A stretch of DNA of 64,000 nt, taken from the NCBI GenBank assembly GCA_040954595.2, contig CM082598.2, forward strand, positions 6,277,097-6,341,096, read 5' to 3'. The translations under genes were made by a program, and so were the position numbers. Origin of the DNA: Balanoglossus misakiensis. Lineage: Eukaryota > Animalia > Hemichordata. The notes below the pieces were generated by a model that searched no databases, was not told the origin of the DNA, and saw nothing but the letters and a program-made list of their open reading frames with translations. Below, one piece after another: positions 1 to 64,000 of this stretch. Each line of letters starts with the position of its first letter. Positions within the stretch are counted from its first letter, which is position 1.

Positions 1-28
1 GCCCCTGCAATGCTGCTTGTAAGTTTAA

Positions 29-1528
29 CACTTTCACTGCGTAGTTAATATATGCTAATGTATTCCTGTGCGTAGTTTCCTATGGTAAATTTAACTAATA
101 AACAATGTTTTACTTTACCATCTCTCTCTCTTGTAATATGAAAGTATATGCAATGATATTTCCAGCAAGTATATTTTATAAGACAACCAACATAATAAAA
201 CTGAAAAATGGTCACATGACCATTAATTGGTCATGTGACACTGGCGGCCATAATGGATTTCTGTCGAAATATGGTAAAAACAACAGATATTGTAATATAA
301 GTGACTGAAATACTGTATTTAATTCATTGTATCACAGCTGACAGACAAAAATAGTCAAAAACAACTTCCCCCTGTATAAAAGGGAATAACAAGTGACTTT
401 TGAGCAAGAAATTTGATCAAATTTATTAATGGACCATAAAAAGAATTATCAAATCATGCCCACCATTTACATGTATACATGTTTAAAATCTGAGAAAGAA
501 ATAGAGTTTATTAGTGAAAAGGTGAATGATTGAATTTGTAAATAAATAATAATAATAAAATAAATTCATTAAGTAATTTATTAAATACTCTACGTTTTAA
601 TGAATTGCAAGTTGAAGAAATCAAGATTGGTAAATATGAATATACACACATTTAAAAAAAAATTCATTAGCATAGTACTGTTTTGGCAATTCATTTCAAA
701 TGGATATAATACTCTGACAACATAGACTTCTGGCAAAGTCCCATCATGATTTGCAAAGAAACCTACGCCTTCATTTAATTCAGTGAAGTAGGCATCTAGC
801 GAAATCTTGACCGGAAGGGCAACTCATCAATTGCAGGGTTGTCAAAAAATTGTGCGGTGTACATATCAGTTTGCTCTGACAATGACATCAACTCAAACAC
901 ATCAGCACGAAAGAACAGCTGAAAAAAGTCAACGGGTGCAAAGTCATCAGTGTCAACTAATAAACCTTAGCGATGATCGTATACAGATAACCAGTCCGGT
1001 GTGTAATTGTCATTTACGTCATACAAAACCCACCGCGTGTCACCATCAGCGTTACGACGTCCGAGAACATAGCAAAAACCCTCCCTCTCTCTCTGTCTCT
1101 ACTCTGTTTTCTCCGTGTCTAGCTTCTATTTCTGGTTCTATGATGTTGTTGTCCGTAATATGGCTTCCGCTATCGCTATGATCGCTGTCACTATCCTGAA
1201 AGACTTGTTCAAGAACTTCGTCGGCATCAAACTTTGCCCGTGTCGCCATTTTTAAATACCAAGTGAATGAAAAAATATGATCGGGGTGACCTAAAATCAA
1301 GTGGAATAAGGAAACCCTTTGATGACAAAATCGACTTGATTGTTTACAATACATATGCGCATGCTCAATTAGGGTTGACCCCTGTCCTATATAAAGTCAT
1401 ACAAAATGAGTAAATACGCAACGAACATAAAATAGAACAGACCAAGTAACGGACGCGATCTTGGCGCATTTATGCGCCTTCCGCATTCTGACTGCCGGCG
1501 CAGAAAACGCCCTCCCGCAGCGAAAGTG
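29..1528 (-). mobile_element. Non-autonomous piggyBac-type DNA transposon (internally deleted)
   Basis: TTAA at 25-28 and 1529-1532. Inverted termini CACTTTCACTGCG (29-41) and CGCAGCGAAAGTG (1516-1528), 12/13 match. The minus strand holds a short acidic N-terminal remnant. Confidence 0.85.
1052..1249 (-). pseudogene. piggyBac-like transposase N-terminal remnant
   Basis: MATRAKFDADEVLEQVFQDSDSDHSDS resembles the acidic N-termini of piggyBac transposases. It lies inside the TTAA/TIR element, and no catalytic domain follows. Confidence 0.55.
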
Positions 1529-1532
1529 TTAA

Positions 1533-2962
1533 TTGTCTTCTTCATGACGGCCATATTGGATTTTCTGATAATTTCTACAAGTTGACATTTATTTTCAAAA
1601 CTGCAGGGCAAATCAATTACTAATTGACTGTCTGGTTCAAAGTTTGACAATAATATCATTAGTGGTCATGTGACTTTTGATGCCTTATTGGATTTTTGAA
1701 AATCTCATTAAAATTGTCATTTTTTTATCTAATCAAGTTTTCAAGTGAATTTTGATTGGTTAAATCTCATTGGAGCCAAATAAGATGTTCTAAACTCCGA
1801 TTAAAAACTAAATTTTCCTATTTTAGCCTATGCATTGATTGCATACAAATTCCTTTAATGGATACGAGTCACCATAAGACTAGAATATGTTACAATTTTT
1901 TGGCAACTTTCACATGTCCTTTGATCCAACCTTTTTCAACACCTAATAATACAAATTTTTGGCAACTTTCATTTGTCTTTTGATCCAGATCTTTCAGAAC
2001 TTAATGAAAGCTTATTGAAGCCAAATTGGATTTTATGAATTCTGATTAAAAACTAACATTTCCTTATTCTGGGCTACTCATTGATTGCACACCAATTCTT
2101 TTTATAGATACGAGTCTTCATATGACCAGAATACATTGCATTTTTTTTGGCAACTTTCGCATGTATTTTGATCCAGTTTTATTTCAGAACTTAATTATTT
2201 GTGGATGTGCCTCTTGTTGAAAAGCACAACAGTGATGATTTTTGTCACATTAATATTACTGCTGCCAGGACATTACCCAAATATTTTGATAATTTTGGCA
2301 TTGAACTTCGTTCAACATTTGGCACCTGTTTTCTTTTCTGAATATCTTATTGCGGCAAGACTAGTAGCACTAGAGGTTTGGTTTTGATGTATATGGACAA
2401 GTATGGGACTTAGGTATTTTTGTTACATTTGGAATCCACTGGACCAATGTTGACCTTATTAAATATGTGCATATCTAATGCTGAGCTTACCCACATTGTT
2501 ACAGGTTGAATTTTTTATGAACATGCTCTACTATTGGACTTAATTTTTTTGCTGAATTTCTTGACCAATGATAATCTTATAAATATGTGCTTACGTAATT
2601 GTAGACTAGACAATGAAGCTTTGAGTCTTGGTTTCCTTGAACATTGACCACTATGCAATCAAAATTTTTTTTGATGGCTTTGGTTACTTTTAACCTATTT
2701 TTCCATGCCTTGGCATGCACAGCAGATAACGCCTTAAAATTTTGAAGGCTGGAGCGCCTAATAACCAGGTTAACCAATAGAGCCAGAAGTCTTGTTTTTC
2801 ATTTTACACTGATCATTTTGGAAGAAAAAATTGTTGACAATTTTGGGTGAGCTCTTGGTGACCTTTGATCAACTTTCCTATAAACATAGCAGATACAGCA
2901 TTGGCACTCTCTGGTATCCATAGGAACTGCTTAGACCTAGCCAATGTTGGTTGCACCTTAAT
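1533..2962 (+). mobile_element. Degenerate Helentron-associated (HINE-like) element
   Basis: Shares internal motifs with the 3043-4426 copy (GGCCATATTGGATTT, GACCTTTGA, CTAGAGGTTTGGTTTT). Ends in CCAATGTTGGTTGCACCTTAATT, a variant of the family's 3' terminus. Confidence 0.5.
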
Positions 2963-3042
2963 TTTTTTTAATTAATTGACCATATGCACCCCTTGACCCA
3001 CAGTACGTTGTGTTGGGCTGGCTTGCCACATTAATGCTATCA

Positions 3043-4426
3043 TTAGGGGCACAAGCCAGGCCAGGTAGATCTGGAAAACCGCAGCACCTATGGGGCTGAA
3101 ACTTGGTATGGTGATAGGGGCCAATGAGTAGACCTACAGGGGCCGTGAATATTTAATAAGTCACGTGACCTGGCGGCCATATTGGATTTTCCGAAAACCG
3201 TTAAATGACTCCTCAAAAACTACTGGGCCAATCGAGTTCAAATTTTGTGTGCAGGTAGCCTACCTTCTGTCCATAATTTTACCCTATTGAAATCATGATG
3301 GCAAATATAAAGTTTTTTTGCTACAATTTTTTTTCTGAAAAACTACTTAAAACTTGAAAAATCTTCTTCTCCAGAAGCAGTGATCGCCGAGTTATGGGAT
3401 TTGGGGTTTGCGGTCACCTAACCTATGTCTTTCAAGTTTGCGAAGTGCACTGTGATTGGTTGATCATTATGGCGGCCATATTGGATTTCCAGAAAACCAT
3501 TGAAAATGTAAATTCCGTTTTATAGCCAAAATGTTGACACCACGGAAATTATTTTTGTGGATATAAGTCATCATATGACCGGAACTTGTCACAATTTTGG
3601 GGGGCAATTTTCACATGACCTTTGACCCAGTTTTAAACCAACTAATTATATATGCATATTCCCCATACCACCTCTTGTAAAAGCACTACAGTCATGAATT
3701 TTGTGGACATGGGTACCAATGCTGTCAGGACATGACACAACTATTTTGGCAATGACCTTTGACCTATTTCTGAAACATCATTTTTCTGCATATCTAAATC
3801 CAGGCTAACCAATAGGGCTCCAGGTCTGGTTTTTGTTGGACATGGCCCACTATGGGGTCAAACTTTTATGCCCAAATTTTGGGTGACCTTTGACCTACTT
3901 TCCCATATCTCAGCATCCAGAGCAGTTACAGTCCTGGCTATTGGGGGATTGACCACCTAATAGAGTCTTACACAATACCTCATTAATTATGTGCATATCT
4001 TATTCCAAGCTAACCAACAGGGCTAGAGGTTTGGTTTTTGTTGGTTAAGGACATGTGTGGTGTCAAAATGTTTTGCTCAAATTTTGGTGACCTCAGGTGA
4101 CCTTTGACCTTCTTCCCTATATCTCGGCATCCAGACAGGATAGAGCCTTGGCTTTTGGAGGGATTGAACACCTTTTGGAGTCTTTTATGTTACCTCATTA
4201 ATTATGCACATATCTAATTCCAGGCTAACCAATAGGGCTAGAGGTTTGTTTTTTGTTGGTCATGGACAAGTATGGTGTCAAAATGTTTTGCCCAAATTTG
4301 GGTGAACGCAGGTGACCTTTGACCTACTTTCCCATATCTTGGTATCCACAGCAGATACAGCTTTGGGATTCGCCGGTTACCATGGGAACCGTTTGTGCCC
4401 CACCAACGCTGCTTGCAGCTTTAATT
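3043..4426 (+). mobile_element. Helentron-associated non-autonomous element (HINE-like)
   Basis: 5' TTAGGGGCACAA and 3' subterminal inverted copy TTGTGCCCC, followed by hairpin GCTGC-TT-GCAGC and TTTAATT. Contains ~205-220-bp internal direct repeats at ~3760-4340. Confidence 0.7.
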
Positions 4427-4529
4427 ATCATTGATTTCATGTATTTAATTCTTTCATTCTTTTTTCTTCTGTAGGTCCCACCGGTACTCTTCTTCTTCTC
4501 TCTCTCTTTCTTTCTTTCTTTCTCTTTTT

Positions 4530-5150
4530 TCTCTCTTCTCTTTTTTTCCCTGTAGGCCCCAATGGTAACACCATAATCAACCTACTAACGTAAAATTTGA
4601 TGGATAAGTGGAGCGGAGTGTCAACCATAGTCAACCTACTAATATAAACTTTGATGGATGGATGGAGCGGAGCGTCAACCATAGTCAACCTACTAATATT
4701 AAACTTTGATGGATGGATGGAGCGGAGCGTCAACCATAGTCAACCTACTAAATATAAACTTGATGGATGGATGGGATGGAGCGTCAACCATAGTCAACCT
4801 GCTAAAATATAAACTTTGATGGATGGATGGGCCCATGGAGCATCAACTTAAACGATGGAGAAGTGGAAGGATGGAGAAGAAGAGTTTTTTTTCTCTTTTT
4901 TCTCTTTTTTTTCCTGTAGGGCTCACTGGTAACACCATAATCAACCTACTAACGTAAAATTTGATGGATGGATGGATGGAGCGGAGTGTCAACCATAGTC
5001 AACCTACTAATATTAAACTTGGATGGATGGATGGGGTGGAGCGTCAACCATAGTCAACCTGCTAAAATATAAACTTTGAAGAATGGATGGTGCCGTGGAG
5101 CGTCAACTTAAAGGATGGAGAAGTGGAAGGATTGAGAAGTGGAGTTTCAA
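4530..5150 (+). repeat. ~60-bp minisatellite in two duplicated blocks
   Basis: About 8 copies of CAACCATAGTCAACCTACTAA...AAACTTTGATGGATGGATGGAGCGGAGCGT. Block ~4530-4890 is repeated at ~4890-5150. Confidence 0.85.
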
Positions 5151-5279
5151 CATAATAAACCTATTGACCGAAATTATGAGGTAGAGTTATATAGGAGTAC
5201 AAAACGAAGTGATCATAATATAAAACTTAATAGTCCAATAAATCAGGTTAATAATTGGTAGTGATTACTTATGCTAAAC

Positions 5280-5800
5280 TAAGGTTAACAGCAATGGCTT
5301 TGTGCAGGGTATGATAATAGGTTCATAAATGTGTATGGTATAATGAAGGCGAACAAATATGAATGGTTTAATAAAAGGGTTACAAATGTGATGATGGCTT
5401 ATGGTAAAATTTGAGTGTACACAGGTTATAAAGGGGTAACAGAGGTTGCTTGTATGAAGGGAATGATTATAGGGTAACAAATGTGACTGGTATAAAAGGG
5501 TATAATAATGGGTTTATAATATGATGATGGCTTGTGTACACAGGTTATAATGGGTATATGAATGAGAAGGGTATAATAAATGGTGATAACTGTGTCGGGT
5601 TTAATAAAGGTAACAATCATGGAAGTGTATAATAACGATTAATAATTGCGGTGATGGCTTATGGTGATATTAAGTATACAAGGGTGTTAATATTGATGAT
5701 GATGACAGAGGTATAATAATGATATAACATTAAATACAAGGGTGTTAATATTGATGATGATGACAGAGGTATAATAATGATATAACATTAAATAAGTGTC
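5280..5800 (+). repeat. Degenerate low-complexity (GGGT-ATAAT) repeats, including a ~58-bp tandem duplication
   Basis: Recurrent GGTATAATAA/GGGTAACA motifs. TACAAGGGTGTTAATATTGATGATGATGACAGAGGTATAATAATGATATAACATTAAA occurs twice at ~5676-5792. Confidence 0.65.
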
Positions 5801-5904
5801 CAGGGTCTAATAATCATGTTGGTTCATTCATTGGTTAATGTGTATATTTTATGAATAACATGCTATTATTTCTCAGATAGATAATACTCGTCAGCATCGT
5901 TATT

Positions 5905-6030
5905 CGGTGGAATTTCTCTCAACGGTACCCGTGATCGTATTCGCGCATCAACACATTGTACGCGACTGACAGGCAGAAAATGTTAGGTTAGCTAAACCTC
6001 CCCACCCCATCCAAATTCCAAATTTAGCTT
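5905..6030 (+). repeat. Dispersed repeat, copy 1 (paralogous to 13799-13967)
   Basis: GGAATT..GGTACCyGTGATC..TTCGCGCA..ACACA..GTACGCG...TGTTAGGTTAGCT..CCCCACCC..AAATTCCA.ATTTAGCTT is shared with 13799-13967. Confidence 0.75.
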
Positions 6031-7011
6031 AGATCATGGGGTGAGAGGAGGAGAGGACAGTTTTTTTTTCCTCTTTTGTAACTGGTCTGAGGTTTTTAAC
6101 TGCCCTTTAGGCGCGTAAATTAGATATGTAATCATACAAGTAGTTATCTTGCTTTATTTTTAAACAATTATGATAGAGCTCTGCGAGATTATGTACACGA
6201 TAGTGTGTTATATAATGCTAAGGTAAAAGTAAACTTAACCCACTAACCCATCACTCTATTGTGTGCATAATTTGCAGGTGCTATTTTGACTGGCCCATTG
6301 TCACAGTTCAACCACATGACACCTTGTTTCAAAAAGAGCAGAAACTATTTTTGTTAATTTCTTTCAGGTTAACTACATGACACATTGTTTCAAATTGGCC
6401 TGCAAGATATACTACTTGAACCTCCGCCCCCCTCCAGCCCCCTCCCCCCCCCCCCAAAAATAAAAATAAAAATTAGGGATTAATCAATCGCTATATTATG
6501 AACATTCACATGAAAATTATGCAACCAAATTTAGAGGTATTCTGGAGGCGTCTTCTGATGTCAGGTGGTTCAAATCCACCAATACCTAAGCTGGAAACAT
6601 AACTTTTCATTGGTGTTCATATATGGCGAATAAAACATGCATATTCATATTCTCAAATTTCAGAAATGAACAAATTGAAGTAGATTCTTTTCGATATGCC
6701 ATTATAAAGAAACTTTAATCCTATTTTACCCACTTTACTCAAAATGTTGTGTTTAAATTGCCCACAAGTAAGTCTTTTCTTATCTGCATATATTGTTAAC
6801 GTTTCCGCAAAGTGTACAACTGCATGTATTGTGATCAGTATTGTGACATCTAAGGAGAACGGGAACTGGTCAGAGAACTGGGATATGGGAGCAGACAAAC
6901 TGAGTTGTTGGAAATTCAAAGAGACTAATTTGCACTTTTCCACATTTTCTTGAAATCTGACTAGGAGCTAAATAAGGCACCATACAGAAAGGTCATTCTG
7001 TCACATAGTCA

Positions 7012-7050
7012 TAGTCCAGTGGTTAGACGATCATGGGTTCGAACCCTGGC
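7012..7050 (+). other. tRNA-derived fragment (Pol III A and B boxes, internally shortened)
   Basis: TAGTCCAGTGG (A-box-like, 7012-7022) and GGTTCGAACCC (B box, 7036-7046). The spacing is too short for a full cloverleaf. Confidence 0.5.
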
Positions 7051-10000
7051 ACTTTGACATGGGTATAAAATGTGTATAGGGGGGATTTAAAGTTGTCTGT
7101 AAATCCCTGGATTAATACGTGGCGGAAAGCACTGTACTTTGACATTGCTAATGCAACGATGACATTGAATGTGATACTTTGCATTAGGGTAAATGGTGAA
7201 GCGTGCTTGATAATGCATCAAGGTCAATGGTGATGCAAGCTCTGCACTTTGACTTGGGTATAAAATTCATGCAGAGAGATTAACATGGGTATAAAATGCA
7301 TACATGGGTATTTAAAGTTGACTGTAAATCCCTGGGTTAATACATGGCCAAAAGCACTGTACTTTGACATTGCTAATGCAACAATGACATTGAATCTGAT
7401 TCTTTGCATCAGGGTAAATGGCGAGGCAAGGTTGATGATGCATCAGGGTAGATAGTAATGCAAGCTCTGCACTTTGACATGGGTATAAAATGCCTATAGG
7501 GGGATTTAAAGTTGTCTGTAAATCCTCAGGTTAATACGTGGCGGAAAGCACTGTACTTTGACATTGCATATGCAATGGTGACATTGAATGTGATTCTTTG
7601 CATTAGGGCAAATGGCAAAGCAAGCTCAATGATGCATCAGAGTAGATGGTGATGGAAACACTTCACTTTGACATGGGTATTAAATGCATATGGGGATTCC
7701 AAGTTGATGATAAATCCCTGGGTTAATACATGTCCAAAAGCACTGTACTTTGACATTGCTAATGCAACGATGACATTGAATCTGATTCTTTGCATCGGGG
7801 TAAATGGCGAAGCAAGGTTAATGACGCATCTGGGTAGATAGTGATGCAATCACTTCACTTTGACATGGGTATTAAATGCATATGGGGATTTCAAGTTGAT
7901 GATAAATCCCTGGGTTAATTCGTGTCCAAAAGCACTGTACCTAGACATTGCTAATGCAACAATGACATTGAATCTGATTCTTTGCATCAGGGTAAATGGC
8001 GAAGCAAGCTTGATGATGCATCTGGGTAGATGGTGTTTCAAGCCCTTCACTTTGACATTGGAATATAATGCATATGTGGATTTAAAGTTGATAGTAAATC
8101 CCCAGTTTAATACGTGTCCAAAAGCACTGTACTTTGACATTGCTAATGCAACGATGACATAGAATCTGATTCTTTGCATCAGGGTAAATGGCGTGGCAAG
8201 CTTTATGATGCATCAGGGTAGATAGTGATGCACACACTTCACTTTGACATGGGTATTAAATGCATATGGGGATTTCAAGTTGATGATAGATCCCTGGGTT
8301 AATACGTGTCCAAAAGCACTGTACTTTGACATTGCTAATGCAACAATGACATTGAATCTGATTCTTTGCATCAGGGTAAATGGCGAGGCAAGGTTGATGA
8401 TGCATCAGGGTAGATAGTAATGCAAGCTCTGCACTTTGACATGGGTATAAAATGCCTATAGGGGGATTTAAAGTTGTCTGTAAATCCCTGGGTTAATACG
8501 TGGCGGAAAGCACTGTACTTTGACATTGCTAATGCAACGATGACATTGAATCTGATTATTTGCATCAGGGTAAATGGCGAAGCAAGGTTGATGATGCATC
8601 AGGGTAGATAGTGATGCAAGCTCTGCACTTTGACATGGGTATAAAATGCCTATAGGGGGATTTAAAGTTGTCTGTAAATCCCCAGGTTAATACGTGGCGG
8701 AAAGCACTGTACTTTGACATTGCTAATGCAATGGTGACATTGAATGTGATTCTTTGCATTAGGGCAAATGGCGAAGCAAGCTCAATGATGCATCAGAGTA
8801 GATGGTGATGCACACACTTCACTTTGACATGGGTATAAAATGCCTACAGGGGGATTTAAAGTTGTCTGTAAATCCCCAGGTTAATACGTGGCGGAAAGCT
8901 CTGTACTTTGACATTACTAATGCAATGGTGACATTGAATGAGATTCTTTGCATTAAGGCAAATGGCGAAGCAAGCTCAATGATGCATCAGAGTATCAAGT
9001 TGATGATAGATCCCTGGGTTAATACATGTCCAAAAGCACTGTACTTTGACATTGCTAATGCAACAATGACATTGAATCTGATTCTTTGCATCGGGGTAAA
9101 TGGCGAAGCAAGGTTGATGATGCATCTGGGTAGATAGAGATGCAAACACTTCACTTTGACATGGGTATTAAATGCATATGGGGATTTCAAGTTGTTGAAA
9201 AATCTGTGGGTTAATACGTGTCCAATAGCACTGTACTTTGACATTGCTAATGCAACGATGACATAGAATCTGATTCTTTGCATCAGGGTAAATGGCGTGG
9301 CAAGCTTTATGATGCATCAGGGTAGATAGTGATGCACACACTTCACTTTGACATGGGTATTAAATGCATATGGGGATTTCAAGTTGATGATAGATCCCTG
9401 GGTTAATACGTGTCCAAAAGCACTGTACTTTGACATTGCTAATGCAACAATGACATTGAATCTGATTCTTTGCATCAGGGTAAATGGCGAGGCAAGGTTG
9501 ATGATGCATCAGGGTAGATAGTAATGCAAGCTCTGCACTTTGACATGGGTATAAAATGCCTATAGGGGGATTTAAAGTTGTCTGTAAATCCCTGGGTTAA
9601 TACGTGGCGGAAAGCACTGTACTTTGACATTGCTAATGCAACGATGACATTGAATCTGATTATTTGCATCAGGGTAAATGGCGAAGCAAGGTTGATGATG
9701 CATCAGGGTAGATAGTGATGCAAGCTCTGCACTTTGACATGGGTATAAAATGCCTATAGGGGGATTTAAAGTTGTCTGTAAATCCCCAGGTTAATACGTG
9801 GCGGAAAGCACTGTACTTTGACATTGCTAATGCAATGGTGACATTGAATGTGATTCTTTGCATTAGGGCAAATGGCGAAGCAAGCTCAATGATGCATCAG
9901 AGTAGATGGTGATGCAAACACTTCACTTTGACATGGGTATTAAATGCATATGGGGATTTCAAGTTGTTGAAAAATCCGTAGGTTAATACGTGTCGAAAAG

Positions 10001-13000
10001 CACTGTACTTTGACATTGCTAATGTAACGATGACATTGAATCTGATTCTTTGCATCAGGGTAAATGGCGAAGCAAGCTTTATGATGCATCAGAGTAGATG
10101 GTGATGCATGCTCTGCACTTTGACATAGGTTTTCAATGCATATGCATGGGTATTTAAAGTTGACTGTAAATCCCTGGGTTAATACATGGCCAAAAGCACT
10201 GAAGTAGCTAATGCATCAGTGATTTTAATTCTGATCTTTTGCATCAGGGTAAAAGGCGAAGCAAGCTTGATGATGCATCTGGGTAGATGGTGTTTCAAGC
10301 CCTTCACTTTGACATTGGAATATAATGCATATGTGGATTTAAAGTTGATAGTAAATCCCCAGTTTAATACGTGTCCAAAAGCACAGTACTTTGACATTGC
10401 TAATGCAACGATGACATTGAATCTGATTCTTTGCATCAGGGTAAATGGCGTGGCAAGCTTTATGATGCATCAGGGTAGATAGTGATGCACACACTTCACT
10501 TTGACATGGGTATTAAATGCATATGGGGATTTCAAGTTGATGATAAATCCCTGGGTTAATACGTGTCCAAAAGCACTGTATTTTGACATTGCTAATGCAA
10601 CGATGACATTGAATCTGATTCTTTGCATCAGGGTAAATGGCGAAGCAAGCTTTATGATGCATCAGGGTAGATATGCAAACACTTCACTTTGACATGGGTA
10701 TTAAATGCATATGGGGATTTCAAGTTGATGATAAATCCCTGGGTTAATACGTGTCCAAAAGCACTGTACCTTGACATTGCTAATGCAACAATGACATTGA
10801 ATCTGATTCTTTGCATCAGGGCAAATGGCGAAGCAAGGTTGATGATGCATCTGGGTAGATAGTGATGCAAACACTTCACTTTGACATGGGTATTAAATGC
10901 ATATGGGGATTTCAAGTTGTTGAAAAATCTGTGGGTTAATACGTGTCCAATAGCACTGTACTTTGACATTGCTAATGCAACGATGACATAGAATCTGATT
11001 CTTTGCATCAGGGTAAATGGCGTGGCAAGCTTTATGATGCATCAGGGTAGATAGTGATGCACACACTTCACTTTGACATGGGTATTAAATGCATATGGGG
11101 ATTTCAAGTTGATGATAGATCCCTGGGTTAATACGTGTCCAAAAGCACTGTACTTTGACATTGCTAATGCAACGATGACATTGAATCTGATTATTTGCAT
11201 CAGGGTAAATGGCGAAGCAAGGTTGATGATGCATCAGGGTAGATAGTGATGCAAGCTGTGCACTTTGACATGGGTATAAAATGCCTATAGGGGGATTTAA
11301 AGTTGTCTGTAAATCCCTGGGTTAATACGTGGCGGAAAGCACTGTACTTTGACATTGCTAATGCAACGATGACATTGAATCTGATTATTTGCATCAGGGT
11401 AAATGGCGAAGCAAGGTTGATGATGCATCAGGGTAGATAGTGATGCAAGCTCTGCACTTTGACATGGGTATAAAATGCCTATAGGGGGATTTAAAGTTGT
11501 CTGTAAATCCCCAGGTTAATACGTGGCGGAAAGCACTATACTTTGACATTGCTAATGCAATGGTGACATTGAATGTGATTCTTTGCATTAGGGCAAATGG
11601 CGAAGCAAGCTCAATGATGCATCAGAGTAGATGGTGATGCAAACACTTCACTTTGACATGGGTATTAAATGCATATGGGGATTTCAAGTTGTTGAAAAAT
11701 CCGTAGGTTAATACGTGTCCAAAAGCACTGTACTTTGACATTGCTAATGCAACGATGACATTGAATCTGATTCTTTGCATCAGGGTAAATGGCGAAGCAA
11801 GCTTTATGATGCATCAGAGTAGATGGTGATGCAAGCTCTGCACTTTGACATAGGTTTTCAATGCATATGCATGGGTATTTAAAGTTGACTGTAAATCCCT
11901 GGGTTAAAACATGGCCAAAAGCACTGAAGTAGCTAATGCATCAGTGATTTTAATTCTGATCTTTTGCATCAGGGTAAAAGGCGAAGCAAGCTTGATGATG
12001 CATCTGGGTAGATGGTGTTTCAAGCCCTTCACTTTGACATTGGAATATAATGCATATTTGGATTTAAAGTTGATTGTAAATCCCCAGTTTAATACGTGTC
12101 CAAAAGCACTGTACTTTGACATTGCTAATGCAACGATGACATTGAATCTGATTCTTTGCATCAGGGTAAATGGCGTGGCAAGCTTTATGATGCATCAGGG
12201 TAGATAGTGATGCACACACTTCACTTTGACATTGGTATTAAATGCATATGGGGATTTCAAGTTGATGATAAATCCCTGGGTTAATACGTGTCCAAAAGCA
12301 CTGTACTTTGACATTGCTAATGCAATGATGACATTGAATCTGATTCTTTGCATCAGGGTAAATGGCGAAGCAAGCTTTATGATGCATCAGGGTAGATAGT
12401 AATGCAAACACTTCACTTTGACATGGGTATTAAATGCATATGGGGATTTTAAGTTGATGATAAATCCCTGGGTTAATACGTGTCCAAAAGCACTATACTT
12501 TGACATTGCTAATGCAACGATTACATTGAATCTGATTCTTTGCATCAAGGTAAATGGCGAAGCAAGCTTTATGATGCATCAGGGTAGATATGCACACACT
12601 TCACTTTGACATGGGTATTAAATGCATATGGGGATTTCAAGTTGATGATAAATCCCTGGGTTAATAAGTGTCCAAAAGCACTGTACCTAGACATTGCTAA
12701 TGCAACAATGACATTGAATCTGATTCTTTGCATCAGGGTAAATGGCGTGGCAAGCTTTATGATGCATCAGGGTAGATAGTGATGCACACACTTCACTTTG
12801 ACATGGGTATTAAATGCATATGGGGATTTCAAGTTGTTGAAAAATCTGTGGGTTAATACATGTCCAAAAGCACTGTACTTTGACATTGCTAATGCAACGA
12901 TGACATTGAATCTGATTCTTTGCATCAGGGTAAATGGCGTGGCAAGCTTTATGATGCATCAGGGTAGATATGCAAACACTTCACTTTGACATGGGTATTA

Positions 13001-13797
13001 AATGCATATGGGGATTTCAAGTTGATGATAGATCCCTGGGTTAATAAGTGTCCAAAAGCACTGTACCTAGACATTGCTAATGCAACAATGACATTGAATC
13101 TGATTCTTTGCATCAGGGTAAATGGCGAAGCAAGGTTGATGATGCATCTGGGTAGATAGTGACGCAAACACTTCACTTTGACATGGGTATTAAATGCATA
13201 TGGGGATTTCAAGTTGTTGAAAAATCTGTGGGTTAATACATGTCCAAAAGCACTGTACTTTGACATTGCTAATGCAACGATGACATTGAATCTGATTCTT
13301 TGCATCAGGGTAAATGGCGTGGCAAGCTTTATGATGCATCAGGGTAGATATGCAAACACTTCACTTTGACATGGGTATTAAATGCATATGGGGATTTCAA
13401 GTTGATGATAGATCCCTGGGTTAATACGTGTCCAAAAGCTCTGTACTTTGACATTGCTAATGCAACGATGACATTGAATCTGATTCTTTGCATCAGGGTA
13501 AATGGCGAAGCAAGGTTGATGATGCATCAGGGTAGATAGTGATGCAAGCTCTGCACTTTGACATGGGTATAAAATGCCTACAGGGGGATTTAAAGTTGTC
13601 TGTAAATCCCCAGGTTAATACGTGGCGGAAAGCACTGTACTTTGACATTGCTAATGCAATGGTGACATTGAATGTGATTCTTTGCATTAGGGCAAATGGC
13701 GAGGCAAGCTCAATGATGCATCAGAGTAGATGGTGATGCAAACACTTCACTTTGACATGGGTATTAAATGCATATGGGGATTTCAAGTTGTTGAAAA
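7049..13797 (+). repeat. ~190-194-bp tandem satellite, about 35 monomers, several subtypes, with a 1725-bp higher-order duplication
   Basis: Monomer GCACTTTGACATGGGT...AAAGCACTGTACTTTGACATTGCTAATGCAACGATGACATTGAATCTGATTCTTTGCATCAGGGTAAATGGCG.... Equivalent ORFs recur at 194-bp spacing (8371/8565) and 1725-bp spacing (9475/11200, 10179/11904). Confidence 0.97.
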
Positions 13798-13798
13798 T

Positions 13799-13966
13799 GG
13801 AATTCTTCGGAATGGTACCTGTGATCATTTTCGCGCACCGACACACTGTACGCGGCAGATATGCAGAAAATATTAACACGTAACTCGCAGGCATAATGTT
13901 AAATCTAAACGACTGTATGTTAGGTTAGCTTCAACTCCCCACCCTATCGAAATTCCACATTTAGCT
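13799..13966 (+). repeat. Dispersed repeat, copy 2, truncated by an LTR
   Basis: Similarity to 5905-6030 stops at ATTTAGCTT, exactly where the LTR terminus TGCTGTGA begins. Confidence 0.7.
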
Positions 13967-14445
13967 TGCTGTGAGGTTTTGGGGTAGTACCGATTGGGAA
14001 ACTTCAAGGTTCATTCACTGTATCAAATATTGGATTTGTCACACTGTGTCTGGGGTGGGTAAAACATGGAGAAATGTTGTCAGTAAACTTTAACCAGGCA
14101 GGTCACATGAAAGGAAGATTTTATCGTTTGAGTTCGATGACATACATGATAAGATTTGTCACTTTTGACACCTTTTTGCAATTTGACTTAGACGCAGATG
14201 TATCTTTTCATTTGGACACTGTTATGTTTACTGACTCGGTGAGATCCGGTAACGTTTTGTGTAACTCGTTTAATGAGAATCTTCAACTGGAACACGAACA
14301 CAACAACTGTACGTTCTGCTAGTACAAGATGGCAGCCATGAACGCAGGGAAAAAACATGACCTTACAATGTCATATAAACTCTGCTAGAGGGCGCTCTAT
14401 CAAAGCATGTGGTATGCTATAGTGGGTTACAGGCATATCATAACA
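13967..14445 (-). repeat. 3' LTR (~479 bp) of a minus-strand Ty3/gypsy element
   Basis: On the minus strand, polypurine tract AAGGAGGGGGA (14446-14456) is followed by TGTTATGA. The far end reads TCACAGCA, an imperfect inverted terminus. Confidence 0.7.
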
Positions 14446-14689
14446 TCCCCCTCCTTAAGCTGGATAGCAAACTTGTGAAAAGTGTATCGCGATAAATGTT
14501 CAGACACAGAGTCCATAATGTTCTATCAACTGAGAGTTCCTATCAGTCTATGAATTCATGCAAACAGTGTTCATTGTAATGTTCAAATAACGCTAAAGTT
14601 TTGACACTGGGAATAACACCAACACTGTGAAATGTACTGCAAGTTTTTCAGCTTTGAAAAATGTTTTAACAAGAATGTAACATCAACAA

Positions 14690-15135
14690 CTAATGGTCTC
14701 TGGTGATTCCCGAGAGTACAAAATCATCGAATTTGCTCGGTAGTTTACTGTTCCGCTTTGGGCGATCCACAGAACACGGAGCAAGTGTTTCTTGAGCGGT
14801 GTCTGCCGTGAGTGCACATCTGACATCTGGCTGGCGATCACCTGTTTCATCAGTTGCAGTGTGGCTGGATGCTGCATTGTGGTGCGGTTGGTGCGTGGGC
14901 TTTACATGAACTAAATCACGCTGATATTGAACTCCCTCCGGGGTCCGGATGGTGTATCTGCGATCAGACGACTTGTCAATCACCACAGCTGGTTGCCAGG
15001 TTGACTTTGGTGTCTTCTGAAATCTGCATGGGGAGCCAATATGGAGTGGCATTTTTTTCAGCATGTCCTCCATTTGAGTTTGCTCGCTGCTCGATTCTGT
15101 CTCTGTAGACATCTGAGGCTGGTTGATGCAATAAG
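14690..15135 (-). pseudogene. pol: Ty3/gypsy integrase C-terminal fragment
   Basis: WQPAVVIDKSSDRRYTIRTPEGVQYQRDLVHVKP...RPKRNSKLPSKFDDFV is a typical gypsy integrase tail, located upstream of the PPT/LTR. Confidence 0.8.
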
Positions 15136-15139
15136 CACC

Positions 15140-15480
15140 GAAATAATATGCCAATGTTTGACACCCATTTTTCAGCTCGATTTGCATTTTGACTGTCCAC
15201 CGAAGGGTCGGGAACTTTTATAAAACCTTTAGCCGTGTTTTTGCCAACTCTGTTTTTGCTCCCACTTGCGAGGCAGCCAGCCATGTCAACTGTCTGTGTA
15301 CGTTAGCGTGCGCACGGTGGCGTCTGCTACTGGTGACTAGTCTGTGACGTCACACTGCATATCGAGATCGACGCTACGCTGCTGCGCGATAAGTGAAAGT
15401 GAATAAAAACGACGCAAATCACTCATGTTTTTCACAAAGATTTTATTAGAATCTCTCTACAAGGAAGGTGTCGGTTCACT
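15140..15480 (-). mobile_element. 5' end of a Kolobok-like DNA transposon with a THAP-domain start
   Basis: Begins at a TTAA (15481-15484) inside the RT frame, with terminus AGTGAACC on the minus strand. ATG at 15284 gives MAGCLASGSKN...FIKVP...RAEKWVSNI, a degenerate THAP pattern (C-x4-C..F..P..R..W). The other end is missing. Confidence 0.55.
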
Positions 15481-16456
15481 TTAACTCTGTCTTTGTTAAA
15501 CTGACATTTCTCGCCGTTTAGCTTGACATTGTTCTGTCTGCAGGCTTTCATGATATTTTGTATGGCTATGTCATGCTGTTGTCTGGATTCGGCAGCAATG
15601 AGGATGTCATCCTTTATGCAGTATTCATTGCTGACCTTCTGGAAAATCCGATCCAGCTCAATCTGGAATACGTCTTGGGCTGAGATGAGTCCAAACGGTA
15701 GGCGTGTGAAGCAATATCTGCCGTAGATAGTGCTGAATGTGGTGAGGAGTTGCGATTCCTCATTAAGTGGGATATTCCAATATCCGCTTCTGAGATCAAG
15801 TGTTGAGAAGTACTTTGCGTTCTTCAGCTCTGGAAGAATGTCATCAAGAGTTTTCGCGTAGTAGTGTGGACGTTTGATGAACTTGTTAAGTTCGCGTGGG
15901 TCCAGGCATATGCGTAGGGATCCGTCAGCCTTTGTGACAAGTACAATGTTGTTGACCCATTCAGTCGGTTCCTGTACTTCCTTGATGACGCCGATTTCAA
16001 TCAGACGGTCAAGTTCTTGTCTGAGAGGGGTTTTCAGTGCGTCGGGTGTTCTCCTTGTTGCGTTAACTGTGGGCACTGCTCCATCAGACAGCTGGATTTT
16101 GTGTTCATTTTGGATTTTGCCAACACCTTCGAACACATCAGCGTTGTCATTGATGAAATGTTCCTTGCTGGTGTACGATGCGATTTCTTCCACATCGAAT
16201 TTCTCAAAGCAGCTGTGCCTATCACAGGGAAATTTCACAAGTCCTAGCTTGGCGCATAAGCTGAGGCCGATTAGGTTGTTCCCCTGTTCTGAGATGAAGA
16301 ACACGACGTTAAGTAGACGGGCGTTTTGATGCTCAATGACCGGGACAGTTAATTTCCCATGGTTTGGGAAACGTTTGCCTCCATATCCGCTAAGACGCAT
16401 ATCAGTTGTGTCTGGATTGTGGTTTGGGCCAAACAGTGTTCGGTATGTGGTATAGT
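15481..16456 (-). pseudogene. pol: Ty3/gypsy reverse transcriptase fragment
   Basis: PTEWVNNIVLVTKADGSLRICLDPRELN, FSTLDLRSGYW, RLPFGL, CIKDDIL, LNGEKCQF. Truncated at both ends. Confidence 0.92.
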
Positions 16457-18371
16457 CATGCGTTTTCTTATCTTTCTTTCTTCTTCCTTTCTCTCTCTCT
16501 CCTTTTTTATTCTCTCTCGAGTCTTTTCTTAGCTACGGTTTCTTCTCGCTGCTTCTTTTGCTCGCTTTTTTGACGCAAACTGTCTTGCCTTCCTTTGATT
16601 TCACGGAGATGTTTTAGATGTTCTTCCTGGTAGACCTTTTTGGCACTCGGACCATTTAAGAAGTTTCGAGGATGCTGAACAACACTTTTTGCTCCAGGCT
16701 TTTTCTTTCTCTTCCCAATTTCCGGATAAGAGAGCACTTAATCTAGGACTGGAGATACTTTATTACATGGTGGTGTTGTGCCTGTAATTTTCCTGTAACT
16801 TGAGGTGACTGGTGTACAGTCAGATGATGGAGCTGCTTTGCTTGCAACTGATTGGTTTGATGTGACACTGGTGTTGCTTGTGGCAGAGGAATCTGTTGCT
16901 GTGTTGGACTGTGCAGACACACCTTTGTCGTTGTCAGATGTGTGTGAAAACGTAGCAGCCCCACTTTCAATACTATGTGCTTGATATGCTTTTTTCCAGA
17001 TTCGGAATGATGGACTGCCAGGCAAGTCGTAGCCCTCTTCAATTCGTTTTCGGTAGTTTTCCTTCTCAGGTGTAGTCATTACCTCTTCAATCATTTTCCA
17101 AGAGACTGTTGATGGTGTTCTTCAGTGCTGCCTGTGTCTCCATCTGGCTTTCCTCAACATCTGTATCGGCCGTGCAATCTTGAAAAGTAGTTGAAGGGAG
17201 CAGCATATCACTTGGAATGTTTGAGCGATTGATTGGATATAACCCTGATCTGAGAAAACTGTTGGTTATATTCATCATCGTTGCACCACGTTGCCATGCA
17301 GATCTGAACACCCTGGCAAAAGTCTTTTTGGTGACCTCTTCGCCAGGATTTTCCGCGATGTATTCCCTGACTGCGGTGACCCATACAGCTTTCAAGGGAC
17401 AAAAGAGAGAGACATCACACAGTTGCAGGAAAATGTGATGCGTTCGGCAAAAGTCGGTATAGCAAGATGTTGTGCTCTTTTGCAAGCTTGAATATTTCGA
17501 AATCCAAATGAGAGATGTGGCGGTCAAAATATAGCACTACAGGCCTTGTCGCCGTTAAGTTTGGAATAAAATGGTTTGCAAGCCATGCATAAAACGCCTC
17601 AGTTTCCATCCAGCCAGTTTCTGTGAAATAGCAGCTGGCTCCTTCAACTCCTCCCGACAACGGATTCCATGATCGTGGAACAGTCTTCAATGGAAACACG
17701 TGGTAAGGTGGAATTGACCCACCAGCAGCGTTGATACAGGCCAAGACAGTTATTTGAGTCTTGCTGTTTGCTGTAATTGGGGAAGGGCACCACTTCTGTT
17801 TCTTGCTGGTCCAAGCACTTTACCAGTCTTTACTTGCATACAGAAACCAGATTCATTCCAATTCCAGATCTGAGCTGGCTTGTCGAGCAAATCATGATCC
17901 GAAATAAACTTCTCACACTCTCCAAAACACTCAGCCACCTCCCTCTGGGTCACCTTGGCACATTTCAAATCCAGGTTTCTGGTACTTACAAGTTTCATCA
18001 ATGGATTTCTCCTCAGGAAGGACCTGTACCATCGATCATCGGGGAGATTTGGAGGTTCTTTATTTTTCAGAATGGTGTCTCTTTTGTCCTTGTCCAGAAT
18101 AGCTTTCACAGTCTGGAATAATCTATTTTTACTGACACCAAATCCTCCTTGACCCATACTGATGATCCATTCTGCTAGTTTCTTTTCCTCTGCCGTGGTA
18201 AGTATTTGTGGTGGCCCTTTACGTCTATCAATGTAAACTTTTCCAGTGACTCTGTCACTCAGTGTTGACCACTTTACTCCCCACTTTGCAGCTGCTTTTC
18301 TCAGTGACATGTTGTACTCAACAATATCTGTCACAGCTCCCGTAAACACCTTTTCTCTTTCCATGACTTCA
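16457..18371 (-). pseudogene. Decayed pogo/Tigger-family transposase (psq-like HTH, CENP-B HTH, DDE_1)
   Basis: MSLRKAAAKWGVKWSTLSDRV, ILTTAEEKKLAEWI..GFG, IWNWNESG, VLYFDRHISH, LPNASH..QLCDVSLFCPLK, spread over several frames with stops. Has a Ser/Thr-rich, then Lys/Glu-rich, tail. Confidence 0.88.
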
Positions 18372-21300
18372 CTAAACAAACAAAAACAATACATAAAAAA
18401 TTACACTTCTGCTAATAAATAACTTCACATTACTCTACTTGATTTTTTTAAATATCCAGATTGTTTACTTGTACTGTAAATAACCTGTTGAAGTTATAAC
18501 ATTTTGATGGTTTAAAATGTAATCATTCCACTTTTTTCAAGAGATGGCTTAACAAAGGCAATAACAAAATGTGTTTCCTGTAACCCAAACTTCAGAAATC
18601 GGGTATCCACAGTTTAGGTCAGAAAATAAAGTTTTCTTGTTCTTTTTTAACCCAAATTGCGTTCCGTAGCCCTGTGGCCATAGGGCTACTCATCAAATTT
18701 ATAAGGGAGACGGCAATGTATAAAATCTCTGAAGCCTACATTCACGTAAGTCTTGTCACGCCCACATTAGTCTGGATGAAATATTTGGGTCATGCATGTT
18801 CTGTCACTATTATTGACCAAGCACTGCATGCTCAGGTGCAGAGAGGAACATTATTGAAATGGTGAGCATATTATCAGGAATGCTTGGAGTCATGCAGTTG
18901 CAATGTGTTTTCTTGTTTTATTCTGATATAAAACTCATCTATATTTTATTTTTAAACAGTGTCGGGACACCCACTACGTGGAAAGCTTTAACAACTGTGC
19001 ATTACAATACCAAGACAAAAGAGTGGTATATGGAGACAGCAATTATGAAATAGGGGCAGATTCGGCATGCCTAGACTGGGTAAGTACTAGTATTGGATGT
19101 TTCCCCACCGCCACAGATATCAATAGACAAAAACAAAGAAACGTGTATTAATTTACCAAATAATGAAGTCACATCAATGGAATGGTGTTGCCACATGTGA
19201 ATTAAAAGTACTAACCAAGTGAAGCATCGAAACTTTTGAAGGTTTATACACGTACAGGCATATAAAAAACGTTTATCTATCTAGAGAATGAAAACGTGGA
19301 CCGACAATACACATCAGAAACGTTAGTGAGGACAAATAGATGCCGAAGAAGAGAGATCAGAAAAAAAGTGCTGAAAAGGAAAAAGTTCGCGTGGAGGAAC
19401 GATCTGTGGGAACGGGAAATGATCAAAATGTTTGATATTAACATGTAACAAAACGGAAAATGTAAATATTTGTACCATAATGCAATTTTATTGATGGAAA
19501 TTAAACATAGCGTGAATATAACACGAAGACTTGTCGTATTTTCTAATGAATATCACTAGAGAACAGTGTATTTAGTATATTTACCAACCACTGATTACAG
19601 CAACAGTTCGTCATGCTGCAAAACTTCGGGCGAGTTGTGTTTTACATAACTCGTTCGAAATTACTAGTGCCTGCAGGTGTGGCGTTTTTCACTTAGGACT
19701 GTTGGAATTTGCCTAAATATCGCTAAATCTGGCTGTGTTTTTTAACCCAGTGGCCCATGGGGTTCATTCATGTATTTAAACTCTCTTGATCCCTCTCGTA
19801 CACCCCCTACGCCTAGTCTCATCCAGCGAGCGGAAAAACCGTGTCGTATTCTACGATCGCAATGGTTTGACGTCAGATCTAATGTTGATATTGAAGTCTT
19901 CTGGGTAAAATCAGCAATATTAGCGCCAAATTTCAGAATTCATGTGCGACGCGCTGCAATAAAAAAAGTTCAGAGTGCGTATGTCCATGTTCTCTTTTAC
20001 TGTGCACTTTACGGTCGGTAGGATTTTAGTCACTTTCATTAGGATTTCGCCGACGTTAAGGTGTGCCCGAGCCAAACCGAGCCAACCCCACGATTTCGGG
20101 GTTCATTTATATGTAAAGCTCTCCGAAAGGTGTGAATCGGGTAAATATGTAGTGGTTCATAACAGTTTTCAATATGCATAAGCAGTCTCTCCACAGATCA
20201 GCAGTATTCGAACATGGGGGTCATGATTCTACAGAATCAACGACTATTCCTAACCTATCTTTGGATTTTCTTGACTCTTTTGGAGTATTCACCCGAATAC
20301 ATTTATTCAGAGAGTAAAATAAACGAATGCGTCTTGCAATCACGTGATAAAAATGCGCCCTCTGTCGTATCGTCATTTGTGCAGACGAGCCTACCTTTCA
20401 GTCTCCGTGGCAATGACCGAGGATGATTGTGTTATAGCAGAGATTACTAAATCTTTTCATAGGATGGTGTTCTAGCGAGATATAAGTAGTAAACACCACG
20501 CTGTGATGGTATGGAACCGTACACATTACAGAACAACCCGCTACCTTGCTAAGCTTACAGACCCGAAAAAAATCGCGCAATCACTGCTAACATGTGCTTC
20601 AGTAGAATACACCTACTGTCCCAGTGTGACATTTGCAGACAGTTGTATCTTTCCGATGAATTATTCAGCATGTATGCCATAAAACGTTCATAAACAATTA
20701 TATAGAAAATTATATTATTTTATATATTCGTTTCTGAAGCAATTTCAACGTGGTAAAGGTGATAATCTCGCAGTCACTGGTCCCCGATGTCACCGCGTAT
20801 TCTAGGAGTAGGTGTCGATGTAAACGGACAGACTGTCACGGGAAGTCTGATATAACGTCAGACGGGAATCTATGAATTTCTGTCTATGTGTGGCTTGATA
20901 TCATTGTATCACTATTACTACATGTAGATTATATTGTAAGAGTTTGGTGTTTAGTTAGCCGAAAGAGAGTACCATTGATTGTCTAAAATATTATGGTGTT
21001 TTTCCGTATGTGCCTGGGTGACAAATTTTCATGCACTGATGAATTCGCGTGTCACATTGCATGGGTTCGTATTGAAATTTGTCATCCATAATTTGAACAG
21101 GTACGGAGACAATATCCACGATTGGCCCCTTTTAGTTCACGTCAAGTTTTTGTACGATTGCTAGTCGATTGAATCTCAGTACAATCCCAACTATGCGATA
21201 ACTTATCAGGGCATGTAGTAGTGCTTATCAACTAAAATGACGGACAAGTACCCGGATGTGAACGCCATGACGTCATTTGCCACCCACATATCCAAGGCGA

Positions 21301-24300
21301 CAAAACGGGTTTGTCATCCTGCCTAACATGGTGTTCGTGTCCCGATTAACCAAATTTTATATTGTTCGCCACTTTTGTTGATCGTCATGGGCTGACCCCT
21401 AAGAACATTATTCTGGACAGCTGCATGTTGGCCTCAAACTATAACAGCACACCCAGAGTTGTGCTCACTCATCGACTCTAGAGTAACATTAAGTCTTCGT
21501 TGGGTGCATATGAACATTTGAAAGGCAAACGATAACAACGTGAATGAAAGCTCCGCAGAAATTAACATAATTTTCTAATCTGTCATCTTCGAAATAGTCA
21601 TAATCGGTAGTTGTGTTTATTATTAGTGAACAGGCTACCGGAAACATTGTCGTCGTTCGACAACAGCACGCCACCCAGACGGACAATACTGCTAAACAGC
21701 TGTCAGTAATGACGAGACACAATATACTATCACCTCCTCGAAAGAGATATAATCAGTAACTCCCCGTATCATTTTGAACAGCATGTATGCTGTTTACTGT
21801 GGTAAAGCGACTAAACGATATTGAAGTGAATAATAAAACGAAGGAAGGCCATGTAGTTATTTTCAAATTTTGGAAATGCCCTTTTTAATCTTTCGGACGA
21901 AATCACATAAAATATCCAAAGCACTAATAACGTTTGGCTGATGTAGAAACATTGGTATGTATGAGTCATCGTACAACGTCACATATACCATGTTATTATA
22001 CACCTACTGCTGTAACCTATGGAGTTCCGTAATACAATAATTCGCTGTATCACCGTACAATAATTATTCAAATGAGGACGCGGAGTCCAATAACACCAGG
22101 GTTATTGGACGCATTGTGACTTTGACCTCACAGGACTGGTGATCAATGTAAACAATGATGATATTAACCCTACTCTGACAAAAAATTATATAAAAAGTAC
22201 ACAGCCGTTATTTAACAAAATTATTGGTGACCCAAGATGCGAAATAAGTCAAAATCCACGCTGAAATTTCAGTCGAAGGAATCTGTGAACGAACAGGCGA
22301 GCGCGTTCATTTCAAGTTCCAGAACGAGCGCAAGCAGCGTAGAACGTCGCGCGCGAGACAGGCAGGTCGACACTAGCATCACCTGATGCGCGAGGTGAAG
22401 GCGCGTTCGATATGCAAATTACATCATGGCGGCGTCTGAAAACTAGAAAGTCCGATAGCGGCCAATTTATTCTTTGTCGTTAATGAAGAACGTTAATGAA
22501 GAATTGTCCTCGACGCTGCGCGTCTCGGACAATACTTGCGCTGCACGATGTACTCGGACATAAATCCCGGTATTTTGTGAATAACCTTATATAGTCCGAC
22601 ATGCACATGACACGAACAAGGCGATGTGCGATTGACGGAAAACTCCCTAATGATAAGTTGACGTTATTGACGTTTTATGCGAAAAAGACAGGTTATTCTG
22701 TGTGTCATGTCTTTTCTTTGACGGCACGCCTCGCATTGTGTGATGCGTGCTGTGCACCATTAAAGGTGTCATTCATTACAGTGTGTGAAAAGCATACCCA
22801 TCTCAGGTTTGTCCACCTTTTGTTGTTTTATGCTTTACCAGGGTACCAGTGACAAACTTAAGCAAGTAGAATATGCTACCACAAAACCCTTTTCGCACAT
22901 ATGAGTTTGGTATTGTGTTTCCGATCATCGGTAACACCTGTTAGATCGTGTGTAAAATCGAAGCAACTATTTTGGACAATGGCGTTTTGGGTCAGGGAGA
23001 AGTGTGATTTCAAAGCCGGTTATAATCAGAAAATGACCTCTTCTCAGTGTGTCTACTAAATTAATTAGGCGAAAAGACCCAGAAATGTGTGGCGGGGAGA
23101 AATTAAGCCTCTATTGGCTTGGCCTACAATACACCGCTCGGGTGTTGGCCATGTCTTAGTATCAAATATTGGGGAGCTGCAGGCAAATATCCGTGATCAC
23201 AGTCCCATGTGTTATAGGGACTGTGCCATGACTAGTCGATAATTTTCTAGCATGGCGTCTTATTGTTATAACTAGTAACCGTGTTCACACCTGCCCGTGT
23301 TCTTCAATAACCCATGGTCGCTCCACACAGACCGTGAATACTAGTAACCACAAGACTTTTGACAACAGTGCTTGCATATGTTCAGAAGGTCTGTACTTAA
23401 GTATCATACCCACGGGGGAACCTGACAAACGGAAATGGTTTTCATTGACTGATGTCGAGTCGTGTTGAGAACAACAAGTAAGTTACTGGGTGCACTCACT
23501 GGTAGAGAGCACCAGTTAATTGTGGTATAAGAATCAGTCGACTTCACAAACCTGTACGTCGTGAAGATGAAATATTGCAAGCGAAAGAAGATGGCAGAAG
23601 TAATTTTCAAGCTCATCATAGTTGTGTCAGAAGTTATGCTATGTTTGGACGGTCAACAGATTCAAGGTATGACAGAGCTTTAATGATATCTCTCAATAGG
23701 TAGTCATATCATCTTGTTCATGGTGGTAATAACTTATTTCCAGCATTTCATAATTACTCACACTTTCTTTCTTACTTTTTTTGACGCGAACACACAACCT
23801 CGCAGAAAAGCGTGAACTGGTCACGGTATCATCTCAACCAGCTGTTTATCGACTCGCGTATCTCATATATTCCACTCCGCTTAGAAATCAAGAAAATAAA
23901 TACACAATCAAGGAAACAGGAAAAATATTACTGCATGCTTGATTGGAAAAGAAACAAAATCGTATTATTGATTGCATAATTGCCGCATTGAACATAAAAG
24001 CGTGGTATTAAACATGTCACGTTTTGAACTGAGTCAACAGAATTTTTAGAAAATATCAGCGACTGCGTTTAAAAAAAGTCCGATTGCCGGTTCTTGAGTT
24101 CTCATTATCTAGCTAACATTGTGCTTGAAACTATGATGCAAGGAGATTATACCTGTTGCAAGGAAGTTGAGATGATCGGGGTTAAAATGCCGTGTGAACG
24201 CGTAGGCCCATAATTCCGCATGAAAAACTCTGTCCTCCGTCCCTGAGGGACGATGCTTTGTCCCATGTTCGTGTGATTCAATTCAATGCAATGTACTGAC

Positions 24301-24539
24301 GCATGTATAATCTTTTTTTTAATGGTGCACAGACGCCTCAGCACTGAACAAGGCTACCTACATGCATGTTTCGGCTCCACGGTTACATTTCAACAAGATG
24401 TACATTCACGCTGTACGATAATGAATGGAGGTGATTTGAAATTGATGACGGATATTCTGCCGACAACGATTTTTCCAAGTGTCGAAGATAACAACATTTT
24501 GAACGTCCTGATTTCAACCTCGCAGGGGCACTACCACGC

Positions 24540-26902
24540 ATCTTAACAAGCCAGCTGCGACATACTACTTACGCTTATCGAAGTGTTAACAACAAGATTC
24601 TCCAGAAATACGGCAAACGTGTGGACCGCATAATTCAATTGCGTAAAGATAAACTCGAAAGACACTTGACAGGACTCTTAAACCGAATAAACAGACATTT
24701 ATTACGCGAGGCTTTCAAAGTTCAAGGCACCAATAAGCAGCGAGATATAAAGGTCAGCACGGGAAGAATATCCGATGAGAAGATTCGAGATTTTGACGAA
24801 AAATTACAAGTCATTCACCGAAGGTTGACAGCAATATCATTCACCAGAATTCACGAGAAGGTTTAGTGAATTTTTGCAAAGACTTGTCAAACAAATACTC
24901 TTGTGCTCCTGATTCACTGATTGATCTGCTGTACTTCACTGTCTACAAACTTTAACAATGCATTATCAAAATGCAACAAGGGACCACTTTTCAGCATATT
25001 ATATGATTCTTTCTCGGTACGTGATTCGGTTACCTCAAGAAAATGTCTACTTGAAACCAGAGAGGCACCGTGGGACTGGCTCGTTACCAACTGCAACCAC
25101 GGGTTTTCACCGAAATATCGTGGTGATGCTGTGTTAGGGGATGCGCTCTACGGTTTGACACATACAGAAGAAGAACGTAAATTATTGTGCTTATCTTTCA
25201 CTACAACCACGCACTGTGATTCTTGTAATTACCGGAGGCAAAGAGATGTCAATCTACTACCAGTCGTTGTCGGTCATGCCGTCAATTCATCAAATAAAAC
25301 CGTCGGTCACCTAGTCACGGAAACACTTGGCGAACTGGCCATGCGATCTGAAAATAGACTCTGTCCTAGATGTAAAGGCTGTTCATTGACACCAAAAACA
25401 GATCACGTCCATGTTCCAGAGTTCCTTTTCGTGGAATTGCCCTTCGAAAATGACGTCAATGTCGCCAATATTTTGGTCGAAGAAAGCCTGTTACTATTTG
25501 AAGCTGAATTCGAGCTTGTTGGAGCAATCAGGGCAAAACCAAGACACTTCACGACAATAATAAAATACGAAGACAACTATTTTGAACTGGATGATTTGAA
25601 TGAATGCGGCAACAAACCAATCCACGGGAGTAATTTCAGTAACTTGATGCGTAAAATAACAGCCGGCACATCGCAAGAGACTGTATCTAATGTTTCAACT
25701 CAATATAGGACAGAACCTGGTAGCTTTCTACATGTCTTGCTTTTCAAGAGAAATTCAACACAACCATTGTCAAACAAATTTTAACAGCCGTCTGGACCGA
25801 GTATTCACGGTAAATTTGTATCACAGACGGACAATGTAGACTCAAACCCAGCAAAGTCGACATGGCCATTGACAGGGAACGCAAGTGAACGTTCACTCCA
25901 AGCAAAGACGGCAAGTTCTTCGACACAAACCAGGACAGATCCGTCATTAGCTAATGCTGTCAGCTCGGTACCAGTGAATTCAACGTGTTCATCAACCAAG
26001 ACAGATTCACTGTTAGTGGAGACAACCGGTCTTACTCCGAATAATTTAATGCGTTCATCGCAAGTGACAATGACAAATTTATCGAGATACCGACAAATAT
26101 GCCACCGGATTTCGACATATGGAACAAGCTCCGATCCAATCCAAAGGCGTGTGGCAGTAAAGTTTGAAGATTATGTTAAACGGAATGTCGCTGCAACAAA
26201 AATCCAAACACTCGTCCGTTGCTTTTTAGCAAGAAAACGCAGAAATCATCGCCAAATAATAGACAACGTTCTCTCCACCAAGGACAAGTATGATCAATTA
26301 TTTTCCAGATTTCATTTTTTCCTTTACGGAAGGATACCGTCAAGCGTTAAAATAAGGAAAGAAGAGTTTGCAGGACTGATTAAAGAACATGGTGGCCAGG
26401 TCGTAGAGAAATTACCAGCAAAGGGTGTAAACATGAAAGTTGTGATCTTGACTACGCAGTCTGACATAGATAAAGATCCACCAGGAGATGTCATTTGTTC
26501 AGCATACAGGAGAGACTGTAACCTTTTCCGTCACGAATTTGTAGTAGAATCAGTTCAAAATGCAAAGATTCAGGACTGTGATGCCTACAAACTGAACACC
26601 GATAAACTGGCTGCATCCCCACTTACAAGTGTTGTCAGTGTAAAGGAACTAACTCCAGAACAACTCCACTTTGGGTATGTATTGATGTCACTGTGTCGTG
26701 AAATTGTAATTGTACTGACGTAAACTTAACAGATAAATACAAAATTTGTCCTGCTTAAAATTTACTTATCTTCGTTTATCTTATAGAAAACAGATCTCCG
26801 GGATAACGCGAATAAGAAAAACACTACTTTTGAAGACAAAGAGAAAATTGTACGACATTGAAGAGACTGTGACTGATTCGGACAGCTGTAGAGATTATGA
26901 AG
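24540..26902 (+). pseudogene. Gene A: USP/peptidase-C19-like protease + Ser/Thr linker + IQ motif + BRCT domain (frameshifted)
   Basis: Off-frame Cys box GLVNFCKDLSNKYSCAPDS (24860-24916). ORF 24921-25784 has CxxC pairs CDSC and CPRC, His box HFTTIIK and ELDDL. A single TAA at 25782 is followed by in-frame continuation into AATKIQTLVRCFLARKR (IQ) and FSRFHFFLYG..LIKEHGGQVV..EFVVESV (BRCT). Probable GT-AG intron at ~26675-26786. Confidence 0.65.
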
Positions 26903-27770
26903 GTGAGAAATTGTTACGTAATTGTTTAAAGGAAATCCTATTGTTCAGCGGGAATCTTAACTCATAAAGTGTGTGGCACCTCCATGCTTAACTCCACCGA
27001 ATTCTACCATATATCCGTTCTAAAATAACCCCTGAATGAAATGCAATTTAACTTTCGACATGTTTGTATGTGCCTACGAGTATGGAGCGACAAGAAAAGA
27101 AGTTTAATTACGTAGGCGAATTATGTGAAAATGAGCCCGGGAGCCCCTGGGAGGTGCGTGCGTGACGTCATTGGCGATGCTGATGAGAATGATGGTGAGG
27201 AGGAGGATGAAGAAATGTGGGATGAAGTACTTGCATGGGCAAGAGAAGTCGAAATGACAGGATGTCCCAATAATATACGAGAACACGGAGCAAGTTCTGG
27301 AGTAGATCAGCCAAACAGTTGTATCACTGACTTCACTCTTGAAGAGGCCCTGCCAATACTAGAAAACCATGATGAATACTTTGCTTCTCTGCCACTTCAT
27401 TTCCAAGTCAAGTCCTTTCTCTAATCTCTGAAAGATACTTCAGTGTTTTCACTCAAGCCACATACCACAGCATAGCAGGTTAACACAATCTTGGAGGAAC
27501 TCGCATCCCAAGACAAAATGAGAGAGACAACCCACTATATAGAAAAACAGTGGACAACTATCTACCGCATCCTCAAAGCCAACTGTAAAGCTACTCCAGG
27601 AACTGTAGGAAGTCATGACCGTAAATCTTTCACAGCACATTTTGAACACCTACACAATTACCTGACTGATAATGCTGTTATGCAGTCATTTCAGAATTTA
27701 TGTGGCATTCCACTGTCATCCATCCATACAGAGTGTATGTCCACCATACTTCTTGGCATGAACAAGCTAA

Positions 27771-29804
27771 TTAGGGGACCAAGCGCCCTCAGGCGCTTGG
27801 TCCCCTTCTGTTATTGCTGGAGTTTTTCTTCTTTCTTCTTGAGTCGTTTTTTTGCTCCCGTTTTGCTCAAAATTCCCTGCTTCTACGCCTATGAAACTTG
27901 GCACGGTGGTTGAGTCCCATGAGTACTAGTGCACCTGCCCTTTGAATTTGTAATTAGTCACGTGACTTGGTGGCTATAATCGAGCGAAATTTTCAAATTG
28001 ACCTAATTTGCACGTTAATGGGGGCATGTACATTCTTTTCGCGATTTTCGTAGACCATGTGGCCAAAATCCCCTGTGCCAAATTTTTAGGTCCTAGGCCA
28101 CGTCGATTTTGAGAAGAAGATTTTTGTAATATTTTTCGCATTTTTTGGTGGGCTGAGGACAAACACTGGGGCATCGGACTTTGACCGTCATTACGTAATG
28201 TTGTGGAGATCTCATTAGCAGGAGGGTTGCAGTAGTCCTTTAAAAATCGGCTGAAATACGTAAACAGACCAGTGATTATTTTCCACGGAATGAATTTTGG
28301 GACAACACATTATCAGAGTTCAGGCTGTGTTAGGGCGATTAATTGAATTACGCTGAGTTTCTTAGCTGTTGCCGTTTAAATGTATCTCTGCAGCCCCGGC
28401 TACACCGGTTAACATTCAATGTAATGCGGCAGCGGACTTTGACCCTCAGTCGCTAATGTTGTGGGAGGTTTCATTAGCATTTAGGTGGTCACATGTAGTG
28501 GATAGTAGTTCGGGAAATTGGCCGAAATACATAAGCAGACCAGTGATTTCCTTGCACGAAGGGAGTATAGTACCATCAGAGATCAGGCTTCGTTGCCGTT
28601 CAAATGTTCCTACTTCAGTCGTGACGTTGCAACTGAACGTTCAGTATGGGGTTCGGCCCGCAGGTGGCCGTGGGGGTTATCAGGTCGCCCGTAATGGCAC
28701 GCAGCTTCATGCAGCTCTATGGGACCATGCGTAACTCTATTATGTGCATGCGTAATTGTGGGGTCAATGAAAGGGATGCTAGCATGGTATTTGTTGCACA
28801 TGGATCAATATGAAGTCCGATTTTCCTGTCAAGTTGTGGGCGACCTTATGTGATATTTCACCTACTTTTGCTTAGTGAATAACAGCAGATGCATGCAGCT
28901 TTGGCGTGGTGGGGGGGGGATATACGGATGGGACCATAATGATATACCAAAGGCGGGGTCACCCGTTGCACCTGCCGAAGTCATTGATTTTGTACATTTA
29001 ATTGGACACTAACCAACAGGGCGATATGTGTGGTTTTTGTTCCACACGGACGAATGTAAGTGTCAGTTGGTTTTTGCCCAAATGTATAAGGTGATTTGGA
29101 TGACCTCTGTCGTACAGTGCCATATCTCAGCACGTTGTGCAGGTGCAGCTTTGGTATTTGGAGGGATGAAACTATCATGAAATGCCAAATACATGGGGAT
29201 ACCTGTGACACCTGCTTGATTCATGTATTCCGTGCATACCTAATGGTAGGCGAAGTGAAAGGGCTGCAAATGTCGGATTTGTTGCACATGACATAAACAG
29301 GAATGAAAATTTTTTGTCAAATATTTGGTTGACCTCAGGTGTCCATTGACCTGCTTTCCATATGTTAGCATGCAAATCATATATAGCCAGGTGTTTGGAG
29401 GGGTAGGTAGGACCTCTGCGTCATGAAATGCTAAATTCCTGGGGCCACCTGTAACTTACTTGCGTAACTCATTTTATGGTCATATCTAATTTGACCAACC
29501 CAAAGGGCGAGGATTTTCCGTTGTCTTGAATATGAACCAAATAAGAATCAAAATTTTTGGTCCAATTTTTGGGTACCCTCAGCTGACCTTTGAAGTACTT
29601 ACTGAAGTACTTACAACGTAGAAGTTCACCTTTGGTTGTTGTTTTTGTACTTGTACGACATGCATTTCAGGTGGTTGCCTACTTCCCCATATCTCAACAT
29701 CGAGAGCAAATACAGCCTACGCATTTGAATGGTACAACCCTGAATGGAGTCTAATGGTTATTAACTCTATGCTTGGGCCCCTTCAATGCTGCTTGCAGCT
29801 TTAA
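27771..29804 (+). mobile_element. Complete Helentron-associated non-autonomous element (HINE-like), ~2.03 kb
   Basis: 5' perfect hairpin AGGGGACCAAGCGCC-CTCA-GGCGCTTGGTCCCCT (27773-27806), followed by a TTC-rich tract. 3' subTIR GCTTGGGCCCCT (29771-29782), hairpin GCTGC-TT-GCAGC and TTTAA. Inserted at a TT site; excision restores the host ORF. Confidence 0.85.
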
Positions 29805-30538
29805 TTATCCAAGAAGTTACAGATATTGCCAGAGCACAGTGGTCCCCAGGAGTGAATGATAATAGAGAGATACAGGATTCAGGGAAAGCCAAGGTCCGCT
29901 ATGTTGGGGGATGGGCTGTAACAAAGTGCCTCTATAAATACCGCAGGTATCTCTTGTCATACAGTTCCTCTCTTGTGCCCACAGTCCGCCAGCAGTTACA
30001 GAGACATTACCAGAAAAAAGACTTAGTTGAAAGTCTTGTCTAGTCTTCACAGTATGTACACGAACATTCCCAGCACAGAGAGACATTATCAGTAACTGAC
30101 TTCAAACAGTATGCACGTGGTGGGCTTCTCCACATCAGTGACTCTGCGTACAGTTTATTTTTAACATTGGAGAAAGAGAGAGCGTCACAGTAATTTCCAG
30201 AACCACAAATCAGACCTGATTGACTGGGCTAAAGAGTGTCTACTGAAGAATAGCTGTGTACGTGATCTATTCTCAGGTTTATTTGATCCAGTTGAAGAGG
30301 CGAAGGACTGTGCTGGATATATGTAGTCAGTTATGGGAGAAGTGTATTCTGATATTGTTCATCTCTATGTGAAGATGGGAGCAGGCCAGTTTCTGAGAGA
30401 CCAGAAGTGCTACATGCAGCTAAAGAAGACCGAAGCACACAGAAAGAAGGTAATGCAACGAGAGCATAAAGCAACGGAAAAGAATGCCAAGGTGGCCCTG
30501 GAAGTGATCAAGACAGACATCAGTGACGGGAAACATAC

Positions 30539-30725
30539 TGTTGAGAACAGTATGAATTAGTAATTATATATGTACGTTTACCCGCCCACTCTCTGGTATG
30601 TAACCACGCCCATTTGAAGGGCACGTGTAGAGCATGGTGCCGGTAATGAAGTAGAAGTTGCTTAGTGTTGTTACTTGACACACGTCTCCGTTCCATTCTC
30701 TAAGTACAATCGAACCCCGCGTGCA
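30539..30725 (+). repeat. BEL/Pao 5' LTR (two small deletions relative to the 3' LTR)
   Basis: Near-identical to 36424-36618. Lacks an ~8-bp GTGTTCCA segment and the terminal TTCAAGCACACA. Confidence 0.92.
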
Positions 30726-30729
30726 TTGA

Positions 30730-30747
30730 TGGTGCCGAGACCAGGAT
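30730..30747 (+). promoter_or_regulatory. Primer-binding site, probably tRNA-His
   Basis: TGGTGCCGAGACCAGGAT closely matches the complement of the animal tRNA-His 3' end as I recall it (TGGTGCCGTGACCAGGAT). Confidence 0.75.
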
Positions 30748-30764
30748 ACTGTACTTGAGACGAG

Positions 30765-32235
30765 ATGGATAATCTGGAACGAATGAAAAGGAGCAGAACC
30801 GCACACCGCGGGCAGATGACCAAGATTCTCAATCAATTAGACCAAGCTTTCGATGCCGCAAAATCAGAAGTCGACGAGACAATATTGGACGTCATCCACG
30901 CTAAGTTGGAAGTACCCTCCGCAAAACTACAGCACTTCCAAGATTTAGATAACAGCATCCTCGACAAGACAGATGATGAAGAGTTAGAAGAAGCCACAAC
31001 AAATACCGATGAATACCACAACGACGTCAAACAAAGGTTGGTCATTTTTCAGAGACATTTAAGTAGACTGAGCATGAAAGTCGGAAGAGGCGAGGAAACA
31101 AAGCTCAGTCCAACAGCGGCTTCGTTCATGCCAAATGTAACACAGACAACCTACAAGAACGTACAACTTCCAAAACTATCGTTAGCAAAGTTTTCCGGGA
31201 ATGTGCTGGAGTGGCAAAGTTTTTTCGATGGCTTCCTGGCTGCAGTACATAGTGACAAGAGCTTGAACGATGTTCAGAAATTACATTACTTGAGAGGACA
31301 ACTCTCTGGCAAAGCAGCTAGGGCCATCGAGCGACTTCAACTCACCGAAGCAAACTATTCGAATGCTATCGAAATCTTACGCGAACGATATGGTCGAGAC
31401 CACATTATAAAGGCTGCCTACATGAAGGCCCTTTGGGAACTGCCCACACCTAATGAAGACCTTGCGAGTATACGGGAATTTTACGACTCGATCGAAAGCT
31501 ACATTCGAGGTCTGAGATCGCTCGGAAAGGACGAATCGTCATACGGGGACCTGCTCGTGCCAATCATTATGGAGAAACTACCGGGTAGAATGCGCGAATT
31601 CATAGCCAGAGATCATGGTTCATCCCGCGAGTGGACACTACAGAAATTACGCGAGGCTATACAACGAGAAATAGATGCTATGGAAGCCGGACAATCGTTA
31701 TCCGCATTATCTATATCGCCGCTAAGCCACCATGAAACACAACCGCGCGCAACAGCCGCATTCTACACCAAAACAAAGTCTACACCGCGAAAATGCCCAT
31801 ATTGCAAAGAAGAATCGCACAACCCTCTTAACTGTAACAAGGTAACCACCGCAGATCAGCGATTAGAAATCGTAAAACGCGAACGCCTTTGCTTCAATTG
31901 CTTGGGTAACCATCGAGTTTCTCAGTGTAAGTCGAAAAACCGCTGCAGAAACTGTAAGCGAAAGCATCACACGTCGTTGTGTTCACCAACGCAATCCGCA
32001 GAAAAAAGGGACAGACAAGCTGAAACAGCAGAAGCTCCCACCACAGTTCACGCGAAATCGGTCTCGACAGTAGAAACCAACTCTCCTACCGACATGAGTC
32101 TCGCAACCGCAACGGACAGAGGAGCCGTGTTGTTGAAAACCGCCGTAGCGCAAGTCTCTAGCCCCTCAACAATCGCGACAGCTACGATACTGATCGACGA
32201 AGGAGCCACTAAGTCCTTCATCACACAAGATAGAA
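30765..32235 (+). CDS. gag: BEL/Pao Gag plus aspartic protease start (the ORF runs on out of frame to 32522)
   Basis: LPKLSLAKFSGNVLEWQSFFDGF (DUF1759-type). Three Cys-His knuckles: CPYC..H....C, CFNC..H....C, CRNC...HHTSLC. Protease motif ILIDEGATKSFIT. Confidence 0.9.
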
Positions 32236-32307
32236 TCAGACCGCTCACAAGTAATCGATCTTGCCGCATTTGGAGACACGAAAACCTCTGCGAGGTCTCT
32301 CAATCAA

Positions 32308-35300
32308 GTGACATTCTCATTGCACACTACTTCTGGATCGAAGCTAGATATTACCGCGCTAGTCGTGCCCAAAATATCGGCGCCCTTGAGGAATCTCATC
32401 AGCCCCTCTATATTAGAGCTACCGCATTTAAGGGGTTTGAACTTCGCGCACCCGCACTCAGATTCGGACACTTTCGAAATATCTATACTTCTCAGAGCCG
32501 ATTATTATTGGCAGTTGATTGAAGATGAGATCATCCGCGGAAAGGGGCCAACAGCTGTGAAATCGAAATTGGGATATCTTCTATCGGGACCGACTCACAC
32601 CCGCGATCTGAAAACAAACACCGTTCTGCACATCGCCACAGAGCTAAGACAGGAAGAATCGGATCTGAAAGCCTTTTGGGACTTAGAGACAATCGGCGTC
32701 AAGGGAGATCCCCAAATAAACGATAAAATGACAGGATATGAAACTTACTGCAAAGACAATATCGATTTCCAAGATGGCCATTACGTCGCCCGCCTTCCAT
32801 GGAAACCAGACCACCCACCCCTGCCAACAAACTACAAGATAACTAACAATCGCACGCGCGCCATGGTGAGAAGATTGGACATGGAGTCACGACTTGCGTA
32901 TGATAATATCATACAGGAACAAACACGAAAGGGGTTTATAGAATTAGTAACGGACGATCACACAACAGAAGGCCACTATCTTCCACATCATCCAGTTAAG
33001 AAGGATTCCGGAACAACTCCGATAAGAATCGTGTATGATTGCAGTTGCCAGGCAGGAAACGGAGCAAGTCTAAATGACTGTTTGTCGACAGGGGCTCCGC
33101 TACTGAACGATCTGACTTCGATATTGATTCGCTTTCGTATGCATCGGTTCGCACTGTCGGCAGACATAGAGAAAGCCTTTCTACAGATCGGGTTACACAA
33201 CGAAGACCGCGACTATACGAAGTTTTTATGGCCATCGGACTACCGCGATCCGGAAAGCAAGTTTGACGTTTACCGTTTCAAGACAGTTTTGTTTGGTGCA
33301 GTGTCGTCGCCCTTCATTTTAAACGCGGTCATCCAAACACACCTGGACTCAAATATCTCAAACGTGTGTCGCGACATCAAAGAAAACATCTACGTCGATA
33401 ACGTCTTGAGTGGAGTAGACACTGAAGATGATGCGTGTGATTACTACAGTGAAGCCAAGTCGGTAATGGATAAGGGCGGTTTCAATCTCCGTTCGTGGGC
33501 CTCGAACTGTTCGGAATTACGCGACCTAGCGAAGCAGCATCAGGATTTAGACAACGACACAACGGTGAATGCCTTCGGCCTACTTTGGAACACTGAGTCT
33601 GATGCAATTTCGTACAAACGAAAGGAACTTGACAACGGAAATCTGGTAACTAAGAGAGAAATCGTCCGCAACACCGCAAAGATGTATGACCCGCTTGGAC
33701 TTCTCGCGCCTATACTAGTGAAGGCAAAATGTCTCATTCAAGAAGTTTGGAAACAAAATGTACAATGGGACGAACCACTACCGCAAATTCTGAGTGACAC
33801 TTGGACGAACATACGCAGAGACTTACTTACCGCAACAGATGAGTTCTCGATCAACAGGAAATACTTCGAATGCCAGGCTAATTGTCAAGAACCTTATGAA
33901 TTACATGTGTTTGCAGATGCCAGTGTCAAGGCGTACGGTGCCGTCGCTTATCTTTGCCATGGCAACAACACTGCTCTTGTCATGTCCAAGACTAGAGTTG
34001 CCCCAACAAAGCCCATCACGCTTCCACGCCTGGAATTGCTGGCCGCGTTGATTGCAGCCCGCCTGTTGAAATTCATCCGAAATAGCCTCATGCAGCAGGG
34101 AAACATCAAAATCACACAGTGCGTCTTATGGTCCGACAGCCAAATAGTATTACACTGGATTAACAGCCGTCGAACTTTACCAACTTTCGTTGGGAACCGC
34201 GTACGAGAAATCAAATCAACACCAGTGGATGTGTTTAATTATTGCCCTACTGACAGCAATCCGGCGGACATTATCACACGTGGAATCGCCGCTTGTAAAC
34301 TACGTGAGAATGCACTATGGTGGACCGGCCCATATTGGCTGAAAAACGGTGAATGGCCCGCGTCAACTGTCAACTTCAATGCAGCCGCTATTGATGAACG
34401 CGACCAAGCTCAGATCACCGGGTCATTTGAGGCCATCGCTACTCCGCGTCGCCATGGTGACACGTGTGAAGACATAGCGACTGTTATACACGCGACTCGC
34501 TATAGCTCATACGCCAAACTGTTACGTATTACCGCTCACGTGAGAAGATTCGTTTCAAACTGCAGAAAAGCCCGCGATAAAAGAAATGTCGGACCTATCT
34601 CAGGTACAGGAATACGCGACGCTGAGAGAATGTGGATTTTGAGCGTTCAGCGAAGGCATTACAGTAGTGAAATCGATTTACTACAGTCAGAGAAAGGCAA
34701 ATTGGGAACTTTGGCCAAGCAGCTTGGCCTATTCATGGATGATCAAGAACTGATCCGCGTCGGAGGTAGACTTCATAACTCACCTCTGGACTATGATACA
34801 AAGTTTCCCGCACTGCTACCAGCGAAGGAACATTTCACACAGCTACTTATAGCAGATGCACACAAGAAAGTCGCGCATGGAGGGCTAACCTCGACGGTTA
34901 CGTATATCCGCAAACGGTTCTGGATCACCAAAATAAGGCAGGTAGTGAAGACCTATCTACGAAACTGTGTCACGTGTAGGAGAATCCATAGCAAACCCTT
35001 CAAAGCTCCAGTAACCGCACCACTTCAGACACTCAGACTGTTAGAAGCCCCGCCGTTTACAGTGACTGGCGTGGACTTCACTGGGGCGTTCTACGTGAAG
35101 GAAGAAAGGGGTGGATGCAAAGCCTACGCCTGTCTGTTCACGTGCGCAGTTACGCGTGCCGTTCATCTGGAGCTAGTACATGACTTGTCGACGCAAAGTT
35201 TCCTCCGCGCCTTCCGTCGGTTTTCAGCGAGACGATCGACACCACGCTACATGATTTCCGACAACGCGACAACATATGAATGTGCAGCAGATGAACTACA

Positions 35301-36123
35301 ACGACTTTTTGAGTCTCCTGTTGTCAAGACGTATTTGGCTGACAACAGAATTGACTGGAAATTCATACCAAAGCGTGCCCCATGGTTTGGGGGATTTTAC
35401 GAGCGATTAATAGGCATCACGAAAACCGCACTGAAGAAAGTACTTGGGCGGTCCTTTGTTACGTTCGACGAACTACAAACTGTTTTGACGGAAGTCGAAG
35501 CAATCATCAATGATCGTCCTCTCACTTATACGTCCACAAATCACGGAGACCCGCAGCCGCTGACGCCGTCTCACTTGTTACATGGCAGACAACTTACAGG
35601 GTTGCCCTATGACACGCCTGACATCGACGAAATGAAGGATCCGACATATGGGATCACCAAGTCAGCGCTACAAACTCGTGCGGATTACCTGGCCAAGTTG
35701 CATTTCTGGCAGAGATGGTCGAGGGAATATTTGACATCACTTCGTGAAAGAGACATGGTGAAAAGGGAAGGACGAACAGAGAACGTCATCAATGTCGGCG
35801 ATGTCGTTTTAGTTGAGGACAGCCGTACACCACGTATGAAATGGAACTTAGCAGTAGTGGAAGGATTGAATTACGGCAATGACAATCTTGTGCGATCTGC
35901 CAAAATAAAAACTCGGTATGGCCGTACTAATCGCCCTATTAGGAAACTGTATCCGATTATGGAACTTGCCGTCAAAACTGACACTGACAGAGCTGACTCT
36001 GAAATTGACAATGACAAGGCTGGTACAAATGGACAAGTAAACCATGCCCAGCCCGATAGAATTAGTCGTGCCGCAGCAGTGAAGGCACGTGACCGTATCA
36101 AAAAATGGTCGTATGCTCTGTGA
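32308..36123 (+). CDS. pol: BEL/Pao Pol (protease C-terminal part, RT, RNase H, integrase)
   Basis: YLPHHPV, ADIEKAFLQI, YVDN, ELHVFADAS, LPRLELLAA, WSDSQ, H..H..C..C, GVDFTG, SDNAT, GGFYER, FWQRWSREYL. Frameshifted from gag near 32230. Confidence 0.95.
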   Translation: MTFSLHTTSGSKLDITALVVPKISAPLRNLISPSILELPHLRGLNFAHPHSDSDTFEISILLRADYYWQLIEDEIIRGKGPTAVKSKLGYLLSGPTHTRDLKTNTVLHIATELRQEESDLKAFWDLETIGVKGDPQINDKMTGYETYCKDNIDFQDGHYVARLPWKPDHPPLPTNYKITNNRTRAMVRRLDMESRLAYDNIIQEQTRKGFIELVTDDHTTEGHYLPHHPVKKDSGTTPIRIVYDCSCQAGNGASLNDCLSTGAPLLNDLTSILIRFRMHRFALSADIEKAFLQIGLHNEDRDYTKFLWPSDYRDPESKFDVYRFKTVLFGAVSSPFILNAVIQTHLDSNISNVCRDIKENIYVDNVLSGVDTEDDACDYYSEAKSVMDKGGFNLRSWASNCSELRDLAKQHQDLDNDTTVNAFGLLWNTESDAISYKRKELDNGNLVTKREIVRNTAKMYDPLGLLAPILVKAKCLIQEVWKQNVQWDEPLPQILSDTWTNIRRDLLTATDEFSINRKYFECQANCQEPYELHVFADASVKAYGAVAYLCHGNNTALVMSKTRVAPTKPITLPRLELLAALIAARLLKFIRNSLMQQGNIKITQCVLWSDSQIVLHWINSRRTLPTFVGNRVREIKSTPVDVFNYCPTDSNPADIITRGIAACKLRENALWWTGPYWLKNGEWPASTVNFNAAAIDERDQAQITGSFEAIATPRRHGDTCEDIATVIHATRYSSYAKLLRITAHVRRFVSNCRKARDKRNVGPISGTGIRDAERMWILSVQRRHYSSEIDLLQSEKGKLGTLAKQLGLFMDDQELIRVGGRLHNSPLDYDTKFPALLPAKEHFTQLLIADAHKKVAHGGLTSTVTYIRKRFWITKIRQVVKTYLRNCVTCRRIHSKPFKAPVTAPLQTLRLLEAPPFTVTGVDFTGAFYVKEERGGCKAYACLFTCAVTRAVHLELVHDLSTQSFLRAFRRFSARRSTPRYMISDNATTYECAADELQRLFESPVVKTYLADNRIDWKFIPKRAPWFGGFYERLIGITKTALKKVLGRSFVTFDELQTVLTEVEAIINDRPLTYTSTNHGDPQPLTPSHLLHGRQLTGLPYDTPDIDEMKDPTYGITKSALQTRADYLAKLHFWQRWSREYLTSLRERDMVKREGRTENVINVGDVVLVEDSRTPRMKWNLAVVEGLNYGNDNLVRSAKIKTRYGRTNRPIRKLYPIMELAVKTDTDRADSEIDNDKAGTNGQVNHAQPDRISRAAAVKARDRIKKWSYAL

Positions 36124-36423
36124 AACTGATTTGAACTGAGAAGTAATGTTTCACAGCAATGAACATCGTTCAGTTTGTATTAGTTAATGTAAACTGCAGT
36201 TCCTTTTCGGGAGCAAGTTACTAGTATATTGTTTGAAAGCTGTTTGTTTCATATTGATTCTGTGACCGTTAACGTAAACATGTTAGATTTTCATCTGTCG
36301 TTAAACTTCGATAGTTAGATTCAATTCGAGTAACAAGGTCGACATCTGTTTAGAATTAGGCTTTATAGCAACCAACTGATTGATCTGAGTTTCTGTCGCC
36401 AACCATTTCGGCGGGCGGAGTGA

Positions 36424-36631
36424 TGTTGAGAACAGTATGAATTAGTAATTAGTGTTCCATATATGTACGTTTACCCGCCCACTCTCTGGTATGTAACCAC
36501 GCCCATTTGAAGGGCACGTGTAGAGCATGGTGCCGGTAATAAAGTAGAAGTTGCTTAGTGTTGTTACTTGACACACGTCTCCGTTCCATTCTCTAAGTAC
36601 AATCGAACCCCGCGTGCATTTCAAGCACACA
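36424..36631 (+). repeat. BEL/Pao 3' LTR (208 bp)
   Basis: TGTTGAGAAC...AAGCACACA. Contains AATAAA and is followed by the TSD CATAC. Confidence 0.93.
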
Positions 36632-37241
36632 CATACCTCACACTCATTGATCAGCGCCAGAGTGATAGAAAACCCACAGTATTCGACTGTACACCAACGA
36701 TGAATTAAAGACTTTGTTTGGATTGTATAACCTAAGATACATTCAAAGCTACAGTACGAGTAAACTAAATGATATTCTGGTAAAAAAATAAGGGATTGTG
36801 ACAGAATTCCTAGACATGAAAGACTGAATTGAACTTTCATGCACAAATGGCCTTCATGAAATCAGACAAGTGTACAAGTTTAATTGTAAATTGATGACTG
36901 TGTATTTACATGCTCTATCTACATAACATTTTCTTGCATTGAAATCATTTGAAACTATATTTTTGTATGAAAACATTTGAAAAGACAAATTGGGTATACA
37001 AATAATGAATTCTTATATAGAAAACATACTACTCATGTCATATTGTGCTATTATTAAATATATGTCCAAGATTTCATTTACAAGTCAGTCATCTCTGCTC
37101 AATGTTCATTTACATTATCTATATAAGGGACTTGGTTTGTATTTTACGTATCAGATCTGTACAAATCTCAGGCGGTGCTTTCAAAGTTTGTTAAGAAAAC
37201 AAACCAAAATGCTTCAGATTTTTATGAACTTTTCAGTGACT

Positions 37242-38648
37242 TTACTCATCAACATCACTGTGTTTCCTCTTACCATTAAGAGCAATTGGCTTAAAGAGGG
37301 GCATGAAGTCCAAATTACCAGTGTTGCTTTTCTTTGTCATTGTGGTTTGTCCTAAACATATGGCATTAATTCCTGAACCATACTGTGCATACTGGGGATT
37401 TGCGTTTTGTCCATTTTTGCCTCGCTGTTGACAGAACACATTTTCAACCAGATTACTTTTTGTCCGGGCAGCTACAACTCCACTACCCAGATTCCTTAGG
37501 AAGCTGATTTCACAAATTTCCTTGAATCCAAGAACCATAGAATGTATATCAAACCTTGTCTGATCTGACAGTAACTTCTTATTTTTCTGAGATGCAGACT
37601 CCTGTAATGAATTCGCTCTCCTTTCCCACTGCTTAAAAAACTCCAAAATCTTATCGTTTTCTGTCAAACGTGGGTCTTGAATACAGTAATAAAGCCTCAT
37701 ATCTGTGAAATTTGCAATCATTTTGCTAGTGTTGTCCAATAGCTCAACTGTGGCACTGATGTCTTTACACTCAATTTCTGATGCACCCTGTTGTACACGA
37801 AATTTCTTGAACTCCTGTAGTAAAATACAAGAAAGTCCATTGCGTTACAGCAATAAAACAGTATTTCCGATACATAAACATCTCAAATTGCAAAAATACA
37901 ATGATGTCACAAATGTCACATGTAATTGTAGGCATTTAGTATACGCATAACATATAGCATACTGGCTAAAATATTTTTATTCCTGACTTATAGAATCATG
38001 AAAAGTGACCAAGTTATTGTATTGGAAAAATTGAAAAATAATTTTACCTTCATAAGATACAACATGTCCTTGTTCAAAACTTGTTCTGCCAAGTGTTTGC
38101 GCATACGTGATGCTGGATTCAAATCAAAATGGCCTGGTTTCAACACATGGTGAAGAGGGAGGGTGTGGGTTTCTTGATCAAATCTGTATGCATCTTTCCA
38201 GTGCCGCCACAAAATCTTGCCTTCTCCATTCCAGTCCGGGTTGCCTTTGTAGCTTCGGAACTCTTTTCAATGCCATTGCGAATTTTCTTGAAGTTGTGCT
38301 GAAACAAAAATTTTATACTGCAATTATACAACTTTCAAACTTTGGTATATGAGAATCATTGAACAAATTGTAAGTTTTGACAGACAGATCATTATTATGA
38401 TAAAATAAATATAATTTTGTGTTTTGGTAATTATAATGGTCTGTGTAGTATGCCTTTGTGTAGTGTGCTAGTGTGGATCATATGTATGACAATTGAAGCG
38501 TCTTGCCATTATGCTACTTACCCAATGATCCATACAGAACATCATAGGCTCACAGGTGTAGATATTCAATGTTGTGAAATTTTCTTCAGCTGGTTCCTCA
38601 TCTTTAAAATGCATTTGAACAAATGAGCAATTGGCTTGACCCCCACCA
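37242..38648 (-). pseudogene. Gene C: spliced P-element/THAP9-like transposase, 5'-truncated by the satellite
   Basis: Exons ~38648-38522 (GGGQANCSF...FCMDHW), 38298-38048 (HNFKKIRN..ILWRHW..HFDLNPASRMRKHLAEQVL; one frameshift) and 37814-37242 (LLSDQT..SNLVENVFCQQRGKNGQNANP). GT-AG introns. Motifs match P-family DxxHxxKxxRN, the GTP-binding insertion and ENxFxxxR..NP. Confidence 0.8.
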
Positions 38649-41600
38649 TTTTTTGATAAAAATCATGGGTTATAGCTCATGAAAATCACCCAAAAATGAA
38701 AATTTTTCGACTTTGCGAAATTTCAATATTTATCCATTTTTTTGATAAAATCATGGGTTATAGCTCACGAAAATCATCCAAAAATTTTTCGACTTTGCGA
38801 AATTTCAATATTTATCCATTTTTTTGATAAAAATCATGGGTTATAGCTCATGAAAATCACTCCAAAATGACAATTTTTCGACTTTGCGAAATTTCAATAT
38901 TTATCCATTTTTTGATAACAATCATGGGTTATAGCTCATGAAAATCACCCAAAAATGACAATTTTTCGACTTTGCGAAATTTCAATATTTATCCATTTTT
39001 TGATAAAAATCATGGGTTATAGCTCATGAAAATCATCCAAAAATGAAAATTTTTCGACTTTGCGAATTTTAAATATTTATCCATTTTTTGATAAAAAATC
39101 ATGGGTTATAGCTCATCAAAATCACCCAAAAATGACAATTTTTCGACTTTGCGAAATTTCAATATTTATCCATTTTTTTGATAAAAATCATGGGTTATAG
39201 CTCATGAAAATCACCCAACTATGACAATTTTTTGACTTTGCGAAATTTCAATATTTATCCATTTTTTTGATAAAAATCATGGGTTATAGCTCATGAAAAT
39301 CACCCTAAAATGACAATTTTTCGACTTTGCGAAATTTCAATATTTATCTATTTTTTGATAAAAATCATGGGTTATAGCTCATGAAAATCACCCAAAAATG
39401 ACATTTTTTCGACTTTGCGAATTTTAAATATTTATCCATTTTTTGATAAAAATCATGGGTTATAGCTCATGAAAATCACCCAAAAATGACAATTTTTCGA
39501 CTTTGCGAAATTTCAATATTTATCCATTTTTTTGATAAAAATCATGGGTTAGAGCTCATGAAAATCATTCAAAAATTACAAATTTTAGACTTTGCGAATT
39601 TTAAATATTTATACATTTTTTGATGAAAATCATGGGTTATAGCTCATGAAAATCACCCAAAAATGACAAGTTTTCCACTTTTCGAATTTTCAAAATTTCT
39701 TCATTTTTTGAAAAAATCATGGGTTATAGCTCATGAACATCATCCAAAAATGACAATTTTTCGACTTTGCGAAATTTCAATATTTATCCATTTTTTGATA
39801 AAAAATCATGGGTTATAGCTCATCAAAATCACACAAAAATGACAATTTTTCGACTTTGCGAAATTTCAATGTTTATCCATTTTTTTGATAAAAATCATGG
39901 GTTATAGCTCATGAAAATCATCCAAAAATGACAATTTTTCGACTTTGCGAATTTTAAATATTTATCCATTTTTTGATAAAAATCATGGGTTATATAATAG
40001 CTCATGAAATTCACCCCAAAATGACAATTTTTCGACTTTGCGAAATTTCAATATTTATCCATTTTTTGATAAAAATCATGGGTTATAGCTCATGAAAATC
40101 ATCCAAAAATGACAATTTTTTCGACTTTGCGAAATTTCAATATTTATCCATTTTTTGATAAAAATCATCGGTTATAGCTCATGAAAATCATCCAAAAATG
40201 ACAATTTTTCGACTTTGCGAAATTTCAATATTTATCCATTTTTTGATAAAATCATGGGTTATGGCTCACGAAAATCATCCAAAAATGACAATTTTTCGAC
40301 TTTGCGAATTTTCAATATTTATCCATTTTTTGATAAAAATCATGGGTTATAGCTCATGAAAATCATCCAAAAATGACACATTTTCGACTTTGCGAAATTT
40401 CAATGTTTATCCATTTTTTTTATAAAAATCATGGGTTATAGCTCATGAAAATCATCCAAAAATGACAATTTTTCGACTTTGCGAATTTTCAATATTTATC
40501 CATTTTTTGATAAAAATCATGAGTTATAGCTCATGAAAATCATCCAAAAATGACAATTTTTCGACTTTGCGAAATTTCAATATTTATCCATTTTTTGATA
40601 AAAATCATGGGTTATAGCTCACGAAAATCATCCAAAAATGACAATTTTTAGACTTTGCGAAATTTCAATGTTTATCCATTTTTTTGATAAAAATCATGGG
40701 TTATAGCTCATGAAGATCATCCAAAAATGACAATTTTTCGACTTTGCGAAATTTCAATGTTTATCCATTTTTTTGATAAAAATCATGGGTTATAGCTGAC
40801 GAAAATCATCCAAAAATGACAATTTTTCGACTTTGCGAAATTTCAATGTTTATCCATTTTTTGATAAAAATCATGGGTTATAGCTCATGAAAATCACCCA
40901 AAAATGACAATTTTTCGACTTTGCGAATTTTCAAAATTTCTTCATTTTTTGACAAAATCATCAGTTATAGCTCATGAAAACTATCCAAAAATGACAATTT
41001 TTCGACTTTGCGAAATTTCAATATTTATCCATTTTTTGATAAAAATCATGGGTTATAGCTCATGAAAATCACCCAAAAATGAAAATTTTTTGACTTTGCG
41101 AAATTTCAATATTTATCCATTTTTTGATAAAAATCATGGGTTATAGCTCATGAAAATCACCCAAAAATGAAAATTTTTCGACTTTTCGAAATTTCAATGT
41201 TTATCCATTTTTTGATAAAAATCATGGGTTATAGCTCATGAAAATCACCCAAAAATGACAATTTTTCGACTTTGCGAAATTTTAATATTTATCCATTTTT
41301 TGATAAAAATCATGGGTTATAGCTCATGAACATCACCCAAAAATGACAATTTTTCGACTTTGCGGAATTTCAATATTTATCCATTTTTTGATAAAAATCA
41401 TGGGTTATATATATATGAAAATTACACAAAAATGACAATTTTTCGATTTTGCGAATTTTCAAAATTTCTTCATTTTTTGAAAAAATCATCAGTTATAGCT
41501 CATGAAAATCATCCAAAAATGACAATTATTCGACTTTGCGAAATTTCAATATTTATCCATTTTTTGATAAAAATTATGGGTTATAGCTCACGAAAATCAC

Positions 41601-43791
41601 CCAAAAATGACAATTTTTCGACTTTGCGAAATTTCAATATTTATCCATGTTTTGATAAAAATCATGGGTTATAGCTCACGAAAATCACCCAAAAATGACA
41701 ATTTTTCGACTTTGCGAAATTTCAATATTTATCCATTTTTTGATGAAAATCATGGGTTATAGCTCATGAAAATCACCCAAAAATGACAATTTTTCGACTT
41801 TGCGAAATTTCAATATTTATCCATTTTTTGATAAAAATCATGGGTTATAGCTCACGAAAATCATTCAAAAATGACAATTTTTCGACTTTGCGAATTTTAA
41901 ATATTTATCCATTTTTTGATAAAAATCATGGGTTATAGCTCATGAAAATCATCCAAAAATGACAATTTTTCGACTTTGCGAAATTTCAATATTTATCCAT
42001 TTTTTGATAAAAACCATGGGTTATAGCTCATGAAAATCACCCAAAAATGACAATTTTTTGACTTTGCAAAATTTCAATATTTATACATTTTTTGATAAAA
42101 ATCATGGGTTATATATATATATGAAAATCACACAAAAATGACAATTTTTCGACTTTGCGAATTTTCAAAATTTCTTCATTTTTTGAAAAAATCATCAGTT
42201 ATAGCACATGAAAATCACCCAAAAATAACAATTTTTTGACTTTGCGGAATTTCAATATTTATCCATTTTTTGATAAAAATCATGGGTTATATATATATGA
42301 AAATTACACAAAAATGACAATTTTTCGACTTTGCGAATTTTCAAAATTTCTTCATTTTTTGAAAAAATCATCAGTTATAGCTCATGAAAATCATCCAAAA
42401 ATGACAATTATTCGACTTTGCGAAATTTCAATATTTATCCATTTTTTGATAAAAATCATCGGTTATAGCTCATGAAAATCATCCAAAAATGACAATTTTT
42501 CGACTTTGCGAAATTTCAATATTTATCCATTTTTTGATAAAAATTATGGGTTATAGCTCATGAAAATCATCCAAAAATGACAATTTTTCGACTTTGCGAA
42601 ATTTCAATATTTATCCATTTTTTGATAAAAATCATGGGTTATAGCTCACGAAAATCACCCAAAAATGACAATTTTTCGACTTTGCGAAATTTCAATATTT
42701 ATCCATTTTTTGATGAAAATCATGGGTTATAGCTCATGAAAATCACCCAAAAATGACAATTTTTCGACTTTGCGAAATTTCAATATTTATCCATTTTTTG
42801 ATAAAAATCATGGGTTATAGCTCACGAAAATCATTCAAAAATGACAATTTTTCGACTTTGCGAATTTTAAATATTTATCCATTTTTTGATAAAAATCATG
42901 GGTTATAGCTCATGAAAATCATCCAAAAATGACAATTCTTCGACTTTGCGAAATTTCAATATTTATCCATTTTTTGATAAAAACCATGGGTTATAGCTCA
43001 TGAAAATCACCCAAAAATGACAATTTTTTGACTTTGCAAAATTTCAATATTTATACATTTTTTGATAAAAATCATGGGTTATATATATATATGAAAATCA
43101 CACAAAAATGACAATTTTTCGACTTTGCGAATTTTCAATATTTATCCATTTTTTGATAAAAATCATGGGTTATAGCTCATGAAAATCACCCAAAAATGAA
43201 AATTTTTCGACTTTTCGAAATTTCAATGTTTATCCATTTTTTCATAAAAATCATGGGTTATAGCTCATGAAAATCACCCAAAAATGACAATTTTTCGACT
43301 TTGCGGAATTTCAATAATTATCCATTTTTTGATAAAAATCATGGGTTATATATATATGAAAATTACACAAAAATGACAATTTTTCGACTTTGCGAATTTT
43401 CAAAATTTCTTCATTTTTTGAAAAAATCATCAGTTATAGCTCATGAAAATCATCCAAAAATGACAATTATTCGACTTTGCGAAATTTCAATATTTATCCA
43501 TTTTTTGATAAAAATCATCGGTTATAGCTCATGAAAATCATCCAAAAATGACAATTTTTCGACTTTGCGAAATTTCAATATTTATCCATTTTTTGATAAA
43601 AATTATGGGTTATAGCTCATGAAAATCATCCAAAAATGACAATTTTTCGACTTTGCGAAATTTCAATATTTATCAATTTTTTGATAAAAATCATGGGTTA
43701 TAGCTCACGAAAATCACCCAAAAATGACAATTTTTCGACTTTGCGAAATTTCAATATTTATCCATTTTTTGATGAAAATCATGGGTTATAG
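38646..43791 (+). repeat. 88-bp AT-rich tandem satellite, left segment
   Basis: Monomer ATTTATCCATTTTTTGATAAAAATCATGGGTTATAGCTCATGAAAATCACCCAAAAATGACAATTTTTCGACTTTGCGAAATTTCAAT, repeated head to tail. Confidence 0.98.
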
Positions 43792-44324
43792 TGTTACGAT
43801 CTGTATAAAGGTCAAATACGATTTCAAGGGTTAATTAATCCAGAGCTCGGGAATGTCAATGTTTGATAGTATTTGATTTTATGTATTTGAAGTAGATAGG
43901 GAGAGCGGGTGTTTAACTGACTGCTCTGATTCTCAATCATCACCGAACTGACTTTGTTATATAACACTTTATGGAAATTGGTACGTATAGAGTTGACTGA
44001 TGTCCAATGAAATTGTAACACATTGTATTTGTGATATTTTACATTATTAACCACGCCTTGAGAAAAGTAATTATAAGAGAACTTTGTTTCCAAAGTTGAA
44101 AAAAGAAATAATCTAACGGGAGATGGGAGTACCTCAGGCTACTGAGCTTGTTCCCTTCCTCATGTACTTTACTGGGCGTATTTGATGTACTGGAGTAGTT
44201 CTGGACAATAAATGAACGTGAATCAGATACGTGTCTCCGTGGATCACTGTTCTCGTCAGAGCCCGATACCTCATCGCTACAGATTCCCCAATGCATGAAC
44301 AATCATGAGAAACCAGCCATAATA
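43792..44324 (+). repeat. Gypsy 5' LTR
   Basis: TGTTACG...CCATAATA; a direct repeat at offset 6804. Confidence 0.96.
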
Positions 44325-44326
44325 CA

Positions 44327-44344
44327 TGGTGGAGATACGTGGGT
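44327..44344 (+). promoter_or_regulatory. Primer-binding site, probably tRNA-Ala
   Basis: TGGTGGAGAT, 2 nt after the LTR, is complementary to the ...ATCTCCACCA end of eukaryotic tRNA-Ala. Confidence 0.65.
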
Positions 44345-44401
44345 AGACGAAACAAATCCATCGGAGACAGAAACGGCGACGTCCAGCGGAAAGATTACAG
44401 C

Positions 44402-47400
44402 ATGGATCGCGAGATGCTAAACGACATGAACAGTCAAATATCGGAAATACGACAGGTTACAGTCAGAGCTGGAGGTCAGGTAGGCCCAGGTTTCTTTTCG
44501 GCTACAGAGACTGAGAATGCACACCGATGGTGGAAAAATATATAGACTTTGCTGACTTTAAGCAATGGTCAGACGAGAAACGGCTTAAAGGAATCGGACT
44601 ATATTTGACTGGTGAAGCGGAGCGATGGTTCTACAGACTGTCTGCTGAAAAGAAAAATGACTTGACGACACTGCAAAATGTCTTCCTCGCTCGTTTTGAT
44701 AAGTGCGGTCCGATGTGGCTGTATGACGAGAAACTGTTTCGCCTGAAGCAACTGCCGGACCAGACTGTTGAACAATATGCGGAATTAATATGCGAAAAAG
44801 CAGAAAAAGCGAAAAAGACTGATGAGGAACTACTATCTTTCTTCATGAACGGACTGAGACCGGACATACTAAAGTTCGTAGCGGGAATGTCACCTAAGGA
44901 CTTCGAAACAGCGTACAAACATGCTCGAACAGCAGAGGTCGTGGCAGGATTACCAGAGACAGACGAGCCAGAAGCGGGTCTTTTACAACAAATCTCGACA
45001 CGGATTGACGACATGAAACAAGAAAATCAAGAAGTGAAGACCAAATCAAGCGCGGCAGATCATCGAGGACGATCCACAAACAGAGAGAAGAAATCGCCGA
45101 ATTACAGAGCAAGAGAACGAACAATAGACAATAAGGTAAAGAGGAACAGATATAATTTTACTGGACACTCTGCCCAACGTTTTCCTCGACATAGTCAATT
45201 TAATTCCCGTGCATGTTTTAATTGTGGGCGTTACGATCATATAGCTAGAAATTGTTCAAAATATGCGTTCTCTGGAAATGTTTCGAAGCCTAGTCGGAAA
45301 TTTTATTTTGATGGATCGTCCGACAGCAGGTCATGTGCAGGTGTAAATGCACTCGGGAAAGAGGGTGCCTATAATGTTAAAGATGGTGTAAACTTTGTTA
45401 ACAAAGATGGGTGTGCTTTTCATGAGAATGTTATTCCAATTTCAATATGTCATGAAAAAGTGACGTCATTAATTGATACTGGAGCACATATTACTGTAGC
45501 TCCTATTCGGTTGTTAGAGCTTATTCCCGCTCTAAAGAATTATCCGATGTTCAAGTCCAGATATAATTGTGTACATACAGCACACGAAGACAAATTGAAG
45601 GTAATTGGATTTATGAAAATACCCGCTTTTATTGGGAATAAGCGTGTATTACTGTATGTTAATTTAGTTGAGTCTCTTCAGCATAATCTGATTTTGGGAC
45701 TTGATTTTATGAAGCGTTATAGAGCTGTTATTGATTTCAAGGGTAATATTTTAAGATTACAATCAGACGTACCGTTAAGAACAAATGTTGATGTTAACAT
45801 TTCACCTGGAAGTGAAATGGTTATTCCAGTGAAAGTACCGTATAAATATCTTACTGGAGTTTTAGGTTGTATTTGTGATAAACGAACACGCTTAACCCCG
45901 GGTATTTTGGTAGCTAAGGGGTTGGCCTATTCGAATAAGAATTTTCTTCCCATGCGAGTTGTAAACACTTTGGATACTGTGGTCAAAATTAAGAAAAACA
46001 GTGTTGTTGGAATGTTTTCGCCCTTGCCCCGTAATAGTGAAATAGTCCCACTCGATAATACTGCCGTTAATTGTGTCTCACCTCAAGGGCCCCGTACACA
46101 GAAAGAGACGGATTATTTGATGGGTCAATTGAAATTTAATGAATTAGAGATAACTAAGGCACAGCGTAAACAGCTTAGAGATGTTTTACTGCACAATATG
46201 GAAGCTTTTGTTGATTCTAGTGGTCGTTTAGGCAACTGTGATGTAATCAAACATACAATACGATTACAAGAGGGTGCTGCCCCGTTCCGTCGCCCACCTT
46301 ACCGAGTAACGCCTGAGAAAAGGAGTGAACTTGAGCGACAAGTTGATCAGCTGTTAGAACAAAATATTATCGAGCCGTCCACTTCACCGTTTGCTAGTCC
46401 AGTAGTTTTAGTCAAAAAGCCTGATGGTTCGTGGCGTTTTTGCACAGATTTCCGTCATTTGAATAATATTACAGTGCCTGATTCGTTTCCCTTACCTAGA
46501 ACTGACGAATCTCTTGAAATGTCAGGCAAGAATAAGCCTCAGTATTTTTCGACGCTTGATTTACAGTCAGGATTGTTTCAATTGGAATTAGATGAAGAGA
46601 GCAGACCAAAAACAGCTTTTGTCACACATCAAGGGTTATATCAATACAGGAGACTTGCCCAGGGGTTGCGAAATAGTCCCAGTTGTTTTCAGCGTACTAT
46701 GCAACACGTGTTACGCAATATTATGTGGCAATATGTGTTATGTTATATCGATGATATTATTATATTTAGCAGCTCTTTTGAGGAGCATCTTCAACACATT
46801 GATACTGTCCTAACCAGGTTACGTCAAGCTGGATTGAAATTAAAGCCCAGCAAATGTCAATTTATGAGAAAGAGTGTTAAATTTTTGGGTCATATTATCA
46901 GTAAGGATGGAATTGCGGTTGACGAGAGTAAAGTAACAGCTGTTAAAGAATATCCCCGTCCTCATACTGTCACACAGCTGAAATCATTTTTGGGGTTGGC
47001 CAATTATTATAGAAAGTTTATAAAGAATTTCTCGATCATTGCAAGGCCTCTGCATAAATTGTTGGGAAAGGACACGAAATTTGAATGGAATGATCGATGC
47101 GACCATGCATTCGAGAAATTAAAACATGTCCTGTGTCAAGCACCAATTCTAGGGTATCCTGATATGAATGATAATTTCACAATTTATACCGATAGTTCCA
47201 CTCATGCCCTGGGGTTTGTTTTAGCTCAACGACAGAATGGTGTTGAACGAGTGATTTTATATGGGGGTCGAAGTTTAAACTGTCACGAAAGAAATTACTC
47301 AATTACAGAATTGGAAGCTTTGGCCGTCATTCATGCTATCCGACAATGTGATCACTATGTACGGAGCAACCATGTCACTATAGTGACTGATCATTCCAAT

Positions 47401-49568
47401 CTGACTTACATGTTTAAACAGAAAATACCAAGGGGCGTATTGGCCGTTGGATAATGACCATGCAGCAGTACGATTACGAAATTATCTATAGACCTGGTAA
47501 GAAACATATGAATGCTGACGGGTTGTCAAGGAGACCATATCAACAATGTGAGGGGTACAAGTCTGACGTCACTGATTTAGAGTATGCGCCTGAAATGAAT
47601 TACAAGCCTAACAGTCAGCCAATGGTAGATAAGTGTGTAAACACTGTGCCCATAAACTCACCTTGTATAAATAATATACATACAGGGCAACAAACCGAAC
47701 CTGAGGTTCATAATTCTGCTAATAGTGAGGACACATCTGGGTATGGGATTTTACTTAACAGTTCTAACGACACTTGTAACACTGACGTGGAGGAAAATGC
47801 TTCCAACACTGAAGTGGATAAAACATTCGACAGTGAGGTGCAATCAAGAATGAAGGGAGAACAGAGAAAGGATGATTATTTGAGTAAATTTCTTAATTAT
47901 TTAGAAAATGATGAGTTACCAACTGATCAAAAGTTAGCTCGTAAATTTGTTAGTATGGCTCCAAATTATGACATTGTTGACGGGGTTTTGTATCATTTTT
48001 GGAAACCTACGGGGAAATCAGCTGGTAAATTAGATTGTGTTAGACAGGTTGTGATACCTAAGTCCTTAAGAAATTATGTTCTGCGGTGGGCTCATGATTG
48101 TGTTTTAGCGGGACATTTGGGATACACTAAAACGTTGGGAGTTTTAAGACAGAGGTATTTTTGGGAAAGGATGCCCCGGGATGTTAATATGTACGTAAAG
48201 ACATGCGCACATTGTCACACACGAAAGAGAGCCACACCCCCTACTCATGCTAAGTTGTTACCTATTCCAGTTTCAGGACCCTGGGACCGACTGGGTATGG
48301 ATATTGTGGGACCCCTCCCTAGAACGTATGATGGTCATAAATACATCTTAGTACTTACTGATTACTTTACTAAATTTCCACTAGCATATCCATTACGTAA
48401 TGCACGAGCTGAGACAGTCGCAAAGATCTTGTTTGATGAAGTAATTGCTACTTATGGCAGCCCCAGAGTTTTGCTGAGTGATCAGGGATCGAATTTTTTA
48501 TCCCAAGTAGTTCGTGAAACTTGCAAATTTTTCAACATCCAGAGGAAAGTTTCGACCCCTTATCGTCCACAGACTAATGGCCTTACAGAGCGTTTCAATG
48601 GTTGCCTAGTCGACATGCTGTCCATGTTTGTCGATAGTAAACAGAAAGATTGGGATCGGTACCTAAGTTCAGTGCTTTTCGCTTATAGAGTTAGCCCTCA
48701 AGAGTCCAGTGGGTTCAGTCCTTATTATCTGTTATATGGTCGGCATCCCACATTGCCCATGGATGTTGAGTTTCAGCCAGTTGAGGGGAGGACGAGAAAT
48801 ATAGATACACACCTTAAACATTTAGCTGCTAAAAGGGAGATAGCTCATAAAATCGCCAAAGAGAATATATATCGATATCAACAGAATATGAAGGACCGTT
48901 ATGATCAAAATATCCAACGGTCACAAAATCTTAAAGTGGGGGACCCTGTATATTTATACACACCATCTGTTAAACCAGGAGTTAATAAGAAATTCGTACA
49001 TAAGTGGACAGGTCCTTACATTATTTCTGAGAAGGTGGGTCCTGTTAATTACAAGTTGCGTTTCATAAATAGCACCAGGAATTATCGTAAGGTCATTCAT
49101 GTGAATAGACTTAAAAGAGCTTATTTGCGCCCTTCTGAGTTTGACTCATCCTCATCTGATGAGTCGTGTGAAGAAAACGATGTCCCAGAAACCACAAATT
49201 ATGAAAATGGGACCGAAATATGTCAAAGTCCAGAAGCAGAAACATATGCAGAATCAGAAAATGGATCTGATCAAATTGAGGGATTGAGAGATTTGTCGTC
49301 AAGGACAAATCCCAGTGCTTTCGATGAAACTGACAACAATGGAAATTGTCAGACTAATGCTTCTGAGCCATTTTACGATATAGACAATGTGTTAAAGGGT
49401 CGATATAGAAATGGGAAATTACAGTATTTGGTTAAGTGGAAGAATTATTCAAACAAACATAATACTTGGGAGGATGAAGACAATTTGAATGAAACTGCGA
49501 AAGAGTATTTGATGAGAAATCCTGTAAAGATACAAGGGAAACAGGTTATAGCACATTTGCACATTTAA
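44402..49568 (+). CDS. pol: Ty3/gypsy Gag-Pol polyprotein with C-terminal chromodomain (two 1-nt frameshifts)
   Basis: Zinc knuckle CFNCGRYDHIARNC; protease LIDTGA; RT YIDD; RNase H YTDSS/ELEALA/TDH; integrase HHCC, GMD, SDQGSNF, GLTER; GPY motif; chromodomain YDIDNVL..YLVKWKNY..NTWEDEDNL. Frame breaks at the A5 run 44534-44538 and the G4 run 47432-47435. Confidence 0.95.
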
Positions 49569-50582
49569 ATCTATGGACAGAAAAATATATGCGTAACAGA
49601 AAAAAAACACGGAAAAGGGCGACACGTGGTTGAGTGAATTGAAAATGTGAATATGACTGAGAGGTATGAGTGTTGGCCGGCCTGTATGAGTGAGTGTACG
49701 ATTGGCGTGTCCCTTGATTCGTTTAATGTTACGTAAGTTGTCGAATGACATTTTATTATCCGTTGGTTGCTGAGTTTAGTTGTAAGTGCTGTGCAACCTG
49801 GTTCCCGTGTCACTCTGTTTAAATGTGTTTATGTATTTGAGTTGAGTTGTAAAGAAATTACCAGTGAAGTTTGAAGTTGCAGAGATTTTATCACTGGAGA
49901 AAATGTTGTGAGTTGAATTTGCCGTTCGTTTGATGACCTAAATAGATGGTCCAATGTGTGTAAATAGCCCCTTTTAATGGCTATGTGTTTGTATAAAGAA
50001 ACCAAAGAAAATCCGATTTTCGAATGAAGAAAATGCCATTTTCGAAGTTGTAAAGAGTGGATTTTTGACAAAACGCTAAGATGTTTCAGTTTTAATTTTT
50101 TAAAGGTTATGGAATTTGCCCGACATGACGTAACTCAAGAATAAGCAATGTCGGATGATCGTTCGATGTAAAAGAATGCAAGAGTATTTCGTTTGAGTCA
50201 ATAAGACAACAGATATTAAGATTGTGTTCTATGATGGATACAACGTTTTATGGGTTTATAGAAGGAATTGTGATTTTATTGTTTATATTAGTAGGTGGAT
50301 ATGTGTGCGAAGGTTTTATGAGCACATACTATTTTAAGTTTATATGTACTTTTATTCTGTAGTAATTTTTGTATTGTAATTTTGTAATTTTTCAAGACGA
50401 TCACTTCATAGACATGACTCGATTTTTTCAAATATTTTACTTCAATTTTGTTATATATATTGTACTCTTACATTTCAAAATCATACGGTACATCTTAATA
50501 TATTCTTGGGGTGGAATTGAACGATTACCCTTGGTGTACTGCTCTTTAAGAGATTTGTGTCCAATGCGGGACGCATTGGGTT

Positions 50583-50595
50583 AAAAGGAGGGGAG
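50583..50595 (+). promoter_or_regulatory. Polypurine tract
   Basis: AAAAGGAGGGGAG immediately before the 3' LTR. Confidence 0.9.
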
Positions 50596-51128
50596 TGTTA
50601 CGATCTGTATAAAGGTCAAATACGATTTCAAGGGTTAATTAATCCAGAGCTCGGGAATGTCAATGTTTGATAGTATTTGATTTTATGTATTTGAAGTAGA
50701 TAGGGAGAGCGGGTGTTTAACTGACTGCTCTGATTCTCAATCATCACCGAACTGACTTTGTTATATAACACTTTATGTAAATTGGTACGTATAGAGTTGA
50801 CTGATGTCCAATGAAATTGTAACACATTGTATTTGTGATATTTTACATTATTAACCACGCCTTGAGAAAAGTAATTATAAGAGAACTTTGTTTCCAAAGT
50901 TGAAAAAAGAAATAATCTAACGGGAGATGGGAGTACCTCAGGCTACTGAGCTTGTTCCCTTCCTCATGTACTTTACTGGGCGTATTTGATGTACTGGAGT
51001 AGTTCTGGACAATAAATGAACGTGAATCAGATACGTGTCTCCGTGGATCACTGTTCTCGTCAGAGCCCGATACCTCATCGCTACAGATTCCCCAATGCAT
51101 GAACAATCATGAGAAACCAGCCGTAATA
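50596..51128 (+). repeat. Gypsy 3' LTR
   Basis: TGTTACG...CCGTAATA. I see only two substitutions relative to the 5' LTR. Confidence 0.96.
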
Positions 51129-54100
51129 ATAGCTCATGAAAATCACCCAAAAATGACAATTTTTCGACTTTGCGAAATTTCAATATTTATCCATTTTTTG
51201 ATAAAAATCATGGGTTATAGCTCACGAAAATCACCCAAAAATGACAATTTTTCGACTTTGCGAATTTTAAATATTTATCCATTTTTTGATAAAAATCATG
51301 GGTTATAGCTCATGAAAATCACCCAAAAATGACAATTTTTCGACTTCGCGAAATTTCAATATTTATCCATTTTTTGATAAAAACCATGGGTTATAGCTCA
51401 TGAAAATCACCCAAAAATGACAATTTTTTGACTTTGCAAAATTTCAATATTTATACATTTTTTGATAAAAATCATGGGTTATATATATATATGAAAATCA
51501 CACAAAAATGACAATTTTTCGACTTTGCGAATTTTCAATATTTATCCATTTTTTGATAAAAATCATGGGTTATAGCTCATGAAAATCACCCAAAAATGAA
51601 AAATTTTCGACTTTTCGAAATTTCAATGTTTATCCATTTTTTGATAAAAATCATGGGTTATAGCTCATGAAAATCACCCAAAAATGACAATTTTTCGACT
51701 TTGCGGAATTTCAATATTTATCCATTTTTTGATAAAAATCATGGGTTATATATATATGACAATTACACAAAAATGACAATTTTTCGACTTTGCGAATTTT
51801 CAAAATTTCTTCATTTTTTGAAAAAATCATCAGTTATAGCTGATGAAAATCATCCAAAAATGACAATTTTTCGACTTTGCGAAATTTCAATATTTATCCA
51901 TTTTTTGATAAAAATTATGGGTTATAGCTCATGAAAATCATCCAAAAATGACAATTTTTCGACTTTGCGAAATTTCAATATTTATCCATTTTTTGATAAA
52001 AATCATGGGTTATAGCTCACGAAAATCACCCAAAAATGACAATTTTTCGACTTTGCGAAATTTCAATATTTATCCATTTTTTGATGAAAATCATGGGTTA
52101 TAGCTCATGAAAATCACCCAAAAATGACAATTTTTCGACTTTGCGAAATTTCAATATTTATCCATTTTTTGATAAAAATCATGGGTTATAGCTCACGAAA
52201 ATCATTCAAAAATGACAATTTTTCGACTTTGCGAATTTTAAATATTTATCCATTTTTTGATAAAAATCATGGGTTATAGCTCATGAAAATCATCCAAAAA
52301 TGACAATTCTTCGACTTTGCGAAATTTCAATATTTATCCATTTTTTGATAAAAACCATGGGTTATAGCTCATGAAAATCACACAAAAATGACAATTTTTT
52401 GACTTTGCAAAATTTCAATATTTATACATTTTTTGATAAAAATCATGGGTTATATATATATGAAAATCACACAAAAATGACAATTTTTCGACTTTGCGAA
52501 TTTTCAATATTTATCCATTTTTTGATAAAAATCATGGGTTATAGCTCATGAAAATCACCCAAAAATGAAAATTTTTCGACTTTTCGAAATTTCAATGTTT
52601 ATCCATTTTTTCATAAAAATCATGGGTTATAGCTCATGAAAATCACCCAAAAATGACAATTTTTCGACTTTGCGGAATTTCAATATTTATCCATTTTTTG
52701 ATAAAAATCATGGGTTATATATATATGAAAATTACACAAAAATGACAATTTTTCGACTTTGCGAATTTTCAAAATTTCTTCATTTTTTGAAAAAATCATC
52801 AGTTATAGCTCATGAAAATCATCCAAAAATGACAATTATTCGACTTTGCGAAATTTCAATATTTATCCATTTTTTGATAAAAATCATCGGTTATAGCTCA
52901 TGAAAATCATCCAAAAATGACAATTTTTCGACTTTGCGAAATTTCAATATTTATCCATTTTTTGATAAAAATTATGGGTTATAGCTCATGAAAATCATCC
53001 AAAAATGACAATTTTTCGACTTTGCGAAATTTCAATATTTATCCATTTTTTGATAAAAATCATGGGTTATAGCTCACGAAAATCACCCAAAAATGACAAT
53101 TTTTCGACTTTGCGAAATTTCAATATTTATCCATTTTTTGATGAAAATCATGGGTTATAGCTCATGAAAATCACCCAAAAATGACAATTTTTCGACTTTG
53201 CGAAATTTCAATATTTATCCATTTTTTGATAAAAATCATGGGTTATAGCTCATGAAAATCATTCAAAAATGACAATTTTTCGACTTTGCGAATTTTAAAT
53301 ATTTATCCATTTTTTGATAAAAATCATGGGTTATATATATATATGAAAATCACACAAAAATGACAATTTTTCGACTTTGCGAATTTTCAAAATTTCTTCA
53401 TTTTTTGAAAAAATCATCAGTTATAGCTCATGAAAATCATCCAAAAATGACAATTTTTCGACTTTGCGAAATTTCAACATTTATCCATTTATTGATAAAA
53501 ATCATGGGTTATAGCTCATGAAAATCATCCAAAAATGACAATTTTTTCGACTTTGCGAAATTTCAATAGTTATCCATTTTTTTGATGAAAATCATGGGTT
53601 ATAGCTCATGAAAATCACCCAAAAATGACAATTTTTCGACTTCGCGAAATTTCAATATTTATCCATTTTTTGATAAAAATCATGGGTTATAGCTCATGAA
53701 AATCACCCAAAAATGACAATTTTTCGACTTCGCGAAATTTCAATATTTATCCATTTTTTGATAAAAACCATGGGTTATAGCTCATGAAAATCACCCAAAA
53801 ATGGCAATTTTTTGACTTTGCAAAATTTCAATATTTATACATTTTTTTATAAAAATCATGGGTTATATATATATATGAAAATCACACAAAAATGACAATT
53901 TTTCGACTTTGCGAATTTTCAATATTTATCCATTTTTTGATAAAAATCATGGGTTATAGCTCATGAAAATCACCCAAAAATGAAAAATTTTCGACTTTTC
54001 GAAATTTCAATGTTTATCCATTTTTTGATAAAAATCATGGGTTATAGCTCATGAAAATCACCCAAAAATGACAATTTTTCGACTTTGCGGAATTTCAATA

Positions 54101-57100
54101 TTTATCCATTTTTTGATAAAAATCATGGGTTATATATATATGAAAATTACACAAAAATGACAATTTTTCGACTTTGCGAATTTTCAAAATTTCTTCATTT
54201 TTTGAAAAAATCATCAGTTATAGCTCATGAAAATCATCCAAAAATGACAATTTTTCGACTTTGCGAAATTTCAACATTTATCCATTTATTGATAAAAATC
54301 ATGGGTTATAGCTCATGAAAATCATCCAAAAATGACAATTTTTTCGACTTTGCGAAATTTCAATAGTTATCCATTTTTTGATGAAAATCATGGGTTATAG
54401 CTCATGAAAATCACCCAAAAATGACAATTTTTCGACTTCGCGAAATTTCAATATTTATCCATTTTTTGATAAAAATCATGGGTTATAGCTCATGAAAATC
54501 ACCCAAAAATGACAATTTTTTGACATTGCGAAATTTCAATAGTTATCCATTTTTTGATAAAAATCATGGGTTATAGCTCATGAAAATCACCCAAAAATGA
54601 CAATTTTTCGACTTTGCGAAATTTCAATAGTTATCCATTTTTTGATAAAAATCATGGGTTATAGCTCATGAAAATCACCCAAAAATGACAATTTTTCGAC
54701 TTTGCGAATTTTAAATATTGACCCATTTTTTGATAAAAATCATGGGTTATAGCTCATGAAAATCACCCAAAAATGACAATTTTTAGACTTTGCGAATTTT
54801 AAATATTGATCCATTTTTTGTAAAAAATCATGGGTTATAGCTCATGAAAATCACCCAAAAATGACAATTTTTTTCGACTTTGCGAAATTTCAATGTTTAT
54901 CCATTTTTTGATAAAAATCGTGGGTTATAACTCATGAAAATCACCCAAAAATGACAATTTTTTCGACTTTGCGAAATTTCAATATTTATCCATTTTTTGA
55001 TAAAAATCATCGGTTATAGCTCATGAAAATCATCCAAAAATTACAATTTTTCGACTTTGCGAAATTTCAACATTTATCCATTTATTGATAAAAATCATGG
55101 GTTATAGCTCATGAAAATCATCCAAAAATGACAATTTTTTCGACTTTGCGAAATTTCAATAGTTATCCATTTTTTGATGAAAATCATGGGTTATAGCTCA
55201 TGAAAATCACCCAAAAATGACAATTTTTCGACTTCGCGTAATTTCAATATTTATCCATTTTTTGATAAAAATCATGGGTTATAGCTCATGAAAATCACCC
55301 AAAAATGACAATTTTTTGACATTGCGAAATTTCAATAGTTATCCATTTTTTGATAAAAATCATGGGTTATAGCTCATGAAAATTACCCAAAAATGACAAT
55401 TTTTCGACTTTGCGAAATTTCAATAGTTATCCATTTTTTGATAAAAATCATGGGTTATAGCTCATGAAAATCACCCAAAAATGACAATTTTTCGACTTTG
55501 CGAATTTTAAATATTGATCCATTTTTTGATAAAAATCATGGGTTATAGCTCATGAAAATCACCCAAAAATGACAATTTTTTTCGACTTTGCGAAATTTCA
55601 ATGTTTATCCATTTTTTGATAAAAATCGTGGGTTATAACTCATGAAAATCACCCAAAAATGACAATTTTTTCGACTTTGCGAAATTTCAATATTTATCCA
55701 TTTTTTGATAAAAATCATCGGTTATAGCTCATGAAAATCATCCAAAAATGACAATTTTTCGACTTTGCGAAATTTCAATATTTATCCATTTTTTGATAAA
55801 AATCATGGGTTATAGCTCATGAAAATCACCCAAAAATGACAATATTTCGACTTCGCGAAATTTCAATATTTATCCATTTTTTGATAAAAATCATGGGTTA
55901 TAGCTCATGAAAATCACCCAAAAATGACAATTTTTTGACATTGCGAAATTTCAATATTTATCCATTTTTTGATGAAAATCATGGGTTATAGCTCATGAAA
56001 ATCACCCAAAATGACAAATTTTCGACTTTGCGAAATTTCAATATTTATCCATTTTTTGATAAAAATCATGGGTTATAGCTCACGAAAATCATTCAAAAAT
56101 GACAATTTTTCGACTTTGCGAATTTTAAATATTTATCCATTTTTTGATAAAAAATCATGGGTTTTAGCTCATGAAAATCATCCAAAAATGACAATTTTTC
56201 GACTTTGCGAAATTTCAATATTTATCCATTTTTTGATAAAAACCATGGGTTATAGCTCATGAAAATCACCCAAAAATGACAATTTTTTGACTTTGCGGAA
56301 TTTCAATATTTATCCATTTTTTGATAAAAATCATGGGTTATATATATATGAAAATTACACGAAAATGACAATTTTTCGACTTTGCGAATTTTAAAAATTT
56401 CTTCATTTTTTGAAAAAATCATCAGTTATAGCTCATGAAAATCATCCAAAAATGACAATTATTCGACTTTGCGAAATTTCAATATGTATCCATTTTTTGA
56501 TAAAAATCATGGGTTATAGCTCACGAAAATCACCCAAAAATGACAATTTTTCGACTTTGCGAAATTTCAATGTTTATCCATTTTTTGATGAAAATCATGG
56601 GTTATAGCTCATGAAAATCAACCAAAAATGACAATTTTTCGACTTTGCGAAATTTCAATATTTATCCATTTTTTGATAAAAATCATGGGTTATAGCTCAC
56701 GAAAATCATTCAAAAATGACAATTTTTCGACTTTGCGAATTTTAAATATTTATCCATTTTTTGATAAAAATCATGGGTTCTAGCTCATGAAAATCATCCA
56801 AAAATGACAATTCTTCGACTTTGCGAAATTTCAATATTTATCCATTTTTTGATAAAAATCATGGGTTATAGCTCATGAAAATCATTCAAAAATGACAATT
56901 TTTTGACTTTGCGGAATTTCAATATTTATCCATTTTTTGATAAAAATCATGGGTTATATATATATGAAAATTACACGAAAATGACAATTTTTCGACTTTG
57001 CGAATTTTCAAAATTTTTTCATTTTTTGAAAAAATCATCAGTTATAGCTCATGAAAATCATCCAAAAATGACAATTATTCGACTTTGCGAAATTTCAATA

Positions 57101-60100
57101 TTTATCCATTTTTTGATAAAAATCATGGGTTATAGCTCACGAAAATCACCCAAAAATGACAATTTTTCGACTTTGCGAAATTTCAATATTTATCCATTTT
57201 TTGATGAAAATCATGGGTTATAGCTCATGAAAATCAACCAAAAATGACAATTTTTCGACTTTGCGAAATTTCAATATTTATCCATTTTTTGATAAAAATC
57301 ATGGGTTATAGCTCACGAAAATCATTCAAAAATGACAATTTTTCGACTTTGCGAATTTTAAATATTTATCCATTTTTTGATAAAAATCATGGGTTCTAGC
57401 TCATGAAAATCATCCAAAAATGACAATTCTTCGACTTTGCGAAATTTCAATATTTATCCATTTTTTGATAAAAACCATGGGTTATAGCTCATGAAAATCA
57501 CCCAAAAATGACAATTTTTTGACTTTGCGAATTTTCAAAATTTTTTCATTTTTTGAAAAAATCATCAGTTATAGCTCATGAAAATCATCCAAAAATGACA
57601 ATTATTCGACTTTGCGAAATTTCAATATTTATCCATTTTTTGATAAAAATCATGGGTTATAGCTCACGAAAATCACCCAAAAATGACAATTTTTCGACTT
57701 TGCGAAATTTCAATATTTATCCATTTTTTGATGAAAATCATGGGTTATAGCTCATGAAAATCAACCAAAAATGACAATTTTTCGACTTTGCGAAATTTCA
57801 ATATTTATCCATTTTTTGATAAAAATCATGGGTTATAGCTCACGAAAATCATTCAAAAATGACAATTTTTCGACTTTGCGAATTTTCAAAATTTCTTCAT
57901 TTTTTGAAAAAATCATCAGTTATAGCTCATGAAAATCATCCAAAAATGACAATTCTTCGACTTTGCGAAATTTCAATATTTATCCATTTTTTGATAAAAA
58001 CCATGGGTTATAGCTCATGAAAATCACCCAAAAATGACAATTTTTTGACTTTGCAAAATTTCAATATTTATACATTTTTTGATAAAAATCATGGGTTATA
58101 TATATATATGAAAATCACACAAAAATGACAATTTTTCGACTTTGCGAATTTTCAATATTTATCCATTTTTTGATAAAAATCATGGGTTATAGCTCATGAA
58201 AATCACACAAAAATGACAATTTTTCGACTTTGCGAATTTTCAATATTTATCCATTTTTTGATAAAAACCATGGGTTATAGCTCATGAAAATCACCCAAAA
58301 ATGACAATTTTTCGACTTTGCGAATTTTAAATATTTATCCATTTTTTGATAAAAATCATGGGTTATAGCTCATGAAAATCACCCAAAAATGACAATTTTT
58401 CGACTTTGCGAATTTTAAATATTGACCCATTTTTTGATAAAAATCATGGGTTATAGCTCATGAAAATCACCCAAAAGTGACAATTTTTAGACTTTGCGAA
58501 TTTTAAATATTGATCCATTTTTTGTAAAAAATCATGGGTTATAGCTCATGAAAATCACCCAAAAATGACAATTTTTTTCGACTTTGCGAAATTTCAATGT
58601 TTATCCATTTTTTGATAAAAATCGTGGGTTATAACTCATGAAAATCACCCAAAAATGACAATTTTTTCGACTTTGCGAAATTTCAATATTTATCCATTTT
58701 TTGATAAAAATCATCGGTTATAGCTCATGAAAATCATCCAAAAATTACAATTTTTCGACTTTGCGAAATTTCAACATTTATCCATTTATTGATAAAAATC
58801 ATGGGTTATAGCTCATGAAAATCATCCAAAAATGACAATTTTTTCGACTTTGCGAAATTTCAATAGTTATCCATTTTTTGATGAAAATCATGGGTTATAG
58901 CTCATGAAAATCACCCAAAAATGACAATTTTTCGACTTCGCGAAATTTCAATATTTATCCATTTTTTGATAAAAATCATGGGTTATAGCTCATGAAAATC
59001 ACCCAAAAATGACAATTTTTTGACATTGCGAAATTTCAATAGTTATCCATTTTTTGATAAAAATCATGGGTTATAGCTCATGAAAATTACCCAAAAATGA
59101 CAATTTTTCGACTTTGCGAAATTTCAATAGTTATCCATTTTTTGATAAAAATCATGGGTTATAGCTCATGAAAATCACCCAAAAATGACAATTTTTCGAC
59201 TTTGCGAATTTTAAATATTGATCCATTTTTTGATAAAAATCATGGGTTATAGCTCATGAAAATCACCCAAAAATGACAATTTTTTTCGACTTTGCGAAAT
59301 TTCAATGTTTATCCATTTTTTGATAAAAATCGTGGGTTATAACTCATGAAAATCACCCAAAAATGACAATTTTTTCGACTTTGCGAAATTTCAATATTTA
59401 TCCATTTTTTGATAAAAATCATCGGTTATAGCTCATGAAAATCATCCAAAAATGACAATTTTTCGACTTTGCGAAATTTCAATATTTATCCATTTTTTGA
59501 TAAAAATCATGGGTTATAGCTCATGAAAATCACCCAAAAATGACAATATTTCGACTTCGCGAAATTTCAATATTTATCCATTTTTTGATAAAAATCATGG
59601 GTTATAGCTCATGAAAATCACCCAAAAATGACAATTTTTTGACATTGCGAAATTTCAATATTTATCCATTTTTTGATGAAAATCATGGGTTATAGCTCAT
59701 GAAAATCACCCAAAATGACAAATTTTCGACTTTGCGAAATTTCAATATTTATCCATTTTTTGATAAAAATCATGGGTTATAGCTCACGAAAATCATTCAA
59801 AAATGACAATTTTTCGACTTTGCGAATTTTAAATATTTATCCATTTTTTGATAAAAAATCATGGGTTTTAGCTCATGAAAATCATCCAAAAATGACAATT
59901 TTTCGACTTTGCGAAATTTCAATATTTATCCATTTTTTGATAAAAACCATGGGTTATAGCTCATGAAAATCACCCAAAAATGACAATTTTTTGACTTTGC
60001 GGAATTTCAATATTTATCCATTTTTTGATAAAAATCATGGGTTATATATATATGAAAATTACACGAAAATGACAATTTTTCGACTTTGCGAATTTTAAAA

Positions 60101-63100
60101 ATTTCTTCATTTTTTGAAAAAATCATCAGTTATAGCTCATGAAAATCATCCAAAAATGACAATTATTCGACTTTGCGAAATTTCAATATGTATCCATTTT
60201 TTGATAAAAATCATGGGTTATAGCTCACGAAAATCACCCAAAAATGACAATTTTTCGACTTTGCGAAATTTCAATATTTATCCATTTTTTGATGAAAATC
60301 ATGGGTTATAGCTCATGAAAATCAACCAAAAATGACAATTTTTCGACTTTGCGAAATTTCAATATTTATCCATTTTTTGATAAAAATCATGGGTTATAGC
60401 TCACGAAAATCATTCAAAAATGACAATTTTTCGACTTTGCGAATTTTAAATATTTATCCATTTTTTGATAAAAATCATGGGTTCTAGCTCATGAAAATCA
60501 TCCAAAAATGACAATTCTTCGACTTTGCGAAATTTCAATATTTATCCATTTTTTGATAAAAATCATGGGTTATAGCTCATGAAAATCATTCAAAAATGAC
60601 AATTTTTTGACTTTGCGGAATTTCAATATTTATCCATTTTTTGATAAAAATCATGGGTTATATATATATGAAAATTACACGAAAATGACAATTTTTCGAC
60701 TTTGCGAATTTTCAAAATTTTTTCATTTTTTGAAAAAATCATCAGTTATAGCTCATGAAAATCATCCAAAAATGACAATTATTCGACTTTGCGAAATTTC
60801 AATATTTATCCATTTTTTGATAAAAATCATGGGTTATAGCTCACGAAAATCACCCAAAAATGACAATTTTTCGACTTTGCGAAATTTCAATATTTATCCA
60901 TTTTTTGATGAAAATCATGGGTTATAGCTCATGAAAATCAACCAAAAATGACAATTTTTCGACTTTGCGAAATTTCAATATTTATCCATTTTTTGATAAA
61001 AATCATGGGTTATAGCTCACGAAAATCATTCAAAAATGACAATTTTTCGACTTTGCGAATTTTAAATATTTATCCATTTTTTGATAAAAATCATGGGTTC
61101 TAGCTCATGAAAATCATCCAAAAATGACAATTCTTCGACTTTGCGAAATTTCAATATTTATCCATTTTTTGATAAAAACCATGGGTTATAGCTCATGAAA
61201 ATCACCCAAAAATGACAATTTTTTGACTTTGCGAATTTTCAAAATTTTTTCATTTTTTGAAAAAATCATCAGTTATAGCTCATGAAAATCATCCAAAAAT
61301 GACAATTATTCGACTTTGCGAAATTTCAATATTTATCCATTTTTTGATAAAAATCATGGGTTATAGCTCACGAAAATCACCCAAAAATGACAATTTTTCG
61401 ACTTTGCGAAATTTCAATATTTATCCATTTTTTGATGAAAATCATGGGTTATAGCTCATGAAAATCAACCAAAAATGACAATTTTTCGACTTTGCGAAAT
61501 TTCAATATTTATCCATTTTTTGATAAAAATCATGGGTTATAGCTCACGAAAATCATTCAAAAATGACAATTTTTCGACTTTGCGAATTTTCAAAATTTCT
61601 TCATTTTTTGAAAAAATCATCAGTTATAGCTCATGAAAATCATCCAAAAATGACAATTCTTCGACTTTGCGAAATTTCAATATTTATCCATTTTTTGATA
61701 AAAACCATGGGTTATAGCTCATGAAAATCACCCAAAAATGACAATTTTTTGACTTTGCAAAATTTCAATATTTATACATTTTTTGATAAAAATCATGGGT
61801 TATATATATATATGAAAATCACACAAAAATGACAATTTTTCGACTTTGCGAATTTTCAATATTTATCCATTTTTTGATAAAAATCATGGGTTATAGCTCA
61901 TGAAAATCACACAAAAATGACAATTTTTCGACTTTGCGAATTTTCAATATTTATCCATTTTTTGATAAAAACCATGGGTTATAGCTCATGAAAATCACCC
62001 AAAAATGACAATTTTTCGACTTTGCGAATTTTAAATATTTATCAATTTTTTGATAAAATTCATGGGTTATAGCTTATGAAAATCACCCAAAAATGACAAT
62101 TTTTCGACTTTGCGAAATTTCAACATTTATCCATTTATTGATAAAAATCATGGGTTATAGCTCATGAAAATCATCCAAAAATGACAATTTTTTCGACTTT
62201 GCGAAATTTCAATATTTATCCATTTTTTGATAAAAATCATGGGTTATATATATATGAAAATTACACAAAAATGACAATTTTTGGACTTTGCGAAATTTCA
62301 ATATTTATCCATTTTTTGATAAAAATCATGGGTTATAGCTCACGAAAATCATTCAAAAATGACAATTTTTCGACTTTGCGAATTTTAAATATTTATCCAT
62401 TTTTTGATAAAAATCATCGGTTATAGCTCATGAAAATCACCCAAAAATGACAATTTTTCGACTTTGCGAATTTTCAATATTTATCCATTTTTTGATAAAA
62501 ATCATGGGTTATAGCTCATGAAAATCACCCAAAAATGACAATTTTTTGACTTTGCGAAATTTCAATATTTATCCATTTTTTGATAAAAATCATGGGTTAT
62601 AGCTCATGAAAATAACCCAAAAATGACCATTTTTCGACATAGCGAAATGACAATTTTTGGACTTTGCGAAATTTCAATATTTATCCATTTTTTGATAAAA
62701 ATCATGGGTTATAGCTCACGAAAATCATTCAAAAATGACAATTTTTCGACTTTGCGAATTTTTAATATTTATCCATTTTTTGATAAAAATCATCGGTTAT
62801 AGCTCATGAAAATCACCCAAAAATGACAATTTTTCGACTTTGCGAATTTTCAATATTTATCCATTTTTTGATAAAAATCATGGGTTATAGCTCATGAAAA
62901 TCACCCAAAAATGACAATTTTTTGACTTTGCGAAATTTCAATATTTATCCATTTTTTGATAAAAATCATGGGTTATAGCTCATGAAAATCACCCAAAAAT
63001 GAAAATTTTTCGACTTTGCGAAATTTCAATATTTATCCATTTTTTGATAAAAACCATGGGTTATAGCTCATGAAAATCACCCAAAAATGACAATTTTTTG

Positions 63101-64000
63101 ACTTTGCAAAATTTCAATATTTATACATTTTTTGATAAAAATCATGGGTTATATATATATATGAAAATCACACAAAAATGACAATTTTTCGACTTTGCGA
63201 ATTTTCAATATTTATCCATTTTTTGATAAAAATCATGGGTTATAGCTCATGAAAATCACACAAAAATGACAATTTTTCGACTTTGCGAAATTTCAATATT
63301 TATCCATTTTTTGATAAAAATCATGGGTTATATATATATGAAAATTACACAAAAATGACAATTTTTTGACTTTGCGAAATTTCAACATTTATCCATTTAT
63401 TGATAAAAATCATGGGTTATAGCTCATGAAAATCACCCAAAAATGAAAATTTTTCGACTTTGCGAAATTTCAATATTTATCCATTTTTTGATAAAAATCA
63501 TGGGTTATAGCTCACGAAAATCATTCAAAAATGACAATTTTTCGACTTTGCGAATTTTAAATATTTATCCATTTTTTGATAAAAATCATGGGTTATAGCT
63601 CATGAAAATCATCCAAAAATGACAATTCTTCGACTTTGCGAAATTTCAATATTTATCCATTTTTTGATAAAAACCATGGGTTATAGCTCATGAAAATCAC
63701 ACAAAAATGACAATTTTTTGACTTTGCAAAATTTCAATATTTATACATTTTTTGATAAAAATCATGGGTTATATATATATATGAAAATCACACAAAAATG
63801 ACAATTTTTCGACTTTGCGAATTTTCAATATTTATCCATTTTTTGATAAAAATCATGGGTTATAGCTCATGAAAATCACACAAAAATGACAATTTTTCGA
63901 CTTTGCGAAATTTCAATATTTATCCATTTTTTGATAAAAATCATGGGTTATATATATATGAAAATTACACAAAAATGACAATTTTTTGACTTTGCGAAAT
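51129..64000 (+). repeat. 88-bp satellite, right segment, with higher-order repeats (runs off the window)
   Basis: Same monomer, resuming in register after the TSD. Diagnostic variants recur at 3704-bp offset (56011/59715, 56410/60114, 56903/60607, 57553/61257). Confidence 0.98.

Follow-up and report, generated by a model that had tools for sequence, protein, structure and literature searches.

Three broken genes, which we call A, B and C, lie close together in the window analysed here (64,000 nucleotides of the hemichordate Balanoglossus misakiensis, contig CM082598.2), and they raise the question of whether they are the remains of one transposon and, if so, what each contributed to it. An earlier note on this DNA had proposed a single element of the P superfamily, with C as its transposase, B as a convergent partner gene and A as cargo. 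The features that bear on this proposal are the following; CTD stands for C-terminal domain, and coordinates are those of the window.

19100..24299, unstranded: CpG-undepleted non-coding block that runs on into gene A; left arm or piece of a separate unit
24300..26967, + strand: gene A, a pseudogene with a USP-like protease, a Ser/Thr-rich linker, an IQ-like helix and a BRCT; start uncertain
24902, 25545 and 25590, + strand: Cys, His and Asp codons of the USP-like boxes of gene A, seen by eye in the sequence
about 26190-26240, + strand: IQ-like helix of gene A
26295-26588, + strand: BRCT of gene A (Pfam)
26675-26786, + strand: predicted intron of gene A
26965-26967, + strand: stop codon of gene A
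27131..27770, + strand: gene B piece 1, an acidic linker plus the helical region found after the helicase in related proteins; two in-frame stops; ATG possibly at 27131
27771..29804, unstranded: high-depth insertion splitting gene B, presumably a HINE (non-autonomous, Helentron-like); edges accurate to about 3 bp
29804..30538, + strand: gene B piece 2, predicted P-transposase CTD fold; KVRYVGGW, RGGLLHISD and MGAGQFLR motifs; two stops, one frameshift
30539..36631, + strand: BEL/Pao LTR retrotransposon within gene B; LTRs start at 30539 and 36424; Pao/BEL domains
36637..36832, + strand: gene B piece 3, a small helical tail; predicted stop at 36830-36832
37242..38644, - strand: gene C, the last three exons (38644-38522, 38298-38048, 37814-37242) of a spliced P-type transposase; catalytic Glu; one frameshift
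38645..43791, unstranded: 88-bp satellite that cuts off gene C

Insertions, satellite and copy number

The two insertions that had been subtracted to bring the genes together are real. Besides its LTRs, the BEL element is flanked by a 5-bp target duplication (CATAC), and one contig of run X1 links 30538 to 36631, passing from gene B into gene C with no BEL element between. The other insertion, whose identity as a HINE we take from the earlier note's label, stands out by its summed contig depth in run X1, which is 26,000-47,000 in bins wholly or mostly inside it versus 64-105 over gene A; two X2 contigs stop at its edges, and their overhang lengths (by arithmetic on lengths only) are compatible with an empty site. 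The 88-bp satellite truncates C, and the right end of the element was lost there, as had been claimed; the junction is also reached by an X1 contig.

In X1 and X2, two runs of the same sample, contig depth is comparably low over all three genes, and the block seems to be low-copy, where several copies with shared termini had been expected: neither a terminus, a target-site duplication nor a second copy of the block was found in the window and the run contigs, and the relatives' terminal motif has matches in the window at chance level only. Stops, frameshifts, the two insertions and the loss of the right end to the satellite mark this copy as dead. The surrounding region is a pile of nested elements.

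The transposase and the gene that faces it

All three genes are real. A has a BRCT_2 match (Pfam, E 3.5e-10); the three pieces of B align in order with residues 461-923 of P0007 (LOC144451879), their identities being 45-69% (45% for piece 1 against residues 461-613, 69% for piece 3 against residues 889-923); and C is 61-90% identical to P0005 and P0006. The reading of C as a spliced P-type transposase lying tail to tail with B, some 400 bp away, was correct as well: its three exons are separated by GT-AG introns, the coding remainder is the final ~315 aa, and the stop codons of B and C are separated by 409 bp. P0005 and P0006 match PF21787 above the cut-off, and the last exons match PF21789 in all four related loci scanned. 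For a profile of the C family, the best PDB sequence match was a weak one to the Drosophila P transposase (6p5a_A, E 0.06), aligned over three collinear stretches that take in the D(2)H motif as well as the surroundings of Glu531; a PDB sequence search with P0005 gave no match. Between the second Asp and the Glu, where P transposases have a GTP-binding insertion, C-type proteins have about 250 aa, which align very weakly with 6p5a_A 337-404 and give no Pfam GBD match. A THAP domain was found neither in P0005 and P0006 nor in the N-terminal frames of loci L001 and L024, and the C-type N-terminus gave weak RFX winged-helix-like matches. Viral contigs held no relative of C. Judged by the sequence of its core, the C-type transposase belongs to the P superfamily in the broad sense; the THAP domain and in-chain CTD of canonical P/THAP9 proteins were not seen.

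Gene C ends 66 aa past the catalytic Glu, with no CTD, and the distance is 59-66 aa in all ten C-type sequences that have the Glu motif. A profile of the gene B domain found no match on the transposase strand or in P0005 and P0006; since the latter two are gene models, they may lack a missed downstream exon, although the contigs show stop codons.

By homology, gene B corresponds to the C-terminal half of proteins from a PIF1-helicase fusion family. P0007, its nearest relative, keeps the helicase, with E values of 6e-71 to solved PIF1 helicases and 5e-17 to Helraiser. PIF1 Pfam matches are present in the long homologues, and helicase matches lie 5' of gene B in 31 of the 36 related loci. A loose helicase motif occurs in 20/20 homologues with at least 300 residues ahead of the B motif, and SF1B motifs I-VI are all present in seven of ten long homologues; the other three are without Walker A, consistent with N-terminal truncation. 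The helicase starts at the N-terminus of these proteins, no Rep (HUH) domain is among the Pfam matches listed, and some homologues end in a PHD finger. Word-based searches with gene B found nothing, and viral contigs and prokaryote genomes held no copy. The window contains no helicase remnant anywhere: the helicase is missing from this copy, and gene A is in its place.

What follows the helicase in this family is not generic cargo; we predict that it is the transposase's displaced CTD, normally fused to the PIF1 helicase. The structure model of the domain has a pLDDT of 92.7, and its best match among 48,161 chains was residues 617-734 of 6p5a_B, the CTD of Drosophila P transposase (Z 10.0, rmsd 3.0, 118/118 residues aligned). 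No other chain scored Z>=8, the runner-up reaching 7.5. The match joins helical bundles at 12% identity, for which the tool cautions that Z below about 13 may mean a common arrangement. Sequence-level searches of PDB and Pfam and Foldseek searches of PDB and BFVD with the model gave no match, and Atlas gave none that was usable. The P CTD is all-helical, is attached by a disordered linker, and touches both transposon and target DNA (PMC7776569).

The related loci in which we looked for the B-C pair are 36 metagenome contigs, all from one subgroup (26/150 hits) that shares no more than about 32-44% identity with gene B of the window. An opposite-strand transposase lies downstream of B in 8/36, spread over five sequence groups, and in 6/9 of those with at least 1.5 kb downstream; the remaining three (L006, L009, L027) have that much sequence yet no transposase. 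The near-complete element, L001, consists of B and C only, convergent, between long inverted repeats (82-274/9812-10004, 96%; 1-64/10149-10212, 98%). The left boundary C(A/G)TGACTCTT is common to three loci, and the flanks beyond the element ends differ between loci; none of the loci includes both ends together with flanking DNA. Across seven elements the identities of B and C co-vary (rho 0.90, 1 of 5,040 permutations), to which shared ancestry contributes. One species has at least two diverged versions of C and at least two of B, on separate contigs. The B and C homologues of Ptychodera flava have accession numbers that are not adjacent and are different family members. Because the convergent pair recurs, and once within long inverted repeats, B and C are best read as one P-type element, so that the proposal of a single element holds for these two genes. 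The CTD-like fold predicted for B, the CTD-less C and their tail-to-tail recurrence together indicate that B and C are probably the decayed core of a two-gene, cut-and-paste transposon of P type, with its CTD predicted on the facing, PIF1-fused gene.

Alternatively, gene B could be no more than a captured helicase gene, its tail being like the P CTD only by accident and the transposase managing with no such domain. The 12% identity, the helical fold and the empty PDB, Pfam and Foldseek searches would fit such a coincidence, but we consider it improbable, given that the sole clear match in the whole comparison is the entire domain absent from the neighbouring transposase. We think it very improbable indeed that the three are host genes, whether single-copy ones in decay or a domesticated pair: the low depth in the two runs of one sample agrees with it, but all three genes are broken, the relatives lie within long inverted repeats with differing flanks, and one species has several diverged versions of B and C on different contigs.

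Gene A and the block upstream

The earlier description of gene A as USP-like, IQ and BRCT held in part: the BRCT stands, the IQ match is below the cut-off, and the USP likeness is putative, coming from Atlas features (0.94 to a PF00443 cluster) and the visible Cys/His/Asp boxes, with Pfam and PDB sequence searches of that part giving no match. Stops and frameshifts interrupt the reading frame, and the structure model, with a pLDDT of 34, is too poor to use. A word-based search found no relative of A and viral contigs held none; a homologue is present in 0/36 related loci and was not seen among the other fetched proteins. Gene A has the orientation and position of the relatives' helicase, 163 bp 5' of the possible ATG of B. 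A helicase-tail remnant suspected in the A-B gap did not score above shuffled sequences. A splice fusion of A to B, judged by eye, has no convincing acceptor.

The three genes had been called similarly decayed, which is true of their stops and not of their CpG: the observed/expected ratio is 1.02 in A versus 0.35-0.37 in C and the main parts of B. The undepleted block spans roughly 19.1-27.2 kb and is bounded by a step on either side, and the fall sits just inside gene B, not in the A-B gap. A left arm reaching back to 18.7 kb had been suggested; no terminus was found for it, and 18.7-24 kb is not one clean non-coding arm, since it contains a high-depth insertion of 599 bp (21993-22591, within the 19100..24299 block) and, at 18.7-19.08 kb, two exon-like remnants. 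No Pfam domains were found in six frames of 18.7-25 kb. As gene A has no homologue in the related loci and its CpG is unlike that of B and C, its status as cargo is so far not borne out, and we rate it a little under an even chance.

The odds are nearly equal that A was swapped in within the element and that it came from a neighbouring unit, and we would put each account just short of one in two. In the former, a deubiquitinase-BRCT gene replaced the helicase, leaving a cargo element of three genes, namely A, the transposase and a CTD subunit without helicase, whose left arm would begin at about 19.1 kb. The place and orientation of A just ahead of the possible start of B, the lack of any helicase remnant, a reading frame broken as those of B and C are, and the similarly low depth over all three agree with this; the related elements have CpG-rich arms and a CpG-poor middle, which could account for the CpG step, and UCH domains have been described as cargo of HLE2 Helitrons (PMC11417382). 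Against it stand the absence of an A homologue from 36/36 loci and the other fetched proteins, the two-gene content of L001, the difference in CpG itself and the missing terminus. In the latter account, A and the block from 19.1 to 27.1 kb make up a mobile unit of their own, or a captured fragment, which lies against the P-type element and has removed its helicase and left end. The CpG step at either edge of the block, a region full of nested elements and the helicase still kept by P0007, the closest relative of B, all fit, but no terminal repeat bounds the block, a mere insertion should have left the 5' part of the helicase upstream, where none is present, and the CpG falls just within B.

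A proposed helicase-bearing subunit and its known counterparts

The two-gene split reading of B and C suggests a mechanism. The transposase, which ends before a CTD, would receive its predicted CTD from the facing gene, and the two proteins probably join in trans into a single transpososome. The fusion would then likely carry the PIF1 helicase to the transposon ends, where the tethered helicase might favour repair of the donor-site gap by copying back, or might take the complex apart once strand transfer is done, with the result that the excised 10-kb element would be restored in full. This last step is the least certain, and we hold it slightly less probable than its opposite. Fly PIF1 aids long repair synthesis after P excision; the same study counts against a helicase role in that PIF1 is needed in gap repair only when POL32 is missing (10.1101/554550). 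More tentatively still, we envisage a widespread P-type lineage of marine invertebrates in which the transposase was split, its DNA-contacting CTD grafted onto a captured cellular PIF1, and the helicase made a transpososome subunit that steers gap repair to copy-back; in the family of the present copy, the helicase would later have been swapped for a deubiquitinase-BRCT gene. A search by title and start of abstract returned nothing on a P-type element that has PIF1 or a split CTD; a Repbase entry is possible, and most subscription journals lay outside the search.

The window's copy being dead, its worth is as a pointer to its lineage. How the P transpososome comes apart and how its target site is mended has yet to be investigated (PMC7776569). 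If a CTD does act in trans with a helicase attached, both questions become testable by dropping or mutating one subunit. The reading, if true, would also account for 213 unannotated PIF1-fusion or B-domain proteins, and would give a cut-and-paste element with its own repair helicase and an independent case of two convergent genes making up a transposase, which is the arrangement that gave rise to RAG.

With Drosophila P transposase (PDB 6P5A/6PE2) and vertebrate THAP9, the B-C element shares an RNase H core (D..D..E) that has the D(2)H motif and, ahead of the Glu, a long insertion, the all-helical CTD fold predicted for B and, in its relatives, terminal inverted repeats. It differs in carrying the CTD on a second, convergent, PIF1-bearing gene, whereas the canonical protein is a single polypeptide, and in an N-terminus that in relatives is weakly RFX winged-helix-like, with no THAP found; its relatives have inverted repeats of about 700 bp, where those of the P element have 31 bp, and are themselves about 10-11 kb long, where the P element has 2.9 kb. 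AcademH is likewise a DDE cut-and-paste transposon with a helicase as its second gene, but it belongs to another transposase superfamily and its helicase is RecQ-like SF2, whereas that of the B-C relatives is an SF1B PIF1 fused to a predicted piece of transposase. Helitrons and Helentrons encode RepHel with a PIF1-type helicase and can carry OTU/UCH cargo (PMC11417382), a likeness in helicase family and, if A belongs, in deubiquitinase-type cargo. Unlike them, the B family has no Rep among the Pfam matches listed, its helicase is far nearer to cellular PIF1 than to Helraiser, and the B-C relatives encode a DDE transposase between long inverted repeats. In layout, the counterpart is ProtoRAG, with RAG1L and RAG2L convergent between inverted repeats: in both, two convergent genes within inverted repeats likely form one transposase, but RAG2L is a kelch-PHD protein, whereas B is a predicted split-off CTD plus helicase (some homologues of which do end in a PHD finger).

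The block and its neighbourhood

The window is crowded with mobile elements and satellites, and its DNA is of animal type. Its features are as follows, in window positions.

7057-13798: a second satellite, unit ~192 bp
14690-18400, minus strand: decayed pogo/Tigger-like transposase (HTH_psq, Tc5, DDE_1), adjoining a Gypsy-like reverse transcriptase fragment
18701-18745 and 18960-19079, plus strand: two pieces resembling exons, bordered by GT-AG and translating as ...IYKISEAYIH-like and CRDTHYVESFNN...
21993-22591: 599-bp CpG-rich insertion at ~50-100x flanking depth
24300-26967, plus strand: gene A
27131-36832, plus strand: gene B, in three pieces
27771-29804: HINE insertion in B
30539-36631: BEL/Pao LTR retrotransposon in B
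37242-38644, minus strand: gene C
38527-38586: match to a 60-bp contig from sequencing run X2 (depth ~1,850), within the first surviving C exon near the satellite junction; depth rises here in X2 and not in X1, a run from the same sample
43792-51128: Gypsy element with a chromodomain and long open frames, sitting in the 88-bp satellite

The earlier note had set aside two insertions, and both are real: the summed depth of HINE is several-hundred-fold above its flanks, and the BEL element has a near-identical LTR pair and a CATAC duplication and is absent from a 1,547-bp X1 contig spanning B to C. The decay and the tail-to-tail spacing of ~400 bp were also read correctly, as all three genes are broken and the stops of B and C lie 409 bp apart. 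So was the loss of the block's right side: the remainder of C is cut off at the 88-bp satellite, and an X1 contig also runs into that junction.

A P-type core without its C-terminal domain, and a PIF1 fusion partner

What stands of the proposed cargo-carrying P-type element is its core and convergent partner: the lineage combines a P-type transposase lacking the C-terminal domain (CTD) with a PIF1 fusion partner in convergent layout, with inverted repeats in a relative. Among named homologues, the closest to both C and B belong to two acorn worms, Glandiceps talaboti and Ptychodera flava, which makes a hemichordate the likely source of the window. Three exons of C align to residues 563-879 of its homologue P0005 (64-90% identity). 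P0005 and a second C-type homologue, P0006, match PF21787, and the last exons match PF21789 in all four related loci scanned. Against the PDB, the best match of the C family profile is Drosophila P transposase; it is weak (E 0.06), but the stretches for HTH, D(2)H and Glu531 are collinear. The next matches are RFX winged helices, aligned to the N-terminus. In all ten sequences with the Glu motif (seven loci, the window, P0005 and P0006), the protein ends 59-66 residues past the Glu. Since the fly Glu is at 531, according to PMC7776569, and the fly CTD comprises residues 617-734 (by the structure match described below), C-type proteins stop before the CTD.

A homologue search with B gave 213 matches among 1.84 billion representatives, and the named family members include a scallop protein. 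The best match, P0007, covers all three window pieces, and its N-terminal part is a PIF1 helicase that resembles solved cellular PIF1 far more closely than it does Helraiser. A loose helicase motif is present in 20/20 B homologues with at least 300 residues ahead of the B motif, all six helicase motifs are present in 7 of 10 long ones, and several end in a C-terminal PHD finger. The B motifs are reminiscent of the P CTD. For the P0007 B-domain model (pLDDT 92.7), the top structural match among 48,161 chains is the P-transposase CTD (Z 10.0, rmsd 3.0; runner-up Z 7.5), aligned over its full 118 residues. The B domain is thus predicted to be a P-transposase CTD; this is a prediction only, because the two share 12% identity, Foldseek and sequence searches with the B domain did not recover the P CTD, and helical bundles call for caution in structure comparison. 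The match gains weight because it is to exactly the domain that the adjoining gene C lacks.

A metagenome scan yielded 36 loci; its query was an alignment built from 26 of the 150 B matches listed. A helicase lies upstream of B in 31; of the other five, four have contigs starting within ~600 bp of B, and the fifth, L036, shows a weak match only. An opposite-strand C-type transposase lies downstream of B in eight loci from five sequence groups, most of the 36 contigs being too short there. Where at least 1.5 kb follows the last B match (L036 has no B match in this tally), the transposase is present in six of nine loci; none was found in L006, L009 and L027. Across six loci and the window, the pairwise identities for B rise and fall with those for C, a correlation to which relatedness alone contributes. 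Inverted repeats enclose both genes in L001 and reach ~700 bp by comparison with L003. The left boundary C(A/G)TGACTCTT is common to L003, L004 and L036, with mostly different flanks, and the fly P end starts CATG as well; none of the 36 loci has both ends plus flanks. As the loci share no more than 32-44% identity with the window's B, they define the lineage rather than the window copy's own family. The right repeat of L001 carries a small inserted element (10015-10153) with perfect 43-bp inverted repeats, and L020, where the transposase opposite B lacks its last exons (3197-3448), is probably an internally deleted derivative.

Gene A and the left block

No helicase was detectable within the window, and gene A occupies the place expected for one. 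Its BRCT domain is firm, it has USP-like Cys, His and Asp boxes, and the Atlas places it close to USP clusters; homologue, PDB, related-locus, viral-contig and fetched-protein comparisons gave no sequence homologue. Its role as cargo, which the earlier note had proposed, is less secure than the core, and its place in the element is an evenly balanced question. A history of A separate from B and C, about equally probable, fits the CpG contrast: from ~19.1 to 27.2 kb CpG is undepleted (in A, 113 observed vs 111 expected), whereas B and C are CpG-depleted (11 vs 31, 13 vs 35 and 17 vs 47 expected). However, related elements likewise combine CpG-rich arms with CpG-poor centres. Outside the 599-bp insertion, gene A and the arm, the non-coding DNA to its left, have an X1 summed depth of ~60-140, resembling that of junctions specific to individual repeat copies (54-91), although depth is not copy number. 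Nothing in it points to a multi-copy family at ≥80% identity. The 599-bp insertion is likely polymorphic, since X1 and X2 contigs join across it. The exon-like pieces at 18.7-19.08 kb bound the CpG-rich block on its left and resemble the Glu region of a different, possibly Kolobok-like, DDE transposase; Pfam gave no match for them.

Possible mechanism and known systems

The likeliest use of the PIF1 partner would be long-tract gap repair, in which the element is copied back after excision. Fly PIF1 aids synthesis across a 14-kb P-excision gap, detectably only without POL32, according to 10.1101/554550. Alternatively, the helicase might disassemble the strand-transfer complex or unwind the ends. 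The window copy may have lost its helicase through decay, or may represent a genuine variant.

According to PMC11417382, Helitrons can carry deubiquitinases as cargo. Term searches of the available text of PMC6431247 and PMC12730594 returned no split or PIF1-bearing P element. Nor did our literature search, which covered titles and the openings of abstracts outside Repbase, turn up a description of one. A helicase partner likewise occurs in AcademH. The B and C system would work like the P element but, unlike canonical P/THAP9, it lacks a THAP domain, carries the predicted CTD on a second gene and has long repeats.

Follow-up and report, generated by a model that had tools for sequence, protein, structure and literature searches.

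The window, a stretch of 64,000 nucleotides from the hemichordate Balanoglossus misakiensis (contig CM082598.2), contains a decayed copy of a two-gene DNA transposon of the P superfamily. Gene C on the minus strand is a P-type transposase without a C-terminal domain (CTD), and the facing gene B on the plus strand encodes a domain that is predicted to fold like the P-transposase CTD. In intact relatives, this domain is fused to a PIF1 helicase in one reading frame. The separation of transposase core and CTD is real at the family level. With moderate confidence, we favour the fuller reading of a two-gene P-superfamily transposon with a CTD-less C and a facing B, whose predicted CTD-like fold is joined in intact relatives to a PIF1 helicase and likely brings this helicase to the transposon ends.

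The transposase gene C

Three pieces of gene C remain on the minus strand. The last exon (37242..37823; 64% and 61% identity to the intact hemichordate homologues P0001 and P0002) encodes the second half of the GTP-binding insertion, the catalytic Glu and the stop, with no CTD. The middle exon (38048..38298; HNFKKIRN ... MRxHLA) was aligned by tblastn in two frames to residues 604-688 of P0001 and has a frameshift at ~38233. A further exon fragment (38522..38644; P0001 563-603, 66%) starts directly past the position of the second catalytic Asp (DGGQAN in P0001). Everything upstream (5') of this fragment is missing from the window, and the catalytic Glu is the sole catalytic residue left in this copy.

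The last exon reads VENVF..QRG..GQNANP, and 66 residues separate the catalytic Glu from the stop. A first-pass annotation had placed this stop about 65 codons past the ENVF motif and had found no YIAGY/GGLxxPS region behind it; indeed, Y[IVL][AG]G[YWF] and GGLxx[PI]S are absent from every minus-strand frame of 36631-38700. The corresponding tails are 66 and 65 residues long in P0001 and P0002 and 51-66 in 9 of the 13 transposase-bearing loci, namely those where the motif was located. A profile of the B core gave no minus-strand match under E 2 in the loci, which also points to a C without its own CTD. An extra 3' exon of gene C was therefore rejected, because annotated intact homologues have the stop at a conserved position and the minus strand drew no hit from the B-core profile.

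P0001 and P0002 matched the P-type RNase H DDE core in Pfam (PF21787) above the cut-off (E 9e-10), PF21789 was matched by 8 of the 38 aligned C-family members and PF21788 weakly by two of the 38 (best E 0.002). In Pfam, the pieces of B and C from the window had no match to a P family, and no solved structure was matched by the sequence of P0001. A model of a C homologue was matched to 6P5A_A, the core chain of the Drosophila P transposase, with Z 15.2 (rmsd 3.9, 238 aligned; next structure match Z 6.2), and Foldseek agreed on 6P5A_A. Residues 505-812 align to 206-532 of this chain, and the match ends at 532. In the model, the RNase H fold of C is interrupted by a helical, putatively GTP-binding insertion. 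The element resembles the Drosophila P transposase (6P5A/6PE2) and THAP9 in its RNase H core, GTP-binding insertion, D/D/E positions and a domain with the predicted CTD fold. Unlike in the P element and THAP9, the CTD lies on a separate convergent gene, fused to PIF1. No THAP domain was detected in the seven N-terminal pieces scanned (P0001, P0002 and five N-terminal locus ORFs, where first exons may be missing).

Gene B and its fusion to a PIF1 helicase

The 5' remnant of gene B (27116..27773, plus strand) comprises an acidic linker and a helical domain, was aligned by tblastn to residues 461-613 of P0004 (45%, E 3e-37) and has in-frame stops at 27422 and 27473. The P-transposase-CTD-like domain follows at 29808..30538 (plus strand), as seen from its motifs, its relatives and a fold match to 6P5A_B. 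It consists of KVRYVGGW (29900), RGGLLHISD (30116), a third helix (~30330-30400) and a basic helix, and is damaged by stops at 30041 and 30324 and a frameshift near 30187. YVGGW and RGGLLHIS are the sole matches to their two patterns in the six frames of the window and share one frame with one stop in between. The frameshifted 3' end (36637..36830, plus strand; P0004 residues 871-936) includes a helix-extension-helix (SAP/HeH-like) tail (36684-36788, plus strand; modelled as two helices, 423-432 and 443-456), which shares 69% identity across 35 aa with its counterpart in the intact P0004. Motifs and tail had both been described before and were found again, but the SAP/HeH label is weak, as PF12949 was matched at E 0.13 in one of 12 proteins scanned and the window piece was unmatched.

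P0004 is the closest intact homologue of gene B (45-53% identity). A HMMER search yielded 213 relatives at E<=0.001, whereas two B pieces found no homologue by word index, and three viral-contig scans revealed no relatives. Alignment A1 was built from 149 of 150 sequences, with the repeat protein P0012 excluded. The model of the closest intact homologue (pLDDT 90.7) found 6P5A_B, the CTD chain of the Drosophila P transposase, as best match among 48,161 chains, with Z 10.2, rmsd 2.7 and 118/118 residues aligned (next Z 6.6), in a range (Z < ~13) where the tool cautions that a match can reflect a common arrangement in helical bundles. The match is all-helical at 10% identity. Foldseek with the B model gave nothing at E<=0.001, the A1 profile did not recover the P transposase by sequence, and the ESM Atlas gave no usable match to the B core. 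The three conserved blocks of B come in the same order as those of the CTD consensus in the literature (ALEYIAGYVARKL / SRGGLIKPSD..F..LE / third helix).

In intact relatives, the helicase forms the N-terminus of P0004 and of the locus ORFs (PF05970 at E 3e-36 in P0004, and at E 2.5e-30 and 3.5e-26 in locus ORFs), and the families shown for them include no Rep. All six motif patterns of PIF1 (SF1B) helicases (Walker A/B, III-VI) were present in 4 of 8 proteins and at least three in the others. Walker A, motif V and KVRYVGGW lie within a single ORF in 5 of the 12 loci checked, and PIF1 is found upstream of the B domain in 49 of 59 related loci. An HeH-like and PHD tail is often present on intact B. 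Purifying selection acts on helicase, CTD and transposase; the CTD core has a dN/dS of 0.12-0.25 in seven of eight unsaturated pairs and of 0.99 in the remaining one, and values for the middle region (470-640) are unreliable because codons were paired via a distant reference. The proposal of the first-pass annotation that catalytic core and C-terminal module are encoded on two proteins is supported by the fold match to 6P5A_B and by the CTD-less C homologues, and neither of the two refuting outcomes it had named was observed. However, B does not hold up as a stand-alone DNA-binding module, since in intact elements this part forms the C-terminal half of a protein that begins with a PIF1 helicase.

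A transposase was found in 13 of the 59 loci, always downstream of PIF1-B and on the opposite strand. Among 17 loci with at least 2 kb of room, 12 had a transposase and five gave no transposase match, and counted by sequence group, a transposase is present in 10 of 31. Both genes lie within inverted repeats in L033 (678 bp, 93%) and L001 (97-98%), two of the 11 loci examined, the others being truncated or without both ends. L003, L010, L018 and L033 share the terminus start CACAGGCRGCCCA, and in these the helicase starts 0.3-1 kb inside the inverted-repeat terminus, which leaves no space for a Rep. The view that the B helicase locus derives from a Helitron was rejected on architecture, with no HUH Rep match upstream and inverted repeats present. 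As in the P element, there are terminal inverted repeats, starting with CA in related loci, but they span several hundred bases here versus 31. At L033, the only locus with both ends and flanks, the flanks match each other over 9 bases in inverted rather than direct orientation, and an 8-bp target duplication, in line with the 7-8 bp of the P superfamily, was not seen. The identities of B and C correlate (Spearman 0.53, 43 pairs, 10 loci, permutation p 0.038), but this correlation is largely driven by the window outlier and was therefore not used as support.

Proposed mechanism and alternatives

In the Drosophila structure, the CTD is attached through a disordered linker and lies against the opposite subunit (PMC7776569), and cryo-EM shows it in contact with both transposon and target DNA (PMC7776569). 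In the mechanism proposed here, cutting and joining would fall to C, through the RNase H core and the GTP-binding insertion. The CTD of B would act in trans, in the position that the tethered CTD has in Drosophila, flanked by RNase H and the GTP-binding domain of the partner subunit, and would grip target DNA as well as the looped, single-stranded end. This docking would park a 5'-to-3' helicase at the transposon ends, where it might unwind or remodel the long ends, or aid disassembly of the complex and gap repair, and the HeH-like and PHD tails may tether B to DNA and chromatin. On this reading, B would bind C, and transposition would require it. A predicted complex between P0001 375-879 and the CTD region of P0004 scored 0.00 in two runs, which used a non-cognate pair without alignments or DNA, and this score counts neither for nor against such binding. 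The further proposal of a two-protein transpososome in a widespread animal P lineage, in which the trans CTD docks an ATP-driven PIF1 motor that is required for end processing or dismantling, is a tentative one; if true, a motor subunit would be built into a cut-and-paste transposase of eukaryotes.

The same split might also exist without a joint complex, with C transposing alone, the CTD of B binding ends or target-like DNA and the helicase aiding donor-site repair or copying. In a preprint, the Drosophila P transposase and THAP9 retained excision and integration after deletion of the CTD (bioRxiv 2026.08.31.747927), and C may therefore not need B. The P CTD itself contacts DNA at many points (PMC7776569), and accessory helicases and nucleases are frequent in DNA transposons, for instance RecQ in KolobokH and, on the complementary strand, in Kolobok-1_CCri (PMC9587614). 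We regard this alternative as less likely, because a transposase core is absent from all 152 B-family proteins and a CTD from every C-family member examined; they are complementary in all cases, and such complementary loss and gain fits a split that preserves a joint job. It is far less probable still that the helical domain of B resembles the P CTD by chance, B being a captured helicase gene and C having simply lost its CTD. The low identity of the all-helical match, its Z below the bundle caution mark, the failure of Foldseek, Pfam and the sequence profile to match the P CTD, and the 70-residue gap between the two motifs of B would fit such a coincidence, but the top-ranking chain is the very domain that the neighbouring enzyme lacks, fully covered and 3.6 Z above the next, and the motif order agrees with the published consensus.

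Harbinger/PIF elements encode a transposase and a Myb protein, and ProtoRAG encodes RAG1L and RAG2L in convergent orientation. The split P element resembles both in that two conserved genes lie within one inverted-repeat pair, with the convergent order of ProtoRAG, and by analogy this would imply that both proteins are required. To our knowledge, the second proteins of Harbinger and ProtoRAG are unrelated to their transposases, whereas the second protein here carries a piece of the usual transposase architecture. KolobokH and Kolobok-1_CCri are likewise cut-and-paste transposons bearing a helicase, in one of them on the complementary strand, but belong to another superfamily and carry a RecQ (SF2) helicase, onto which no transposase portion is reported to have shifted (PMC9587614). 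A transposon-borne PIF1-family helicase is shared with Helitron RepHel, but the partner here is a DDE transposase in trans versus a fused HUH Rep (PMC8788227).

No earlier description of a PIF1-CTD or split-transposase family was found in the literature, with Repbase outside the search scope. Disassembly of the P transpososome has not been investigated, according to a review (PMC7776569). With the CTD moved onto a helicase in a natural family, both the role of the CTD and disassembly become testable, as each part can be removed or inactivated separately. The family also shows a route from a one-protein transposase to a two-gene system, which bears on the origins of ProtoRAG- and Harbinger-type elements, and it gives unnamed 'PIF1-like' animal proteins an identity as genes of a transposon rather than helicases of the host or parts of Helitrons.

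The window copy and gene A

The window copy is without a helicase, carries stops and frameshifts, has two insertions in B, and its gene C is severed by a satellite. No inverted-repeat termini were found for it. The first insertion in B (27774..29807, unstranded; recognised from read depth and contigs) is high-copy and non-coding, with TAATTA on both sides and hairpins at both ends, and we take it to be a candidate Helentron/DINE-1-like element by anatomy. Its depth is hundreds of times that of the flanks, and contigs of runs X1 and X2 pass from 27773 directly into the letters at 29808, 17 letters past the joint. The second is a BEL/Pao LTR retrotransposon of ~6.1 kb (30539..36631, plus strand; Pfam DUF1759, Peptidase_A17, RVT_1 and DUF5641), with a 5-bp target duplication CATAC (30534-30538 and 36632-36636) and LTRs identical at 188 of 192 aligned bases; a 1547-bp run X1 contig joins 29996-30532 to 36631-37640. 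Of the interval 29880..37450 previously given for the split transposase, ~6.1 kb is this retrotransposon, and B starts further left, at 27116. The satellite that severs gene C (38646..43791, unstranded) is an array of 58 copies of 88 bp with 91% matches, and a run X1 contig covers the joint (38135-38687).

Directly upstream of B and on the same plus strand lies the broken gene A (24492..26723; Pfam, Atlas), with a USP-like peptidase fold (Atlas 0.96), IQ (E 6e-4) and BRCT (BRCT_2, E 3.5e-10). It occupies the place of the helicase in intact elements and is a candidate member of the element. Hence, the window copy could stem from a helicase-less sub-lineage, in which gene A is cargo or the N-terminus of B, instead of having lost its helicase by deletion or by insertion of another element. 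A helicase profile found nothing in the six frames of the window, and one run X1 contig spans the A-B boundary (25339-27260). We nevertheless consider such a sub-lineage improbable: gene A had no match in the 59 loci or among B-family proteins, P0004 as the protein closest to B carries the helicase, and the B of the window begins in the acidic linker that in P0004 comes after it.

A transposase that ends before its C-terminal domain

In the window, the minus-strand gene C stops 66 residues past the Glu of the VENVF motif. The first-pass annotation had taken C for a P-type transposase core without the C-terminal domain (CTD), and the intact homologues agree with this. The last exon of C is 64% identical to P0001 and 61% to P0002, two hemichordate proteins which match PF21787 and stop at the same place, with tails of 66 and 65 residues beyond the Glu. 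Nine of the 13 transposase-bearing loci found on metagenome contigs, with the motif in a stop-free frame, likewise stop 51–66 residues after that Glu. Because all of these end alike, the early stop is characteristic of the family rather than a sign of damage or of a missed exon. The structural model of P0001 was poor overall (mean pLDDT 54) and good at about residues 570–800. Out of 48,161 chains, the Drosophila P transposase core (6p5a_A) matched it best (Z 15.2, rmsd 3.9, 238 residues aligned, chain residues 206–532), followed by a match with Z 6.2, and Foldseek ranked 6pe2_A and 6p5a_A first. The C family is thus a P-type transposase without a CTD. Residues 50–88 of P0001 weakly match an RFX winged helix (E 0.058), at a place where P elements have a THAP domain.

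A predicted CTD fused to a PIF1 helicase

The same annotation had placed the missing module on the facing plus-strand gene B, and this was supported by the predicted fold. A 129-residue piece of B, with one stop read as X, retrieved 213 proteins at E<=0.001, of which 150 were listed, including one evident false hit. The final 466 residues of P0004, the closest intact homologue, were modelled on 149 sequences (mean pLDDT 90.7). The top match was 6p5a_B, the CTD chain of the Drosophila structure (Z 10.2, rmsd 2.7, 118/118 residues, 617–734), with the runner-up at Z 6.6. Identity is 10% and the fold all-helical, and in helical bundles a Z under ~13 may reflect a common arrangement. Foldseek, a sequence profile and Pfam, among the 25 best families listed, did not return the link. 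In B, the conserved blocks KVRYVGGWA and GL.HI.D..F..F..LE and a third helix follow the same order as ALEYIAGYVARKL, SRGGLIKPSDAFLNFLKKLE and the third helix of the published CTD consensus (bioRxiv 10.64898/2026.08.31.747927). Judged by predicted fold, B carries the CTD that is missing from C.

Intact B is a helicase fusion, a point overlooked before. P0004 comprises PIF1 (PF05970, E 3e-36), an acidic linker, a helical domain, the CTD-like domain and a helix-extension-helix tail. Among 149 aligned members, mostly short fragments, PIF1 was present in nine, the Pif1 2B domain in 14 and a C-terminal PHD finger in nine. Since Walker A, motif V and KVRYVGGW share a single ORF of 815–849 residues in five of 12 loci checked, the fusion is not a gene-model artefact. 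None of the 152 B-family proteins matched a transposase catalytic core; the best transposase match (E 4e-4) lay in a coiled-coil region.

Linkage of the two genes and a possible division of labour

Metagenome contigs, scanned with 18 proteins chosen from the B family, yielded 59 loci with intron-bearing, animal-type genes, 49 of them with PIF1 upstream. A C-type transposase occurred in 13, always downstream and on the opposite strand, and in 12 of the 17 loci where 2 kb or more of room was available. L012, one of the five roomy loci without it, is 99% identical to L013 and stops short of the transposase of the latter. At 85% identity the loci form 31 groups, with a transposase in 10. B and C travel together. 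Both genes lie inside long inverted repeats in two of 11 loci examined, L001 and L033 (4116–4793 and 13796–14466 in L033, 93%). The start CACAGGCRGCCCA, 0.65–1 kb upstream of the helicase, is common to four groups (L003, L010, L018 and L033) and was seen in five of 12 rows, the remaining rows being internal or at contig ends. L033 showed no target duplication; the 9 bases that flank its shared terminal motif on the outer side (4116–4124 and 14458–14466) are inverted rather than direct copies, reflecting either a longer terminus in its family or a target preference. With saturated pairs excluded and the pairs not independent, dN/dS was 0.10–0.39 for the helicase (six pairs), 0.12–0.25 for the CTD core in seven of eight pairs (0.99 in the remaining one) and 0.16–0.24 for the transposase (three pairs).

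The element would resemble a P element plus an accessory helicase. It has the core and the inverted repeats of the P superfamily, but not the CTD on the transposase chain; seven N-terminal pieces scanned gave no THAP match, and first exons may be missing from them. Kolobok lineages also bear their own helicases, of RecQ type and in one case on the complementary strand, whereas a moved transposase domain is not mentioned for them in the sections consulted (PMC9587614). Neither the listings and abstract openings of full-text literature searches nor word look-ups in PMC8788227 and PMC6431247 revealed a P element that bears a PIF1 gene or whose CTD is split off. As Repbase Reports and most subscription journals were outside the scope of these searches, an entry for this family may already exist there, possibly one that makes no connection to the CTD.

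The 6p5a_B match covers in full precisely the domain that C is without. PIF1 helicases move 5'-to-3'. In the Drosophila structure the CTD is attached through a disordered linker and packs onto the other subunit (PMC7776569). Cutting the linker that tethers the CTD in the Drosophila transposase would be an easy route to the split, and we lean towards an arrangement in which the predicted CTD of B occupies, in trans, the site of the tethered one. A 5'-to-3' helicase would thereby be delivered to the ends, where it could remodel them, or dismantle the complex and help gap repair. The main rival, that C acts alone and B works independently at the ends, appears less likely to us, and it draws support from the Drosophila transposase and THAP9, which still excised and integrated without the CTD in the preprint (bioRxiv 10.64898/2026.08.31.747927).

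The fossil copy in the window and its surroundings

The window is animal DNA densely packed with repeats, and the named proteins nearest to B and C come from two hemichordates, Ptychodera flava (XP_070552284.1, XP_070556109.1) and Glandiceps talaboti (XP_077998932.1). The motif positions first annotated for both genes were all borne out, and YVGGW (29900) and RGGLLHIS (30116) are the sole matches to both patterns in six frames. The extent and state of B had to be revised, as the gene is longer and more broken: it is colinear with P0004 residues 461–936 in four pieces (27302–27772, 29786–30187, 30192–30538 and 36638–36826). It is split by a high-copy non-coding insertion (27774–29807) with terminal hairpins and TAATTA on either side, presumably Helentron/DINE-1-like in anatomy, and by a BEL/Pao LTR element (30539–36631) with the target duplication CATAC. 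Contigs of another sample with the same locus are free of both. A single 1547-bp contig links 30532 to 36631 and continues into the last exon of C, and in contigs from sequencing runs X1 and X2 (one sample) 27773 runs into 29808, with just 17 letters past the joint. The insertion-free contigs align gaplessly over the frameshifts near 30187 and 38233, so the element had already decayed by the time the LTR element inserted. An 88-bp satellite (38646) interrupts C exactly at the position of the second catalytic Asp codon, and the missing 5' part of C may lie past the window edge or have been deleted. The window copy is a fossil.

No helicase was found in this copy in any frame. The place of PIF1 in intact elements is occupied by gene A (24492–26964, plus strand), a broken gene that combines an IQ motif and a BRCT domain with a region of USP-like papain fold (Atlas 0.96, unnamed eukaryotic clusters) and that was without match in the related loci.

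The 88-bp satellite (38646–43791 and 51129–64000, ~200 copies) is highly abundant in X1 and X2; inside it sits a Gypsy-type LTR element with a chromodomain integrase (43790–51128, LTRs 99.6% over 535 bp). Another satellite, of period ~192 bp, spans 7057–13798 (~34 copies). A polymorphic, high-copy MITE-like element of ~600 bp (21992–22592) is skipped by X1 and X2 contigs. A broken pogo/Tigger-type transposase (DDE_1, E 3.5e-10) and an adjoining Gypsy-type reverse transcriptase fragment together occupy 16738–18400 and 14690–16532, both on the minus strand. Ends related to those of the 27774–29807 element occur near 3789–4430, where a second relative lies (~3.9–4.4 kb).
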